This document shows, piece after piece, positions 1 to 64,000 of a stretch of DNA of 64,000 bases. The notes under the pieces are model-generated. The model saw only the letters and a list, made by a program, of their open reading frames with translations. It was not told the origin of the DNA and searched no databases. The position numbers and the translations under genes are program-made. This stretch comes from an uncultured Christensenellaceae bacterium (GTDB lineage Bacteria > Bacillota > Clostridia > Christensenellales > CAG-1252), in contig CAZUET010000001.1 of the NCBI GenBank assembly GCA_964619685.1, positions 7,719 through 71,718 of the forward strand, read 5' to 3'. Each line of letters begins with the position of its first letter. Position 1 is the stretch's first letter.

Positions 1-367
1 GATCAAATTCGCCCTCCGCATATTGATGCTTAATACCGAGTTGATAGCCGTAAGCCTTACCTATGCTACCGCTTTCATCAGCCCAAGCATCCCAAATATG
101 GCTATTTAGATCGTTTACGTTATTAGATTTTTTCTGCCAAATCCATAGAATTTCATCGATTGCGGCACGGAAGTTTGTTTTTCTAAGGGTCATGATCGGG
201 AATTCTTTGGATAGATCGTATCTATTGACTATGCAGAATTTTTTTACGGTATGAGCAGGGGAATGGTCATCTGCCCAATAAGGACGCACTTGCAACCCCT
301 CATCCGAAAATCCGTTCTCCAAAATATCGCTAATGTTTTGTTTAAAAACCTCATCTGCATAACTCAT
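1..367 (-). CDS. thyA: thymidylate synthase ThyA, N-terminal 122 codons (gene runs off the left edge)
   Basis: Absent from the ORF track because it is open to the window edge. My translation from ATG at 367 (SD GGAGG at 376-380, minus strand) is MSYADEVFKQNISDILENGFSDEGLQVRPYWADDHSPAHTVKKF...ILWIWQKKSNNVNDLNSHIWDAWADESGSIGKAYGYQ. This tracks the Bacillus subtilis ThyA-type N-terminus closely. Confidence 0.85.
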   Translation of the reverse strand, partial: MSYADEVFKQNISDILENGFSDEGLQVRPYWADDHSPAHTVKKFCIVNRYDLSKEFPIMTLRKTNFRAAIDEILWIWQKKSNNVNDLNSHIWDAWADESGSIGKAYGYQLGIKHQYAEGEFD

Positions 368-379
368 GATTACTTCCTC

Positions 380-1852
380 CTAAATTGAAATTGTATGTTC
401 GGCTACATAGCTACGAAGTGCTAATTTGCCGTTTTCGACTACCCATATATTGGTAAAATCGAATTCTTTATAAGTATTATCTAACGATGCTTGACTATTA
501 TCAAAGCCAAATACCGTAGTTTTTGCATTTTGTTTAACCGTCTTACCGCCAATAGCATATCTATCGACCAATTCAGTTACTGTCGGGTATTCGTCGTTTA
601 TTGATAGACCTAACTTTTGATAGTTAAAGTAGCAGTTTGTATAGACAAGCGAGGATAAGCCGTCTGCAGACCTAAATTTACCGCCCCCGAAGATACCCAT
701 ACCGATGGTAAGGGGATCACCGCCATCGATTGCAGTTGCATTAAGATATGCATCAGCTACCGAATTATTGACCTCGCTAAATGATGTCGCATAACCGATA
801 AGACCGCCTGCGTAACTGCTTGTTTCGGGAACACCCGAACTTCTGCCTGTTGAATGTGCCGTTATTTTGACGGTCGAAAGGCAGTTTTCTATTATGTCCT
901 TTGTTCCAATATTGGTAGTACCCGCAATACCGCCGACATAGCACTTTGAAAATACCATATCGATCTCGCCCGAAGCGGAGCATCTACGAATCGTAGAGCC
1001 GTAGGACTCGCCAATCAGCATTCCTGCATAGCCGTAATAAACGGCGTTTATAGGTGAATTGATGGAAATATTACCTTCAACATGGCAATTTTCAATATTT
1101 GACTGCTTGCTATATCCTGCAATGGCACCCCAACCGAAGCCCTTAGAAACATAACTCATATTGACAGAATAATTTTTGATAGTCACATTGATTATGCTTG
1201 CATTTTCAATAGAGCCGAATAGTCCCATATAAATGTAACCCGAATCGGGTACTTTATTTTGTGTAAGGTTTGTAATTTTGAAGCCGTTGCCGTCGTAATA
1301 ACCCGAGAATTTTTGCGATCCGCTACATATTGGAGAGGTGTTTTTATCGGAAAGGTCAATATCGCAGGTCTGTTTATAAAAAAGCGGTATAGTTTCGGAA
1401 ATTCCGTTTGTAGTAACCTTTTTAGTTCCTGTTTGAATAGACAGCAGTTGTGTAGCCGATTCAATAAGTATGGGATCGTCCTCTGTGCCAGAGCCTCTAT
1501 ATGTAACCGAGCCATCGGCACTTGAAGAGATATTAATATCTTTATCGAGCGTATAATTGACCTCGTTAGAATACTTGGAATACTTACCGTTAATATTAGC
1601 CTTAACAGCAAACATATAGGAGCCTTTTTTTACGAATTTAGCCTTATATGATGTTTCGGTTGTTGTCAATTCATATCCGTTAATATCGTCGAACATTATT
1701 TTCAGCGAATAGCTTTGTGCATTAGAAATCGGTGACCAAGACAAAGTATCGCCGTCTATAGTCAAAACGGGAGTACTCAAACTTACCATATCACATGAAG
1801 CTAACGATAACGGAATAAATATACATAGTATCAAAACGATGATTTTTTTCAT
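380..1852 (-). CDS. secreted lipoprotein with Fn3-like N-domain and GLUG-motif repeats
   Basis: 490-aa ORF with lipobox signal MKKIIVLILCIFIPLSLASC. Repeated G-rich units (MGLFGSIENASIINV, WGAIAGYSKQSNIENC, VGGIAGTTNIG..IENC, AGGLIGYATSFSEVNNS) are typical of GLUG-motif surface proteins. No obvious SD. Confidence 0.7.
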   Translation of the reverse strand: MKKIIVLILCIFIPLSLASCDMVSLSTPVLTIDGDTLSWSPISNAQSYSLKIMFDDINGYELTTTETSYKAKFVKKGSYMFAVKANINGKYSKYSNEVNYTLDKDINISSSADGSVTYRGSGTEDDPILIESATQLLSIQTGTKKVTTNGISETIPLFYKQTCDIDLSDKNTSPICSGSQKFSGYYDGNGFKITNLTQNKVPDSGYIYMGLFGSIENASIINVTIKNYSVNMSYVSKGFGWGAIAGYSKQSNIENCHVEGNISINSPINAVYYGYAGMLIGESYGSTIRRCSASGEIDMVFSKCYVGGIAGTTNIGTKDIIENCLSTVKITAHSTGRSSGVPETSSYAGGLIGYATSFSEVNNSVADAYLNATAIDGGDPLTIGMGIFGGGKFRSADGLSSLVYTNCYFNYQKLGLSINDEYPTVTELVDRYAIGGKTVKQNAKTTVFGFDNSQASLDNTYKEFDFTNIWVVENGKLALRSYVAEHTISI

Positions 1853-2070
1853 ATATAAATTATAAATATAGTGGCATTTTTTGTCAATAGGTATCTGTAA
1901 ACAGAAAAATTATTAAGATATCGTAATAATTGTTTCGTTTCTCAAAGGAATATCCTATCTATATCTAAGCATATATGTTTTATTTGATAAAATTATATAT
2001 TATGTAATATAAAAGGCACATTTTTAATACACGGTCGAATTCCTCTAAACAAGACCGAGTGGAGGCATAA

Positions 2071-4722
2071 ATGAACTATAAAGGACTAAGCGAACAAGAG
2101 GTTGTTCGCTCCAGAGCAGAGCATGGTAATAATAAGCTTACCGAAGTAAAAGGTGAATCGTTCTGGAAAAAATTATTGAAGAACTTTAAGGATCCAATGA
2201 TAGAGATATTATTGGTAGCACTGGTCATCAATATTGTAATTGCTTGCTTTGGCAAGTGTGAATGGTACGAGCCTGTCGGCATTTCAATAGCAGTTTTGCT
2301 GGCAACCTTTGTATCCACATTTTCGGAATACCGTAACGAAAATGTATTTAAGAAGCTTCAGGAGGAAGCATCGAGAATAATATGTAAGGTATTTAGAGAC
2401 GGCGTTATCAAAGAAGTCGTTATAGACGATCTCGTAGTCGGTGATATAGTGATATTACAGCTTGGCGATAAGGTTCCTGCTGACGGCGTGATTATCGAGG
2501 GCGAGGTGTCCGTTGATCAATCGGCGTTAAACGGCGAAAGTAAGGAGATAACCAAGGTTCCGGGTGAAGAGACAGAATATAGAGATTTTCTTGATTACAG
2601 CAGTGTATATCGTGGTTCCATAGTTTGTAACGGTAATGCCGTAATGAAAGTAACTGTAGTAGGCGATAAGTCGGTATACGGTAAGATTGCCGAGGAATTA
2701 CAGCAAAATGACGATAGACCGTCACCGTTAAAGGTTAAACTTGAGAAACTTGCTAAAATGATAAGTGTATTCGGCTATATCGGCGGAATACTCATAGCAT
2801 TATCATACTTATTCCTTAAATTTGTTATTGAAAATCAATTTGATCCTCAGTTAATTAGTGCATATTTTTCGGGCGATTGGATGATAGTATTGGGCGATTG
2901 CGTGGAAGCGTTAATGTTAGCGGTCACAATTATCGTAATGGCGGTACCTGAGGGCTTGCCGTTGATGATTGCATTGGTTTCCGCACTTAATATGAATAAG
3001 ATGCTCAAAGAGAATGTTCTTGTTCGTAAAATAGTAGGTATCGAAACAGCAGGAAGCCTTAATATACTATTCTCCGATAAAACAGGAACAATCACCAAGG
3101 GTAAACTCGAAGTAGTATCGGTCCATGACGGTAGTGGTAATGCGTATATTGAATCAAGTGCTATTCCTAAGCCTATAATGGACGAATTGACTGATAATAT
3201 TTTGACCAATACACAGTCCATTTTGACTAAGGGTTCCGACGGTTCAATGACCGTTGTAGGCGGTAATGCCACAGAAAGGGCTTTGGCGCACTATGTAATG
3301 AATAGCGAGACTAAGCCTAAGGAGTTTATCAGCAGTATACCGTTCAACAGTACTAACAAGTACTCATGCGTAACCCTAAATAATGGTAAAACAATTATAA
3401 AGGGTGCTCCCGAAAGACTTTTACCTTGTTGTAAGTATTATCTCGATGCAGAAGGTAATGAGGTTCCGTTGACCGATCCGTCCGCTATTGATAAATCTAT
3501 CACCGATTTAGCGGTTAGGGCTATGCGTGTATTGGTATTCGCATACACCAATGAAGAAATAATTGATGAAAATATTTATAATGCAAGCCTAACGCTTGTA
3601 GCCTATATAGGTATTCGTGACGATGTTCGCCCCGAGGCAGTGCAAGCTATTGCGGAGGTTCAAAGAGCAGGTATACAGGTTGTAATGATTACGGGTGACC
3701 GTAGAGAAACAGCCGTTGCTATCGCTAAGGACGCCGGTATCATTAATAGCGAGGATGACCTTGTATATACATCGGATGAGCTTGCAAGTATGAGCGACGA
3801 AGAGATAAAGGATTGTCTACCTTATATCAGAGTAATAGCAAGAGCGTTGCCAAGCGATAAGAGTAGACTCGTTGATATCAGTAAGAGTATGAACCTTGTA
3901 GTCGGTATGACCGGTGACGGAGTTAATGATTCCCCAGCACTCAAAAAAGCGGATGTTGGCTTTGGAATGGGGGGCGGTACAGAGGTTGCAAAGGAAGCGA
4001 GCGACTTAGTAATACTTGACGACAACTTCTCCACCATTGCAAGAGCGGTTTTATACGGAAGAACGATTTTTAATAGCATTAGGAAGTTTGTTGTATTCCA
4101 GCTTTCTATCAATATTGCAGCAGTGTTTATCAGTTTCCTTGCATCATTCCTAAGCATAGCGGAGCCACTAAGTATTATTCAAATACTTTGGGTAAATCTC
4201 GTCATAGATACCCTTGCAGCGATAGCATTTGGTGGAGAACCGCCTCTGCCTAAGTATATGGACGAAAAGCCGAAGAGTAGAGATGGTGACATTATAAGTA
4301 AATCAATGTGGATTAGAATTATCACATCGGCATTATTTGTAGTCGTGATTGGTATATTGATTCTTAAATTGCCTGCTTTTGTATCATTCTTCCCGTTTGA
4401 TCCGACGGCAGAATCGTCAGTATCACATACGGCATTCTTCACATTCTTTATGTTAAGTGCAATCTTTAACGCATTCAATACTCGTACCAGCTCGATTACG
4501 CTGTTCAATAACATTCGTGAAAACAAAGGCTTCTTACCGTGTATTGGCTTAATATTTGTTATACAAATAATATTGACACAATTCGGCGGTGCGGTATTCC
4601 AATGCACAGGACTTAACATATATCAATGGTTGGTAGTATTTGCTCTAAGCCTTGCGATCATACCTTACGATATTATTCGTAAACTCATTTTGCATCGCAC
4701 CCGCTTTGCCGATGACCTATAA
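2071..4722 (+). CDS. P-type (type IIA-like) calcium-translocating ATPase
   Basis: 883 aa; SD GGAGG 6 nt upstream. Motifs: phosphorylation site DKTGTIT, PEGLP, MITGD, hinge TGDGVNDSPALKKADVGFGMG; multiple TM segments. Confidence 0.9.
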   Translation: MNYKGLSEQEVVRSRAEHGNNKLTEVKGESFWKKLLKNFKDPMIEILLVALVINIVIACFGKCEWYEPVGISIAVLLATFVSTFSEYRNENVFKKLQEEASRIICKVFRDGVIKEVVIDDLVVGDIVILQLGDKVPADGVIIEGEVSVDQSALNGESKEITKVPGEETEYRDFLDYSSVYRGSIVCNGNAVMKVTVVGDKSVYGKIAEELQQNDDRPSPLKVKLEKLAKMISVFGYIGGILIALSYLFLKFVIENQFDPQLISAYFSGDWMIVLGDCVEALMLAVTIIVMAVPEGLPLMIALVSALNMNKMLKENVLVRKIVGIETAGSLNILFSDKTGTITKGKLEVVSVHDGSGNAYIESSAIPKPIMDELTDNILTNTQSILTKGSDGSMTVVGGNATERALAHYVMNSETKPKEFISSIPFNSTNKYSCVTLNNGKTIIKGAPERLLPCCKYYLDAEGNEVPLTDPSAIDKSITDLAVRAMRVLVFAYTNEEIIDENIYNASLTLVAYIGIRDDVRPEAVQAIAEVQRAGIQVVMITGDRRETAVAIAKDAGIINSEDDLVYTSDELASMSDEEIKDCLPYIRVIARALPSDKSRLVDISKSMNLVVGMTGDGVNDSPALKKADVGFGMGGGTEVAKEASDLVILDDNFSTIARAVLYGRTIFNSIRKFVVFQLSINIAAVFISFLASFLSIAEPLSIIQILWVNLVIDTLAAIAFGGEPPLPKYMDEKPKSRDGDIISKSMWIRIITSALFVVVIGILILKLPAFVSFFPFDPTAESSVSHTAFFTFFMLSAIFNAFNTRTSSITLFNNIRENKGFLPCIGLIFVIQIILTQFGGAVFQCTGLNIYQWLVVFALSLAIIPYDIIRKLILHRTRFADDL

Positions 4723-4781
4723 TACCATAATTAAAATACATTCATCAAAAATAGCGAGTGAAAATAATTCAAATATCAAAT

Positions 4782-4820
4782 TCGGTCTGTTGATTAATTC
4801 TACGGACCGAGTTTTTATTT
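4782..4820 (+). terminator. intrinsic terminator after the ATPase gene
   Basis: Stem TCGGTC (4782-4787) / GACCGA (4805-4810) followed by a T-rich run 4812-4820. Confidence 0.6.
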
Positions 4821-4945
4821 TGGGTGCGTGCGTATAGTGTGTGCGTGTTATTATTAAAAAATATTATATTGACACCGCTATGGTAATAGTTGTAAACTAA
4901 TAATGATAGGTATAATCGAGAGTGTACCTAAAAGTCGGAGGATAT

Positions 4946-7900
4946 ATGAAGAGATCACTGCTAATATTTTCGTTTATATTGATATTGTCGGTAACGCTGG
5001 TATTTACCGCATGTAGGACCACGCCACCCGATATAACCGTAGATGACGACGGTTCTATGACCGTAGCCAAAGCAATAGACGAGATATATACTGCAATGAT
5101 CCACTCTTGCACGACCGACGGTGCAACCGAGGGTATCTATGTTGCATTTAGCGGAGAAAAAAGGAGTACTGATAGCGAATTGGCGGTCAATCCACATGCG
5201 ACGCTATACGATTTTGGAGCAAAAATATATATTGATTCCGATAATTTAGCTAACGATACTAAGAGTATAGCTTCATTCACCGTAAGAGAAGAAAACGGTG
5301 GCAGTTTATTTTCTTTATATTACTCAAACGGCATATTATATATAGACTATCCGCCTATACTTAATAAGATAGCTATACATGGCTTAGAGCTTGGAAATAT
5401 AGTCAATACATTGAACCAAAGTAAGGTGCATGACGGTAAGGTTAGCGAAGTGGTCGAACTGATCCCGATATTGGGAAATTATATTTTTACCGACTGTAAA
5501 AAAGTGGTATTAGATAAATGCAACGACGAAAGCTGTAATTGTATTGATCATTTTCAATACATATGTACAATTGATTTTTCACTTGTTTATTCGGCATTAG
5601 AAAATGTTTTGACAACCGCTGATTTAGGTATTGATGCGGATATGCTGTTAGGTGCTTTGAATCTAACTAAGGGCGACCTAAACCGATTAAGCAAGCTAAA
5701 TACAACGGTAACCTTTGAGGTGTATAATACAAGGGGTGGTGCGGACTACTATTATTTTAAGAATGCTTGCTTTGAATCACTTGAAGGCACAGTTACCAAT
5801 TCTGTTGCGCTTAATAGTTTCACCGCTACCGAATTTACAGAAGAGTTTTCTTCTGAATATAGCGTTCCGCTTGCCGATAATTTATCGACATATAAGCACT
5901 TTGATTTTAGGAATTTTGATTTATCGGGTACAGTTGAATTCGATTTTGACCGTACAGATTCAATAGCCGAATTATTTGGTTCATCGGTTGCTACCAAGTT
6001 TACCGATAATACCTACACATCGAATTATTCGTTTAAATCTAATTTTACCGACGGTGAAATGCATTTTTGTTTATCGCTTGATAATGTACTGAATACGGGA
6101 AATGGCATTTCTCTTTATTTTGACGGTAATAACTATTATATTGATGCAACCGCACTTTTAGGCGAAACATGCTATTATTCGTTTGATAAAGAGTATATTG
6201 AAGATAAGCTTGAAATTCTTTCTTTACTTACCGAGCCTAAGAGTTTAGACGGTATCGATAAAGCATATCTTATTGTATCACTTTTAGACGGACTTAAAAT
6301 TGACAAGGATAAAACCGTTCTCGAGATTGGCGGAAATGCACTTGAGCTTATCAAGAGCGTATCAGGTTATGATTTTGCGTACAATTATAACCGAGTTTCG
6401 TTTTCTTTAGATACCTCTAACAATTTATTCAAGTCATTATCGCTTGCATTATACGGAGATGGACTTACCGTTAATCTGTCGGCAACAACGCCTACGGTGG
6501 GATATGAAGTATCTGTTATTGAGCCGTTGTGGATAGAAAAATGCCAAAAATGGAATAGCATTAACACATTAACTCCGGTAATAAGCGGTAGGATAGAAAC
6601 AAATATAACGCACCTTAACAATGCCGAGCTTGTGTCGAGCTTGATATCGAGCTTAAGTGGCGAAAATGTAACTATCGACGGAGAAATTACCGACTTTGTG
6701 GCGGAATGTAATTTTACCGCAAAGGGTGCTCTTGATATATTTAAGCTATCATTTTACGGTTCTGAAAATTCTTTAGTTTGCTCAATATACTACAAGTCAT
6801 CACTCGATATGATCTATGTAATATTCCCCGAGCAAAACGGAACCAATAAGATACTATCGTTGAATCTTCTTGATAGCGGACGGTACGCTTCATTTTTAGG
6901 CGACATAAACGGAAATGCACTTGTAACATCTAATTCGTCGGCGGTTCTAAAAAATGATGCTAACGGTTTATTGTTATCGGCTGGTCGAGATGGAGCCAAT
7001 GAAATACTATCATTCATAAGCCGACTTTTACCCGATAAGGGCGTAAAAGAGCTTCCCATAGATTTTGCAGTCGATACATTCACGCTATCTATCGGAAACG
7101 GAATAAGATTTAGCACGCTATTTGCCAAGAATAAGCGAATTGACCTAATTATTGATGATATTACGCTCGAGCATTACGATCTATCCGTAAAAACTAAAGA
7201 ATTAGGCGGTCATGATGGACGCACGGTATCTATATTCGATGTTAACGACTTATCGAATACTGTTACCGTTGAAATGAACGGAAAGGAAAGCTCTACCCTT
7301 ATTATTAATGTATCGGATATAGGTGGATGGCATTGCGATAATGTGCCATCACTTGGTGCAGGCGTTCGAGAGGTCAATGCATATATCGAATTGCTCGGAC
7401 AGCGTATAACCGAAACCGTTACGGTCGATTTTACCGATGTGAGCGAGCATTCAGTCAATATTCCTTTAGATTATATCGATTATGTTGATAATAGTGCTAA
7501 GACATTTATCTTTGATGGCTTTAATAGTGCTGTCGATCCCATAAAGGTATTGTCGAATGGTTTTAATACCATTGGAATGACGGTCGGAACACATTATATC
7601 AATAAATCGGTTATCTGGACATATGGCGGTAAGCCTATTGACCAAGCTGTATTTACCCAAGGCTCCGAATTTAGAGTAACGCCCTCTGTTATAGGCTTTT
7701 TCGGGGATGCGTTAGAGCTTAACTCCTGTGCATACACCGTTAAGCTGACCGATACCGATATTGATAAGATTGAAAATGCAGAGAGCTTTATGGACATCTA
7801 TGCATACGCTATCTTCGATCCTTTTGACACAGCAACCTATTCACAAACCGATGCATATGTATTAACAAAGAGCGGAAAGCGTTTTAAAGCGGATTTATTA

Positions 7901-10900
7901 TGGGATACCGAATCTATTCATAATAGGTCGGTCAAGGTAAACGACATTTTGCTTACCGATTCCGAGCTTGTATCGGCAATGAAAAATAGATTATTTAGTC
8001 TTGACGGAACATATGAGATAACTGCATATATAATCAATTCGTTAGGTGTACCAACCGAATTAAAGGCGATGATCAATATATCCGATCGAATTATTAATAA
8101 TACCCGACTGGTAGGTCTTAATGACGGAATTTCTATTATTGGCGACGGTATATTATTGTTTGATCAAATAAAGATTCCGTCAATAGACTCGAATACTGTG
8201 ATTGCAAGAGAAGTGGAATTGACCTTTTCTAACGGCACACAATCGGAAAGAGCGGTAAAATGGGAGATTCCTGTGGTTAAAAATGTTCCTTTATATTCGA
8301 CAGATACAATAAGCGGAAGTATCTCTCTTATTGTGGGTGACGATATAGGCGGATATCAATCATTTGAATATCCCTATGTATTTAAAAACTATAACATTAC
8401 ATCTATATCTCTTTACAGCGGAACAACGGCAGTCGCTACCGAAAATGAAGTCGGTTCGATAGTCAAGTTTGAGCTTTTGAATAATAATCCATATGATTTT
8501 AGCATTCCCGATAAGGTGGTAATGGATTATTCCGCATGTACTCTTACCGTAGACGAGAAAAGCTTTGATTTTGATGCATCGAGTATAATTATTGAGAATA
8601 TCGATTGGAATCTTAGATCCTATAATGATAAAGAAATATGGTATAGAGGTGAACACTATATCTATGGCGGAGTAATATCCGTTGCAGATATGTATATTGA
8701 ATTAAGCATCTCATTTGTTAAGGCAGTTGTGGAGAATTGGAGCCTTTTAGATGCAGACGGTAATCCGTCAAATCTTACAGACCCGATATTGACCACTCCG
8801 ACATATGTAGAAGATTCAAAAGGCGAATATGTTTTGGTGAACGGACGATTTGTGATTGGTAATGAAACTCATATAGGACTTAAGTACTACCGCATAGAAA
8901 GCGGAATTGAAGGCTTGGTATACTATAGACCGATAGACGGTGACACCGAGTACAGTATTACCATTGATCCAAATAGAACGCACTATTTGTGTTATGACAG
9001 TTATCCGTCTACAGCACGAGTTTCATTTAAGGGGATAACCGATGCTAATGGACAAAGCATTTATTTTGATCTACCGCTTAACTGGGATCTATCGTCATTA
9101 ACTGCGGTGGATGTAGCTTCAAACGGCTACTACGAAAAGGTTCCCGTATATATACCGCTTGGTCAAAGACTTGCCGATATTCGTCTATGGATATCGAGTA
9201 AGGACCCTAACGATTACTATTTTGTATTTGATTCGCAGGGTGAACCATTTCTTGGAGATGTCGAAAATAACGAGGCTAATCTATTTAAGACTAAAATAAT
9301 AAGCGTAAAGCTTCTCGATACCGACTTGAATGGAAATTTGGTGGTTCACAATTTGAACGATACGGCATTATTGCATAGTCTTATTTGCGGATGCGATAAT
9401 AACGGCTGTATGGGTAAGCTGTATTTTGAATATGCAGATGCAAATACAGTCAATAGTTGGTTTGATATTACCGAATGGATAGGCTTAGACGATATTAGTA
9501 AGTTGTATCGCCAAGAGATAGCAAAGGGCGTGTCGGTTAATGAAGTCAGTGGAAGAATATCACTTACCGCTAAGGTCGGTAATATAATATGCTCAGCATT
9601 GACATTGTCAATAGAAGGCTCGCCGTTAGTATCACCTTCTTTTGACGGATACTTGCCGTTAGCAAACTCATCTGTCAATAATTCGACAGCTGATATATAT
9701 TCAATGACTGCGTCGGGTACGGATATTACGGTTGATCCCTATCTTGTAAATGCATCAGACTCACGCTCGTATCCAAAGAAGGTATCGTTCTATCTCGACG
9801 GAGTAAAAACGGTAGCACGCCTTGATGGATGGAATTGTGATATTTTTGTAGGAAAAACGCTGTATTTAGGTGTAAGCGGTCAAGCTCAAGCCGTTATACA
9901 AACTATTTTCGGAGATATAGAGATTCCATGTACTGTCACTGTCAGCCGTAGAGTGGTTGACAGTGTATACATTGACGGAGTTTCATTAAGACGGATAAAT
10001 ATAAATGCATTTGACGATTCACCCTTTGGCGAAAGCATAGTTAATGAAAATGGTAGAGTGATAGCGTATAAGGCTGTTGAAGTGAAATTTACCGACGATG
10101 ACCGTCTATACTACATGATGCTGAAATATGATATTACAGGTATGACTGCCGATTGCCACGGTGGATTGATTTCAAGTGATATAGATGCATATATCGGCAA
10201 TGACGCAGGCGGATATCAACTGATAAGGGGATACTCAGTATATTCTGTTCAAAATACTTTAGAATCGATAACAACAGATAATGCAGTTGTTAGAGAATTT
10301 ATTGCAGACGGTAAGATATATTCTCAAGACAAGGGTTTTGCATCCTTTGACGGGGCAATAAATGATTCTAAAGCCAACCTTGCTTGGAAAGAATTGGTTA
10401 CCAATGTCGATAGCTTGACTTTAACTTATTCATATTATAAGGACGGAATTAAGGTAGTTAAGACTGTGAATGCTCGAAACGATTATTTATCGGTATTTGC
10501 CTTTGACTTCGTGTTCGACCAAACAGTATACTTAAAAATATGGAACGGAAAAGATATTGTCGGTAGCGCTCCTATCGTATCGATCGACTGCGGAATAAAT
10601 AAACCGATAATGTTATTTAAAACCGATCTTGCATTGAATGGACTTGCTTTATCACGAGAATATGATGCCCAATATACCGCAGGACAGTATTTAATTGATA
10701 ATCCAATCGAATCGAATATCGTCTTGCTTGATACTAAGACAATTAGCGTCAAATTGCTCGATGCAAAAGGTGGTGCTGTCGATATGGATAGCATTCTTAC
10801 GGTTGGCGATTACACGCTATCGATCGTTATTGAAGACGGTAGATTTGTATTATCTGATGACGGAATAAATAAGCTCGACTCAATAGAATTGACCGTAACC

Positions 10901-11191
10901 GTAACACAAAGAAAAATAGACAAACTCACCATACTTAACGGGGATAGAAATATATTTAATTCATCCTCTGTATATGAGATATATGAAGGAGCATCTATCG
11001 CATTAGCGGTAGTGAATGAGTATGATTTTGATACAGCCATTGAGTTATTTGATAGCTTGGGTAATAAGGTAACCTATCCTGAAAGTGTAGGAAACTATAC
11101 CGTTAAGGTCATTTCACTCGACAAGAATTATACAATTATAAACGATACATATACGCTGATAATAAAATCACGAGAAAATCAAAAAGAATAA
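4946..11191 (+). CDS. giant (2081 aa) lipoprotein of unknown function
   Basis: Uninterrupted 6.2 kb ORF. I prefer ATG 4946 (SD GGAGGA 4937-4942) over the track GTG 4922 because it gives the lipobox signal MKRSLLIFSFILILSVTLVFTAC. Asn/Ser/Thr/Asp/Tyr-rich and beta-like; no catalytic or adhesin motif recognised. Confidence 0.8.
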   Translation: MKRSLLIFSFILILSVTLVFTACRTTPPDITVDDDGSMTVAKAIDEIYTAMIHSCTTDGATEGIYVAFSGEKRSTDSELAVNPHATLYDFGAKIYIDSDNLANDTKSIASFTVREENGGSLFSLYYSNGILYIDYPPILNKIAIHGLELGNIVNTLNQSKVHDGKVSEVVELIPILGNYIFTDCKKVVLDKCNDESCNCIDHFQYICTIDFSLVYSALENVLTTADLGIDADMLLGALNLTKGDLNRLSKLNTTVTFEVYNTRGGADYYYFKNACFESLEGTVTNSVALNSFTATEFTEEFSSEYSVPLADNLSTYKHFDFRNFDLSGTVEFDFDRTDSIAELFGSSVATKFTDNTYTSNYSFKSNFTDGEMHFCLSLDNVLNTGNGISLYFDGNNYYIDATALLGETCYYSFDKEYIEDKLEILSLLTEPKSLDGIDKAYLIVSLLDGLKIDKDKTVLEIGGNALELIKSVSGYDFAYNYNRVSFSLDTSNNLFKSLSLALYGDGLTVNLSATTPTVGYEVSVIEPLWIEKCQKWNSINTLTPVISGRIETNITHLNNAELVSSLISSLSGENVTIDGEITDFVAECNFTAKGALDIFKLSFYGSENSLVCSIYYKSSLDMIYVIFPEQNGTNKILSLNLLDSGRYASFLGDINGNALVTSNSSAVLKNDANGLLLSAGRDGANEILSFISRLLPDKGVKELPIDFAVDTFTLSIGNGIRFSTLFAKNKRIDLIIDDITLEHYDLSVKTKELGGHDGRTVSIFDVNDLSNTVTVEMNGKESSTLIINVSDIGGWHCDNVPSLGAGVREVNAYIELLGQRITETVTVDFTDVSEHSVNIPLDYIDYVDNSAKTFIFDGFNSAVDPIKVLSNGFNTIGMTVGTHYINKSVIWTYGGKPIDQAVFTQGSEFRVTPSVIGFFGDALELNSCAYTVKLTDTDIDKIENAESFMDIYAYAIFDPFDTATYSQTDAYVLTKSGKRFKADLLWDTESIHNRSVKVNDILLTDSELVSAMKNRLFSLDGTYEITAYIINSLGVPTELKAMINISDRIINNTRLVGLNDGISIIGDGILLFDQIKIPSIDSNTVIAREVELTFSNGTQSERAVKWEIPVVKNVPLYSTDTISGSISLIVGDDIGGYQSFEYPYVFKNYNITSISLYSGTTAVATENEVGSIVKFELLNNNPYDFSIPDKVVMDYSACTLTVDEKSFDFDASSIIIENIDWNLRSYNDKEIWYRGEHYIYGGVISVADMYIELSISFVKAVVENWSLLDADGNPSNLTDPILTTPTYVEDSKGEYVLVNGRFVIGNETHIGLKYYRIESGIEGLVYYRPIDGDTEYSITIDPNRTHYLCYDSYPSTARVSFKGITDANGQSIYFDLPLNWDLSSLTAVDVASNGYYEKVPVYIPLGQRLADIRLWISSKDPNDYYFVFDSQGEPFLGDVENNEANLFKTKIISVKLLDTDLNGNLVVHNLNDTALLHSLICGCDNNGCMGKLYFEYADANTVNSWFDITEWIGLDDISKLYRQEIAKGVSVNEVSGRISLTAKVGNIICSALTLSIEGSPLVSPSFDGYLPLANSSVNNSTADIYSMTASGTDITVDPYLVNASDSRSYPKKVSFYLDGVKTVARLDGWNCDIFVGKTLYLGVSGQAQAVIQTIFGDIEIPCTVTVSRRVVDSVYIDGVSLRRININAFDDSPFGESIVNENGRVIAYKAVEVKFTDDDRLYYMMLKYDITGMTADCHGGLISSDIDAYIGNDAGGYQLIRGYSVYSVQNTLESITTDNAVVREFIADGKIYSQDKGFASFDGAINDSKANLAWKELVTNVDSLTLTYSYYKDGIKVVKTVNARNDYLSVFAFDFVFDQTVYLKIWNGKDIVGSAPIVSIDCGINKPIMLFKTDLALNGLALSREYDAQYTAGQYLIDNPIESNIVLLDTKTISVKLLDAKGGAVDMDSILTVGDYTLSIVIEDGRFVLSDDGINKLDSIELTVTVTQRKIDKLTILNGDRNIFNSSSVYEIYEGASIALAVVNEYDFDTAIELFDSLGNKVTYPESVGNYTVKVISLDKNYTIINDTYTLIIKSRENQKE

Positions 11192-11209
11192 AAAAACGGA
11201 GAAACAACT

Positions 11210-12064
11210 ATGATCATATTAGACGGAAAAGCAACAGCTCTAAAGGTTAGGAGCGAATTGAAAGCGGAGATTGAGAATAGAAAGCAATTGGATCCAAATT
11301 TTTCATTGACACTTGCTGTAATTTTGGTTGGAGACGATCCTGCAAGTCAAGTTTATGTCAATAATAAGACCAAGGCATGCCAAAAGGCAGGAATCGAATC
11401 GTTAACGATAAGAATGCCTGCGACGGTAAGCGAAAACGAGATAATATCGGAAATAGAAAGATTAAACTTAGACGACACCGTGGACGGAATTTTATTGCAA
11501 TTACCCCTTCCAAAGGGCTTCAATGAGAATAAGATAATTAATCACATCTCTCCACTTAAGGATGTTGACGGATTGACTTATTCGCAACAGGGTAGATTGT
11601 ACGGCGGTAAAAAGCAATTAGCACCATGTACACCGTCTGGCGTGATTAAACTGCTAAAGGAATACGGTATCGAGATATCCGGTAAAAAGGTGGTTGTAAT
11701 AGGTCGCTCGATCTTGGTCGGTAAGCCCCTGTTTGAATTGTTTTTGGATGAGAATGCAACTGTAACCGTTTGCCATTCACGCACGCCAAATATTGCTGAG
11801 TATACACAATCAGCCGACATAATAGCCGTAGCCGTCGGTAAACAAGGCTTGCTAACTGCCGATATGGTCAAAGACGGAGCTGTTATAGTCGATGTGGGTA
11901 TCACAAGAACGGAAAACGGATTAAAGGGTGATGTCGATTTTGATTCAGTTGCACCTAAGGCATCATATATTACCCCTGTGCCGGGCGGAGTAGGACCTAT
12001 GACAATAGCCATGCTTCTCCAAAACACGTTGATTGCACACGATTTGAGAATGTCAAATGAATAA
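11210..12064 (+). CDS. folD: bifunctional methylenetetrahydrofolate dehydrogenase/cyclohydrolase
   Basis: 284 aa: MIILDGKATA..., VILVGDDPASQVYV, GRSILVGKP, PVPGGVGPMT. Canonical FolD. Confidence 0.95.
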   Translation: MIILDGKATALKVRSELKAEIENRKQLDPNFSLTLAVILVGDDPASQVYVNNKTKACQKAGIESLTIRMPATVSENEIISEIERLNLDDTVDGILLQLPLPKGFNENKIINHISPLKDVDGLTYSQQGRLYGGKKQLAPCTPSGVIKLLKEYGIEISGKKVVVIGRSILVGKPLFELFLDENATVTVCHSRTPNIAEYTQSADIIAVAVGKQGLLTADMVKDGAVIVDVGITRTENGLKGDVDFDSVAPKASYITPVPGGVGPMTIAMLLQNTLIAHDLRMSNE

Positions 12065-12596
12065 GGAAGAAAAACAATTAGCGTCTAAATTGATATATGA
12101 AGGGAGAATTCTCGACCTTAGACTTGATAGTGTAGAACTACCCGACGGTAGTGAATCTAAGCGTGAATATGTTTGTCATAACGGAGGTTCTGCCGTTTTG
12201 GCGGTGGATATGGATGAAAACATCTATCTTGTCAGTCAATACAGATATGCATACCGTGAAGAGATACTTGAAATTCCTGCCGGAAAGGTCGAGAAGGGTG
12301 AAGACCCATATTCTACCGCTAAACGAGAATTGGGAGAGGAGACAGGCTTTGTTGTCGATGAATTGATACCATATGGAGTTATTTATCCGACACCGGGTTA
12401 CACCAACGAAAAGCTTTTTATTTATAAAGCGACGGTGGAGCATATGGGAAAGAGTAAATTAGATGACGGAGAGTTTTTAGATGTGGTAAAAATGCCCATA
12501 CAAGAGGCATATAATAAAATTCTTGACGGCGTTATCAAAGACGGAAAGACCGTCTATGCCATCATGAGATATTTTGCCGAAAAGACAAAAATATAA
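12057..12596 (+). CDS. nudF: ADP-ribose pyrophosphatase (NUDIX)
   Basis: 179 aa with Nudix box GKVEKGEDPYSTAKRELGEETG. Collinear with B. subtilis NudF/YqkG. Start overlaps the folD stop by 8 nt. Confidence 0.85.
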   Translation: MNKEEKQLASKLIYEGRILDLRLDSVELPDGSESKREYVCHNGGSAVLAVDMDENIYLVSQYRYAYREEILEIPAGKVEKGEDPYSTAKRELGEETGFVVDELIPYGVIYPTPGYTNEKLFIYKATVEHMGKSKLDDGEFLDVVKMPIQEAYNKILDGVIKDGKTVYAIMRYFAEKTKI

Positions 12597-12613
12597 AATA
12601 TAAGGAGAATCTT

Positions 12614-13528
12614 ATGAAGAAAAAACTGTGTATTATCTTAGTATTAGTATTGTTACTGACACTTGTTTTTGTTGGATGTAGTTCAGGTTCGAATTATTAT
12701 CCCGGTGAAAATCCCACCGGAGGTGATTATTACGGAAAGGATAATGAAGCGTCGGGATATTACGACGGAGCTGATACTTCGGAAAGTGGTGAAGCCTCAC
12801 CCGACCGTAAGATCATTTATACCGCAAGCACAAGATTGACAGTCGAAAATATAAAGGAAGCAAGCTCTGCCGTTAGAGAAAAGCTAAATGCGGATGAATG
12901 GGTAGAATCGTCGTCGATAGAAAGCAGTTATGCTCGCTTTGTTTTTAGAATAAAATCGTCGAGGTTGGAAGCATTTTTGAACGATCTTGAGGGAATAGGC
13001 GAGGTTTCGTCTACTTCAATATCATCGGACGATGTTTCGTTGTCGTATTACAATAATACAGTCCGTAAGGCTACATTAGAAGCGGAGCAAACCAGACTTA
13101 TATCTTTAATAGGTGAAGCATCTGTCAGTGAGATAATAACCATCAATAAGCGACTCAGCGAGATAGAAACCGAACTCAAAAGAATTGAAGGTACACTTAA
13201 AAATTATGACAGTTTGGTGGATTATAGCACCGTAACCGTTAATATTTACACCAAGACAACCGTTCAAAAGGATACATTTGGTTCTAAATTGTTAGAGTCA
13301 ATGGAAGGCGGACTTAGATTTGCAGAAGGCTTGATAATTTTCCTATTAACAGCACTTCCGTTCATAATCGTTATTGGCGGAATAATAGTTTTAGTTATTT
13401 ATCTTGTCAAAAGACATAAGAAGATTAAGAGTGGCGAGCTTGTACCAAAGAGCAAGCGTAAGCAACTCGAAGCAGAACAAAAGGGAAAAGATATCGATAA
13501 AACCCCTTCTCCCGACGATAAAGAATAA
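12614..13528 (+). CDS. DUF4349-like lipoprotein with C-terminal TM anchor
   Basis: 304 aa; SD AAGGAG; lipobox LVFVGCSS; low-complexity linker; RKIIYTAS...coiled-coil; C-terminal TM. The DUF number is from memory. Confidence 0.65.
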   Translation: MKKKLCIILVLVLLLTLVFVGCSSGSNYYPGENPTGGDYYGKDNEASGYYDGADTSESGEASPDRKIIYTASTRLTVENIKEASSAVREKLNADEWVESSSIESSYARFVFRIKSSRLEAFLNDLEGIGEVSSTSISSDDVSLSYYNNTVRKATLEAEQTRLISLIGEASVSEIITINKRLSEIETELKRIEGTLKNYDSLVDYSTVTVNIYTKTTVQKDTFGSKLLESMEGGLRFAEGLIIFLLTALPFIIVIGGIIVLVIYLVKRHKKIKSGELVPKSKRKQLEAEQKGKDIDKTPSPDDKE

Positions 13529-13533
13529 TATAT

Positions 13534-13667
13534 TGTCCGCCGTCATACCGACTTTCGTCCTGTCATATCGGGCGGAGCGTAAGCGTAGTCAAACTGCGAA
13601 GCAGTGCGAGGTGTAACCGAGCAGTATCTTGGACGGGTAACGCCATGCCATTTGGTATCTTGCGGAT
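13534..13667 (+). repeat. modular intergenic repeat, copy A
   Basis: TGTCCGCCGTCATACC / TTTCGTCCTGTCATATCGG / GCGGAGCGTAAGCGTAGTCAAACTGC-GAA-GCAGTGC / GCAGTATCTTGGACGG / TTTGGTATCTTGCGGAT. Same module order as the other copies. Confidence 0.8.
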
Positions 13668-13708
13668 GCTATCCCACCATTATCGATATATAAAAAAAGG
13701 AGCAACCA

Positions 13709-14795
13709 ATGACCGATAATTACAATCTTAAATGCAGATATAATTATAATCGAATGAACGAATCCGAAAAGGAATTATATTTGTTTTTAGTCGAACGCAT
13801 AATGAAGCGTGAGTTAAGGTTTTATTATATATCGATTTATTCATATGAATATCTTTTTATGCCCGAAAACGATGAAGTTGATAGAACATTGCCTGTATTT
13901 ATCTACAATTTTGATAATTATATAGATATTGACAAGGTTTATGACGGACTTATTTGGGATTGGCCCGAGTTGTTCTATATCGCACGAAGCGTATTATCGT
14001 TTGAGCGTGATTTTCTTCTTACTATCGGTGACGGAACTACTGAATATAGCGAAGAAGAGATCGACGCAATAACTGCTCAGCTTAATGAGATATCGCATAA
14101 ATTTGATGGAATAGCTGACGAATTTGAATTAGAGCTTGCAGTCCGTGATTATATTATTGGCGACTATGATTACGATTACGAGTTTTTATCGTACAAAGGA
14201 CAAGAAGAAAGAGAACTATTTACCGTGGTAAGCTTATTGAAACGGCAAAAGGGTGTTTGTGGTGGTATGTCGCTATTGATGCAGTATATTTTACAACAGC
14301 ACGGAATACTCGTTGCCAATATCTATTCTGAAAAAACCGAGGAAGAAGATGCACATGCATGGCTGGTCGTACAAATCAACGGAGATTTTTTATCACATTG
14401 ATCTAACCTTTGATGAGGATTATTCTAAGAGAATAGATGAACCTCAATATATGTATTTCAATGTAACTGACGATGAAATATCCCTTGACCATAACTATAA
14501 AAGAGAAAATTATCCTGATATAAAATGTAATTCAAGAAAGGATAATTATTATGTGAGAAAGGGATTGTATTTTAATGATATCGAAGAAGTTTTTACGGCG
14601 TTGTCAAGATTTATAGAATCCAATCATGCGAAAGAGGGCAATGTTCCGTTTTATTTTAGAATGCAAGACGAACTATCAGCCGATATAATAGAAGAAGCCC
14701 TTCCCGAAATCGCACAAAGCAGAGTAGAGGCCTACGCCTTTTCACACACCATCGACGGATATTTTGCCTTCTTATTAAAATTCACTCAATCCTAA
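13709..14795 (+). pseudogene. transglutaminase-like cysteine-protease-fold protein, split by a +1 frameshift in a T6 run
   Basis: ORFs 13709-14401 and 14313-14795 overlap. Removing one T from the T run 14386-14391 fuses them and restores a Cys...His...Asp core: QKGVCGGMS ... DAHAWLVVQINGDF|YHIDLTFDE. Confidence 0.7.
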
Positions 14796-14925
14796 CTAAA
14801 AACCTTATTGAAGCATACACAACAATAATTCTAAATAAAAATACTATGCATTTGCACGAAATTGTTCTATAACTACAAAATTTATAGGGAAGACCAATTG
14901 GGCATACGGCATAAAACATATAAAA

Positions 14926-14960
14926 ATGCACACCGAGAATCACTCGATGTGCATTTCTTT
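14926..14960. terminator. hairpin between convergent genes (bidirectional terminator candidate)
   Basis: ATGCACA (14926-14932) / TGTGCAT (14948-14954), with an A-run before and a T-rich run after. Confidence 0.5.
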
Positions 14961-14976
14961 GTTTTATCAAACCATT

Positions 14977-15537
14977 TTATTTGGTTTTTAGCATTTCTAC
15001 GATCTGTTCCAATAACTCTACTGTCTTTTGTTGGTTAAGTCTTTGTGCTTCGATCTTTGCTTCTTCTGCTTGCTTAGCTAATTCTTCGGCTGCAGCTGCA
15101 GCTTGTGCTTCAGCTTCTGCTTCTGCCTTTGCCTTTTCTTCAGCTTTGAGTTGAGCTTGTCCTTTCTTTGTGAGCTTTCTCATTCTTTTTTCTAAGCCCT
15201 TTCCTCCCTCTCTTGCAGAGTTGATTGCTTTGACGATTGTAAATAATACTAATGCGGTGAGGAAAAATGTGATAATCGCACTGATTACTGCGCCCCAATC
15301 AAGCACGAGTGCTTCAACTACGATATTACCGGCTTCATCTGTTACTGCAGGTCTTAACATTGTCTGTAAGCCTGTCGTATCATGTATAGGTATCCAGTTG
15401 ATTAATGGCTTGAGAATGCTATCAACTAATGCGGTAACGATAGCGGTGAATGCAGAGCCTATGATCATACCTACGGCGAGGTCGAGAGCACTGCCTTTAC
15501 TGATGAATTTTTTAAATTCATTAAATAGTTTCTTCAT
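14977..15537 (-). CDS. mscL: large-conductance mechanosensitive channel with extended charged C-terminal tail
   Basis: N-terminus MKKLFNEFKKFISKGSALDLAVGMIIGSAFTAIV is canonical MscL. At 186 aa it is long because of a Lys/Ala/Glu-rich tail (KAEEKAKAEAEAEAQAAAAAEELAKQAEEAK...). Confidence 0.9.
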   Translation of the reverse strand: MKKLFNEFKKFISKGSALDLAVGMIIGSAFTAIVTALVDSILKPLINWIPIHDTTGLQTMLRPAVTDEAGNIVVEALVLDWGAVISAIITFFLTALVLFTIVKAINSAREGGKGLEKRMRKLTKKGQAQLKAEEKAKAEAEAEAQAAAAAEELAKQAEEAKIEAQRLNQQKTVELLEQIVEMLKTK

Positions 15538-15567
15538 AATTATCTCCTTATGCTTTTGTATTGATTA

Positions 15568-16155
15568 CTAATAACAAATGATTTCTGTGCAACCTACCGC
15601 TGTTGCGATAGCACCAAAAATGATATAACAAACGCCGCTTGATGCCGAGCTGATCTCACCGATATATAATAAGCAGATTAAAATACCGGTGATAAGGGTG
15701 AAGATACTGAGAACGATACCCAAGGTGTTTCTTCTACTGCTTGTTGCGCAGACGAATTTGATCATCATCAATAGACCATATATAGCGATAAGAGCACCGA
15801 TTATAATGATAAACCAAGGCTCGATTTGTCCGCCGAATATGAGCAATAATATGCCGGCTACGATCAAAACTAATCCGATAAATAGGTTTAAGTAGTGTTT
15901 ATTTTTGTCATCTGCCTTACCGATTAGCTTTTTGAAACTGCCCGATACAAGGAACAAGCCCCAAAGGATAGCGAATATAGATGCAACTGTTAGTGCTGTG
16001 CTAATAATGGTATTTTTTGTAATTATCAGCATTAATCCGACGAATGCAATCAAAAAACCTGCAAAGCGAATAGCCGAATTACTCAACGGCGAATTCTTTG
16101 CCTTTCTCGACGCACTTTTTGGTGTTTCTGTTTTTGTGCTTGACTTTTTAGCCAT
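15568..16155 (-). CDS. multi-pass membrane protein (possibly HdeD/DUF308-like)
   Basis: I prefer ATG 16155 (SD GGAGG) over the track start 16191, which lies in the predicted 5' UTR. Basic N-terminus followed by about 6 hydrophobic helices. 30 nt upstream of mscL on the same strand. Confidence 0.6.
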   Translation of the reverse strand: MAKKSSTKTETPKSASRKAKNSPLSNSAIRFAGFLIAFVGLMLIITKNTIISTALTVASIFAILWGLFLVSGSFKKLIGKADDKNKHYLNLFIGLVLIVAGILLLIFGGQIEPWFIIIIGALIAIYGLLMMIKFVCATSSRRNTLGIVLSIFTLITGILICLLYIGEISSASSGVCYIIFGAIATAVGCTEIICY

Positions 16156-16204
16156 AAATATACCTCCAATTAATAAAAAGTGGACATACATCCTTTTTTT
16201 ATAA

Positions 16205-16233
16205 ATTATACAATAACTCGGTCGGGTTGTAAA
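16205..16233 (-). promoter_or_regulatory. sigma-70-type promoter for the membrane-protein/mscL operon
   Basis: Minus strand TTTACA (16228-16233), 17-nt spacer, TATAAT (16205-16210). Confidence 0.55.
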
Positions 16234-16304
16234 GAGTTATCTTAATTAAAAATTCACTATTTTGACGGATTTTTTATTGATTTATATTATATAAAAATCC
16301 ATTG

Positions 16305-16333
16305 TTGACAAATGCGTCAAGATATTATAAAAT
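16305..16333 (+). promoter_or_regulatory. candidate promoter for the metallophosphoesterase gene
   Basis: TTGACA (16305-16310), 17 nt, TAAAAT (16328-16333). Confidence 0.5.
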
Positions 16334-16371
16334 AAAGGTGATAATAGATAGATTGTCTAATAGGAGAATGA

Positions 16372-17631
16372 ATGACAAAAAATACCGTAAGAGCTAAAAA
16401 TCGTGGTTGCATTATCGCACTTATAGTTATGGTGTCGATATTGGTATTTATCGCACTGTTTGTAGGAGTGATTGCCATTATCAATTCGGTATATTTTGAT
16501 CAAACTATTGATATGATCTCATCTATCGAATCGGTAGGGCATTCGTTAGAGCCTACACTTGACTTGGAAAATAACAGCTGGACCTTTGTAACCGACGACG
16601 ATTTTAAGGTGATGCAATTAACCGATATACATATAGGTGCAGGTGCATTTTCAAGGGAGAGAGATATAAGTGCTATAAATGCGGTCGCAACTCTTGTTCA
16701 AGCGGAAAAACCCGATCTTGTTATCATTAGCGGTGATATGTCATATCCTGTTCCATATCAGTCAGGCACATTGAATAATAAAAGAGAGGCCACCGTTATC
16801 GCTACGCTAATGGAACAATTAGACGTTTATTGGGCTGTCATATTCGGTAATCACGATTCGGAGGCGTATAGCTACTATTCGAGAAAGGATATAAGCGAGT
16901 TTTATAGTGATGATATGTGGGAGCATTGCTTGTATCTCGAGGGTGATCAAAATATTGACGGTTATGGTAATTATTCCATAAATGTAGAGAATTCCTTAGG
17001 ACTTACGACCCATAGCTACATTCTTATGGATTCGCATTCATATACTGACGGTGATATATTCGGTATATTATGGAAATACGATAATATCCACGCTAATCAA
17101 GTCGATTGGTATAAAAACACCATTGAAAAAATAAATAAGTCTAATATGGATGTGTTTAATGCTCTTGGCGAAGATGATAAGGCTTCTTATTTGACAACGC
17201 TCGGTAAGGATAGTTTACCAACCGTGCAGACGAGTGTATTTATCCATATTCCGTTAGTAGAATATCTCGATGCTTGGACGGAATATAAAGAAAACGGATA
17301 TACCGATACCGATAATGTTAAATATATATCGGGTGTAGTGGGCGAGAGTAAAAAACAAATTTACTGTGGTCTTGGCGAAGACGAATTATTTGAGGTCATT
17401 CTCGAGCTTGGAAGCACTAAAAATGTATTTTGCGGACATGATCATCTTAATAACATTACCCTTAATTATAAGGGTATCAATCTAAACTACGGCATGAGTA
17501 TAGATTACCTTGCATATATCGGAATATATAAGCAGACCGAACAGCGTGGGTGCATGATTATTACTACAAAGACAAACGGAGATCTTGAGATTTCTAAAAA
17601 TAAACTGACCGATTATTCGATCGATAAATAA
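16372..17631 (+). CDS. membrane-anchored calcineurin-like metallophosphoesterase
   Basis: 419 aa; N-terminal TM. Motifs DIHIG, GDMSY, GNHD, FIHIPL, GHDH. Confidence 0.85.
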   Translation: MTKNTVRAKNRGCIIALIVMVSILVFIALFVGVIAIINSVYFDQTIDMISSIESVGHSLEPTLDLENNSWTFVTDDDFKVMQLTDIHIGAGAFSRERDISAINAVATLVQAEKPDLVIISGDMSYPVPYQSGTLNNKREATVIATLMEQLDVYWAVIFGNHDSEAYSYYSRKDISEFYSDDMWEHCLYLEGDQNIDGYGNYSINVENSLGLTTHSYILMDSHSYTDGDIFGILWKYDNIHANQVDWYKNTIEKINKSNMDVFNALGEDDKASYLTTLGKDSLPTVQTSVFIHIPLVEYLDAWTEYKENGYTDTDNVKYISGVVGESKKQIYCGLGEDELFEVILELGSTKNVFCGHDHLNNITLNYKGINLNYGMSIDYLAYIGIYKQTEQRGCMIITTKTNGDLEISKNKLTDYSIDK

Positions 17632-17647
17632 AAAAAGGAGAAATGAA

Positions 17648-18652
17648 ATGAAAACAGGCTGTTGTATATTAAAAACAATAGGCATTATCATAGGTGTAAT
17701 TCTTTTAGTGGCTATAGTTGTAGGACTTATTGTTCCTGCTATTGCTTACGCTAAAAATGATCCAGTCAAGACCTTTGAAGGGTTGACCAATAAATATATT
17801 AATTATACCGATAGAATATACATATCTGCACACCGTGCAGGAGGTGACCTTGCTCCCGAAGAAACCATGATGGCTTTTGAAAAGTGCATGGAGGGTGGAA
17901 TTGTCGATGTAGTCGAATTCGATCTTCATATAACTAAGGATGATCAGCTCGTATTGATGCATGACTCTACCGTTAACCGCACATCTAACGCAACCGAAGT
18001 CTTTGGAAGCGAAGAGGTATATGTTATAGATAAAACTCTTGAAGAACTTAAAACCTTGAATTTTGGTGCTAAGTTTGAGGATCTCGAGGGTAATAAGCCG
18101 TATGCAGAGCTTACAGGTGACTCAATTCCCGAGAATATCAAGATTGTAACGCTTGACGAAATTCTTACCTATCTAACAGGTAGAAAGAGCGATCTTCAAT
18201 ATATTATCGAGATTAAAAACGACGGTGAGCCCGGTAAAAAGGCTATGGATATTCTTGCAAGCAAGATGGATAGTTTTGGAATAATCGATCAAACCATCGT
18301 AGGTACATTCAATAAGGACATCACAGAATATATCGATGAAGAATATCCCGAGATTACTCGTTCGGCATCTATAATGGAAGTAGTTGATTTTTATTTTAGT
18401 TATTTATTCGGTGTAAAGAGCAAGAGAACATTCGAGTACAAGTTCGATGTATTACAGATACCAGTAGGTACATTTATTTACGATTTCGGTGCAAGCTCAT
18501 TTATCAACTATGCACATGAAAGAAATATTGCCGTACAGTATTGGACGATTAATGACCCGGACGAGGCACTTCGTTTAAAGGAAAACGGTGCTGACTGTGT
18601 TATGACCGACGATCCTGAAACCATTTACGCAAAGTACCACGAAAGTAAATAG
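17648..18652 (+). CDS. membrane-anchored glycerophosphodiester phosphodiesterase (GDPD family)
   Basis: 334 aa; N-terminal TM; ISAHRAGG..APEETMMAF..., EFDLHITKDDQLVLMHDSTVNRTSN. Confidence 0.85.
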   Translation: MKTGCCILKTIGIIIGVILLVAIVVGLIVPAIAYAKNDPVKTFEGLTNKYINYTDRIYISAHRAGGDLAPEETMMAFEKCMEGGIVDVVEFDLHITKDDQLVLMHDSTVNRTSNATEVFGSEEVYVIDKTLEELKTLNFGAKFEDLEGNKPYAELTGDSIPENIKIVTLDEILTYLTGRKSDLQYIIEIKNDGEPGKKAMDILASKMDSFGIIDQTIVGTFNKDITEYIDEEYPEITRSASIMEVVDFYFSYLFGVKSKRTFEYKFDVLQIPVGTFIYDFGASSFINYAHERNIAVQYWTINDPDEALRLKENGADCVMTDDPETIYAKYHESK

Positions 18653-18732
18653 CCACAAGTAGCGGTCAATAATAAAAACAATATCGATCAATGGTAGAAA
18701 ATAACTATCAATAAGTGAAAAAAAATAATAAA

Positions 18733-18772
18733 AAAATACGGAATAGGATTTTCCTACTTCGTATTTTTTTTG
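18733..18772 (+). terminator. intrinsic terminator after the GDPD gene
   Basis: AAAAAATACGGAATAGGA-tttt-CCTACTTCGTATTTTTTTT imperfect hairpin plus a T-run. Confidence 0.6.
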
Positions 18773-18823
18773 TTTATATTGCACCAATCTTAAATTGGTG
18801 ACCTTGTACTATGTTATAATTTT

Positions 18824-18916
18824 ATCCGCTGTCGTTCCCAGGTGTTGCGGTGAAACCATAGGTCGAACTGCCTAAGCAGTGCAAGATGCAGTTTTGCGGT
18901 AGCTTGGACGGGTAAC
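18824..18916 (+). repeat. modular intergenic repeat, copy B (lacks the last right-hand module)
   Basis: ATCCGCTGTCGTTCCCA ... GTCGAACTGC-CTAA-GCAGTGCAAG...TTGC ... AGCTTGGACGGGTAAC. Lies between convergent genes. Confidence 0.7.
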
Positions 18917-18962
18917 GAAAAGTAACATCAATACTGAATTTATTCCATATAAATAACCTAAA

Positions 18963-20762
18963 TTACTTCTTTAGTTTATTATCAACGACTTCGGCAAGGA
19001 TTGCCTCAAACTGTTCAAGAGAGATTGAACCAAGATCCTCACCAGAGCGATGACGGACTGATACTGTATTATTTTCAATATCCTTATCGCCGATTATGAC
19101 CATATATGGAATCTTTTCGAGTTGAGCGTTTCTTATCTTATATTTTAAGGTATTAGAGCTATCGTCAACGGTTACTCTATATTTTAACGAATGCAAGCTT
19201 GCCTTTACGCTTTCTGCATATTCTACCGCTCTATCGGTAATGGTTAAAATCCTAACCTGTTCGGGTGCAAGCCAAGTGGGTAGTGCACCTGCATAGGTCT
19301 CAAGCAAATATGCAAGGGTACGCTCGTAGCATCCTAAACTGGTACGGTGGATAATGTAGGGGAGCTTCTTCTTTCCGTCTGCATCTACATAGTACATACC
19401 GAATTTTTCAGCAAGCAACATATCAATCTGGATAGTTACAATGGTATCCTCTTTACCGAATACATTTTTATATTGAATATCGAGTTTAGGTCCGTAGAAT
19501 GCTGCTTCATCAATACCGATGGTGTGTTCTACGTGTAGATCCTCAAGAATCTTTGCCATTAAGGATTGTGCCTCATTCCATTGCTCTGCAGTACCCTCGT
19601 ATTTCTTAGTGTTATTTGGATCCCACTGTGAGAATCTAAATGTACAGCGGTCGAGCATACCTACAGTGTCAAGGAAGTATTTACATAATTCAAGACAACC
19701 CTTAAATTCTTCTTCAAGTTGATCGGGTCTAAGCACGATATGTCCTTCTGAAATGGTGAACTGCCTTACTCTTATCAAGCCATGCATTTCGCCCGAATCC
19801 TCGTTTCTAAACAGCGTTGAGGTCTCACCAAGACGCATTGGAAGATCCTTATAACTGCGTTGCTTATTGAGATATACTTGATATTGGAACGGACAGGTCA
19901 TAGGTCTTAGTGCGAAGCATTCCTTTGTTTCGTCGTTTGGATCGCCCATTACGAACATTCCGTCGAGATAGTGATCCCAGTGTCCGGATATCTTATACAA
20001 CTCTCTTTTTGCCATTAACGGTGTTTTGGTAAGCACATATCCCTTTTCTTCCTCTACATCCTCAACCCATCTTTGCATTCTTTGGATGGTTCGTGCACCC
20101 TTTGGAAGAAGGATAGGAAGACCTTGACCGATACAGTCAACTGTGGTGAAGTATTCGAGTTCTCTACCGATTTTATTGTGATCTCTCTTTCTTGCCTCTT
20201 CTCTTTGAACAAGATATTCTTCAAGCTCTTCTTTAGATGCAAAAGCTACACCGTTGATTCGTTGAAGCATTTGGTTGTTGACATCGCCCTTCCAATATGC
20301 GCCCGAAATTTGAAGCAATTTAAACGCTTTTAATGCCTTTGTATATGCAAGGTGCGGACCTACACACATATCGATATACTCGCCCTGTTGATAGAACGAA
20401 ATGACCGCAGAATCATCGAGATCGTCGATATGCTCGAGCTTAAATTTTTCGTTACGCTCTTGCATAAGTTTTTTTGCTTCTTCTCTTGGGAGTGAAAATG
20501 CCTTTATGGGTAGGTTTTCCTTACAGATTTTACGCATTTCATCCTCGATTCTTGGAAGATCTGCATCTGTTAATTTGGTGTCGCCTAAATCGATATCATA
20601 ATAGAATCCGTTTTCGGTTGCAGGTCCGTAAGCGAAATCGGCTTGTGGATATAATCTCTTAATGGCTTGTGCCATGATATGTGCGGCGGTATGTCTGATT
20701 ACATGTAATTCCTCATTTGCAGGACATTCGCCTTGACTTCCATTGTTAAAAACGACCTTCAT
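18963..20762 (-). CDS. thrS: threonine--tRNA ligase (short form, most of the TGS domain absent)
   Basis: 599 aa; SD AAGGAG. Editing-domain HTAAHIMAQA, class II core FRNEDSGEMHGLIRVRQFT, and anticodon-binding C-terminus. Begins about 40 aa later than Bacillus ThrS. Confidence 0.95.
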   Translation of the reverse strand: MKVVFNNGSQGECPANEELHVIRHTAAHIMAQAIKRLYPQADFAYGPATENGFYYDIDLGDTKLTDADLPRIEDEMRKICKENLPIKAFSLPREEAKKLMQERNEKFKLEHIDDLDDSAVISFYQQGEYIDMCVGPHLAYTKALKAFKLLQISGAYWKGDVNNQMLQRINGVAFASKEELEEYLVQREEARKRDHNKIGRELEYFTTVDCIGQGLPILLPKGARTIQRMQRWVEDVEEEKGYVLTKTPLMAKRELYKISGHWDHYLDGMFVMGDPNDETKECFALRPMTCPFQYQVYLNKQRSYKDLPMRLGETSTLFRNEDSGEMHGLIRVRQFTISEGHIVLRPDQLEEEFKGCLELCKYFLDTVGMLDRCTFRFSQWDPNNTKKYEGTAEQWNEAQSLMAKILEDLHVEHTIGIDEAAFYGPKLDIQYKNVFGKEDTIVTIQIDMLLAEKFGMYYVDADGKKKLPYIIHRTSLGCYERTLAYLLETYAGALPTWLAPEQVRILTITDRAVEYAESVKASLHSLKYRVTVDDSSNTLKYKIRNAQLEKIPYMVIIGDKDIENNTVSVRHRSGEDLGSISLEQFEAILAEVVDNKLKK

Positions 20763-20778
20763 AGTATACTCCTTTCCG

Positions 20779-21016
20779 TTTTATAATAAAATAAGCACCC
20801 AAAACAAAAAATAATTTGTTTTAAGGGTGCTTGGACAAACACGGTTCCACCTTAATATTTCGCTCATTGACCTTTAACGACAAGGGTACGGTACCGCTTA
20901 GTTACTCACGGACAGCTCCGGAGTGGTGGTCTACACTTGATCTGTCCTTCGCTCACAGCCACGGCTAAGGATCTCTGATTCAGACCGTCTAAGCGTAAAC
21001 TTCTCCTTCAACGCTT
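20779..21016 (-). promoter_or_regulatory. T-box leader (tRNA-Thr responsive) of thrS
   Basis: Minus strand elements, 5' to 3'. K-turn-like base AGC-GUU-GA...GA-GCU. AGAGA bulge. Specifier loop ...GUAGACC ACC A CUCC, with ACC at 20925-20927 followed by the conserved purine. T-box AAUAUUAAGGUGGAACCGUG (about 20840-20860). Terminator AAGCACCC...GGGUGCUU (20793-20832) plus a U-run. Confidence 0.85.
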
Positions 21017-21022
21017 TTACAT

Positions 21023-21052
21023 ATTATAGACTTCTTTTGACGGTAAAGTCAA
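21023..21052 (-). promoter_or_regulatory. promoter of the thrS T-box leader
   Basis: Minus strand TTGACT (21047-21052), 18 nt, TATAAT (21023-21028). Confidence 0.6.
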
Positions 21053-21097
21053 CATTTTTTAGAAAAAACTTAAAAGAAATCTTTTTCGAATTATTGC

Positions 21098-21146
21098 ACA
21101 CAATCAAAATTGTGTATTGACAAAATATATGAATAAGCTTTATCAT
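21098..21146 (+). promoter_or_regulatory. candidate rubrerythrin promoter with adjacent inverted repeat
   Basis: ACACAAT-caaa-ATTGTGT (21098-21115) abuts TTGACA (21117-21122); 18 nt; TATCAT (21141-21146). Confidence 0.4.
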
Positions 21147-21198
21147 TATATATAGGATAATATCTTAAAAATAAAGCAAAGAAACAAGGAGAATTATT

Positions 21199-21735
21199 AT
21201 GAATAAATATCATGGCACTCAAACAGAGAAAAATCTCGAAGCAGCTTTTGCAGGTGAGTCTCAGGCAAGAAATAAGTATACTTATTTTGCTTCTAAAGCA
21301 AAAAAAGATGGCTTCGAGCAAATAGCTGCACTATTCCTTAAAACTGCCGAAAACGAAAAGGAACACGCAAAACTTTGGTTTAAGGAATTGAACGGTATCG
21401 GTGATACCCGTGAAAACTTAATTGCTGCTGCAGAGGGTGAAAATCACGAGTGGACAGATATGTATAAAGGGTTTGCAGAAACGGCTGAAGCAGAGGGCTT
21501 CCCTGAGCTTGCTCTCAAGTTCCGTTTGGTTGCAGAGATTGAAAGACATCACGAAGAACGCTATCGTGCTTTACTGAAGAATATTGAAATGGCAGAGGTG
21601 TTCAGTCGTAGCGAAGTCAAGGTTTGGGAATGCCGTAATTGCGGTCATATCGTCGTTGGTACCGATGCTCCCGAAATTTGTCCTGCTTGTGCCCATCCTC
21701 AAAGTTACTTTGAGATCTCGGCAGAAAACTATTAA
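21199..21735 (+). CDS. rbr: rubrerythrin
   Basis: 178 aa; SD AAGGAG. Diiron four-helix part ([38 protein letters not shown]) plus C-terminal rubredoxin CRNCG...CPAC. Confidence 0.9.
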
Positions 21736-22455
21736 TCTTTAATTATGTAAAACAACAACTTTACTGATGGGGTGTGAACATTGTCTTCATAGAGGATATA
21801 GACGCTATTTAGTTTCGCAGGACGGAAGATATAATAATAAGGATTTGTATGAACTATTTGGGTCGATTATTGCATTAACTTCGAATTATGTTGATAATAT
21901 CCCAAGATCATTTTATCATTTTGTAATAGAAGAAATAAGCAAACCTGGAAAATACACTCAAATGCTAATGACGAACGCAAGAAAATATATGCTCAAATAT
22001 GTTAGGTAAGTAATGTTGACGTGTAGATATTAAATCAATCTACAATATTGGTAAAATTTTTTTAGAAAAAGATACCTTCTAATACATAGGGGGTATTTTT
22101 TATTTTGAAACAAAAAACTACGCATTGGAGGTACCATTAAAAATGGCGTTGTTAATGCATCATCTTGTTATACTTAACAATTTGTCATAAAAAAACACGC
22201 ATAAATATACAAAAATACTGTTTTTTGAAATTTAAATTTGCTCTTAATTACATTAAATTACATTATCTTCCGATTGATTTTTATATTCATAAATACTTCA
22301 AGCGAAAATGATTAAAATAAATAATATTTAATATATGGACTACATTAAACTTAATGCAAGGTTTGAAAAATTAATGTATTGAAGTTAATGCAATTTTACT
22401 ATACACTTATAGTATCAAGAGTGATTTATCGCTCAAATATTTTAGGAGGAATAGT

Positions 22456-24894
22456 ATGAAGAGAAGATCATTTTTAATCGTTATGGTCATTATAATGGTT
22501 CTCATAGTTGCTTTATCCGTTGTAGGATGTGGCGAAGCTGATAAGTTAGCGATTACCATAACAAATAAGCAAGACCTCACGGCAGAGTGGGTTGAAGGAT
22601 CCGCAGCTCGTGAGTTGGAGGTAGCATTCGTTCTTGGCGAAGCACAAGCAGAAGGACTCCCCTATTCAGTAGAGACCTCTGACAGTGGCGTAGTAGCTGT
22701 AGGAGATGACAATAAGACTCTTACCGCAGAAGGACAAGGAACAGCTACCATTACCGTAAAGGCAACACTTGATGACGGTAATGAAATCAGCGATAGCGTA
22801 TCTATCTCAGTTATACCTTACTTGCGTGGTATTGAGATTTCTAATAAAGAGGATCTCCAAAAGGTATGGATACTTGGTGATGCTACAAGAACTATCAGCA
22901 TTAACTTTAAGCCCGAGTATTACAACACAAATAAGCCCGAGTATACAGTAGTATCAAGCGACAGCTCTATTGTTGAGGTTGGCGAAGATAAGGCAACGCT
23001 TACCGCTAAGGCAATTGGTACTGCAACCATCACAGTTAGTGCAGGTAATCGTTCCGATACAGTAGAAATAATTGTTCGTCCTGCTCTCGAATCCATTTCG
23101 ATCACCAATAAGGAAGCATTAGAGACTCTTTGGAATGATTGGAGCGTTGTTCGTGAAATAGAGCTTGCATTTGCTCCCGCAGAACACTATAGTGTAGAGA
23201 AAACTCCTGTTGAAATCGCTTGTGATCCTGAAAACATCGTTTCTGTCGATGGTTTAAAGATCACTGCTAAGGCAATCGGACAAGTAACCGTTACCGTAAG
23301 TGCAGCAGGTAAATCCGATTCCTTCACAGTTAATATTGAAAGATCTGCTCCTGTAATGAGTTTCCTTGAAATGTCAGGCTTTGAAGAAACAGCAGAGGGT
23401 GGTATTATCAATGGCGTAGTTGATAAGGCTGTCGAACTTCCTCGTGCTTTGGCTAAGACCGGTGACGGCGTAGACATTACTTCTAATATCGATATCGAAT
23501 TAATTGGCGATGAGGGTGAATTAAAAGATGGTAGCTTCATAGGTAAAAAAGGTGAATATCAAATCAAGTACACATCTAAGGACACCGTGAATGCAGAATT
23601 AGTTACTACTAAGATCGTTACAGTTAAAATTTGGCGTGATTTAGTTCTCCGTCAAGATAATACTTGGGAGTTTGTAGATCAATATGTAGATGATGCAGAT
23701 CAAAAGTTGACTCTTACTACATATGGTTTTCAGACACTTGTTTTCAACATCGACCCGAGTAAATACTACTATGCAGAGGCTGAGTACGATGTAAATAGCG
23801 GTGTACCGGGCATGGCTCACTTTATCGAGAATGACACTAAGAGATGGTTATCATCCAGTGTATCTAACTGGGGCGGATTTGACTATAAATTTACCGACTT
23901 TGATACATCCTTATTTGCTGCTAACAATGGCGGACAATGGACACTTCAGGAAGGTGAAGAATGGTTAAATGTTATCTTCTCATGGCAGCTAAAAGGAAAT
24001 AGAGGCTTGAGTGCAAACGAAAATCCCAATGTACATAAGATCGCTATCGTTCGTGTAGGTGATTACTTCATCAACTTTTGGAATGACCAATATGTTATGA
24101 TGACAACTAATAAATACTATGCAGATAAGGATACTATCCCCGGATTGTTCTTTGGTGCAGGTGGTTCTAACCTCAGCGTTTCTAAGATTTCTTACTTTAG
24201 CGGTAAGGATCAGGTTATGGCAAAGGTAAACGAGCTTACCCATAATGGTAAGGATGTTAATACAAGTTATATTCCCGACAGTTGGGCAAGCGCTTCCTTA
24301 AATACTAATAACTGTAACTTTACATCTTATGAGTATTCAGAAGAAAAGGGACTCAGCTATGACTTCACCGCAGAGGGCAAAGGCTTCAATGATGGTATGA
24401 CCTCTAACTATGTATGGTTTGACGGTGACTTCACATATCAATTCGATTATGAATATACAAGCGGAACCAACGGTGATAACGATACAAGAATGAGACTTGA
24501 ACTTCGTAATAGATTCTATTATGCTGACGGTGGCATCCAATTCGGTGTAGACTATAATGGTGGCGCTTTTAATAAGCTATTGCTCAATTCGCCTGGTCTA
24601 AAAGATCCTCATCAATGGGCTGAACCGGGTAGCGACTGTGATGCATCTAAGGGCTTTAGATTCACCATTACCCGTAAGCTACACGAGGATTATGCAGAGA
24701 TTACCATGAAGATACAATCTATCGCTAATCCCGAACAGGTATTTACAAGAACAGTTACACAAAGTGCAGATAGCGCAAAGACGTCTGATGGTGTAACAAG
24801 CATTGCTCATTGGAATGCTCCTGTAACCATTCAATGGCACAACCAGATCGCAGGTAAATTCAGCAATATCTCTTGGTCCAATTCTGTTGAATAA
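22456..24894 (+). CDS. surface lipoprotein with three Big_2 (bacterial Ig-like) domains and a ~500-aa uncharacterised C-terminal region
   Basis: 812 aa; SD AGGAGG; lipobox LSVVGC. Three repeats end in KTLTAEGQGTATITVKA, ATLTAKAIGTATITVSA and LKITAKAIGQVTVTVSA (about 22543-23341). Confidence 0.8.
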   Translation: MKRRSFLIVMVIIMVLIVALSVVGCGEADKLAITITNKQDLTAEWVEGSAARELEVAFVLGEAQAEGLPYSVETSDSGVVAVGDDNKTLTAEGQGTATITVKATLDDGNEISDSVSISVIPYLRGIEISNKEDLQKVWILGDATRTISINFKPEYYNTNKPEYTVVSSDSSIVEVGEDKATLTAKAIGTATITVSAGNRSDTVEIIVRPALESISITNKEALETLWNDWSVVREIELAFAPAEHYSVEKTPVEIACDPENIVSVDGLKITAKAIGQVTVTVSAAGKSDSFTVNIERSAPVMSFLEMSGFEETAEGGIINGVVDKAVELPRALAKTGDGVDITSNIDIELIGDEGELKDGSFIGKKGEYQIKYTSKDTVNAELVTTKIVTVKIWRDLVLRQDNTWEFVDQYVDDADQKLTLTTYGFQTLVFNIDPSKYYYAEAEYDVNSGVPGMAHFIENDTKRWLSSSVSNWGGFDYKFTDFDTSLFAANNGGQWTLQEGEEWLNVIFSWQLKGNRGLSANENPNVHKIAIVRVGDYFINFWNDQYVMMTTNKYYADKDTIPGLFFGAGGSNLSVSKISYFSGKDQVMAKVNELTHNGKDVNTSYIPDSWASASLNTNNCNFTSYEYSEEKGLSYDFTAEGKGFNDGMTSNYVWFDGDFTYQFDYEYTSGTNGDNDTRMRLELRNRFYYADGGIQFGVDYNGGAFNKLLLNSPGLKDPHQWAEPGSDCDASKGFRFTITRKLHEDYAEITMKIQSIANPEQVFTRTVTQSADSAKTSDGVTSIAHWNAPVTIQWHNQIAGKFSNISWSNSVE

Positions 24895-25262
24895 GCTTAA
24901 AAATATTGATTATTGAATTCAAAAACTTTTTATAATTTGATCGATACGGACAGGATTCCGTATAAACAGCTAATTAATAGTTCATTAACACCATAGCGGC
25001 GTGAAAAAACGTCGCTATGGCGAAACTATTTACAAATCAATTTTGACCTTGCACGGACACTAAATAAGGTGCATCATAAATAATTATCGCAGTTAGTTGA
25101 CTGAATATAAGTTTGTTAATAACGGTATAGTCTTTATTGATGATTGATAATGACTCGTGACCGATATGATATTATTATTAAGTAGTTTGTTTTTTATGAA
25201 AGAATAAAAAAATATCGTCACCGAAATTAATGGTGGCTTCAATTACTATTATGGAGGATCGC

Positions 25263-27059
25263 ATGACTAAGACTCTCATTAAATTGATTTCAATAGCATT
25301 ATGTCTTGCCATGATCATCGGAGCAGTGTCTGTATTGACCGCTTGTAATGATAACAACACTAAGGCAAGCTATAATGTCACATATGACTTAAACTATGAA
25401 GGAGCTGAGAAGCGTGTTCAAAACTATCAGTCAGGTATCACAGCTATAGACTGGAAGGCATCACGAGATGGCTATAATATTCAAGGCTGGTATCTCGATG
25501 CCGATTGTACCGAAAGATTTGATTTTGATACAAAAATTAGATCCGACATGACTTTATATGCAGGCTGGAAGGAAAAGCCAGGTATAACCACAGTAACATT
25601 TGATTTTGGCTATTCGGGCGCTGCTAATAAAGTTATAGAGATCGAAAAGGGCTCTACGATTAATAAAAAATATATTCCTGCTAAGGACCGTTTTGGTATG
25701 GAACTAACAGGCTGGTATCATGATGAGGCTTTGACAATGCCTTGGAATTTTGAAAGTGATACAGTAGAGAATGCTACTACATTGCATGCAAAATTTGAAT
25801 ATACCGTCAACATTCCTCTAAATGTCGACGGATCGATTAAGTATGAAAATATTTCTGTATATGTATGGAACGGATGCGGTGGATTCAGTAATTCCTTATT
25901 AGATCCTATCGTTGAAGCATTCAATAAAGAATATGACGGTAAGATCTCTGTTACCGTTGGTCCTCTTACACAACAGGCGGATGTATTTGTTAGAATACAA
26001 CAATCGTCCGAGCTTATGAGATGCTATACGACTTACTATCCAATTGCAGATATCTACTCACTTGCAGGTATCGATGTTAATCCCGACGACTATTACACAG
26101 GTGCTATTAGGGAATCTATGTCAAAGGGCGTAATGCTTCAAACTCCGTTTGCCGCAGTTGTTCCTTATATGGTTTATAATAAGACATTAATGTCGAAGTA
26201 TAGTCCAAACGGACTCCCCACTAACTATAGTGAATTATCTGCAGTCCTTCAAAATGCAGCCAAGGGAGAATCATCCAATAATTCATTTAAGTCGATCTTG
26301 ACAACCAATGGTTGGCAATTTAAGGAATGTTCGAGCTGGACAGCCTTTGCTCAGAATAACGCTGACTACTTTACATACGAAAACGAGATCCATACTACCG
26401 TTTGGAAAACAGATGAAGGCTTGGCAAACGCAAAGACTGCACTGACCAATATTTATGATCTGTTTGGTGCTAACGGACTTAATGGCGGTACGGCATACGA
26501 TATTTATTCCGACAATATCGCAAGAACTGTTGCTAATGGAGACGCTCTTATGGGTATGTTATCTTGGACAGGTGCCGAGAATGTTATACTAAATAACAAT
26601 AATCTCGGTGTAATGTCGTTAAGTGGATTGTTTACCGATGCAACAGATGAAGCAAGCAGGCGTATCCCTGCGTATACATTGGGTGTAGCTTTCTATAATG
26701 GTGCAACCAATGTTATTGCTGACCCTGTAAAGATGTGTGCATCCGCAGTATTTGCAGACTACTTATCAAAGCACGCATACTTATTTGCCGATCAAGGCTT
26801 TGTGCCTGTACATAAGGGAACTGCCGAGGTCGATGCGTATAAGAATTCCGATAATGCAGTCATTAAGCTGATGAAGACAGTTTATAGACCTGAAGATCTA
26901 TGGACACTTCCAGGTATGGCAAACACAAAGTATATCATCAATGCTGTTGCTTCCGAAAATGTAATAGTACCTTTCTTAAATGATAAGAATGGTTCAAGAG
27001 ATGATGTCGATACCAAATTAAACAATCTATATTCACAAGTGGGCGGATTGCTTGCTTAA
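25263..27059 (+). CDS. lipoprotein: two Listeria-Bacteroides (Flg_new) repeats fused to an ABC-type solute-binding-like domain
   Basis: ATG 25263 (SD GGAGGA) gives the lipobox signal ...AVSVLTAC. The repeats are GYNIQGWYLDADCTERFDFDTKIRSDMTLYAGW and GMELTGWYHDEALTMPWNFESDTVENATTLHAKF. The remainder resembles a family-1 SBP. Confidence 0.7.
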   Translation: MTKTLIKLISIALCLAMIIGAVSVLTACNDNNTKASYNVTYDLNYEGAEKRVQNYQSGITAIDWKASRDGYNIQGWYLDADCTERFDFDTKIRSDMTLYAGWKEKPGITTVTFDFGYSGAANKVIEIEKGSTINKKYIPAKDRFGMELTGWYHDEALTMPWNFESDTVENATTLHAKFEYTVNIPLNVDGSIKYENISVYVWNGCGGFSNSLLDPIVEAFNKEYDGKISVTVGPLTQQADVFVRIQQSSELMRCYTTYYPIADIYSLAGIDVNPDDYYTGAIRESMSKGVMLQTPFAAVVPYMVYNKTLMSKYSPNGLPTNYSELSAVLQNAAKGESSNNSFKSILTTNGWQFKECSSWTAFAQNNADYFTYENEIHTTVWKTDEGLANAKTALTNIYDLFGANGLNGGTAYDIYSDNIARTVANGDALMGMLSWTGAENVILNNNNLGVMSLSGLFTDATDEASRRIPAYTLGVAFYNGATNVIADPVKMCASAVFADYLSKHAYLFADQGFVPVHKGTAEVDAYKNSDNAVIKLMKTVYRPEDLWTLPGMANTKYIINAVASENVIVPFLNDKNGSRDDVDTKLNNLYSQVGGLLA

Positions 27060-27073
27060 TGGAGGGCTGAAAT

Positions 27074-29095
27074 ATGAAAAAAAGAATAAGCTTGGCAATC
27101 ATATTAGTAATGCTGTGCACTTTGGTGTTAACATGCTTTGTTGCATGCTCACAGCAAACCGATGAAGATGTCCTCGTTAACAAGGGCGAATGGACCATTA
27201 AATCTCCCGATGGAAGTATTTCTATTGATCTAATACAAGACCCATATAACAATTTGACATATCAAGTAAAAAAGGACGATACTGTCGTTATTGGCGAATC
27301 TGCACTTGGTTTGGAAATAGCTGAAGATGACTTTAGCTTTATTAATATTCAAAAACAAAGCACAAGAAAGATCAAGGGATCTTATGATAACATCAGCGGT
27401 AAGACCGATCATGTAGATTACGAGTGCAACGAAACCGTAGTTACATTCAAGGCTTGGTCCTTCTATTATGATATAGTTGTTCGTGCATATGACGACGGTT
27501 ATGCATTTAGATACAATGTGCGTAAGATAGACGGAAGCGAAGGTGTTATGACCGTTGTTAATGAAAAGACAGAATTTGCATTCCCCGATGAAGCAAATAT
27601 GTGGGCACAAGAGTATGTTACCAATAAGTCAACAGGAGATTTCTTCTCGTACGAGGTGTTCTATCAAAAGAGATATATTCCCGATCTTAATTCGGCACAG
27701 TATATCGCAATGCCATTTATTTATGAAATTCCCGGCACATCGTTCTATTCATTAATCACCGAATCAGAGCTTATAGGTAGCAATTTCTACGGTTCATTCC
27801 TCAAAGTTCCCGAAGGAGCCGAGGGCGAATCTGTTCTTAAAACAGAGCATACTCCTGCAGGTATTACAGTTGACGATAATAAGGTATCCTATCCCTTCTC
27901 CTCCCCGTGGCGTGTAGGTATCGTAGGAGATATGAAGACAGTTCAAGAATCTGAGCTTGCCGAAAAGGTTTATTATAGTGGTGAAGAAGATTATACCGAA
28001 CTGTATTGGAAGCCTGATAATTATGATGAGCTTTCCGCAGAAGAGCAAGCAATTTATAATTACGATTGGGTTGAGCCCGGCGTTACCGCTTGGAACTGGC
28101 TTATCTATAACGGTAAGCGTGGACAAGATGACTATAATCTTCATAGAGAGTATGTTCAGTTAGCTAAGGAAATGGGCTGGAAGTATGTTATCTTAGACGG
28201 TGGCTGGAATGGAAACTTTAATGAAAGCAGCTTTGTAGGATTTATGCAAGAGGCTGAAAGATCAGGCGTCAAAGTATTGGTATGGTGTAATGCGTTGACT
28301 GATTTTGGTAACGGTAATATCGAAATCTTAAAAACTAAACTCGATCTATGGCAAAAATGGGGCATTGCAGGTATCAAGATAGACTTCTTTGATGGACAAA
28401 ATGCAACCGATCAATCGCACCAAGGCGAGGATATAGGTACCATTAAGTGGTACGAGTCTATTTATCAAGAATGTGCTAAGCGTAAAATGGTAGTTAATTG
28501 TCACGGATCCAATAAGCCTACTGGAGAGAGAGTAGTTTATCCCAATGTAATCAATCGTGAAGGTATCTACGGTAACGAATTTTATGGAGTTGGTGCAAAC
28601 GTTACAGTTAATCAGCTTCTCATTAGAAATGTAGTAGGACCGTCCGACTTTACACCTGTAGTAAATCCGTTGAGTAACAATATTACCAAGGGTCACCAAA
28701 TGGCGTTGGCAGTGCTTTTCGAATCGGGCGCTCCCTCTATGGCAGACTATGCTAAGGCATACAGAGAATCGGATATTTACAGTCTCTATAAGAGCATTCC
28801 TTCCGTTCATGAAAAGACTGTATTCTTAGGCGGTAAGCTCGATTACTATTACAGTGCTGCAGTTAAGGCAGGAAAATATTGGTTCGTAGGTGGCGCAAAC
28901 TCTCTCGTTAAGCAAGATATCACTGTTGACTTCTCCTTCTTAGACGACGGCGAATATGTTGCAGAGGTTTATAATGATGATCCTGATTCAGGTAAAATTG
29001 TCAAAGAGACCATCACGGTCACTAAGAACGACAAAAAGACATTTACAATGCAATCTAAGGGCGGTTTCGTTATCCGTCTATATAAAAATGATTAA
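27074..29095 (+). CDS. glycoside hydrolase family 97-like lipoprotein
   Basis: 673 aa; lipobox LTCFVAC. GH97 N-domain pattern WTIKSPDGSISIDL...LTYQVKKDDTVVIGESALGL. Catalytic region WGIAGIKIDFFDGQ, NCHGSNKPTGERVVYPNVINREGIYGNEF. Confidence 0.75.
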   Translation: MKKRISLAIILVMLCTLVLTCFVACSQQTDEDVLVNKGEWTIKSPDGSISIDLIQDPYNNLTYQVKKDDTVVIGESALGLEIAEDDFSFINIQKQSTRKIKGSYDNISGKTDHVDYECNETVVTFKAWSFYYDIVVRAYDDGYAFRYNVRKIDGSEGVMTVVNEKTEFAFPDEANMWAQEYVTNKSTGDFFSYEVFYQKRYIPDLNSAQYIAMPFIYEIPGTSFYSLITESELIGSNFYGSFLKVPEGAEGESVLKTEHTPAGITVDDNKVSYPFSSPWRVGIVGDMKTVQESELAEKVYYSGEEDYTELYWKPDNYDELSAEEQAIYNYDWVEPGVTAWNWLIYNGKRGQDDYNLHREYVQLAKEMGWKYVILDGGWNGNFNESSFVGFMQEAERSGVKVLVWCNALTDFGNGNIEILKTKLDLWQKWGIAGIKIDFFDGQNATDQSHQGEDIGTIKWYESIYQECAKRKMVVNCHGSNKPTGERVVYPNVINREGIYGNEFYGVGANVTVNQLLIRNVVGPSDFTPVVNPLSNNITKGHQMALAVLFESGAPSMADYAKAYRESDIYSLYKSIPSVHEKTVFLGGKLDYYYSAAVKAGKYWFVGGANSLVKQDITVDFSFLDDGEYVAEVYNDDPDSGKIVKETITVTKNDKKTFTMQSKGGFVIRLYKND

Positions 29096-29119
29096 TACAA
29101 CTAGGAGCTTTACAAGATT

Positions 29120-30565
29120 ATGAAAAGAAAATTTTTACTAACGATCATAGCTTTTATCATGTGCCTTGTAACGGTATTTGCATGCGTTGCTTGTGATGGA
29201 AATACCCCGGATGAAAATGTAGTACCGACCACCGGAGAATTGAATTTCGATGATAATGGAAATGTGATCTTTAAAAACACAACAATTAGACTCGAAACCG
29301 TTGTTAACGGTGACGATACATCTGCATTCGATGCTATTATTGCAAGATTTAATATGATTTATGATGGTAAAATATCCATCAATGTTACTCACACGGCTCA
29401 AGGTGTTTATGAGACGACAGTTGCAAACAAAATCGAGAACAATAACAATCCTCCCGATATTATCATGTCCCACCAAAAGTCCCATAAGAGCTTCCAAGAG
29501 GCAGGATATATACAACCATTAGATAATATTATCGAAAAGTCGGGCATTAAGATCGATCCCTCTGATTATGCAGACGGTCTTGCACAGTATATGAATCTTG
29601 GTACAGATAAACTGTACAGTGTTCCTATCGACGGTCAAACTCATGTACTATTCTATAACAAGGCAGAACTTGCTAAGACAGGTATGAGCTTACCTACTAA
29701 CCGTGAAGAGTTGCTTGCAGTTTGTAAAAAGTATATGGAGGTTACCGGCGGTAATACACCTATTGCTTGGAGTACAGGTGCCGATTATTTTGCAAACTAT
29801 GTGTTTATGAGTGCAATACTTCAAAATGGTGCAACTTTATATGATACAAAGACACTAATGACCGATTGGTATGATAATGAGACCAACCGTAATGCATTTA
29901 TAAATGCAAGCGAATCTATAAGAGAGATAATCAATCTCAGATATGCTTCATACAACGCATCTTCGAGTGATAACCTCAACAACTTCATGAAAGGTCAAAG
30001 ATTATTCTACTTTACCGATCCTTGGTCAATGGACGGATTAGTAAATAAGTATGCGGAGCAAAAGGGCATCGATAAGACTACATTATTCAATGAAGTATTG
30101 GGCGGAGCGAGCTTCTCAGGCTGGTTTGCAATGAGTGACAATTCTCAAAAAAATACTATCTTTGGTGACTCTCACTTTTTCGCAATGAGTAAGTCTGTTA
30201 CCGATGTTACCAAGCAAGCAGCAGTATTAGAGTTCATCAAGTGGTTTACCACCGATGCAACCGCAGGAGCAGATTGGGCACAAGCCGGTCATGTAAGCGT
30301 ATCTAAGGTTATTAATGCATCCGATACATATAAGAGCAATTCGTATGTAACTAACTTTATTGGTAACTTCTATCCCGATATTAATGACTTTACATGTGTA
30401 GGTGTAACACCGTATTATTCAGCTGTTATAAATAATATCAAATCAATGTTCTCTGAAACCGTTAACACTAAGACATTAAGTGGAAGCTACGACAAGAATG
30501 ATGATGCTAAGGTTATCAAGAGCAAGCAAGACGCCGTTAATAATCAAATAGGATTCTTCGGCTGA
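29120..30565 (+). CDS. ABC sugar transporter substrate-binding lipoprotein
   Basis: 481 aa; lipobox VFACVAC; family-1 extracellular solute-binding features. Directly followed by two permease genes. Confidence 0.8.
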   Translation: MKRKFLLTIIAFIMCLVTVFACVACDGNTPDENVVPTTGELNFDDNGNVIFKNTTIRLETVVNGDDTSAFDAIIARFNMIYDGKISINVTHTAQGVYETTVANKIENNNNPPDIIMSHQKSHKSFQEAGYIQPLDNIIEKSGIKIDPSDYADGLAQYMNLGTDKLYSVPIDGQTHVLFYNKAELAKTGMSLPTNREELLAVCKKYMEVTGGNTPIAWSTGADYFANYVFMSAILQNGATLYDTKTLMTDWYDNETNRNAFINASESIREIINLRYASYNASSSDNLNNFMKGQRLFYFTDPWSMDGLVNKYAEQKGIDKTTLFNEVLGGASFSGWFAMSDNSQKNTIFGDSHFFAMSKSVTDVTKQAAVLEFIKWFTTDATAGADWAQAGHVSVSKVINASDTYKSNSYVTNFIGNFYPDINDFTCVGVTPYYSAVINNIKSMFSETVNTKTLSGSYDKNDDAKVIKSKQDAVNNQIGFFG

Positions 30566-30579
30566 TCCTCGGTGATATT

Positions 30580-31626
30580 ATGGAGATAGATTTAGAACAA
30601 AAAATTAATCAGCAAAAGGCACGCAAGAGGAGGGAAACGCTTCTTGCGCTCCTGTTAATGAGCCCGTTTTTGATAATATTTATAGTGTTTACACTTATAC
30701 CTGTCATAGCGGGCTTTGTTTTTAGCTTTATGAACTACAATCCGTATGGTTCATCGCCGGATTCATTTATTGGATTGCAGAATTATAAGGATCTTTTCGA
30801 TTTCAGTAACGCTATTTCGCTTTCGTTTTGGGATTCTTTTCTAACGATGTTTTTATTTGACATTGTAGCGGTACCGCTATTGATAATAATTCCTCTTATT
30901 TTGGCTTATTATATAAATAAACAGCCCCCGGGATATAAATTATTCCGTGCAATCATCTATTTACCGAGCGTTGTATCTTTGACGATCGTAGGTATTATTT
31001 TCGGTAATATGTTTAAGAGTGATAGCTCCGGTCTTATAAATGCGCTTTTTGGTGTCAATATAGACTGGTTAGGCGGTAAACCGTGGGATGGTGATACCTT
31101 AAGATGGGTAGTAATGTTAATAGCCAGTATATGGTGGCAGACAGGTACCAACTTTGTCATTTTCTCGGGAGCATTGAGAGATGTTCCTCAACCGCTATAT
31201 GAGGCATGTGAAATGGACGGAGGTGGCAAACTGCATCGCATATTGTATGTAACCTTGCCCAACATTCGTTCATCGGTAATGATCTGTTTGTTCAATACCT
31301 TAATAGGTTATTTAAATCTATACGCTCAACCGTATATGTTGAATACCATGGAGAACCAAGATATATTTGTTTCGCCTATGATGTTTATACAGACCTATTT
31401 GATGGGCGGTATCGCTTATTCTAAAAAGACAGGATATCTATGTGCCGCCGCAATCGTTTTCGGTTTGATAGTAATGGTGTTCAGTATAATTCAGCGAGCA
31501 GTCACATCTGAACGCAGAGGACGCACTACACATGCTGATGCTTGTAATCGCTTCGTTGTGAAGCGTGCCGAGTTGGGAAGCGTATCTCAAGAAAGTTCTA
31601 TTATGGGAGGTATCGATAATGAATAA
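30580..31626 (+). CDS. ABC sugar transporter permease (MalF/UgpA-like)
   Basis: 348 aa, 6 TM. EAA-like loop ALRDVPQPLYEACEMDGGGKLHRILYVTLP. Confidence 0.85.
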   Translation: MEIDLEQKINQQKARKRRETLLALLLMSPFLIIFIVFTLIPVIAGFVFSFMNYNPYGSSPDSFIGLQNYKDLFDFSNAISLSFWDSFLTMFLFDIVAVPLLIIIPLILAYYINKQPPGYKLFRAIIYLPSVVSLTIVGIIFGNMFKSDSSGLINALFGVNIDWLGGKPWDGDTLRWVVMLIASIWWQTGTNFVIFSGALRDVPQPLYEACEMDGGGKLHRILYVTLPNIRSSVMICLFNTLIGYLNLYAQPYMLNTMENQDIFVSPMMFIQTYLMGGIAYSKKTGYLCAAAIVFGLIVMVFSIIQRAVTSERRGRTTHADACNRFVVKRAELGSVSQESSIMGGIDNE

Positions 31627-32539
31627 TGAAAAACGCAAGTATACTAAGTCGGAATTGACTAAGCGTCGTGAAAAACGCACTGCATTCATTGTTTTGTTGA
31701 TAGTATCCATACTTTGGGCATTCCCTCTCATTTATATGTTTGGTACATCGTTCAAGTCAGATTACGATCTTCAAGCAGCACCGCAAAAGATATTCCCGTC
31801 ATCGTGGAGTGAGTGGACGCTCAAGCACTATACAGGATTTATAGTTCGTGAAGGAAAGATTGACAATATGCCAATATGGATGTTAAACTCATTGTGGTCC
31901 ACCATTGCGAATGTTGCATTGACAGTGATCGTAGACCTACTAACCGCATATGCATTAGTATTTCTTAGATTTAAAGGCAAGAACTTTATCTTGAAGTTCT
32001 CATTACTTTGGATGGCTGTCCCTGCTATTTTGGGAACCGCACCGTCTTATGCGATATTTGCAGCAGTAAGAAATGCATTAAAGATCGAAAGCAATGCAGC
32101 GACCTACGCCTATATTTATTTTTGGTTGGTAGTACCCGGATGCACCGGTATATTCAATATGCTTCTGATGCGAAACTTCTTTATGTCCATACCTAAGGAC
32201 ATAGTAGAGAGTGCCCGTTCGGACGGTGCAAGTAATATGACTATATTTAGGCGTATAATTTGTCCGCTTGCTAAATCCACAATAATGCTTATCGTATTAT
32301 TTGCATTTACAGGTAGCTGGAACTCCCTAACTTGGCCACAATTACTGCTATCGGGAGGTAACTCATATTGGAATACAGTAACTGTAGCACTTACAGGTTA
32401 TACGGGCGGTTCTGCATGGGGTGCAACAGGTGTAGCGATGGCAACAAGTGTATTTGCACTTATACCGATCATAATTATATTTATTATAACGCAAGATAAA
32501 ATGATCGATGGTCTTGCGTCCACCGGAGTTAAAGGATGA
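31619..32539 (+). CDS. ABC sugar transporter permease (MalG/UgpE-like)
   Basis: I prefer ATG 31619 (SD GGGAGG, 8-nt overlap with the upstream stop). EAA loop MSIPKDIVESARSDGASNMTIFRRIICP. Confidence 0.85.
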   Translation: MNNEKRKYTKSELTKRREKRTAFIVLLIVSILWAFPLIYMFGTSFKSDYDLQAAPQKIFPSSWSEWTLKHYTGFIVREGKIDNMPIWMLNSLWSTIANVALTVIVDLLTAYALVFLRFKGKNFILKFSLLWMAVPAILGTAPSYAIFAAVRNALKIESNAATYAYIYFWLVVPGCTGIFNMLLMRNFFMSIPKDIVESARSDGASNMTIFRRIICPLAKSTIMLIVLFAFTGSWNSLTWPQLLLSGGNSYWNTVTVALTGYTGGSAWGATGVAMATSVFALIPIIIIFIITQDKMIDGLASTGVKG

Positions 32540-34266
32540 TTATGGAGAATAACACATTTTTATCACTAAAAAACGTAGAAAAGGTTTATCCAAATGGCGA
32601 AAAGGCAGTGTATGATTTTAATCTCGATGTCGATAAGAACGATTTTATAGTTATCGTCGGACCGTCGGGATGCGGTAAGTCTACCACACTTAGAATGATA
32701 GCAGGTCTTGAAGATGTTACCTCAGGTGATATTTTCATGGAAAATGAGCTTATTAACTATAAAGAAAGTAAGGATCGTAAAATGGCGATAGTATTCCAAA
32801 GCTACGCCCTTTATCCTCAAATGAATGTCTATGATAATATAGCGTTTCCTCTTACCATTAATAAGTATCCGTTCCCTATTACAAATGAGGTATTGACGGC
32901 TGTAAGTGACCTTGAAAGGGTGATTGCATCGTGCTCTGCAGATGCTATAGCACAGGCTATTATCGATGCAAATAAGCAAAAAAAGAGCAATGAAGAATTG
33001 GCTTCGGTGCTGAATATATCTCTATATGCAGGTAGTTGGCTCAATTCCGATTATGCTCATTCAAAAATGTCTGAGGAACAGCTTAAAGCAGATGCAAAGG
33101 GATTTTTGGAGCAATTCATACTTGGCGTTAGATCTAAGCGTGACGAAGAACTTGTTAAAGTTAAAAACGACGGTGTCAAACTTGACGAAGAATTTTGCGA
33201 GTTGGACGAAAACGGAGAGCGTAAGATCGTATACCGTAAAATGACCGATTACGAAATAAGAGTTAAGGTGTTTGAAACGGCTCAAACTCTCGATCTTACT
33301 CCATATCTCGATAAGATACCTAAGGAGCTTTCAGGCGGACAAATGCAGCGTGTTGCCTTAGGTCGTGCTATTGTCAAAAATGTACCGGTATTTATGATGG
33401 ACGAGCCGTTATCCAATCTTGATGCGAAGTTAAGACTTACTATGCGAAGTGAAATAGTTAAGCTTCATAATAAGATAAATGCCACCACAATTTATGTCAC
33501 CCACGACCAAACCGAAGCAATGACAATGGCAACAAGAATAGTTGTTATGTCCCGTGGATTTATTCAGCAGATAGGTACACCCGATGAAATCTACAACGAT
33601 CCCTGTAATGTTTTTGTAGCCAAATTTATCGGTTCTCCGTCAATGAACTTCTTTGATATGAAGTACGATAGAGAAAATAATGTGCTGTATAATGACGCTA
33701 TTACCATTCCTACAGACCAAGAGTTTAAGGATAGATACGACGCATTCTACCAATCTAAACAAGAAGCATTTGAAAAATTATTGGGTAACTTTGATAAGAG
33801 TGCGCACGAGAGCGTTCTTAAAATTCTTTCTGCTACCGAATCGGGTAAGGATTACAGAAAGAAGGAAGAGCCGAAAACATCGTTGGTCGCTAAGATCAAA
33901 AAGTTATTTGCAAAGGAAGACAATGTCGATCCATATGAGTTGACGCGCTCTATTGCAACTAAAAAGCTTGATGAAATCCATTCCTTTAGAGAGGGTAACC
34001 GCAATCTTTGCATTGGAATCCGCCCCGAAAGAATTAGTATCCAAAAGTATGATCCAAATAAATCATATGATAATGCCGTTACATTGACTCCAACTGTTTG
34101 CGAGCTTTTAGGCGCTGAATATAATATTCATTTCGATTATTGTGGCAAAGATATGGTCGGCAAGATAGATGCTAAGGAAAAAATAACTCTTCACGATAAG
34201 ATAACTGTTTCGTTACAATTTAACGATATTTATATATTCGATCCTGTTTCTGGCGATGTTATTTAA
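32536..34266 (+). CDS. MalK/MsmK-type ABC ATPase with large insertions
   Basis: 576 aa. Walker A GPSGCGKST, Q-loop VFQSYALYP, signature LSGGQMQR, Walker B VFMMDEP, H-loop VTHDQ. About 125 extra residues lie between the Q-loop region and the signature (about 32869-33256), and the C-terminal domain is extended. Confidence 0.85.
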   Translation: MIMENNTFLSLKNVEKVYPNGEKAVYDFNLDVDKNDFIVIVGPSGCGKSTTLRMIAGLEDVTSGDIFMENELINYKESKDRKMAIVFQSYALYPQMNVYDNIAFPLTINKYPFPITNEVLTAVSDLERVIASCSADAIAQAIIDANKQKKSNEELASVLNISLYAGSWLNSDYAHSKMSEEQLKADAKGFLEQFILGVRSKRDEELVKVKNDGVKLDEEFCELDENGERKIVYRKMTDYEIRVKVFETAQTLDLTPYLDKIPKELSGGQMQRVALGRAIVKNVPVFMMDEPLSNLDAKLRLTMRSEIVKLHNKINATTIYVTHDQTEAMTMATRIVVMSRGFIQQIGTPDEIYNDPCNVFVAKFIGSPSMNFFDMKYDRENNVLYNDAITIPTDQEFKDRYDAFYQSKQEAFEKLLGNFDKSAHESVLKILSATESGKDYRKKEEPKTSLVAKIKKLFAKEDNVDPYELTRSIATKKLDEIHSFREGNRNLCIGIRPERISIQKYDPNKSYDNAVTLTPTVCELLGAEYNIHFDYCGKDMVGKIDAKEKITLHDKITVSLQFNDIYIFDPVSGDVI

Positions 34267-34268
34267 TT

Positions 34269-35249
34269 ATGGGAAAGAAGAATGTTAGCATGAAAACAAT
34301 AGCGAACGAGTGCGGTGTTTCAATTAACACCGTATCTCACGCTTTGCGTGATTTTTCTGATATTTCAAAAAGCACTAAACAAATGATAAGGCAAAAAGCG
34401 ATAGAACTCGGTTATTTGCCAAATGTTCCCGCTCAACGACTAAAAATAGGGGGGGAGAAAGCGGTTGTTGCTGTTCTTGTTAGTGAGCTTACGAACCTAT
34501 ATTTTTCCATTCTTTGTGATAGGCTTATTAAGATCTTTGAACAAAACAACGAATACGATATACAGATACTTTTCGAGCGTGACGATGCGATGTCTACCAT
34601 TAAGCAATGTATTCTTCAGCGTGTTGATATGGTAATTACCCATAGAGTATTCTCTCGAGAAGCAATGGAATATGCAAAGATTAATAACATAAGAATAATT
34701 ACCGTTGGTTGCGATATGATGAATATCGATACCGATGTTGTCACTGTTAACGAAGAAATGAGCTGTGAGCAGGTTGCGAGATATCTTTGGGGTATTCATA
34801 AAGCGAATAAGTTTTTGTTTGTTGGACTCGATTATTATTTATCCGATTTAAGATGCGCTTATTTCAAAAATGCTTTGAATTCACTTGGAATAACTGATAT
34901 AATCTATTTTAATGAGAGTACCGACGATATAAGAACGCTACTTGACTATATCAATAACGGATATCGAAGTATATTCTTTTATGATGATGTTATGGCGTAT
35001 AAGATACTCAATAAACTTGACGATATTGTTGTAGATGTTCGTAAAGCGTTTCCCGATCTGCATTTAGTCGGATTTGACGGTTTATGCGAAAACATTTTAG
35101 GACTTAAACAAATATCTACAGTTTTGATAGATTACTCTGAGTTTGCAATGGCGATATATGAGTTGATCAAGTTTAGATTTGATAATCCAACATCAGACCA
35201 TAGGAGAGTTGTTTTATCTACAGCTATTCATCAAAGAACAAAGAGTTAA
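34269..35249 (+). CDS. LacI-family transcriptional regulator
   Basis: 326 aa. N-terminal HTH MKTIANECGVSINTVSHALRD...; periplasmic-binding-like effector domain. Confidence 0.85.
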   Translation: MGKKNVSMKTIANECGVSINTVSHALRDFSDISKSTKQMIRQKAIELGYLPNVPAQRLKIGGEKAVVAVLVSELTNLYFSILCDRLIKIFEQNNEYDIQILFERDDAMSTIKQCILQRVDMVITHRVFSREAMEYAKINNIRIITVGCDMMNIDTDVVTVNEEMSCEQVARYLWGIHKANKFLFVGLDYYLSDLRCAYFKNALNSLGITDIIYFNESTDDIRTLLDYINNGYRSIFFYDDVMAYKILNKLDDIVVDVRKAFPDLHLVGFDGLCENILGLKQISTVLIDYSEFAMAIYELIKFRFDNPTSDHRRVVLSTAIHQRTKS

Positions 35250-35307
35250 TTATAGAAATAACTAATAATTGCAACTATAAGTTATTTAATGAAACACGAG
35301 GTGAATT

Positions 35308-36579
35308 ATGCAAAACAGAACATATGCTGTTGCAATACTTGGATGCGGTCAGCGTGGTGCCGAATCGTATGGAGCATTGATCGATGAAGACAAAAAAAGG
35401 TTTAAAATAGTATCACTATGCGAGATCGATTCATTCAAACTAAATAAGTATAAAGATCGTTTTTGCGTGGATGAAGCTAATTGTTTTCAAAACGAAGAAG
35501 ATTTCTTCGAGAAAAGAAGGGCTGATGTCCTTTTGATAACTACAATGGATCAAGACCATGTTCGCCAATGTGTTAAGGCGTTAAGTCTTGGATATGACAT
35601 TTTGCTTGAAAAACCCATTACATCCCAAAAGGAAGAATGCTATGAGCTACTTGATGCTCAGCGTAAGTATGGCGGTAAAGTCATAGTTTGTCATGTTCTC
35701 CGCTATGCACCTGCATTTATTAAGGTGGCAGAATTGATAGATGAGGGCAGAATTGGAAAATTGGTTGCTATACAGGCATTAGAGCAAGTCAATTATTGGC
35801 ATCAAGCACATAGTTATGTTCGTGGTAATTGGCGTAGAGTAGAGGACACCGCACCAATGATCATCGCTAAATGTTGTCATGACCTCGATCTTTTACAATA
35901 TTATGCTAGATCAAAATGTAAGAGTGTATCTTCAGTCGGCGATCTTGTTTTCTTTAAATCGGAAAATGCCCCCAAAGGATCGGCTAAACGCTGTTTAGAT
36001 TGTCAATTCAAGGATAGCTGTGCATATAGTGCTAAGCGAATTTATATAGACGATTGGAAAAAGAGAGGCTGCGCCGCCGATATATGGCCACAAACCCATC
36101 TGACGAGCGTATATCCGCTTACAGAAGAAGCTTTGACGGATGCACTGATAAACGGTCCATACGGAAGATGTGTATTTGCATGTGATAATGATGCCGTTGA
36201 TCATCAGTTGACCAATGTCGTATTTGAAAACGGAGTTAAAGCCTCGTTGATAATGACTGCCTTCACTCAAAACGGCGGAAGAATTATGACATTCTTTGGC
36301 ACAGCCGGTGAAATAATTCTTGATGAGGAGCATCAATTTATCGAGATCAAGCCCTTTGGTCTACCATCTGAAAAGATTGCATTAGTTGACTTGAACGAGG
36401 GTGGACATGCTCATGGTGGCGGTGATGCAGGTATAATTAATAGTCTATATGGTATGATATCCGGCGTAGCAGATGAACGCACTTCGCTCGAATCATCCAT
36501 AGAAAGCCATTTAATGGGTATCTGTGCTGAAGAATCACGTCTTCACGACGGTCAGCTTATCTATCTCCACACAAAATAA
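35308..36579 (+). CDS. Gfo/Idh/MocA-family NAD(P)-dependent oxidoreductase
   Basis: 423 aa; SD GAGGTG. Rossmann start AVAILGCGQRG; EKPIT motif. Confidence 0.8.
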   Translation: MQNRTYAVAILGCGQRGAESYGALIDEDKKRFKIVSLCEIDSFKLNKYKDRFCVDEANCFQNEEDFFEKRRADVLLITTMDQDHVRQCVKALSLGYDILLEKPITSQKEECYELLDAQRKYGGKVIVCHVLRYAPAFIKVAELIDEGRIGKLVAIQALEQVNYWHQAHSYVRGNWRRVEDTAPMIIAKCCHDLDLLQYYARSKCKSVSSVGDLVFFKSENAPKGSAKRCLDCQFKDSCAYSAKRIYIDDWKKRGCAADIWPQTHLTSVYPLTEEALTDALINGPYGRCVFACDNDAVDHQLTNVVFENGVKASLIMTAFTQNGGRIMTFFGTAGEIILDEEHQFIEIKPFGLPSEKIALVDLNEGGHAHGGGDAGIINSLYGMISGVADERTSLESSIESHLMGICAEESRLHDGQLIYLHTK

Positions 36580-36623
36580 GTTTTTTACTTTCCGTGATTG
36601 ACGATCGATATAAATAATGGAGT

Positions 36624-36752
36624 GTTCGCCGTCATACTGAGATTGTTTCCGTCCAGTTATACTCAAGCGAAGTCGAACTGCCTAAGCAGTGCAAGGCAAA
36701 GCCTTGCAGTATCTTGGACGGTAACAAAAGAATAATTTTGTATCTTGCGGAC
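36624..36752 (+). repeat. modular intergenic repeat, copy C (best-preserved)
   Basis: GTTCGCCGTCATACTGAG / TTTCCGTCCAGTTATACTCAAG / CGAAGTCGA-ACTGC-ctaa-GCAGT (36677-36690) / GCAAGGC-aaa-GCCTTGC (36691-36707) / AGTATCTTGGACGG / TTTTGTATCTTGCGGAC. Confidence 0.8.
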
Positions 36753-36843
36753 AACAATCTATATTGATATACCATTTATGACTGCATTCATTATATCCTT
36801 TTATCACTTTTTAAACATTTTTTAACAAACATAGCTAAAATTG

Positions 36844-36873
36844 TTGACTAAATGCCCTGAATGTTGTTAGAAT
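36844..36873 (+). promoter_or_regulatory. promoter of the lysine-riboswitch leader
   Basis: TTGACT (36844-36849), 18 nt, TAGAAT (36868-36873). Confidence 0.6.
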
Positions 36874-36883
36874 ATAAACATCT

Positions 36884-37047
36884 ATGATAGAGGTGCGTCC
36901 GATATCAGTAAGTTAACTGTCTTGACGATTGCGGTTAACCGAAAGGAGAGGTCGCCGAAGTTTGACGAGTATGTCAAAACTCGTTTTGCTGGGATAAGAT
37001 ATAATATGTCTTATACTGTCGCATCTAAAAATGTGGAGTGCTATCTA
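36884..37047 (+). promoter_or_regulatory. lysine riboswitch (L-box) aptamer
   Basis: GATAGAGGTGCG...AGTA...GAAAGGAGAGGTCGCCGAAG...CTGG...ACTGTC...TGGAGTGCTATC matches the conserved L-box blocks in the same order as the B. subtilis lysC leader. Confidence 0.85.
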
Positions 37048-37063
37048 TTTTGTGGTTATCTTG

Positions 37064-37098
37064 ACCGTGATTTGATACGCTCGAATCACGGTTTTTTG
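37064..37098 (+). terminator. L-box expression-platform terminator
   Basis: ACCGTGATT (37064-37072) / AATCACGGT (37084-37092), then TTTTTT. Confidence 0.75.
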
Positions 37099-37138
37099 AT
37101 GCCTATTATATAGAAATACCATTTGAGAGGAAATAAAA

Positions 37139-37984
37139 ATGAAAAAATTAATTTCTATCGTATTAATTCTTGTTCTCGTTTTATCCGTCGTTAGTTGCTT
37201 GACCGCTTGCAATAACGAAGAAAGCGAAAAAGACTATATCAGCGTAGGCTTAGAGTGTGGATATGCTCCATATAACTGGACACAACCCACCGCTGATGAT
37301 GGTGCAGTTAAAATCGATAATGGCTATGGCTATGCCGGTGGCTATGATATAATGATAGCTAAAAAGGTCGCCGAAGCACTTGGTAAGGAATTGAGAGTTT
37401 ATAAATATGAATTCAATGCTTTGATTCCCGCAGTTAAATCGGGTACATTGGACTTTATCATTGCAGGTATGTCACCGACAGAAGAAAGAATGAAATCGAT
37501 CGATTTTACCGATGTTTATTATAACGGTGATCTTGTAATCGTTGTAAGAAAAGACGGTGCTTTTGCATCTGCTGAAAATCTTGATGATTTTAATGGAGCT
37601 AAACTTGTTGCTCAACAAGGAACATTCCACGAAACCGCACTTAAAGATCAAGGAGCTTCTCACGGTATCTCTGTACAAACCTCTTTGGATACCTTCCCGC
37701 TTATGATAAATGCGCTCAAGTCAAAGGCAATTGACGGCTATATTGCGGAAGAACCGGGTGCAAAGGCTGATTGTGCTGCAAATAGCGATTTTACATATAT
37801 TCCACTTAAGAACAATACAACAGGCTTTATCGCAAGCGATGAAGATACTGCTATCGCTATTGGACTTAAGAAGGGTAGCGCATATAAAGATGTTATAAAT
37901 CAAGTTTTAGCAACAATTTCTACTGAAGAAAGACTAGCATTAATGGAAGAAGCAACTGAATTGAGTACAAAGTATGTAGGATAG
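37139..37984 (+). CDS. polar amino-acid ABC transporter substrate-binding lipoprotein (lysine inferred from the riboswitch)
   Basis: 281 aa; SD GAGAGGA; lipobox CLTAC; family-3 SBP features (DFIIAGMSPTEER, GYIAEEP). Confidence 0.85.
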   Translation: MKKLISIVLILVLVLSVVSCLTACNNEESEKDYISVGLECGYAPYNWTQPTADDGAVKIDNGYGYAGGYDIMIAKKVAEALGKELRVYKYEFNALIPAVKSGTLDFIIAGMSPTEERMKSIDFTDVYYNGDLVIVVRKDGAFASAENLDDFNGAKLVAQQGTFHETALKDQGASHGISVQTSLDTFPLMINALKSKAIDGYIAEEPGAKADCAANSDFTYIPLKNNTTGFIASDEDTAIAIGLKKGSAYKDVINQVLATISTEERLALMEEATELSTKYVG

Positions 37985-37988
37985 TACA

Positions 37989-38771
37989 ATGGATTTTTTT
38001 GAAGTAGTAAAAGGGATATTTTCGGAAAAATTATATATTCAACAGGTTCTTAGAGGTATCGGTTTAACATTATTGGTGTCGATAGTAGGTACCATTATGG
38101 GACTCTTGATTGGCTTAATAGTTGGTGTTATTCGTACCTATCCTGTTAGTCCGCACAATAAGGTCGGTAGAGTATTTAAGAAGATTGTTGATTTTATTAT
38201 AGGTGCATATGTCGAGGTGTTTAGAGGCACTCCTATGATGGTACAAGCTATGGTCATCTATTGGGGCTATGCTGCTCTTTCGGGTGGTAAAACACTTGAT
38301 GTAACCGTGTCTGCTTTGTTTATCGTCAGCATAAATACCGGAGCGTATATGGCTGAGATCGTAAGAGGTGGTATAATCTCAATAGACAAGGGACAATTTG
38401 AGGGAGCAGAGGCAATTGGAATGAGCCATTTCCAAACAATGGTATATGTAGTAATTCCCCAAGTCATGCGTAATATTCTACCATCCGTTGCAAACGAGTT
38501 TATAATCAACATTAAGGATACGTCTGTATTGAATGTTATTGGTTTTGCCGAGCTGTTCTTTGTTACTAAGGATATAGCTGCTAATAACTATTTGGTATTT
38601 GAAACCTATTTATTAGCGGCGATCATCTACTTTATTTTGACCTTTGGTATCAGTAGGATCCTTTTATTGATCGAGCGCAAGCTTGCCGGCAGTAAAAACT
38701 ATGTTATTAAGGGATCGGGCAATATGGACGCCGAATCCATAGCTATCACCAACGAGGTTGGTAAGGAGTAA
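37989..38771 (+). CDS. polar amino-acid ABC transporter permease
   Basis: 260 aa; His/Glu/Gln/Arg-type permease with EAA loop [20 protein letters not shown]. Confidence 0.85.
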
Positions 38772-38773
38772 TT

Positions 38774-39559
38774 ATGAACGAAACAATTAATAACGAACGG
38801 ATTAATGATAGCGAATATATTATAGAGGTCGAGCATGTAGGTAAGGTCTTTGGTGACCACGAGGTTTTGAATGATATCGACTTTAAGGTTAGAACCGGCG
38901 AGGTGATTTGCATAATCGGCTCGTCCGGTAGCGGTAAGTCTACCCTTTTACGCTGTATAAACAAGTTCGAAGATATTACGACAGGTTCAATATCATATCG
39001 TGGTGATAATATTGACACCATCCATGATCGTGCACTTTTCCGAACCAAGGTGGGAATGGTATTCCAATCTTTTAACTTGTTCAACAATATGACTGTTCTA
39101 AAAAACTGTATAATAGGACAGACCAAGGTACTTAAAAAGTCTAAGCAAGAGGCTGAAGAAAACGCACTCAAATATTTAGAAATGGTCGGTATGGGCGAAT
39201 ATGTCAATGCAAAACCGCATCAATTATCGGGCGGACAAAAGCAAAGAGTTGCTATAGCTCGAGCGTTGGCAATGCAACCCGAGATCCTTCTTTTTGACGA
39301 GCCTACATCAGCATTGGACCCTGAAATGGTCGGCGAGGTTTTGGATATAATGAGAGAACTTGCAGGTTCGGGCTTGACTATGCTTGTGGTAACTCATGAA
39401 ATGGGTTTTGCACAAGATGTTGCGACAAGGGTACTGTTTATGGATCAGGGCGTAATAGTCGAGGACGACACTCCCGAAGTGATATTCACTAATCCAAAAG
39501 AGGAGCGTACAAAAGAATTCCTCAAGCGTGTATTGTCAAACGACACTCAAAACGCATAA
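38774..39559 (+). CDS. polar amino-acid ABC transporter ATPase (GlnQ-like)
   Basis: 261 aa; [43 protein letters not shown]. Confidence 0.9.
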
Positions 39560-39567
39560 ATACAAAT

Positions 39568-39598
39568 AAAAAAGTATGTCTATTCGGCATACTTTTTT
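39568..39598. terminator. bidirectional intrinsic terminator
   Basis: AAAAAAGTATG-tctattcgg-CATACTTTTTT, between the convergent ABC operon and the vWA gene. Confidence 0.7.
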
Positions 39599-39635
39599 AT
39601 TTGCTAATACAAGTTTTTCCCATATATGTCAATTG

Positions 39636-40502
39636 TTACTGCGAGGATTTTTTTGCGATCGTTGCGAATGCGTTTCTTATACCGGAATCTTTGGTTGTTA
39701 TAGAGCCGTCCGGTGATGATATTTTTTTGAGGAAATGTTTATCGGCACCGGAACAACCGATAGTAAGAATTTTTACTCCTTTTGCTTTGATTTTATTTGC
39801 TTGTGCAATATGCACGCTTTTGGAACCAAACCAGTCTCCGTCGGTAAGTATTACAAGATAACGGTTATTAGATGCATTCAAAAAATCACTAAAGCATTGA
39901 TCACTTAAAACCGTATCAAGGGGTGAAGTCGTGCCACCGCCGGGTAAAAGCTTATTTATAAGCAGTTCTATTTTTTTGAGGTCAGTGGTTAGAGGTGACT
40001 GAACAACAACATCTGATTCAAATGATATGAGAGCCATACGGCAGCTTTGGCTGTACTTTTTTATAAAATCCTCAATTGCGGCTTTTTTTACAGTTTCAAG
40101 ACGGGATCCATACATACTGCCAGATACATCGATTGCAAGTATTATATCTGCGCTACCAACTGAGCCACTACCGCTACACATTATACGACCTTGGACTGTA
40201 GCATTGGGAAGACTGTCCTTTTTACCGCAGTTCGGACAAACTGCCTTAGACTGTGTCGAGCCGTCATAGCATATGAACTTTCCACACGAACAGCATTGAT
40301 ATAAATGATTATTTCCGCATGTGCATCTAAATGTGGATGCCGTATAAAATTCGCCGGAAACATTTGTTGCACTTGATTCATTTCCGCCATAAGCCCGAAA
40401 TGAGCCTTTTGCAACGAGCTTGTTCCCTTCTTGAACGAATTGAAACCCCACTTCTTTTTTTGTGGTAGAACACATTCCAACAATAGGTGTAATCGTAGCC
40501 AT
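39636..40502 (-). CDS. vWA-domain protein with N-terminal Cys-rich (zinc-ribbon-like) domain
   Basis: 288 aa; SD GGAGG. N-terminal cluster CTCG-x8-CCSCG-x2-C-x11-CPNCG. Complete MIDAS set: DVSGSM, GGGTTSP, LTDGD. Confidence 0.75.
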   Translation of the reverse strand: MATITPIVGMCSTTKKEVGFQFVQEGNKLVAKGSFRAYGGNESSATNVSGEFYTASTFRCTCGNNHLYQCCSCGKFICYDGSTQSKAVCPNCGKKDSLPNATVQGRIMCSGSGSVGSADIILAIDVSGSMYGSRLETVKKAAIEDFIKKYSQSCRMALISFESDVVVQSPLTTDLKKIELLINKLLPGGGTTSPLDTVLSDQCFSDFLNASNNRYLVILTDGDWFGSKSVHIAQANKIKAKGVKILTIGCSGADKHFLKKISSPDGSITTKDSGIRNAFATIAKKSSQ

Positions 40503-40794
40503 ATTATTTCCTCCGTATTTTTTACAAGTTATTGACCGACAAACCGTTTAATTTTGCCGATAGATTATTTATTATATCCATATTCATAGTAATATACCTT
40601 CAAATAATAGGTGAATGAACACGAACATAGATCAATTCCGTCTTTATTCTTATTATAGGCTCAAGCAATTTAGATTGTAAACAACGGGATTAAGATTATA
40701 ATGATCTATGTATGAAAATTAACTGATTATTTTATTGTCAACAACCATGTGCGAACGTCGTATCATACTTAGTGTAAGAATATGGTATGTGAGG

Positions 40795-42330
40795 CTATAC
40801 AATGAATGCAAGGGCTATTAGACAGGTGCAGAGTAAGCCCTTTTTGAGATAGTTTAGGGAGCAATAGTCGGAAAAGATGACTAATGCGGAGTACCAAAAC
40901 GGCAAGCCTCCTTCAGAAAATGTAAGATTAAATGACAACCTCGGTTTGGATAATGTGTTAGCAATATACGAAGAAAGTAACACAATATATCTTGCAGCGA
41001 TAGCAAAAGGCTTTACTAATAAGGTCAATGCCGAAATAGGTATACAGATAAATGTAAGCACATATGCCACACTTGTCAGCGGAATAATAAAGAAGCTACC
41101 AACGATTGCCATTGGCGAAAATGAAGAGAAAAAGTATGCACCCATCGGAATCAGTGATATTGTGATCGATAAATTAAGCATTAGTGCCTCGCCTGTTTTC
41201 TTAAATCTACCAAGTGATTCAAGCGGTCTTTTCATTATTGGATATATCAAATATGCACCAAGCACAGCACCATAACTTAATAAGAAACTCATATCACCCA
41301 ACCATACAGGCTTGAAAATCAAAGACACGAAAGCGGCAAAGCACCAAATTGATATTTTATCGGGGCATGCCCTAAAATTTGTTAGGAAACTCGCCATTAA
41401 AAACATTATCGACGCCCTTAATACCGATGGAGAAAAATTGCACAAATAGGCATAAAAGCCAAAGACGGGAAGTAATACAAAGGGTGTTACCTTAGCAGGA
41501 ACACGCAACTTTTTACATATAAATGTTAGGACAGAGCTTAAAACGCCTATATGAAGTCCCGATACAGCGAATACATGTGCGACACCGATGGCGGTAAAAC
41601 TGAATTTGATATCATAATCAAGATATTCCGATTCGCCAAACATGATACTCATAAGATAATTTGCAGTATCGTTATCTGTGGTTTTAATAAATGCGTCTTT
41701 GATAAAGGATACTATTTCATTTCTTGGCGATTTATAAGAGGTAAACTCATATTGGAAAAGATCGATATCAAGCTCGTAATATATGCCCTTAGCTATACGA
41801 TGCAGTTGGTATGTATCTGTTATTTCGAAAGTTGTCAAAGTACCGCCAAACCCGATATAATCGCCTACCTTTGCATCTATGTTGGTAATCAAAACATTTC
41901 CGTTAAGCTTTTTACCCTCTAAAACTACATCACCGACGATAACTTGACCGCTGTTCGATATAGATTCGACCACACCCGTACCTGTATAATAGCCCGATTC
42001 TATATAATCGTTTCTGTTAAATGAATATAGGTAAAGAAACCCCTCAAAGGACAGCACTATGGCGACAATACAAGCGATTATAAGCCGTTTATCGAAAACT
42101 CCGAAAAAGCCAAAAAGCAACAATATACTTGCAAGCCCCACATAAATCCATACAATATATCTATACCAGAAGAACCACGCCACAAGCCCCAAGACGAAAA
42201 ATATCAGTATAACCGGCAACGGTCTGATTACAATCATTCTCCGCTTATTGATGTTTCGTCTTAACTCGTATGTTACATTATTTTCCATTTGTACAGATTT
42301 TTTTGATATGTATATAAAATTACGGAACAA
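40795..42330 (-). CDS. comEC: ComEC/Rec2-family DNA-uptake channel (no metallo-beta-lactamase domain)
   Basis: 511 aa polytopic protein; Competence-domain motif GVAHVFAVSGLHIGVL. The true start may be the internal MENNV... (42288). Confidence 0.8.
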   Translation of the reverse strand: MFRNFIYISKKSVQMENNVTYELRRNINKRRMIVIRPLPVILIFFVLGLVAWFFWYRYIVWIYVGLASILLLFGFFGVFDKRLIIACIVAIVLSFEGFLYLYSFNRNDYIESGYYTGTGVVESISNSGQVIVGDVVLEGKKLNGNVLITNIDAKVGDYIGFGGTLTTFEITDTYQLHRIAKGIYYELDIDLFQYEFTSYKSPRNEIVSFIKDAFIKTTDNDTANYLMSIMFGESEYLDYDIKFSFTAIGVAHVFAVSGLHIGVLSSVLTFICKKLRVPAKVTPFVLLPVFGFYAYLCNFSPSVLRASIMFLMASFLTNFRACPDKISIWCFAAFVSLIFKPVWLGDMSFLLSYGAVLGAYLIYPIMKRPLESLGRFKKTGEALMLNLSITISLIPMGAYFFSSFSPMAIVGSFFIIPLTSVAYVLTFICIPISALTLLVKPFAIAARYIVLLSSYIANTLSKPRLSFNLTFSEGGLPFWYSALVIFSDYCSLNYLKKGLLCTCLIALAFIV

Positions 42331-42369
42331 TTTATATCGTATCGGTGTACGAAAATTGTTCCGTATTAA

Positions 42370-42567
42370 CTATTTTTGTTTATAGTACAGCATACAATGG
42401 CAATATCCCTCGAAGCTGTTATCCTTAATCTGGTCACGAAATTCCTTACAAATACATTTTGTATTTTCGTTATGAACCAATCGACAAGGACAATATCCGC
42501 CATTTTCCTTCATTTTGTTTTTTAAAGATTCGACGACCTCTTTATCGGGATTTAACAATATTTTCAT
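42370..42567 (-). CDS. small Cys-rich protein, ferredoxin-thioredoxin-reductase catalytic-subunit-like
   Basis: 65 aa; SD GAAGGAG. Pattern GGYCPCR...CICKEF...GYCHCMLY resembles the FTR beta CPC/CHC arrangement. Confidence 0.55.
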   Translation of the reverse strand: MKILLNPDKEVVESLKNKMKENGGYCPCRLVHNENTKCICKEFRDQIKDNSFEGYCHCMLYYKQK

Positions 42568-42592
42568 AATTTACTCCTTCTATTTAGTATGA

Positions 42593-43414
42593 TCAACCGA
42601 ATATTTTATATGCTAATATGGTGAGGATTAAAAGATCGCCTGCTCCGCCGGTAGATAGTGATGTTCTTGCAAAATAAGAACACATTGCATCGAGATTTTC
42701 GGCATTATAATTGTTGAATACATAGTCGGCAATAGTTTTTGCATCAGCGACCAATGAGCATTGACGGGTATACATACAAGTATCGTCAATGGTTGCAATC
42801 AGCTTCAATAAGGTTTTTCTATTTACGTCCGCTTTATCGAGGCCCGAGGCTATAAGCTCACGGTATAAAGGAAGAGAAACATCAAATACTGTCTTATATC
42901 CCGATTGAGCCTCAGCCAACGCACCGCCAACATCGAAGCTTTCCCTTACCAACGCACCCTTCGTTTCTCTTTCGGGTTTAATAAATGAAGCAAGGTTTTC
43001 GATTTCCTTAGACAATGCTTTTTCTGTTATATCCACACCGTTTGCTTGAAGTCTAAAATAACAAGAAGCAAAAAGAGCAGTTGCAAAAAGCGTGCCTTTA
43101 AGCACATTAGTTTTTTCGCATGCCTCGAGAAGTTCTTTTTCGGCACTTGCTCCCGTTTGTTTAATAACTGCAATCGCTTTTTCAGGCTCCAACTCTGCAG
43201 TGACCGTTCCCGAATATGCTATAGTCAACAAATGCAAATTGATAACAGTCAATCCTCTTAGCATCAATGGATAATCCATATCAACATGTGCAGACGGTCC
43301 CGACGGATTAACCAAGCCGGGCTTCTTTTCGGTAGCAAGTTGCTCCATTATGCTTTGTTTGGTTTTTTCTACAAATTCAATTATTTCCATACAAATACTT
43401 TTAATTTTGAACAA
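42593..43414 (-). CDS. CitG/MdcB-like triphosphoribosyl-dephospho-CoA synthase family protein
   Basis: KKPGLVNPSGPSAHVDMDY compares with CitG KPGLVD..GAH.DM. GGALAEAQSGY also matches. C-terminal STGGAGDLLILT compares with SPGGSADLLA. Start uncertain (TTG 43414 or ATG 43390). Confidence 0.6.
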   Translation of the reverse strand: MFKIKSICMEIIEFVEKTKQSIMEQLATEKKPGLVNPSGPSAHVDMDYPLMLRGLTVINLHLLTIAYSGTVTAELEPEKAIAVIKQTGASAEKELLEACEKTNVLKGTLFATALFASCYFRLQANGVDITEKALSKEIENLASFIKPERETKGALVRESFDVGGALAEAQSGYKTVFDVSLPLYRELIASGLDKADVNRKTLLKLIATIDDTCMYTRQCSLVADAKTIADYVFNNYNAENLDAMCSYFARTSLSTGGAGDLLILTILAYKIFG

Positions 43415-43422
43415 AAAGCCTA

Positions 43423-44295
43423 CTAGTTATCGTCGTTAATTTCGATATCGTCAATATCATCGTCGTCTTGATCGAAGTCGTCTGCATCTTTCGGCTGTAA
43501 TTCGGATATATTATAGCGATTATAAGAATAATCACCATCACCCTTATATATCTTAACAACGACATCCTTGCGAAGCATATCGAGCTGTTCGACCGTACCT
43601 TCTCCGTCCGGAGTTTGTATTTTTGCGTGGAGCTTTGGCATTTCTTTTGCCGTTTCGGTATAGTATTCGCTTTCGTATTTCAAACAGCACATCAATTTAC
43701 CGCACATACCGCTGATTTTAGTAGGATTCAAGGATAAGCCTTGGACTTTAGCCATTTTAATGGTAACCTTTTCGTAATCTTGTAGGTATGTTGTACAACA
43801 GCACGGACGACCGCATGGAGCCATTGAACCACGAATTTTAATATCATCTCTTTCGTATATCTGTCTAAGCTCGATCCTTGCCTTGAGCGCACCTGCAAGG
43901 TCCTTGACCAATTCTCTAAAATCGATCCTGCCGTCTGCAGTAAAATAAACGGTAACCTTTTTTCCGTCAAAGGAATACTCACAATCTACGACCTTAAGCT
44001 TTAAACCGTGTTTTTCGGCTTTTTCGACGGTGGTCTTCATAGCCTCAGTTCTTTGGGATTGAAGTTTGAGTACCTGGCGCTTATCCTTTTCGGTCGCTTT
44101 ACGAATGATAGGTTTAAGCTCGTGTGTTATTTCGCTATTATCAATCTCCTTATTAGCAATGGAAACAGTTCCGAATTCCACGCCTTTAGCAGTTTCGACA
44201 ATAACATTATCGCCTTCGACAAAAACCTCGTCGAGTGGATCGAAGTAATATGATTTAGAACCATTTTTAAATTTAACGCCTATTATTTTTTGCAT
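43423..44295 (-). CDS. ricT: PSP1-domain protein RicT/YaaT
   Basis: 290 aa; SD GGAGGA. MQKIIGVKFKNGSKSYYFDP...; Cys cluster CGRPCCC...CGKLMCCLKYE; acidic tail. Confidence 0.9.
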   Translation of the reverse strand: MQKIIGVKFKNGSKSYYFDPLDEVFVEGDNVIVETAKGVEFGTVSIANKEIDNSEITHELKPIIRKATEKDKRQVLKLQSQRTEAMKTTVEKAEKHGLKLKVVDCEYSFDGKKVTVYFTADGRIDFRELVKDLAGALKARIELRQIYERDDIKIRGSMAPCGRPCCCTTYLQDYEKVTIKMAKVQGLSLNPTKISGMCGKLMCCLKYESEYYTETAKEMPKLHAKIQTPDGEGTVEQLDMLRKDVVVKIYKGDGDYSYNRYNISELQPKDADDFDQDDDDIDDIEINDDN

Positions 44296-45248
44296 TTGGA
44301 TTTTTCCTCCGCTATTTTCAAAAGAAAACAGTCAATTATGTTGATATTATTTATGTAGCAAGTCGTTTTGTGCTTAGATAAGCTTATCTCATCCATTATT
44401 TCGGCGATTCCCGACAATGTTAATGATTGGGCTAATTGCTGATACAAATAGACCAAGTCACCGAATGTCACAGCCGATTCCAGCTCCGACTTGATATACA
44501 GCACATCTTTAAATATTATTTCTGTCGTATCTAACGCCTTTGCGAGATCAGCAAAAGCTTTATTATTAATATAATTCGGCACATCGGAGCTATTACCAAT
44601 GGCATTATAGATATTTACAAGCTCGTAAGCCTCATTAACAAATGATGCATCCTCGCTAAGTTTAGACGCAACGGATATCGATCCGTCAGCTACACGGGCT
44701 ATTTCTCTATAATTAGCTACGCCCCGATAATATAACCAGTTTTGTAATTCTGTTCGTGGTATTGGTGCTTGGGTTACCTTTTTAACTCTCGATAAAACTG
44801 TCGGTAGTATACCTATATCTGAATTGGCGGTCAAAAGAATATGCACGCCTACGGGTGGCTCTTCGAGCGTTTTTAGTAATTTATTTTGAATGATTGTCGA
44901 CTGAGTATTGAAAGCTTTGATAACATATATCTTATCTCCGCCCTCAACCGGTGTAAGATAGGTGCCGTCTATCATTTCATTGAGTTGCTCTACGGTCACA
45001 TTTTCGCTTTCCGCATTTACATATGTGACATCGGGTTTGACCATATTCATAACCTTTTTACACTCGGCACATTCCATACATGCATCCTTACAATAAACAC
45101 GCATGATGACAGCCGTCAAAAGGTTATCAAGAGCAATAGGATCGGACGATAAAAGAAGATATGCATGCGAAAAAGAGTTATCGATATCTCTATCGAAGAT
45201 TTTAAACGCAGTTGTATTTTTAATTATCTTGATTAATCCATTATCCAT
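44283..45248 (-). CDS. holB: DNA polymerase III delta-prime subunit
   Basis: 321 aa; HAYLL, Zn module CMECAECKK, LLKTLEEPP, LPTVLSR. Lies upstream of ricT as in Bacillus. Confidence 0.85.
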   Translation of the reverse strand: MDNGLIKIIKNTTAFKIFDRDIDNSFSHAYLLLSSDPIALDNLLTAVIMRVYCKDACMECAECKKVMNMVKPDVTYVNAESENVTVEQLNEMIDGTYLTPVEGGDKIYVIKAFNTQSTIIQNKLLKTLEEPPVGVHILLTANSDIGILPTVLSRVKKVTQAPIPRTELQNWLYYRGVANYREIARVADGSISVASKLSEDASFVNEAYELVNIYNAIGNSSDVPNYINNKAFADLAKALDTTEIIFKDVLYIKSELESAVTFGDLVYLYQQLAQSLTLSGIAEIMDEISLSKHKTTCYINNINIIDCFLLKIAEEKSKCKK

Positions 45249-45250
45249 AT

Positions 45251-46402
45251 TTATTCCAGTCCAAAGACTCTTTGGGCGTCACGCTGTAACACCTCGATGA
45301 CCTCTGAAGTAATTATCTCTCCTTTTTTTATATATACCTTACCGGGTGGGTACAAGCCGATATCTTTAACGGCTACAGTTCCTATTAATTCGGATAGATC
45401 TCGTCCGCAAACAATGGGTGCAAACGGATCGAGAGCTTCCAAAAGCTTTAATTTTGAATAATTGAAGGGCGTAACTATAGCAACTAAACGCCTATCTTCA
45501 ACAAGCTCGAAATAGATCCCCGACTCTTGCGCTAAACGAGCTACGGCATAACCGTTAGTTGATTTTGGTACATCTATTACCAATCTCGTAAAATCGTCCG
45601 ATGGCACTATACTAAATCCGTTCGGTAGGTTTAAGTTATCAATAGCCGTCTTAATGCTCGAATATAACCTTTCTCCGTTATCTTGCATATATCCACGAGC
45701 AAAGTCCATAGAACACATTGTTAGGTATGACGGACTCGTTGTATGCACCTTTGAGCGGAAATAACGGGCTTTATCTGCCAGATCGTCAGAATCTGTCCTT
45801 AATATGGCACCGCCTGTATAAACGGGCAATGTCTTATGCAATCCGTTGATGACCATATCCGCTTCTGCCGTCACATTTTTAGGTAATAGCGAGCTATAAG
45901 GATAATGTGCACCGTGTGCTTCATCTACGATTATAAAAGCATTAGGAAACTTATTTCTTATATCTTGAACAGATATAATATTACCATAATAATCGGGCGT
46001 TGTCAAAATCAAGGCTTTACAATCAGATGGGATTGTATCGACTGCTTCAATATCTATATTGAAAAGCTCACCTGCATTAACTATGCTTTTATGTGGTGTG
46101 CCTAAGCAATACAGTTTATTTGCATACTCTTTTGCAGTCAAAATTGCACAAAAAATTGCCGTAGTCGCACCCGAGGTGAAGTATAAGCAATGCTTTGAGC
46201 CGTATGCATTGGCAGTTAGCCTTTCGCTCTCTGCAATAACTCCACAAGCAGAGTGTAAGTTGTCCGAAAAATCTAATTCTGTAATATCGAACGGTGCGGA
46301 TGAATATAATGGGGATAGCTCTCCGTCTCCGCTTGTTCCCGGCATATGGAGTCTTAGGCTCGGATGATAATTAATTACAGCATCGTATAGCGGTGTTTTC
46401 AT
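45251..46402 (-). CDS. PLP-dependent Orn/Lys/Arg decarboxylase-family protein (YaaO-like, short)
   Basis: The ATG at 46402 forms an ATGA overlap with the upstream stop. VDEAHGAH and INGLHKTL (PLP lysine). Sits next to holB as B. subtilis yaaO does. Confidence 0.75.
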   Translation of the reverse strand: MKTPLYDAVINYHPSLRLHMPGTSGDGELSPLYSSAPFDITELDFSDNLHSACGVIAESERLTANAYGSKHCLYFTSGATTAIFCAILTAKEYANKLYCLGTPHKSIVNAGELFNIDIEAVDTIPSDCKALILTTPDYYGNIISVQDIRNKFPNAFIIVDEAHGAHYPYSSLLPKNVTAEADMVINGLHKTLPVYTGGAILRTDSDDLADKARYFRSKVHTTSPSYLTMCSMDFARGYMQDNGERLYSSIKTAIDNLNLPNGFSIVPSDDFTRLVIDVPKSTNGYAVARLAQESGIYFELVEDRRLVAIVTPFNYSKLKLLEALDPFAPIVCGRDLSELIGTVAVKDIGLYPPGKVYIKKGEIITSEVIEVLQRDAQRVFGLE

Positions 46403-47178
46403 TCCTTCCATACCGCCCATAACGAAAATGACATACCGCCGTCAAGAATTAGATCAATATCTATTTCTTTGCAGATTTTAGCGGTCGAAGTTGATGAACG
46501 ATATTCCCAATGCGAGAACTCCTTACCGTCACAAACAGCAGGGAGCAGTTTTACCGTTCCCATTGTAATATCATAAGCTACGATATTAGGATTATCTGCA
46601 TCCTTGCAGTTCATATATGCAATGGTGTACTTAATTGGCTCAGGGCGATATTCAAGAGTTAAATCACCAAATATTTCATCCGATACTGCGATTGTAAAAT
46701 AATCTGTTTCGCTATAATACCAATTACCCATTTCGTGATAGCCCTTGCCGAGTGAGGCTTGCGGTAGACTTACGCCTTCACCGTATACATATGAGTCGGG
46801 TAAATCACCGTTAAAATCATATTCATCGGCATTTTTATAAGTTATTGAATAAGTGTTCGGAGCAAAACCAAGATACAAGGTTAGATTTTCATTGTATGTA
46901 CCGTCAACAGCATTGAACCGTTCGGTGCAGTCTTTATCAATAAACCATGCAATAGATTTACCTATCGGGATATCCTTTAATTCGGGAATTGGTAGAGAGA
47001 TATCTTGACCGATCTCAAAAAAAATGCCTTCGGGCGTAGTGCAGTCATATCCGTTAACATCAAACGAAATAAAGATTCTTTTAACCTCGTCGACGGGTTT
47101 TTCATTCTCACAGCCGACACCGATGAAGGTTAAAGCGACTAAATATATTGTGAATAGGACTGCAAATATTTTTTTCAT
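46399..47178 (-). CDS. lipoprotein with Listeria-Bacteroides (Flg_new) repeats
   Basis: 259 aa; lipobox FIGVGC. Repeat signatures IAWFIDKDCTERF...NLTLYLGF, GNWYYSE, FSHWEY. Confidence 0.7.
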   Translation of the reverse strand: MKKIFAVLFTIYLVALTFIGVGCENEKPVDEVKRIFISFDVNGYDCTTPEGIFFEIGQDISLPIPELKDIPIGKSIAWFIDKDCTERFNAVDGTYNENLTLYLGFAPNTYSITYKNADEYDFNGDLPDSYVYGEGVSLPQASLGKGYHEMGNWYYSETDYFTIAVSDEIFGDLTLEYRPEPIKYTIAYMNCKDADNPNIVAYDITMGTVKLLPAVCDGKEFSHWEYRSSTSTAKICKEIDIDLILDGGMSFSLWAVWKE

Positions 47179-47232
47179 AGATTAATTATATCACTTTTAG
47201 TTGTTTCTTTCAATAACTTTATCTATTTTTGA

Positions 47233-47865
47233 CTAATATTTTAAAATGAAAGTGTTTTTATGATAATCTATCAAACCTTCGTCACGCATTTTTGACAGCT
47301 CTCTTGAGAGTGCCGATCTGTCTACGCAAATATAATCTGCAAGCCCCTGACGGTCAAAGGGCATAGTTATTACCCTTTTACCCGATTTTTTTTCAAGCTC
47401 ACCAAAATATGATAGCAATTTTGCCCTTATGCTTCTTTTTGATAGGTGTCTTATCTTTGTGATTAAAAATGCACTTTTATTCGCAAGTACGGTTATTAAG
47501 TTACGATAGATGATTGATTTATAAGGATATGTATCGGGAAGATCGTTGATAGCATCATTGCTTATAATCAAGGCACGCCCGTCCGTTATTGCCCTAAGAT
47601 CGGCAGGGATTAGCGAATCTGTAAATGCAAACGCACCGCCGAATAATCCACCGCTACCTATACCCGAAAGGATACTGACTTGACCGTTTGTGTCAACATT
47701 TTCAAGCACCAATTCACCATCTAAGCAAACAAAAATATCCGAAACTTTTTCGCCGTAATGTAAAATTATTTGGTTTTTGACAAAATTCAATTCATTAACT
47801 CGAAGTTTTTTTAGTAACTCGGGTAAATTTTCGTCGTCAATTCCGATAAAAAGTGGGCAATTCAT
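47233..47865 (-). CDS. Crp/Fnr-family transcriptional regulator
   Basis: 210 aa; cNMP-binding-like barrel plus C-terminal HTH RQGLADYICVDRSALSRELSKMRDEGLI. Confidence 0.85.
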   Translation of the reverse strand: MNCPLFIGIDDENLPELLKKLRVNELNFVKNQIILHYGEKVSDIFVCLDGELVLENVDTNGQVSILSGIGSGGLFGGAFAFTDSLIPADLRAITDGRALIISNDAINDLPDTYPYKSIIYRNLITVLANKSAFLITKIRHLSKRSIRAKLLSYFGELEKKSGKRVITMPFDRQGLADYICVDRSALSRELSKMRDEGLIDYHKNTFILKY

Positions 47866-47882
47866 ATCTTATTTTCCTTTTT

Positions 47883-47896
47883 GTTGCAAATGCAAC
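47883..47896. promoter_or_regulatory. perfect palindrome GTTGCA-AA-TGCAAC in the divergent promoter region (candidate operator)
   Basis: Read directly. Lies 18 nt upstream of the Crp/Fnr start codon and 83 nt upstream of the ABC SBP gene. A second palindrome ATTGTA-A-TACAAT is at 47912-47924. Confidence 0.3.
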
Positions 47897-47978
47897 GGAC
47901 TTTTTGGTTATATTGTAATACAATTAGCCAAGAAATGCAATAATTATTTTATTGATAAAACAATGAAGGAGTATATAT

Positions 47979-48971
47979 ATGAAAAAAATTATTAAAATTG
48001 TAATTTCAATAGCCTTGATTGCAATTATGTGCATCATAGCAACATCTTGTAATGACAATATCACGCCAAATGACGGAGATAAAACTCCGATAAAATACAC
48101 AGTAATGACTCCGGACGGTGCTCCAAGTATGGCAATTGCCAAAATGATGAAGGATAATGTATCATTCGGAAACGATCCTATTTATACAATAATCGGCTCG
48201 GACGCAGTTGCTTCTTCATTCACCAACGGTGATGCAGACTTTATCATTGCTCCAACAAACGCAGGTATAAATATGTCCAACAAGCTCGGCACTTATCAAA
48301 TGGTTGCAGTTACGAGTTGGGGTAATCTCTATTTGGTTGGAAATGCAGGAACTAAGGCATTGTCCGAATGCGAGGATGCCAACGAATTTCTTGCACAATT
48401 AAGTGGCAAAGCAGTTGCAAGCATCGGTACAAACCTTGTTCCCGATATCACATTCAAGCACATTTTATCTACCGCAGGTGTTGAAGCTACCGTCAATGCA
48501 TCCACTGCAGACCTTATCCAAAACGACCTCATGGAAGGCACTCTTTCCTACGGCTTATTAGGCGAGCCTGCAGTAACGGCAACTCTTATGAAGGTCAGTA
48601 GTGCTAAAAGACTTTGCTCAATAAGTGAGCTATGGGTATCAATTACCAATACGGAATTCACCCAAGCAGGTCTGTTTGTTAAGCGTTCCATAATTGAAAA
48701 TGACAAAGAGTCGGTAGAAAAATTCATAACAGAGCTTCGTGCATCTATCGAATACCTTAACGCAAGTGCAGAAAATGCAAAGGCGCTCGGCGATTATATG
48801 GAAAGTACAGGTAAATCCACACTTAAGGGTGCAGTCGTTTCTAAATGCTATCTCCAAATGAACCAGAAATTCGTTTTGGCTTCAGAGGTCAAGGACGATA
48901 TCCTTGCATTTGTCAATGTATTGGATGTAAATGTGTCGGCAGATGCAGATATATTCTATCAAGCTGAATAA
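47979..48971 (+). CDS. NMT1/SsuA-like ABC substrate-binding lipoprotein
   Basis: 330 aa; SD AAGGAG; lipobox IIATSC. Followed by NitT/TauT-type permease and ATPase genes. Confidence 0.7.
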   Translation: MKKIIKIVISIALIAIMCIIATSCNDNITPNDGDKTPIKYTVMTPDGAPSMAIAKMMKDNVSFGNDPIYTIIGSDAVASSFTNGDADFIIAPTNAGINMSNKLGTYQMVAVTSWGNLYLVGNAGTKALSECEDANEFLAQLSGKAVASIGTNLVPDITFKHILSTAGVEATVNASTADLIQNDLMEGTLSYGLLGEPAVTATLMKVSSAKRLCSISELWVSITNTEFTQAGLFVKRSIIENDKESVEKFITELRASIEYLNASAENAKALGDYMESTGKSTLKGAVVSKCYLQMNQKFVLASEVKDDILAFVNVLDVNVSADADIFYQAE

Positions 48972-49741
48972 TGATAAAAAAAGCTATCAAAAATAATAAA
49001 TACTCGCTTATATCGGTAGTAGCCGTAATAGTGTTTTTGGGTATATGGGAATTGGTCGCCTATCTCCTTGATAAAACATATCTTTTACCTCGTGTTTCCG
49101 AGATTATAAGCGAGTTTTTTGTTTTACTCGGTAAAAAAGATTTTTATATCGTTACATTATCCACTCTCGGTCGTTGCCTTATCGGTTTTGTAGCATCACT
49201 TTTGTTAGGATTGGGCTTAGGTATCTTGGGTGGTACATCTAAAACGGTGCGTGCTATATTGTCGCCCTTTATATCATTTCTTAGGACCACCCCGACAATG
49301 TCGCTTACACTTATTATAATGGTATGGCTACGATCTAAATATACGCCCATTCTTATAGGTTTTATTATGGTATTTCCTATCATATATAGAACGGTATCCG
49401 ATAGCCTTATAAATGTGGATGAAAAGCTTAAAGAAATGGTATCTCTCTATGGTGTATCTAAAAGGAATACTATCAAATATCTTTACATTCCCGAGGTTAT
49501 CCCTGTTTTGTTCGGTTCTATGGTTACGGCATTCGGATTAAACATTAAAGCGGTTATTTCTGCTGAAATATTAGCTTATACGGCAGATTCTATCGGACTA
49601 AGAATGTTTGTAGCAAAAACGGACATATTTGGTGGCACAGCAACACTTTTTGCTTGGGTATTGACAGCTATATTGCTTTCGGTTATTTTTGAATTGATCT
49701 TGGGTGCGATACAAAGGAGAATTTGTAAAAAATGGAACTAA
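48971..49741 (+). CDS. NitT/TauT-family ABC permease
   Basis: 256 aa, 6 TM. Start abuts the SBP stop. Confidence 0.8.
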   Translation: MIKKAIKNNKYSLISVVAVIVFLGIWELVAYLLDKTYLLPRVSEIISEFFVLLGKKDFYIVTLSTLGRCLIGFVASLLLGLGLGILGGTSKTVRAILSPFISFLRTTPTMSLTLIIMVWLRSKYTPILIGFIMVFPIIYRTVSDSLINVDEKLKEMVSLYGVSKRNTIKYLYIPEVIPVLFGSMVTAFGLNIKAVISAEILAYTADSIGLRMFVAKTDIFGGTATLFAWVLTAILLSVIFELILGAIQRRICKKWN

Positions 49742-50298
49742 AGGGCTTTACAAAAAAATACGGAGATAAGATAGTCTTTGATAATTTCGATCTTGTATTG
49801 GAGGAGCATAGAATCACCGCAATAATGGGAGCGAGCGGTTGTGGAAAAACTACTCTTTTAAACGTGCTTTCGGGACTTGATACCGATTATGAGGGCGAGC
49901 TACTCAATATAGAAGAGTGCGCATATATTTTCCAAGAACCACGACTTCTTAAAGGGGCGACGGTGCTTGAAAATACGCTAATAGGTAGCGGATTTAAAAA
50001 TAAGGAAAAAGCAATAGGACTGCTTAACGCTCTCGAACTCGGAGAGTATATAAATAAATATCCGAATTCACTTTCGGGCGGAATGGCAATGCGTGTAAGT
50101 ATGGCTCGTGCGTTTGTCAGCGATCGCCCCGTCATATTGATGGACGAAGCCTTTAAAGGACTTGATAAAGAGTTGCGTTACCGCTTATATGACCTATTTA
50201 AATCGCTTTGGCAGGTTGATAAGCCAACCACAGTAATAGTAACCCATGACGAAGACGAGGCAAAATATTTAGCCGATAAGATCGTTGTATTAAAATAA
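49732..50298 (+). CDS. compact ABC ATPase (NitT/TauT family)
   Basis: 188 aa; GASGCGKTT, LSGGMAMRVSMARAF, ILMDEAFKGLD, VTHD. Confidence 0.85.
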   Translation: MELKGFTKKYGDKIVFDNFDLVLEEHRITAIMGASGCGKTTLLNVLSGLDTDYEGELLNIEECAYIFQEPRLLKGATVLENTLIGSGFKNKEKAIGLLNALELGEYINKYPNSLSGGMAMRVSMARAFVSDRPVILMDEAFKGLDKELRYRLYDLFKSLWQVDKPTTVIVTHDEDEAKYLADKIVVLK

Positions 50299-50313
50299 CT
50301 ACAAATAGTATAC

Positions 50314-50356
50314 AAAAAGCGATACGGAATCGATATGCTTCTCGTATCGCTTTTTT
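50314..50356 (+). terminator. intrinsic terminator of the ABC operon
   Basis: GCGATACG (50319-50326) / CGTATCGC (50343-50350), then TTTTTT. Confidence 0.75.
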
Positions 50357-50415
50357 GATCTTAAATTGGTTTGTGTTACTTGCACACGAAGAACACTCAT
50401 CAATATTTATCAGAA

Positions 50416-50691
50416 CTATTTATTTTCTAAGAGTTCTCTAAAGTTAACTACCCTAACACTTGGAGATCTTGAGCCCATACCCCAGCATATACCGCTGACA
50501 AATCCCATTGATAATTTAGGATCAATTCCCATATGATAGTCGCAGTGGTCTTGGTCGGGTTTTATCTCGTCGCCATTCATCCATCTACAGCCGTTATCCT
50601 TTGCCCATTGTAAAAATGCAACACCATCTTCGTTTTCAACATAAAACCAAACATGATTTTTACCTTTAAGTAATTTCTTTAATTTTTCCAT
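50416..50691 (-). CDS. 91-aa protein of unknown function (cargo of the SAM riboswitch)
   Basis: ATG 50691 with SD AAGGAG; sequence MEKLKKLLKGKNHVWFYVENEDGVAFLQWAKDNGCRWMNGDE.... The track extension to 50781 overlaps the riboswitch terminator and is rejected. Confidence 0.65.
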   Translation of the reverse strand: MEKLKKLLKGKNHVWFYVENEDGVAFLQWAKDNGCRWMNGDEIKPDQDHCDYHMGIDPKLSMGFVSGICWGMGSRSPSVRVVNFRELLENK

Positions 50692-50730
50692 AAATATACT
50701 CCTTATAAACATATTTTTTCCATAAAGAGT

Positions 50731-50876
50731 ATAAAGAATAAAGAAAGATCCCATCGCATTCGATAGGATCATAGTGTGCAATATTAAACCCCATCGAATC
50801 AGACATTAGCACCTTGCCTTATCGGTAGGTTGCTGTGACATCATAGGGTCTGTCCCTCCGTCACTCTTTATGGTTA
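50731..50876 (-). promoter_or_regulatory. SAM-I riboswitch (S-box) with terminator
   Basis: Minus strand CCAUAAAGAGUGACGGAGGGACAGACCCUAUGAUGUCACAGCAACC...AAGGUGCUAAUG...CACUAUG. The terminator is GAUCCUAUCG-aaug-CGAUGGGAUC (50747-50770) plus a U-run. An aptamer 3' segment CGAUGGGG can pair with the terminator 5' arm, giving an antiterminator. Confidence 0.8.
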
Positions 50877-50883
50877 TGCATTT

Positions 50884-50912
50884 ATTATACGCCATTAATT
50901 TTATTTTGTCAA
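50884..50912 (-). promoter_or_regulatory. consensus sigma-70 promoter of the S-box leader
   Basis: Minus strand TTGACA (50907-50912), 17 nt, TATAAT (50884-50889). Confidence 0.7.
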
Positions 50913-50947
50913 CAATTATCATATAAAAATTGAAAAAGCATTTTTAA

Positions 50948-51120
50948 GTCCCCGTCTTGTCATACGCTTTCTGTTCACTTATTTTAAGTTTTATCGTAAT
51001 GTGTTTATCCTTGTCTGCTGTCATACTGAGATAAATCAATTCATTTACAAAGCAAATGAGGAATTTATCTCGACAGCGGGCAACGGTCTGATTATAATGA
51101 CAGGACGTGAATATTGGTAC
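50948..51120 (+). repeat. modular intergenic repeat, copy G (degenerate)
   Basis: GTCCCCGTCTTGTCATACGC, TTGTCTGCTGTCATACTGAG, inverted module ATAATGACAGGACG, and ATTGGTACC. The core is replaced by unrelated sequence. Confidence 0.5.
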
Positions 51121-51171
51121 CTTTTGACGATAATAAAAACTTATCAGTTTAATCTCCGCATTTTGTATGAA

Positions 51172-51945
51172 TTATTCTCTTTCTTTTATGCTCGATACCG
51201 TTAATTCTACCAATTTGCCGTGCGCACGGGCTTTTTCAACGGTGTCCTCGTCAATTATTTTACCTTTTGGAATGATCAATTTCCCACCGTCAAATATATG
51301 CTTGATAACAGCACGTCCAAGTAAAAAACCGTATCCCGAAATGACCTTTAAGGGAGATTCGTTATTCTTTAATGGAGTCTTTTGAGTGATGTTAATGGGC
51401 GTAGAAGCTGTTGTATTATCTATATAGCTTATTGGTACTTTGATTGATTCATCGCTAATTTCGGGTTGTAACTCGAATTGATTAAATGCACTCGATAGTT
51501 CTTTGGGCTTGACCGCTTTATCTCTTTTGATCCGCAGTTTTCTATTACCCTTAACGATTATCATTTCTTTACTTAATAAAACGACCTCATCGACCTTGAG
51601 TTTTTTATCTTCGCCAATATACAATTCATTTATTGTATTGCCATTGAATTCAAAGTCAACAGCTCGTCCAATATAACAGCCGTCAGTGTTATAAATCGGA
51701 CTTCTGAAAGGAAAATCTATTCCCGATGATTGAAATTCTGCCAAAGAACTTAGCGTATACAATATATCTTTGCCTTGAAAAACTCGTTTATTGTCTACGA
51801 ATCCTTCATTCTCTTCATTGTCAACAGTGGATAAATGGTGTATGCGTCGCAATTTTCTATCTACCGTACAACTGTAGATTGTTCCTAATTCCTTTCCGAA
51901 AGTCAAACACACGATTTTCTTACCTATTATTTCACTAAATCTCAT
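51172..51945 (-). CDS. hypothetical protein, possible PRC-barrel-like repeats
   Basis: ATG 51945 with SD GGAGG. The 257-aa product starts MRFSEIIGKKIV...LGTIYSCTVD, which resembles PRC-barrel starts. The family call is weak. Confidence 0.5.
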   Translation of the reverse strand: MRFSEIIGKKIVCLTFGKELGTIYSCTVDRKLRRIHHLSTVDNEENEGFVDNKRVFQGKDILYTLSSLAEFQSSGIDFPFRSPIYNTDGCYIGRAVDFEFNGNTINELYIGEDKKLKVDEVVLLSKEMIIVKGNRKLRIKRDKAVKPKELSSAFNQFELQPEISDESIKVPISYIDNTTASTPINITQKTPLKNNESPLKVISGYGFLLGRAVIKHIFDGGKLIIPKGKIIDEDTVEKARAHGKLVELTVSSIKERE

Positions 51946-52158
51946 ATAAACCTCCAAAGGCGATATATCACAATTTATTCTCATTGAAATCGATATATGC
52001 AGATTAGTGTTTTTATCTGTTTTTATTACAAAAACGGCGTTGTTGAATTTTTGTGGTCAATAAATACAATGTGTCGAAGACTATTGCTGATAATATTTTG
52101 TACGCATTTTTTAATACATTAAAAATATACTATAGCAAATTAAATGTATTGAAAATCC

Positions 52159-52187
52159 TTGACACGGCAACTGTATTTGAGTATAAT
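52159..52187 (+). promoter_or_regulatory. consensus promoter of rpmE
   Basis: TTGACA (52159-52164), 17 nt, TATAAT (52182-52187). Confidence 0.7.
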
Positions 52188-52235
52188 TGACTTGCATCTA
52201 TACAAGCGATGCAAATTTATTTGAGGTGATTTATA

Positions 52236-52445
52236 ATGAAAAACAGTACACATCCTAATTACAAGACAGTAACCGTTGTATGTGCTTGTGGTGAGACTTT
52301 CTTGACAGGTACAACAAAGGTAAATAGCGACACATTGCGTGTAGATATCTGCAGTAAGTGTCATCCCTTCTATACCGGTAAGCAAAAATCTGTTGATACC
52401 GGCGGCCGTGTTGATAAGTTCAATAAGCGTTACAATCGCGGTTAA
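52236..52445 (+). CDS. rpmE: 50S ribosomal protein L31
   Basis: 69 aa; [22 protein letters not shown]...[13 protein letters not shown]...[10 protein letters not shown]. Confidence 0.95.
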
Positions 52446-52459
52446 CAACAAACAATTAT

Positions 52460-52498
52460 GGATGGTGTCGCCTTTTAGGTTAACACTGTCCTTTTTTT
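52460..52498 (+). terminator. hairpin plus T7 run after rpmE (terminator or attenuator)
   Basis: GGATGGTGT (52460-52468) / ACACTGTCC (52483-52491) with two G-U pairs, then TTTTTTT. The next start codon follows only 6 nt later. Confidence 0.5.
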
Positions 52499-52503
52499 AA
52501 TCT

Positions 52504-54288
52504 ATGGCAAGAAAATTTGTTTCAAAAATCGGCGGACAAGCCGTACTTGAAGGTGTAATGATGCGTGGCGAAAAGAGTTACGCCACTGCAGTTAGGACAT
52601 CTGATGGAAAAATAACGGTAGAATCAAAGAGGGTTCAACCGAGTAAAGGATGGACGAAGATTCCTATTATTAGGGGAATCGTTAATTTTTTCTTATCTCT
52701 TGTTAATGGTATGAAAATTACCATGCGTTCTGCAGAGGTATTTGGTGAGGAAATAGAGCAGGAAGAGCCGTCCAAGTTCGAAAAATGGTTAGCGAAAACA
52801 TTGCATATTGATGTAATGAGTATTGCTATGTTTTTTGGCGTTATATTGGGGCTTGCTTTTTCGGTTGCATTATTCTTTATTTTACCGACCTTGATAACAG
52901 GATGGATTCCTTTAGATACTATATGGTTAAATCTTATTGAGGGTTTAGTTAGAATATTGATATTTGTTTCATATATTCTTTTGACTTCGTTAATGAAGGA
53001 TATAAGAAGGCTTTATCAATATCATGGAGCAGAGCATAAGACTATAGCATGCTTTGAACAAGGCTTGCCGTTGACTGTCGAAAATGCAAAACAACAGAGT
53101 AAGCATCACGACAGATGCGGTACCAACTTCATTGTGATAGTAATGATAGTTTCGATTCTTATGTTTTCATTGGTAGAGTATCTACTCTCATTATGCGGAT
53201 TTGTTATCAGTGAGTTGCCAGTGTCGAGTATTATCCAAAAGCTTGTAAGAATAGCCATTAAGCTTGCAATGCTTCCGTTGGTTGCAGGTGTAAGCTACGA
53301 GGTTCTCAAATTCCTTGCCAAATTTGACAACCCATTTGTTAGGGCATTAAAGGCTCCCGGAATGCTCATTCAGCATATAACGACCAGAGAACCCGATGAT
53401 AGTATGCTTGAAGTTGCGATTAAGGCGTTTATCACCGTTCAAGAGTTGGATGCGGATGAATCCTTAGAAACCACGACATTTGTTATTCAAAAGTCGTTAG
53501 CGAAGTGTAGAGAAGAGTTATCTGCTTATCTTGAGGGTGTAGCCGAAGCGGATGCAAAGGCAAAATATATTATTTCCGAGGTGACAGGGTTAAGCGAAGC
53601 CGAACTCAATTCGATCAAGACGATAAAGGATTACGAATATGATCGGTGTATCGAGTATTCCAAGAGAGTTGCAAACGGCGAACCGTTACAATATATTTTT
53701 GGATATGCATATTTTTACGGTAGAAAATTCACGGTAAATCCAAGCGTTTTGATTCCTCGTCAAGATACCGAATTTGTGGTAGAGAAGGCGTTAGAATATG
53801 TGCATGACGGTTCAAAAGTGCTTGATATATGTACAGGTTCAGGCTGTATTGCTGCAACTGTATCTTTGGAAAAAAATATTCATGTGGTAGCTGTAGACAT
53901 TTCAAAAGATGCATTGAATATAGCGAAGAATAATGTTGACGGTTTGAATGCTGATGTAGAATTGATCGAATCTGATATGTTTAATGGTGTTAGCGATAAC
54001 TTTGATTTGATCATATCTAACCCTCCGTATATATCGGAATCGGATATGGCACAGCTTCCTATCGATGTAACAAAAGAACCAAAGCTTGCTTTATACGGCG
54101 GTAAAGACGGCTTGGATTTTTATAGGATAATAGCAAGCTCGGCGCCGTTAAATTCCAATGGTGTAATCGTATTAGAGATAGGAGATCATCAAGCGGACGG
54201 TATAAAAGAGATATTTGGAGAATATTCGAGTGTTGAAATATATCAAGATTTGAGTGGAACCGATAGAATAGCGGTAATTAAAAAATAA
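52504..54288 (+). CDS. prmC: fusion of DUF1385 membrane domain and release-factor glutamine N5-methyltransferase PrmC
   Basis: 594 aa. The N-terminal ~310 aa (IGGQAVLEGVMMRG, YHGAEHK, HHDRCGT) match DUF1385 (number from memory). The C-terminal ~280 aa carry PrmC motifs VLIPRQDTE, VLDICTGSGCIA, IISNPPY. Confidence 0.85.
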   Translation: MARKFVSKIGGQAVLEGVMMRGEKSYATAVRTSDGKITVESKRVQPSKGWTKIPIIRGIVNFFLSLVNGMKITMRSAEVFGEEIEQEEPSKFEKWLAKTLHIDVMSIAMFFGVILGLAFSVALFFILPTLITGWIPLDTIWLNLIEGLVRILIFVSYILLTSLMKDIRRLYQYHGAEHKTIACFEQGLPLTVENAKQQSKHHDRCGTNFIVIVMIVSILMFSLVEYLLSLCGFVISELPVSSIIQKLVRIAIKLAMLPLVAGVSYEVLKFLAKFDNPFVRALKAPGMLIQHITTREPDDSMLEVAIKAFITVQELDADESLETTTFVIQKSLAKCREELSAYLEGVAEADAKAKYIISEVTGLSEAELNSIKTIKDYEYDRCIEYSKRVANGEPLQYIFGYAYFYGRKFTVNPSVLIPRQDTEFVVEKALEYVHDGSKVLDICTGSGCIAATVSLEKNIHVVAVDISKDALNIAKNNVDGLNADVELIESDMFNGVSDNFDLIISNPPYISESDMAQLPIDVTKEPKLALYGGKDGLDFYRIIASSAPLNSNGVIVLEIGDHQADGIKEIFGEYSSVEIYQDLSGTDRIAVIKK

Positions 54289-54305
54289 AGTAGTGAGATA
54301 AAATT

Positions 54306-55376
54306 ATGTTTGAAAAATTAGATGATGTAAAAATTAGATATCAGGAAATAGGCGAATCCTTAGCGGATCCTGCCGTTTTGGGCGATAGAGAAAAGTGGCA
54401 AAAGCTAAGTAAGGAATATGCAGATCTCACCCCTATCATAGATACCTATAATGAATATCTTGCAGTTAATAAGAATATTGAGGACTGTAAGAATATAATC
54501 AAAGAAAATGAAGATCCCGATTTTGTTGAAATGGCAAAGGAAGAATTGTCCGAAGCTAATTCGACTATCGAAGAGATTGCTGAAAGGCTTAAGCGTTTAT
54601 TGATTCCAAAGGATCCTAATGATGAAAAGAATGTTATTCTTGAAATTAGAGGCGGAGCAGGTGGAGATGAAGCGTCATTGTTTGGAAGCGAGCTTTTAAG
54701 AATGTATGAAAGATTTGCCGAGAGAATGCGTTGGGGCGTTGAAGAGGTTGAAATGAACCTTACCGATTTAGGTGGTGTAAATAAAGTCGTAATCATGATT
54801 AAGGGAAAAGGTGCCTATTCAAAACTCAAATTCGAATCGGGTGCACACCGTGTACAAAGAGTTCCTGCCACCGAATCGCAAGGTAGAATTCATACATCTA
54901 CAGCAACCGTTGCCGTTCTTCCCGAAGCAGAAGATATTGATGTTAAGCTCAATATGAACGATGTCAAGGTAGATACCTATAGAGCAGGTGGTGCAGGCGG
55001 ACAGTATGTTAATAGAACGGACTCCGCAGTAAGAATGACACATATTCCTACAGGAATCGTTGTAACCTGTCAAGATGAAAAGTCACAGTTAAAGAATAAG
55101 GAAAAAGCAATACGAGTATTGAAGACACGTCTTTATGAGTTCTATCAAGGTCAAGCCGATAAGGAATATGCCGAAAATAGAAAATCGCAGGTAGGTACAG
55201 GCGATAGATCAGAGAGAATTCGTACCTACAACTTCCCTCAAGGACGAGTTACCGACCATAGAATTAATATGACGCTATACAGTCTTGATCAATTCCTTGA
55301 CGGCGACATTCTCGAAATCGTTGACGCTCTTGCAATCGATCACGAAAATAAGCTTTTAGCCGAAGGATCGGTATAA
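54306..55376 (+). CDS. prfA: peptide chain release factor 1
   Basis: 356 aa; PAT tripeptide (RVQRVPATESQGRIHTS) and GGQ (AGGAGGQYVNRTDSAVR). Confidence 0.95.
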   Translation: MFEKLDDVKIRYQEIGESLADPAVLGDREKWQKLSKEYADLTPIIDTYNEYLAVNKNIEDCKNIIKENEDPDFVEMAKEELSEANSTIEEIAERLKRLLIPKDPNDEKNVILEIRGGAGGDEASLFGSELLRMYERFAERMRWGVEEVEMNLTDLGGVNKVVIMIKGKGAYSKLKFESGAHRVQRVPATESQGRIHTSTATVAVLPEAEDIDVKLNMNDVKVDTYRAGGAGGQYVNRTDSAVRMTHIPTGIVVTCQDEKSQLKNKEKAIRVLKTRLYEFYQGQADKEYAENRKSQVGTGDRSERIRTYNFPQGRVTDHRINMTLYSLDQFLDGDILEIVDALAIDHENKLLAEGSV

Positions 55377-55453
55377 TAAATAATAATCTAAAAATGGGGT
55401 TTGTAAAAAGTCCCTTTTTTATAAACACTAATACGAGGAGCAATCCACGAAAT

Positions 55454-55492
55454 AAAAAGACGGCACTGACCTTTTTGTAGCGCCGTCTTTTT
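55454..55492. terminator. bidirectional intrinsic terminator between prfA and the NACHT-LRR gene
   Basis: AAAAAGACGGC (55454-55464) / GCCGTCTTTTT (55482-55492). Confidence 0.75.
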
Positions 55493-55540
55493 CAATTAAC
55501 TGTATTACAATATAGCTTTCATATTGAATTGAAAATTCTA

Positions 55541-58309
55541 TTAATCCTTATACCAATAGTAGTTTTTATATGTCGATTTGAAGTAAGTAGCATTTTTTTT
55601 CGGATCGCTTACATCGACAGGTATACCATCTTGCTTACTTTTAAAATTATCGATTTTTTCTGTTACATACCAGCCATTTGGATCTTCAAATTTTACGCTT
55701 ATGAGATTATTACAATACTCGAAAGCAGAATCACCAATGCTTGTTACGCTATTGGGGATAGTAATACTTGTAAGACCAGTGCAGCCTTCGAATGCAGAAT
55801 CACCGATGCTTGTTACGCTATTGGGGATAGTAATACTTGTAAGACTAGTGCAGCCTTCGAATGCATAATCACCAATTCTAGTTATGCTATTTGGAATTAT
55901 ACTATTTTTGCAACCAAGAATAAGTTTATTAGTATCAGTTTCAATTAGACAATTATCTTTACTATGATATTTTGTATTTTTGGCATCTACTATTATTTTT
56001 TCAAGACCAGTGCAGCCACGGAATGCTTTCCACTCAATACTTGTTACGCTATTAGGAATAGTTATACTTGTGAGACCAGTGCAGTCGCTAAATGCAAAAT
56101 CATCGATGCTTGTTACATAATTGGGGATCTTGCTATTTTTACAGCCTAATATTAATGTGTTAGTTCCTTTTCCAATTACACAGTCATCAATTGCATAAAA
56201 ATAAGGATTCTTTTTGTCAACAATAATACGATATAAACTTTGTAACCTAAACAAAGGAGGCGATGATACGCTCTCAAGTATTTTTATGCTGGTAATATTT
56301 GGGCATATTAAAAAAAGCTCTTCGCTTACTATATGACCTCCCACTCTTTTTTCACTGTCTATAGACAATTCTTTGAGTTTTATACTTACTGATTCGATTA
56401 ATGGAGCGTATGCTAAAGTGTAGTCGCAATGCTCCACGTCACATATTTCATTAAAAAGATAACACTGAATGGGTGATAATGCTCCTTTTTCGTTTTCTGC
56501 GAGTTTACACTGTTTATTGTATATGCTCTCTAATCCGCCCTTAAAATCATATAAAACTGTATAGTAGAATAATTCTTCGTAAGGATTAGTACAATGCTCA
56601 TCTTTAATTTCGTGGGTATCATAATCGTAATTTGTTACGCCCCTTTCTCCCCTTATTAGCATTCCCCTTATCAGAACTTCTTCTGCAAGTGGTTTGTTAT
56701 TTTCAGTATCAATAAATTGTGATACCGCATCGCAAAGAATATCATAATCGGGTTCATCCACCAACGGGACTTTGACCATTTTAAAATTATCGTCAAGACC
56801 TTGCATTGTTTTCAGCATCGTTAGTAACATTTTCAATCTTTCTTCCACGCCTGCTCGTTGCTCGGTAGAGTCGTTAAATTGTCTTTGTGCATTTTGTTCA
56901 AATAGACAAAGCAGAGTCTTAACTACTTCTTTCCAATAGTCGGCTTGTTTATTGATTTCTTTTACAATTTCATTAATTCGATTATTATCACAGATACATT
57001 TATATAAGTAATAGGCACAATAATAGGATGCAAATAACTCATGGCTAAATCCGTTCTCGTCTACTAAGGTATGTTCTTGGAAAAAGTGCTTTAGGGTATC
57101 CTTTTCTTGATGAATATTAATGATTCCTCTCAAAAGGGAGTCAACATCTAACCAGTCGACTGATTTTCCGTCCTTTTTCTGATATATTTTATAAGAGACC
57201 TGTCCTAATACTTCTTTTATTGCAGAAATATCGGTACTGGTATAGGTTTTGCTATTTTCTTTAGCCATATCTCTTTGTATTAATTCCTTGATAACTAAGT
57301 CAAAGAGAACCACTCTGCTTTGTGGAAGATTCTTAGCATTATTCTCGTATACATTTTTAATCAAGCACAATAGAAGAGGATTTCTTGATAGCTTTTTATA
57401 ATTAGGATCTCTTGTTTCAGCATCAAGAATAGCATTATATAATTCGTCATTTTTGAGGAAATCCTTAAGCTTGTCGTCAGCTATTTCATCCAAAATCCAT
57501 TTGCGGATGAGTATATCTTGAGATAAGCGTAATTCATTACTATTACAAATATCAGCTTGTCCTGGTCTGGATGAAAAAATCAAGTATGAATCACTTAAAC
57601 TATCTGCAACTAATGTTTTGAATGCCGTAAAATCATTAGGAGATACTTCGTCTATTGCATCAAAAATATAACATATCTCATATTTCTTAGAAATATAATC
57701 GAAGGAGTCAATATTTACATTTATCGTATTAAAAACTGCTTCTATTATATTACCTGTATCCTTAGATAAATGAGAAACAACATTTTTAATTTCTACATAA
57801 ATTGGAAAGAAAGGCTTGTCTTTTGTTGTTTGATCGTATAAACAGTTACATATCTTCTTTACAAATACCGATTTTCCTTGTCCTGCGTCGCCCACGATAA
57901 GAGCTCGCTTTTCTTTTTTTAATTCGGTAATAAAACCTTCAATTGAACAACTAATAACATAATTGGGAGCCTGTTTATTTTGTTCAAGGGCTTTGTTGTT
58001 TTCTTCGATTTCTTCTAAAGTTAATTGTCGACTTATACCAAAATCCCATGTTTTATCAAGGGTTGTGGTTTTAATAGAAAAACCGTCCGAAATAGTATTG
58101 ATATGGTTGAACTGTTGTTTTAAGAAGTTTTCTACATCTTTCTTTGCGTCCCTTTTTGTCTTCTTGGCAGCTTTACGCTTTTCATTGCGTTTTTTGAAAA
58201 GATTTATAATTAGTGGAATAAGTATAGCTGTAAATATTGCACCAATAACTGTAGTAACTACTTCAGTTGAAAACTTTGACCAATCTATTGCAGATAAAAG
58301 ATTTAGCAT
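55541..58309 (-). CDS. membrane-anchored NACHT-type STAND NTPase with C-terminal BspA-type leucine-rich repeats (NLR-like architecture)
   Basis: ATG 58309 (SD AGGTG), 922 aa. One N-terminal TM helix (about 58196-58264) is followed by a Lys/Arg-rich stretch. Walker A VGDAGQGKS (57869-57895), Walker B ICYIFDAIDEV, then IFSSRPG: the NACHT order. A long helical middle follows. The C-terminus has at least 6 units of type IPNSVTSIGDSAFEGCTGLTSITI (about 55676-56250). Confidence 0.85.
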   Translation of the reverse strand: MLNLLSAIDWSKFSTEVVTTVIGAIFTAILIPLIINLFKKRNEKRKAAKKTKRDAKKDVENFLKQQFNHINTISDGFSIKTTTLDKTWDFGISRQLTLEEIEENNKALEQNKQAPNYVISCSIEGFITELKKEKRALIVGDAGQGKSVFVKKICNCLYDQTTKDKPFFPIYVEIKNVVSHLSKDTGNIIEAVFNTINVNIDSFDYISKKYEICYIFDAIDEVSPNDFTAFKTLVADSLSDSYLIFSSRPGQADICNSNELRLSQDILIRKWILDEIADDKLKDFLKNDELYNAILDAETRDPNYKKLSRNPLLLCLIKNVYENNAKNLPQSRVVLFDLVIKELIQRDMAKENSKTYTSTDISAIKEVLGQVSYKIYQKKDGKSVDWLDVDSLLRGIINIHQEKDTLKHFFQEHTLVDENGFSHELFASYYCAYYLYKCICDNNRINEIVKEINKQADYWKEVVKTLLCLFEQNAQRQFNDSTEQRAGVEERLKMLLTMLKTMQGLDDNFKMVKVPLVDEPDYDILCDAVSQFIDTENNKPLAEEVLIRGMLIRGERGVTNYDYDTHEIKDEHCTNPYEELFYYTVLYDFKGGLESIYNKQCKLAENEKGALSPIQCYLFNEICDVEHCDYTLAYAPLIESVSIKLKELSIDSEKRVGGHIVSEELFLICPNITSIKILESVSSPPLFRLQSLYRIIVDKKNPYFYAIDDCVIGKGTNTLILGCKNSKIPNYVTSIDDFAFSDCTGLTSITIPNSVTSIEWKAFRGCTGLEKIIVDAKNTKYHSKDNCLIETDTNKLILGCKNSIIPNSITRIGDYAFEGCTSLTSITIPNSVTSIGDSAFEGCTGLTSITIPNSVTSIGDSAFEYCNNLISVKFEDPNGWYVTEKIDNFKSKQDGIPVDVSDPKKNATYFKSTYKNYYWYKD
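55725..55862 (-). repeat. two tandem 69-bp units (67/69 identical) encoding adjacent LRR units
   Basis: Units 55725-55793 and 55794-55862 differ at two positions. A diverged third unit follows at 55863-55931. Confidence 0.85.
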
Positions 58310-58358
58310 TAACAACACCTCTTGCTTTTGTAAATTGTAGATTTTTGTCTACTTTTTT

Positions 58359-58388
58359 ATAATATCATAGTTATAATAATAAAGTCAA
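58359..58388 (-). promoter_or_regulatory. candidate promoter of the NACHT-LRR gene
   Basis: Minus strand TTGACT (58383-58388), 18 nt, TATTAT (58359-58364). The 5' UTR contains the hairpin GTAGA-caaaaa-TCTAC. Confidence 0.5.
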
Positions 58389-58439
58389 TATGCATTACAA
58401 AAAAGTCGATATTAAATTCCTTAAACCTCTATAGAAAAA

Positions 58440-58547
58440 GCGGATACAATACCAACTATTGTTAAAGTCCGCAAGATACCAAACGCCTACGACGTTTGAT
58501 CCCCATTGCATTCGGATTTCGACTGACGCTCAGTATGACAGCGGACA
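58440..58547 (-). repeat. modular intergenic repeat, copy D (inverted orientation)
   Basis: The plus strand reads GTCCGCAAGATACCAAACG ... CTCAGTATGACAGCGGACA. This is the reverse complement of the right-module...left-module order seen in the other copies. Confidence 0.7.
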
Positions 58548-58614
58548 ATATTATGTCATATATAAGGTCCATTTTTTTTAATGAAGCACTCACCTACGCT
58601 ACGCTTCATAGGAC

Positions 58615-58820
58615 AATGTCCTGTCATACTAACCATTAGAATGATGGAACTGTTATTCGTCCGCCGTCATACTAACGTCCGTCCTGTCATACTGAGCGGA
58701 GCGTAAGCGAAGTCGAACTGCAACGCAGTGCAAGGCAGAGTCTTGCAGTATCTTGGACGGAAGTGTCACAGCCGTTTGGTATCTTGCGGACGAAAATGTA
58801 TTGCGGTATGATGGCGGACG
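58615..58820 (+). repeat. modular intergenic repeat, copy E (extended, with extra terminal inverted module)
   Basis: ATGTCCTGTCATACTAACC; CGTCCGCCGTCATACTAA; CGTCCGTCCTGTCATACTGAG; CGGAGCGTAAGCGAAGTCGAACTGC-aac-GCAGTGCAAG-gcagagt-CTTGC; AGTATCTTGGACGG; GTTTGGTATCTTGCGGACG; GGTATGATGGCGGACG. Confidence 0.8.
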
Positions 58821-58970
58821 ATAACTATTATCCACATTGATGCTAACCTTCGCGAAGCATTAAATAATCTATAACGATATTCGTAACTTAATATGCTAAT
58901 TATCTAAAATAATAGTTTTACATATTTAAATCATTATTGACACTTTATTTCTTTTGAAGTACAATTATAA

Positions 58971-59144
58971 AGAGATTATAAAGAGTATTTTACGTATGAT
59001 ACGCTAAGCGCAATCTATGTCGATAGAGAAACAGGCATAAACTACTTAATAGTAAGAGCAAGCTATGGTGTTGCTATGACGCCTCTTCTTGATTCAGACG
59101 GTAAGCCAATAATTACAAACACAAATAATTTAGAGGAGATTTAA
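58971..59144 (+). pseudogene. possible 5'-truncated remnant of a small conserved protein
   Basis: This frame has no usable start codon and encodes ...SAIYVDRETGINYLIVRASYGVAMTPLLDSDGKPIITNTNNLEEI*. It resembles short proteins with a VDKETGVNYL...GLTPLLDKDGKP motif (I believe DUF6440, from memory). An 11-bp tandem duplication ATTATAAAGAG x2 lies at 58964-58985. Confidence 0.3.
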
Positions 59145-59606
59145 ATGGAAAACTTAATAAGAATAATAAGACTAACGGACGAGCCTAATCGTAAAGAGCA
59201 GATGGCTCAATGGTTTAGTCAAAAATGGGGAATACCGCTATCCGCATATTTGGAAAGCATGGAAGAAGGATTATCAAGCGACAATGCATATCCCGAATGG
59301 TATGTAGCGCTATGCGGTGATAGGATCGTTGGCGGATTAGGCGTTATCGAAAATGATTTTCACGAGCGTAAAGATTTAAAGCCTAATGTATGTGCGGTAT
59401 ATGTCGAAGAAGATATGAGATGTATAGGAATTGCCGGTCGACTTCTCAACTTCGTTTGCGATGATATGCATAAGCGTGGGCTTGATACGCTATATCTTTT
59501 GACCGATCATATCGGCTTTTACGAACGCTATGACTGGGAGTTTTTATGCCTTGTACATGGCGACGGAGAAGAAGAGCCTTCCCGTATGTATGTACATAAA
59601 AGATAA
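59145..59606 (+). CDS. GNAT-family N-acetyltransferase
   Basis: 153 aa; SD GAGGAG. Acetyl-CoA-binding region VYVEEDMRCIGIAGRLLNFVCDDMHKRG. Confidence 0.85.
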   Translation: MENLIRIIRLTDEPNRKEQMAQWFSQKWGIPLSAYLESMEEGLSSDNAYPEWYVALCGDRIVGGLGVIENDFHERKDLKPNVCAVYVEEDMRCIGIAGRLLNFVCDDMHKRGLDTLYLLTDHIGFYERYDWEFLCLVHGDGEEEPSRMYVHKR

Positions 59607-59625
59607 TTTTCAATCAAGGTAATAA

Positions 59626-59653
59626 ATGTCGAGATAAATTCTCGGCATTTTTT
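59626..59653 (+). terminator. intrinsic terminator after the GNAT gene
   Basis: ATGTCGAG (59626-59633) / CTCGGCAT (59641-59648) with one G-U pair, then a T-run. Confidence 0.55.
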
Positions 59654-59870
59654 AAAAGTTTAGGCTAAATCGCTTTTTAGCATTGACAAGATTAGCGAAA
59701 ATATAATAAAATCAAAATGCAACATTTATTGCAAGAAACAACGGCGGAAAAATGGTAATAATAACCAAATTTCCAATTTACAAAGTATTCCGTACAACAG
59801 GATTACTTGTTGATAGTATAGAAATTTAAGGAATAGTCAAAAAAACATTAAAGAGTATAATTGTTGATCT

Positions 59871-61133
59871 ATGGCTAAAGAGCGTATTTATTTATGTATA
59901 GATATGAAATGCTTCTTCGCATCGGTGGAGTGCGCGTTAAGAGGCTTAAACCCCTTTGAAACCAATCTTGTCGTAGCCGACGAGTCAAGAGGTAAGGGGG
60001 CGATTTGTCTTGCCATAAGTCCAAAAATGAAGTCACTTGGGGTTAGAAATAGATGTAGATTGTTTGAAATACCCGAAAATATAGAATACATCATTGCAAA
60101 ACCTCAAATGCAAAAATATATCGAATTTGCCGCCGATATTTATTCATGCTATCTTGACTATATATCAAAGGACGATATTCATGTATATTCGATTGATGAA
60201 AGCTTTTTAGATGTCACCGATTATTTAAAGCTCTATAATAAAACACCGATTGAAATGGCGAAACTGTTGATAAACGAGATAGCCGTTAGAACGCATATAC
60301 CGGCGACTTGTGGTATAGGAACCAACCTTTATCTTGCGAAAATTGCACTTGATATTACCGCAAAAAAATCGTCGGAGCATATTGGTTATCTTGATGAAGA
60401 TAAATACAAAGCGGAGTTGTGGAATCATAAGCCGTTAAGCGATTTTTGGCAAATATCAACAGGAACGGTAAAAAGACTTTCAAGAATGGGCATATTTACA
60501 ATGAAGGCTATTGCCGAATGCCCCGAGGAATTATTGTATAAGGTGTTTGGCATTAATGCAGAACTATTGATAGACCATTCAAAGGGAAAAGAAAGCTGTA
60601 CTATTGCCGATATAAAAGCATATAAGAGTAAGGATAAGTCAGTATCATTTTCACAGATACTGTTTGAGGATTATCCGTTTGATAAGGCAAGGCTCGTTAT
60701 TAAGGAAATGGTTCTTAATGGGTGTGAAGAGTTATCACGCCGTCACTTATCGGCAAACGGTGTTTTTATGAGCGTAGGCTACTCAAAGGATTGTTTTGAA
60801 CCGACAGGCGGAAGTCAAAAACTCACAGTTACAACCAACTTATTTTCAAAAATTTTACCATCGTTTCTCGAAATTTTCGACCAAACCACCGCACCGAACC
60901 TTCCTATTCGCCGTTTGGCTATTGGTTTTACATCGTTATGTGATTCGGATTGTGAGGGGTATGATCTTTTTACTGACTTCAATGCAGTAGAAAAGGAACG
61001 CCTATCTACATCGGCGACACTTGATATAAAGGATAAATTCGGTAAAAATGCAATAGTTAGAGCTATGGACTTAGAGGATGGTGCAACCGCTATGATAAGA
61101 AATAAGCTTATTGGCGGTCACAATAAGGAGTAA
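59871..61133 (+). CDS. Y-family DNA polymerase (UvrX/PolY2/ImpB-like)
   Basis: 420 aa; IYLCIDMKCFFASVEC, SIDESFLDVT, CGIGTNLYLAKIA. No SD. TATAAT at 59855-59860 lies only 10 nt upstream of the ATG, so the mRNA may be nearly leaderless. Confidence 0.9.
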   Translation: MAKERIYLCIDMKCFFASVECALRGLNPFETNLVVADESRGKGAICLAISPKMKSLGVRNRCRLFEIPENIEYIIAKPQMQKYIEFAADIYSCYLDYISKDDIHVYSIDESFLDVTDYLKLYNKTPIEMAKLLINEIAVRTHIPATCGIGTNLYLAKIALDITAKKSSEHIGYLDEDKYKAELWNHKPLSDFWQISTGTVKRLSRMGIFTMKAIAECPEELLYKVFGINAELLIDHSKGKESCTIADIKAYKSKDKSVSFSQILFEDYPFDKARLVIKEMVLNGCEELSRRHLSANGVFMSVGYSKDCFEPTGGSQKLTVTTNLFSKILPSFLEIFDQTTAPNLPIRRLAIGFTSLCDSDCEGYDLFTDFNAVEKERLSTSATLDIKDKFGKNAIVRAMDLEDGATAMIRNKLIGGHNKE

Positions 61134-61135
61134 AT

Positions 61136-61462
61136 ATGGATAAAAAAATAAATAGAGCTGCACAATTTATGCCATTTGATGCACTTAAAGGATTGCAAGA
61201 AGAGTTAAGAAAAAGAGAAGAATTGCATTCCCGTGCCGAAAAACGAGTGATGGATGAGGAAGCACTTAACGAGATTTCTGTAATGCTTAATCGAATTCGT
61301 AAAGGTGATCATGTTTCCGTTGAGTTCTTTTATAATGGACATAGCCTAAAAACATATGGTGATGTTGTGGATAAAAAGATAACCGAAAAAATATTGGTTC
61401 TTGATAATGCTTCTATTCATTTCGAAGACATATATAAGATTACTATTTGTCCGCTATCATAG
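61136..61462 (+). CDS. YolD-like protein (usual partner of UvrX-type polymerases)
   Basis: 108 aa; SD AAGGAG; RAAQFMPFDALKGLQEEL motif. The last codons and the stop lie inside the first module of repeat copy F. Confidence 0.7.
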   Translation: MDKKINRAAQFMPFDALKGLQEELRKREELHSRAEKRVMDEEALNEISVMLNRIRKGDHVSVEFFYNGHSLKTYGDVVDKKITEKILVLDNASIHFEDIYKITICPLS

Positions 61463-61692
61463 TTATCCCTATCCGCTGTCATAGTGAACTTGTTTCCGTC
61501 TTGTCTTACTGGGAATAGAATCTCGTCCGCCGTCATATTGACTTCCGTCCTGTCATACTGAGTGTAGTCGAAATTTGAGCGTAGCGAGAATCAAATTGTG
61601 CAACAATTTGGTATCTTGCGGACGAACGAATGGATGGAAGGTCTTTTAGTATCTTGGACGGGAACGATGCGCCGATTGGTATCTTGGGGACT
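61448..61692 (+). repeat. modular intergenic repeat, copy F (expanded: about 5 left and 3 right modules, variant core)
   Basis: TGTCCGCTATCATAG; ATCCGCTGTCATAGTG; TTTCCGTCTTGTCTTACTGG; CGTCCGCCGTCATATTGA; TTCCGTCCTGTCATACTGAG; core hairpin AATTTGA...TCAAATT; TTTGGTATCTTGCGGACG; TAGTATCTTGGACGGG; TTGGTATCTTGGGGAC. Confidence 0.8.
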
Positions 61693-61716
61693 AAAGTTCG
61701 TACAAATAAATTAAAT

Positions 61717-61747
61717 AAAAAAGCAAGCCGTTTAGGCTTGCTTTTTG
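61717..61747. terminator. bidirectional terminator overlapping the yitT stop codon
   Basis: AAAAAAGCAAGCC-gttta-GGCTTGCTTTTT. Confidence 0.7.
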
Positions 61748-62703
61748 CTGTCATTTTCTTTAAAACCTTTACCGTATATTTCGGTTGCTTGTGTTACGAT
61801 AAAGAATGCACCGGAATCCTCGTCCTTGACGATTTCCTTAAGCTTAGGATAGAGGTGCTTTTTAATCGCTACCATCAATACGTCCTTATGCACATGAGTA
61901 TATCCGCCGTTACCCGATAATACGGTAACACCTGCATCTAAATCCTTAAGAATACGCTCTTGTATAGCTTCCTTTTTATCGCTGATAATATAGAACATTT
62001 TGGCAGAGTCAAAGCCGAATACTACTTTATCATAAATGATATTCGATATGATAAGCGTTAGCGTGGTATAGAATCCTATTTCTACATTCTTATTCAATAT
62101 GGTATGGATGACAACTAATAATGCATCGAATGCCAAAAAGATATTGCCTGCAGTAAAGTTTGGATGTTTAATTCTGATCATCTTAGCAACCACATCGATA
62201 CCGCCCGTATTTGAGCCAACTCTATATACAACGGCTCTACCAAAGCCTGTGAGCAATCCACCGCATAGACAAGCCATAACTGCATCCTTAGCATTCGTTA
62301 ATACCTGTGTAGTGCCCTCTGCTGTAACAACCTCTATATACATATCATTAAATAGATGTACGTTGAATTCGCTGAATATGTAATTGAAAAGGGTCATTGA
62401 TCCTGAAAGTGAAAGTGTTCCCAAAATAGTCAAAAACATATATTTTTTGCCGAATATGACCCAACCGAGAATGATTACAGGAATATTCAAAATAAATGTC
62501 CAAACACCTGCATCGAGTCCGATAGGTATGCTTTCAAGCAATAACGCAGTACCTGCAAAACCGCCTGTTAAAAGGTTTTGATCCTTGATAAAAAGTGTGA
62601 CACCTAAGCCATATATTGCAGCACCGATAATGACTGCAAGTATTCTAAATGTCCATTCAAAAGTCTTATTCTGTTTTAGTTTGGCAAAATCTTCTTTTTT
62701 CAT
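61732..62703 (-). CDS. YitT-family membrane protein with C-terminal DUF2179 domain
   Basis: I prefer ATG 62703 (MKKEDFAKL...). YitT TM repeats (GGFAGTALLL, TGGIDVVA) and a DUF2179-like tail GVTVLSGNGGYT...V. The DUF number is from memory. Confidence 0.85.
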   Translation of the reverse strand: MKKEDFAKLKQNKTFEWTFRILAVIIGAAIYGLGVTLFIKDQNLLTGGFAGTALLLESIPIGLDAGVWTFILNIPVIILGWVIFGKKYMFLTILGTLSLSGSMTLFNYIFSEFNVHLFNDMYIEVVTAEGTTQVLTNAKDAVMACLCGGLLTGFGRAVVYRVGSNTGGIDVVAKMIRIKHPNFTAGNIFLAFDALLVVIHTILNKNVEIGFYTTLTLIISNIIYDKVVFGFDSAKMFYIISDKKEAIQERILKDLDAGVTVLSGNGGYTHVHKDVLMVAIKKHLYPKLKEIVKDEDSGAFFIVTQATEIYGKGFKENDSKKQA

Positions 62704-62751
62704 TTTAATATAAACCACTCTTCTTTGGTTATCAGATCATGTTAGTGCCGT

Positions 62752-63240
62752 TTAGTCATCACGGCCTGTTAAATGTCCTATATCGCTGAGCCCATCGAAG
62801 CCTAATTGACGCAAACCCTCGTATAAAACGATTGCCACTGAGTTAGATAGGTTCAATGAACGCAAGGTTGGGAGCATGGGAATTCGCAAGGTATCTTTAT
62901 AATTCGCTTCGAGAAGCGGTTCCGGAAGCCCGTGTGTTTCTCTACCGAATAGCAAATAGTCATCCTTACCATACGACACATCGGTATACGAATGGTCTGC
63001 CTTGGTGGATAAAAACCAATACTTACCGCCAGTAGTTTTGGTAAAGAATTCATCTAAATTCTCATATACTCTAATATCTACCTTATCCCAATAATCCAGA
63101 CCTGCTCTCTTTACAGCCTTTTCAGAAATGTCAAAGCCTAAGGGCTTGACTAAATGCAAGGTTGAACCGGTAGCGGCACAGGTTCTTGCTATATTGCCCG
63201 TGTTTTGCGGGATCTCGGGATACACTAATACTATATTCAT
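62752..63240 (-). CDS. trmL: tRNA (cytidine/uridine-2'-O)-methyltransferase TrmL (SpoU family)
   Basis: ATG 63240 gives MNIVLVYPEIPQNTGNIARTCAATG, collinear with the TrmL N-terminus. SPOUT knot region LNLSNSVAIVLYE. Confidence 0.9.
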   Translation of the reverse strand: MNIVLVYPEIPQNTGNIARTCAATGSTLHLVKPLGFDISEKAVKRAGLDYWDKVDIRVYENLDEFFTKTTGGKYWFLSTKADHSYTDVSYGKDDYLLFGRETHGLPEPLLEANYKDTLRIPMLPTLRSLNLSNSVAIVLYEGLRQLGFDGLSDIGHLTGRDD

Positions 63241-63474
63241 AAGCACATTATATATCATCCCAAATATTTTTGCAACAATTAATTAATAAGTATTTAATAA
63301 TTATTTTTTATACTTTTCGCAATGAATTATATTGTAAAATTAATATTAACAAAAAATTAGACTCTATTATGCTAATGCAAAGTTTTTTTTTGAATACGGA
63401 CTAACATTCTTTTCGTTTAACAAGACAGAAAACATGACACAACCAATTTGAATAACACATAAACACGAGTATAT

Positions 63475-64000
63475 TTATTCGGTTTCTACTTGGGCTTCGG
63501 TTGGTTGTACTTTCTTTTTCTTATCGGGAGCTATTTCAGATAAGACCTTGACAAAGGATCTTGACATCATCAAGATGCATCCTAATACGATTGAAATTGC
63601 GGTATCGGGTAAAACATAAGAGCTTGTATATACAAGACTGTAGATATATACTGAACTAAATTCTTCGGGCGCAAAAGAGCCAAATGCAAATGCCCCAGCC
63701 ATAAAGTGAGATAAAAATCTACAAACACATGCAAGTAAGCTACCCAATAAAAAGGTTATACATTTATTATCAATTTTCTTCACCTTTCCAAAACAGCCCG
63801 TCAAGCCAAAGGATGCATAAGCTAATGGATAATCAAGCAAAAATTGGGCAGGATGCAATAACCATGGATCTTGTGCAGCTTGAAGCATTCCTATAGCAAA
63901 CCCTAATACAACGCCTTTTTTAGTCCCAAAAATGTACGAATATAGCATTATTGGCAATACTTGTGCAAGAGTTATAGATCCACCCATTGGTGCTCTAAAT
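63475..64000 (-). CDS. thiT: ECF-transporter thiamine S-component ThiT/YuaJ (5' end beyond the window)
   Basis: The frame stays open upstream of the track Met (..FRAP-MGGSITL). Blocks P.GGS.(S/T), HPAQFLLDY, AGAFAFGSFAP and YIYSLVYTSSYVLP parallel B. subtilis YuaJ. Confidence 0.8.
   Translation of the reverse strand, partial: FRAPMGGSITLAQVLPIMLYSYIFGTKKGVVLGFAIGMLQAAQDPWLLHPAQFLLDYPLAYASFGLTGCFGKVKKIDNKCITFLLGSLLACVCRFLSHFMAGAFAFGSFAPEEFSSVYIYSLVYTSSYVLPDTAISIVLGCILMMSRSFVKVLSEIAPDKKKKVQPTEAQVETE

Follow-up and report, generated by a model that had tools for sequence, protein, structure and literature searches.

Composite hairpin repeats of a Christensenellaceae bacterium are probably a nested version of CGTC-tagged REPs and Ssn-related motifs

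Background

The CGTC-tagged REPs were surveyed by Di Nocera, De Gregorio and Rocco in 2013, who distinguished the families CGTC-1 to CGTC-4, including dRS3 of Neisseria and RPE-4 and RPE-6 of Rickettsia (BMC Genomics 14:522; PMC3733652). These repeats have a CGTC or TGTC tag, or alternatively CCTC, a stem starting with AT and a short tail, form head-to-head dimers, and have no adjacent transposase. No case of a tyrosine transposase gene between CGTC-type repeats was found in that survey, and it was concluded that they may have no dedicated enzyme (PMC3733652). The superfamily is equivalent to the NTS and Ssn-related motifs (PMC11893778). Its characterised partner, SsnA, is a GIY-YIG ssDNA nuclease that binds a hairpin on ssDNA and cuts one strand upstream of the hairpin; it does not bind RNA (PMC11893778). 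In the published view, CGTC/Ssn-type hairpins are only a filter on transforming DNA, and mobilisation by Ssn appears as no more than a hypothesis (Chenal 2025, Nat Commun 16:2388; PMC11893778).

Intergenic mosaics, in which short palindromic units in varying number are combined with other motifs, are represented by the NIMEs of Neisseria (dRS3 and RS units) and the BIMEs of E. coli (REP mosaics). Like the elements described below, they differ between strains and are associated with rearrangement. However, their units alternate, whereas the units considered here are mostly nested around one core, with left modules to one side of it and right modules to the other, and the sequences are different.

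Results

Copies and modules

The window analysed is a stretch of 64,000 nucleotides from an uncultured Christensenellaceae bacterium. The original prediction listed seven copies of a mosaic element, here named A to G by position. All were confirmed by direct reading of the window (7/7 loci), and independent repeat finding returned the same families (D2-D5, D7, D8, D10). The left modules are L1 (GTCCGCYGTCATACTGA) and L2 (CGTCCTGTCATACTGAG), the right ones R2 (CAGTATCTTGGACGG) and R1 (TTGGTATCTTGCGGAC). In a module scan allowing at most two mismatches, all four were confined to the repeat loci. The module motifs are in large excess over chance: there are 11 occurrences of YGTCATAYYRA where 0.78 are expected, a count reached in 0 of 100 shuffles, and 9 of GTATCTTGSRSRS where 0.07 are expected. 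A sequence profile made from copies A, C and F matched A, C, F, B and G in the window, E weakly, and no other site. One more copy was found beyond the end of the window, at a distance of about 0.9 kb (contig L181, positions 1591-1680), making eight copies in approximately 65 kb, all of them intergenic except for a 15-nt overlap with a yolD-like ORF.

Copy A (13534..13667, plus strand; nhmmer E = 5e-41 with the A/C/F profile) has the order L1-L2-core-R2-R1 and is situated 6 nt past the stop codon of a DUF4349 gene and 41 nt ahead of the next start. Copy B (18824..18916, plus strand; profile E = 1e-9) lies between the convergent GDPD and ThrRS genes and consists of a degenerate L1, a core (GTCGAACTGC ctaa GCAGT..) and R2.

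Copy C (36624..36752, plus strand; profile E = 7e-36) has the order L1-L2-apex remnant-two hairpins-R2-R1. Its L1 is formed by the outer helix arm GTTCGC (36624-36629), the tag CGTC (36630-36633) and the stem arm ATACTGA (36634-36640). L2 follows with the outer helix arm CCGTCC (36649-36654), a degenerate tag AGTT (36655-36658) and the stem arm ATACT (36659-36663). The apex remnant CAAGCGAAGTCGAA (36664-36677) leads into the first hairpin, ACTGC-ctaa-GCAGT (36677-36690), and the second, GCAAGGC-aaa-GCCTTGC (36691-36707). The right side is R2, CAGTAT-CTT-GGACGG (36707-36721), and R1, GTAT-CTT-GCGGAC (36740-36752).

Copy D (50948..51120, plus strand) is located between two minus-strand genes, beside a SAM riboswitch. 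It retains an L2-like module (CGTCTTGTCATACGC), an L1-like module (GTCTGCTGTCATACTGA, 51013-51029) and an inverted L2-like module (51091-51107). It had been described as degenerate, and it is very much so. It is undetected by the A/C/F profile, and the right arm formerly assigned to it is the inverted L2-like module and not an R module.

Copy E (58440..58547, minus strand) is a single-unit form arranged head-to-head with copy F. It contains, in this order, the outer helix arm GTCCGC, the tag TGTC, ATACTGAGCG-TC-AGTCGAA, a 38-nt insert, GGTAT, CTT and GCGGAC, and carries one additional degenerate R1. Copy F (58615..58820, plus strand; profile E = 4e-42) is composed of L2', L1, L2, a core, R2, R1 and an inverted L1 (58803-58819), and its core is GAGCG GAGCGTAAGCGA AGTCGAA with two hairpins. 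Copy G (61448..61692, plus strand) has five left modules, L1-L1-L2-L1-L2, an alternative core (GTAGTCGAA and a hairpin AAATTTGA..TCAAATT), and R1-R2-R1. It is this copy, and not copy F as had been reported, that overlaps a coding region: its first 15 nt are the final four codons and the stop of the yolD-like ORF (61136-61462). A separate canonical terminator is located downstream of copy G at 61713-61746.

Hairpin structure

A left module and its right counterpart form the base of a hairpin with an outer helix, an unpaired 5' YGTC, a stem starting with A-T/T-A and a 3' CTT tail. Right modules had been described as imperfect reverse complements of the left ones, and the complementarity holds for both helices: they are identical in 10/10 left/right pairs, with YGTC in the left arm opposite CTT in the right arm. 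The tag is CGTC or TGTC in L1 and TGTC in L2, directly before ATAC; the single exception is AGTT in the L2 arm of copy C.

It had also been suggested that a full copy folds into a long hairpin. Copy C indeed gives a long nested hairpin (RNA, -44.6 kcal/mol), and copies C, E and F fold better than shuffled sequences, with z-scores of -4.4, -1.8 and -4.3 for RNA and -4.0, -2.9 and -3.3 for DNA. However, A and B do not (A: -1.2 for RNA and +0.6 for DNA; B: -0.4 for RNA); the RNA value of G is -1.9. The small stem ACTGC/GCAGT is kept in A, B, C and F as described, but being identical in all four it shows no covariation, and G and E have other hairpins at this place. RNAalifold applied to A, C and F, three near-identical sequences, did not distinguish the nesting of L1/R1 and L2/R2 from L1/R2 pairing, and therefore a sequence profile was used rather than a covariance model.

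As RNA, folding is stronger for the top strand than for the bottom one (A: -45.8 vs -34.9 kcal/mol; E: -32.2 vs -24.3; B: -27.6 vs -19.9), and the advantage comes from G-U pairs. We rejected this preference as a sign of function, since shuffled controls show an equal difference, which is thus due to base composition; with DNA parameters it is gone.

Comparison with CGTC-tagged REPs

The repeat is a lineage-specific nested version of the described CGTC-tagged REPs and Ssn-related motifs. Its assignment to this superfamily follows from the core motif together with the YGTC tag, the AT-start stem and the short 3' tail. Thus, although these copies had been presented as previously unrecognised, as a kind they are not: the hairpin base and the core fit a described superfamily (PMC3733652). 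Every pair reads ..YGTC-ATAC.. / ..GTAT-CTT.., as do the minimal units described below. Both groups have an unpaired 5' CGTC or TGTC tag, an A-T/T-A stem start and a short unpaired 3' tail, the latter of differing sequence, and both are numerous and intergenic with an occasional overlap with ORF ends; the window copies are likewise found head-to-head and free of transposase genes.

There are differences as well. A conserved tail of three nucleotides is found in 10/10 pairs of the window, but it is CTT and not the CCA of the published consensus. The published stem of 8-9 bp with a loop of 4-5 nt is not seen in the window copies, where an inner stem of 4-6 bp is followed by 40-110 nt containing further helices, so that additional hairpins stand between the arms. 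Unlike CGTC REPs, the window copies have an additional outer helix, and their units are nested or stacked. The host is also new, as it is a MAG of the class Clostridia, whose phylum is outside the five listed in 2013 for CGTC REPs.

The published SRM string, HGTCWYN(0-2)YYVSBRHN(0-5)WNVSBRGN(0-2)RNCYNB (PMC11893778), has no matches in the window and matches 0 of 129 minimal units, whereas the Neisseria NTS control was matched. Only the ends of the string fit the window (HGTCWY = YGTCAT, RNCYNB = ATCTTG). The window repeat shares with NTS a directional hairpin starting with YGTCAT and ending with ATCY, and the occurrence of hundreds of copies without a gene; unlike NTS, the GAGCG-N-AGTCGA class to which it belongs is outside the published string.

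Minimal units in other genomes

The conserved core motif is TGTCATACTGAGYG..AGTCGAA..GTATCTT. The pattern TGTCATACTGAGYG-N(1-12)-AGTCGAA is present in copies E, F and G and in at least 120 metagenome loci, as well as in a Christensenellaceae MAG and a viral contig. The core motif is the minimal unit of a family that is very large and extends across phyla. The metagenome matches were selected by a pattern taken from the window, and therefore only features outside this pattern are independent evidence. One such feature is that in 59 of 96 distinct short-loop matches among those listed the next four nucleotides are GTAT, which closes the ATAC stem. Another is that the free triplets are complementary in 20 of 21 viral matches to GTCATNNNGAGCGAAGTCGANNNAT, with six different triplets, that is, with covariation. 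As read, the minimal unit has five Watson-Crick pairs, tandem G.A/A.G, one G-C pair and the 6-nt loop CGNAGT, and is thereby close to the published stem and loop sizes; its 3' tail is CTC, CTT or CTA, and also GTG.

The minimal and composite forms are connected by graded intermediates. The apex duplication of copy F (GAGCGGAGCGTAGCGAAGTCGAA) is also present in contig L107, and in L060 and L002 a hairpin is inserted between AGTCGAA and GGTATCT, like in the window copies. Outer helices are found in about 14% of minimal units elsewhere, compared with 3% in the control. The 150 ORFs beside minimal units belong to 229 Pfam families in which transposases are not enriched and Y1_Tnp does not occur, and ten viral loci with minimal units have no Rfam match. 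The strict L1-L2 pair pattern gave a single match in a scan of the genome collection, copy F had no BLAST match in the plasmid and phage collections, and sequence strings looked up in the literature led to nothing but chance matches to primers.

GIY-YIG genes flanked by minimal units

In 722 kb of pattern-selected loci all four small GIY-YIG ORFs (4/4) lie within approximately 200 nt of units. Three more loci, found by protein only, have inverted units on both sides of the gene (L157, L167 and L174, the latter from Elizabethkingia with the GIY-YIG gene between murG and murC). Together with L074, L115, L123 and L125 there are seven loci with unit-flanked small GIY-YIG genes. Inverted units around a small single-domain GIY-YIG gene, as in these minimal relatives of the window core, correspond to the NTS-ssnA-NTS architecture. 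The encoded proteins resemble UPF0213 structures, and their membership in the Ssn clade (cd10448) is putative.

Unlike Ssn/NTS systems, which have an ssn gene, nothing ssn-like was found in the window or the relatives examined: no GIY-YIG gene is present in the window, the 21-kb relative locus, or contigs L176-L178, L002, L060, L107 and L181-L185. As neither a nuclease nor a transposase is encoded in the window, a partner enzyme can only be inferred. Two groups of candidates were rejected. Two small GIY-YIG genes of clostridia (Subdoligranulum, Acetoanaerobium) are not flanked by units and resemble housekeeping genes of the UPF0213/YazA type. The GIY-YIG relatives encoded by phages (36-42% identity) likewise lack units at their flanks.

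Variation between close relatives

Among relatives at about 96% identity, both the presence of a copy and its composition vary. The expectation that the repeat is multi-copy beyond the window and varies between close relatives was borne out. In relative L176, whose oxidoreductase is 96% identical, there are no modules in 21 kb, and copy C is absent from the homologous site. In other relatives, with ThrRS 96-97% identical, the gap beside the ThrRS gene contains a terminator and a different variant of G type where the window has copy B. Contig L030 has a different variant after ThrRS and an element beside the rubrerythrin gene, where the window has none.

The copies are located on or close to synteny breakpoints, and short-read contigs break at them. 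Synteny with L176 stops about 25 nt before copy C, exactly at the first base of copy G, and about 150 nt to the right of copy F. Contigs ending inside elements are L001, L004, L005, L181, L183 and L030-L033; of these, the Logan contigs L004, L005 and L183 end within copy A, whereas L001 ends within C and L181 within G. No clean pair of filled and empty sites was found at the ThrRS, oxidoreductase and yolD loci of close relatives; these loci are rearranged, so that no simple insertion, target duplication or exact insertion site is definable there. Reading of the sequence around the ends of copies A, C, E, F and G showed no target-site duplication. Several left ends have (T)TATT directly before them.

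Discussion

The original picture of a dispersed, intergenic, hairpin-forming repeat of the REP/MITE kind with a varying number of modules is supported. We consider it fairly probable that the window copies are non-autonomous DNA repeats of the CGTC/TGTC-tagged REP-like superfamily, known as dRS3/NTS in Neisseria and more broadly as Ssn-related motifs, and that they were elaborated and spread by means of an Ssn-type nuclease. The basic unit would be an ssDNA hairpin with a 5' YGTC, an A-T/T-A stem start, the apex GAGCG-N-AGTCGA and a 3' tail CTY. In this lineage the apex may have been extended by an internal duplication together with one or two small hairpins, and an outer helix (GTCCGC/GCGGAC or CCGTCC/GGACGG) would enclose the tag and the tail, leaving them as a conserved asymmetric internal loop. 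Nesting and stacking of units would produce the varying numbers of left and right modules, and hence a mosaic like those of Neisseria and E. coli. The hairpin presumably forms on DNA that is transiently single-stranded during replication or uptake. A small GIY-YIG nuclease of Ssn type, whose gene would lie in another part of the genome, may bind it and nick just upstream of the tag, and nicking together with recombination between copies could spread and reshuffle the elements. Effects on transcripts, such as 3'-UTR structure, would be secondary.

A bolder reading, which we regard as rather unlikely, is that the nested stacks are the footprint of ongoing self-insertion of an ssDNA hairpin into earlier loops in a Gram-positive anaerobe. 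The CGTC/Ssn system would then be a true transposable element, or some other enzyme would mobilise it in Clostridia. The GIY-YIG cassette would be autonomous, and gene-less doublets and mosaics would be its MITE-like derivatives.

The superfamily assignment has to be weighed against mere resemblance, by which a lineage-specific palindromic repeat came to look like CGTC/SRM by convergence or capture of a unit and has no Ssn-type partner here. The failure of the SRM regular expression, the lack of a GIY-YIG gene in the lineage sequences examined, and outer helices and two-hairpin cores foreign to the published families all fit this reading, as does the 2013 conclusion that CGTC repeats may lack a dedicated enzyme (PMC3733652). 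We nevertheless find it quite unlikely, as the signature, with tag, AT stem, apex and tail, extends beyond the core to all module pairs, minimal and composite forms are linked by graded intermediates, and outer helices are enriched over the control in minimal units elsewhere. A primary function at the RNA level, as a terminator, an mRNA stabiliser or a small RNA in 3'-UTRs or intergenic regions, is improbable. Copies A, C, F and G are co-oriented with the adjacent gene, the top strand of A, E and B folds better as RNA, and REPs are known to stabilise upstream mRNA. However, the strand difference is the same in shuffled controls, transcripts reaching across copies B and D would read them in antisense, and SsnA does not bind RNA. 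Presence and absence at the same genes in relatives that are about 96% identical argue against a conserved cis-regulatory role. The proposed check against Rfam gave no match, only the Lys and SAM riboswitches of the window passing the gathering score; there was none even at E = 10, as in E-value mode copies A, C and E-G produced only chance-level matches (E = 0.75-9.7). As nothing in Rfam matches, none of the copies is followed by a T-run and G has a terminator of its own, the suggested role as terminator is unlikely.

Two kinds of transposase have also been considered. Mobilisation of a classical REP or REPIN by a RAYT of the IS200/IS605 type, suggested originally, is very improbable. REPINs (Bertels and Rainey 2011) do resemble the window copies, in that two short repeats in inverted orientation give a long hairpin, and both are non-autonomous, are thought to move as ssDNA, and have gene-less doublets derived from the ends of a gene-carrying cassette. 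The copies are palindromic and intergenic, E and F form an inverted doublet, GTAG occurs in some cores (GCGTAGTCAAAC in A, GTGTAGTCGAAA in G), and ends free of target-site duplication are expected for ssDNA transposition. But REPINs have a GTAG tag and a Y1 HUH transposase, whereas the conserved unpaired tag here is YGTC and the gene flanked by minimal relatives is a small GIY-YIG nuclease. GTAG arises only where the loop base N of GAGCG-N-AGTCGA is T, none of the window ORFs tested contains a Y1 transposase domain, the neighbours of 150 units are not enriched in transposases, and the 2013 survey was negative (PMC3733652). Derivation as a MITE from a DDE-type insertion sequence or a Tn7/Mu-like transposon is the least probable of the readings. 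It would explain several direct modules of about 17 nt per end, inverted between the ends and varying in number, as transposase-binding sites. It is opposed by the lack of target-site duplication at the ends of A, C, E, F and G, of a transposase among the neighbours, and of a match in plasmid or phage collections. Furthermore, the conserved asymmetry of YGTC and CTT is unexpected for duplex binding sites, and the core has a homologue in a 25-nt unit that folds on itself and whose stem covaries.

Taken alone, the finding adds incrementally to a family already described. It extends the CGTC-REP/Ssn-motif superfamily to a new host group and to a far more elaborate nested architecture, and adds a very abundant apex class, GAGCG-N-AGTCGA, missed by the published SRM string. 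The elements mark variable, rearrangement-prone spots on the chromosome of an uncultured Clostridia lineage of gut or digester type, and short-read assemblies break predictably at them. If a cognate nuclease is found, the composite hairpins would be natural substrates for studying how tag, tail and stem are read by Ssn-type enzymes and whether these enzymes move DNA. If self-insertion is true, they would be natural evidence that CGTC/Ssn-type hairpins are a true transposable element.

Repeat copies and their structure

The seven loci of the original prediction were confirmed by reading every one of them: copies A (13534-13667), B (18824-18916), C (36624-36752), D (50948-51120), E (58440-58547, minus strand), F (58615-58820) and G (61448-61692). 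An unsupervised repeat search returned the same loci as families of three to five copies. In a fuzzy scan of the window with the left modules L1 (GTCCGCYGTCATACTGA) and L2 (CGTCCTGTCATACTGAG) and the right modules R2 (CAGTATCTTGGACGG) and R1 (TTGGTATCTTGCGGAC), close matches (at most two mismatches) were confined to these loci. The motif YGTCATAYYRA was observed 11 times versus 0.78 expected, and GTATCTTGSRSRS nine times versus 0.07 expected; no shuffle reached either count. When copies A, C and F were combined into a sequence profile, it recovered these three, copies B and G and, weakly, copy E, with no additional copies in the window; copy D is too degenerate for detection by this profile. 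In the same-strain contig L181, an eighth copy follows about 0.9 kb past the window end (1591-1680, ~64.9-65.0 kb in window coordinates); its parts are an L2-like module, L1, a core of the G type and a degenerate R1. The overlap with the yolD-like ORF was wrongly assigned to the sixth copy; the overlapping copy is the seventh.

Each left arm was written against the reverse complement of its own right arm. The outer helix (GTCCGC or CCGTCC) and the inner helix (ATAC[TG]) are identical between the arms, whereas the segment between the helices is YGTC in the left arm and AAG in the right arm (CTT tail in the top strand) in all ten pairs. Thus each pair forms the foot of a hairpin whose internal loop is asymmetric and conserved. 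The outer helices covary between two pair types. Copies C (z = -4.4 with RNA and -4.0 with DNA parameters) and F (z = -4.3 and -3.3) fold into long nested hairpins far below shuffled controls, whereas copy E is intermediate and the folding of copies A and B is not significant. The predicted hairpins are therefore supported for C and F, but not for A and B.

The window is core chromosome, with thrS, folD, holB, prfA, prmC, comEC, ABC transporters, and Lys and SAM riboswitches. Homologues of its ThrRS and oxidoreductase point to uncultured Clostridia, the named matches being Oscillospiraceae and Christensenellaceae MAGs. No transposase, recombinase or nuclease domains were found among the window ORFs tested. 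Copy C is located just upstream of the lysine riboswitch leader (36880-37051, plus strand) of an amino-acid ABC transporter (37139-39559), and copy D just upstream of the SAM riboswitch leader (50788-50876, minus strand) of a 121-aa ORF without a Pfam match (50416-50781). Copies E and F are at the border of a gene encoding a 925-aa NACHT and leucine-rich-repeat protein (55541-58318, minus strand), which is unusual in a bacterial core region; the gene contains 69-nt periodic DNA repeats at 55666-56141. A 2089-aa ORF without a Pfam match (4922-11191, plus strand) is kept as 2081 aa in the same-strain contig L183. The sequence (T)TATT often directly precedes L1 modules (13527-13533, 58548-58554, 58652-58658, 61441-61447). 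Such a bias could point to a target preference or merely reflect AT-rich intergenic DNA; no target-site duplication was found at these sites.

Variation among relatives

Three short-read contigs of this strain break off within copy A (L004, L005, L183), one within copy C (L001) and one within copy G (L181), as expected of a repeat present many times per genome. The Logan contigs ending inside copies, usually in the shared core, are these five and L030-L033. The latter come from relatives with 96-97% ThrRS identity. All four stop 146 nt past the ThrRS gene, inside a different, G-type variant; at their other end they begin within an R1 module, 10 nt from the stop codon of rubrerythrin, a position without an element in the window. 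The 21-kb locus L176 of another relative (oxidoreductase 96% identical) contains no modules. Its homology with the window breaks off at three places: about 25 nt ahead of copy C, about 150 nt past copy F on its right side and, at copy G, precisely on the first base of the element, where yolD differs in its last three codons. These three synteny breakpoints (36600, 58975, 61448) are 0-150 nt from the copies. The GNAT-uvrX-yolD block of L176 is inverted and adjoins rplL, without elements. No modules were found in 22 kb each of more distant relatives (91% and 79% ThrRS identity). No site among the relatives compared has both flanks conserved, and thus insertion as such was not observed. The element is multi-copy and unstable, its presence and composition differing between close relatives.

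Minimal units and GIY-YIG genes

The core TGTCATACTGAGYG..AGTCGAA is common to copies E, F and G. With a strict L1-L2 pattern, a single true relative was detected, in a MAG of Christensenellaceae. The core pattern matched one viral contig and at least 120 metagenomic loci from many environments. The majority of the matches listed are 25-30 nt units, yTGTCAT-NNN-GAGCG-N-AGTCGA-N'N'N'-ATCT. In a search that left the stem triplets free, the triplets are complementary in 20 of 21 viral matches, with six kinds of triplet. The four bases 3' of the pattern are GTAT in 59 of the 96 distinct short-loop units among the matches listed, and thus close the stem. An outer helix of unrelated sequence is present in about 14% of the minimal units listed versus 3% in a re-paired control. 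Intermediate forms bridge the minimal and composite elements: the apex duplication of copy F recurs in L107, and L060 and L002 carry a hairpin insert between AGTCGAA and GGTATCT.

Among the matches listed, 722 kb of pattern-selected loci contain only four small GIY-YIG ORFs, and all four adjoin units. Three GIY-YIG loci retrieved by protein similarity alone are bracketed by inverted units (L157, 1464-1875; L174, 1469-1830; L167, 1342-1900). Two of these tiny cassettes are inside operons, one between hsdR and hsdM and the other (L174, Elizabethkingia meningoseptica) between murG and murC; the third is beside a T9SS gene. In L157 the ORF takes its C-terminal tail from the unit. Proteins flanked by units resemble UPF0213 structures, and their membership in the Ssn clade is putative. 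No other gene family is enriched among 150 neighbouring ORFs surveyed. Gene-less inverted doublets (unit, GTATGxGGGCAAAGGCC.., inverted unit) were seen in L038, L046, L061, L097, L121, L129, L143, L148 and L151. They share the inner GGCCTTTxCxC segment with cassette ends, the match being to sequence adjoining the ends of the GIY-YIG gene in L125 and L167, and thus look like internal-deletion, MITE-like derivatives.

Relation to known repeats

A string search with the repeat sequences found no match in the literature. The CGTC-tagged REPs, known from five phyla, have an unpaired CGTC or TGTC tag, stems of 8-9 bp starting with A-T, T-A, loops of 4-5 nt and a tail of 3 nt; most occur as head-to-head dimers, no transposase is associated with them, and Neisseria dRS3 and Rickettsia RPE-4 and RPE-6 are among them (Di Nocera et al. 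2013, PMC3733652). Their Neisseria version (NTS, CGTCATTCCCGCGMAVGCGGGAATCYRG) and kindred Ssn-related motifs (SRMs) are found on either side of ssnA, a 94-aa GIY-YIG gene, whose product binds the hairpin on single-stranded DNA, cuts one strand only, just upstream of the hairpin, and is inactive on dsDNA and RNA (Chenal et al. 2025, PMC11893778). The Neisseria system acts on incoming single-stranded DNA, which makes the ComEC-like competence channel gene of the window (40795-42330, minus strand) relevant.

The original prediction of a REP- or MITE-like element, possibly with a RAYT partner, or of an RNA module, is supported in part. Mobilization by a RAYT is unlikely, as the tag does not fit and the window ORFs tested include no Y1 transposase. 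Origin as a DDE-type MITE is likewise improbable, given the asymmetric arms, the self-folding core and the lack of target duplication. A primary function in RNA is also unlikely. As RNA, the top strand folds better than the bottom strand, but shuffled sequences show the same advantage and it disappears under DNA parameters, so it is no evidence for RNA. Moreover, the copies have mixed orientation relative to transcripts, are present or absent among close relatives, and have no Rfam match in the search that had been proposed. A terminator role is unlikely, given the absence of a T-run 3' of any copy and a separate terminator downstream of copy G. An orphan repeat without a dedicated enzyme is possible. 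No GIY-YIG gene was found in any sequence examined from this lineage, and two clostridial GIY-YIG genes have no flanking units.

We assign the window element to the CGTC/SRM superfamily of single-strand hairpin repeats, as an elaborated nested mosaic form in a new host group. It is filed as a variant because only the two ends of the published SRM search string fit it, the published stem and loop sizes of CGTC-tagged REPs differ from those of the window copies, and the GIY-YIG link has the above limits. An Ssn-type partner and a single-strand DNA mechanism are inferred for it. The SRM string matched the Neisseria control, but gave no match in the window copies or in the 129 minimal units (L034-L153, among the matches listed). 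Thus string-based counts of Ssn-related motifs probably miss a very abundant class, the GAGCG-N-AGTCGA units. In this organism and its close relatives, the copies are a practical marker of short-read assembly breaks.
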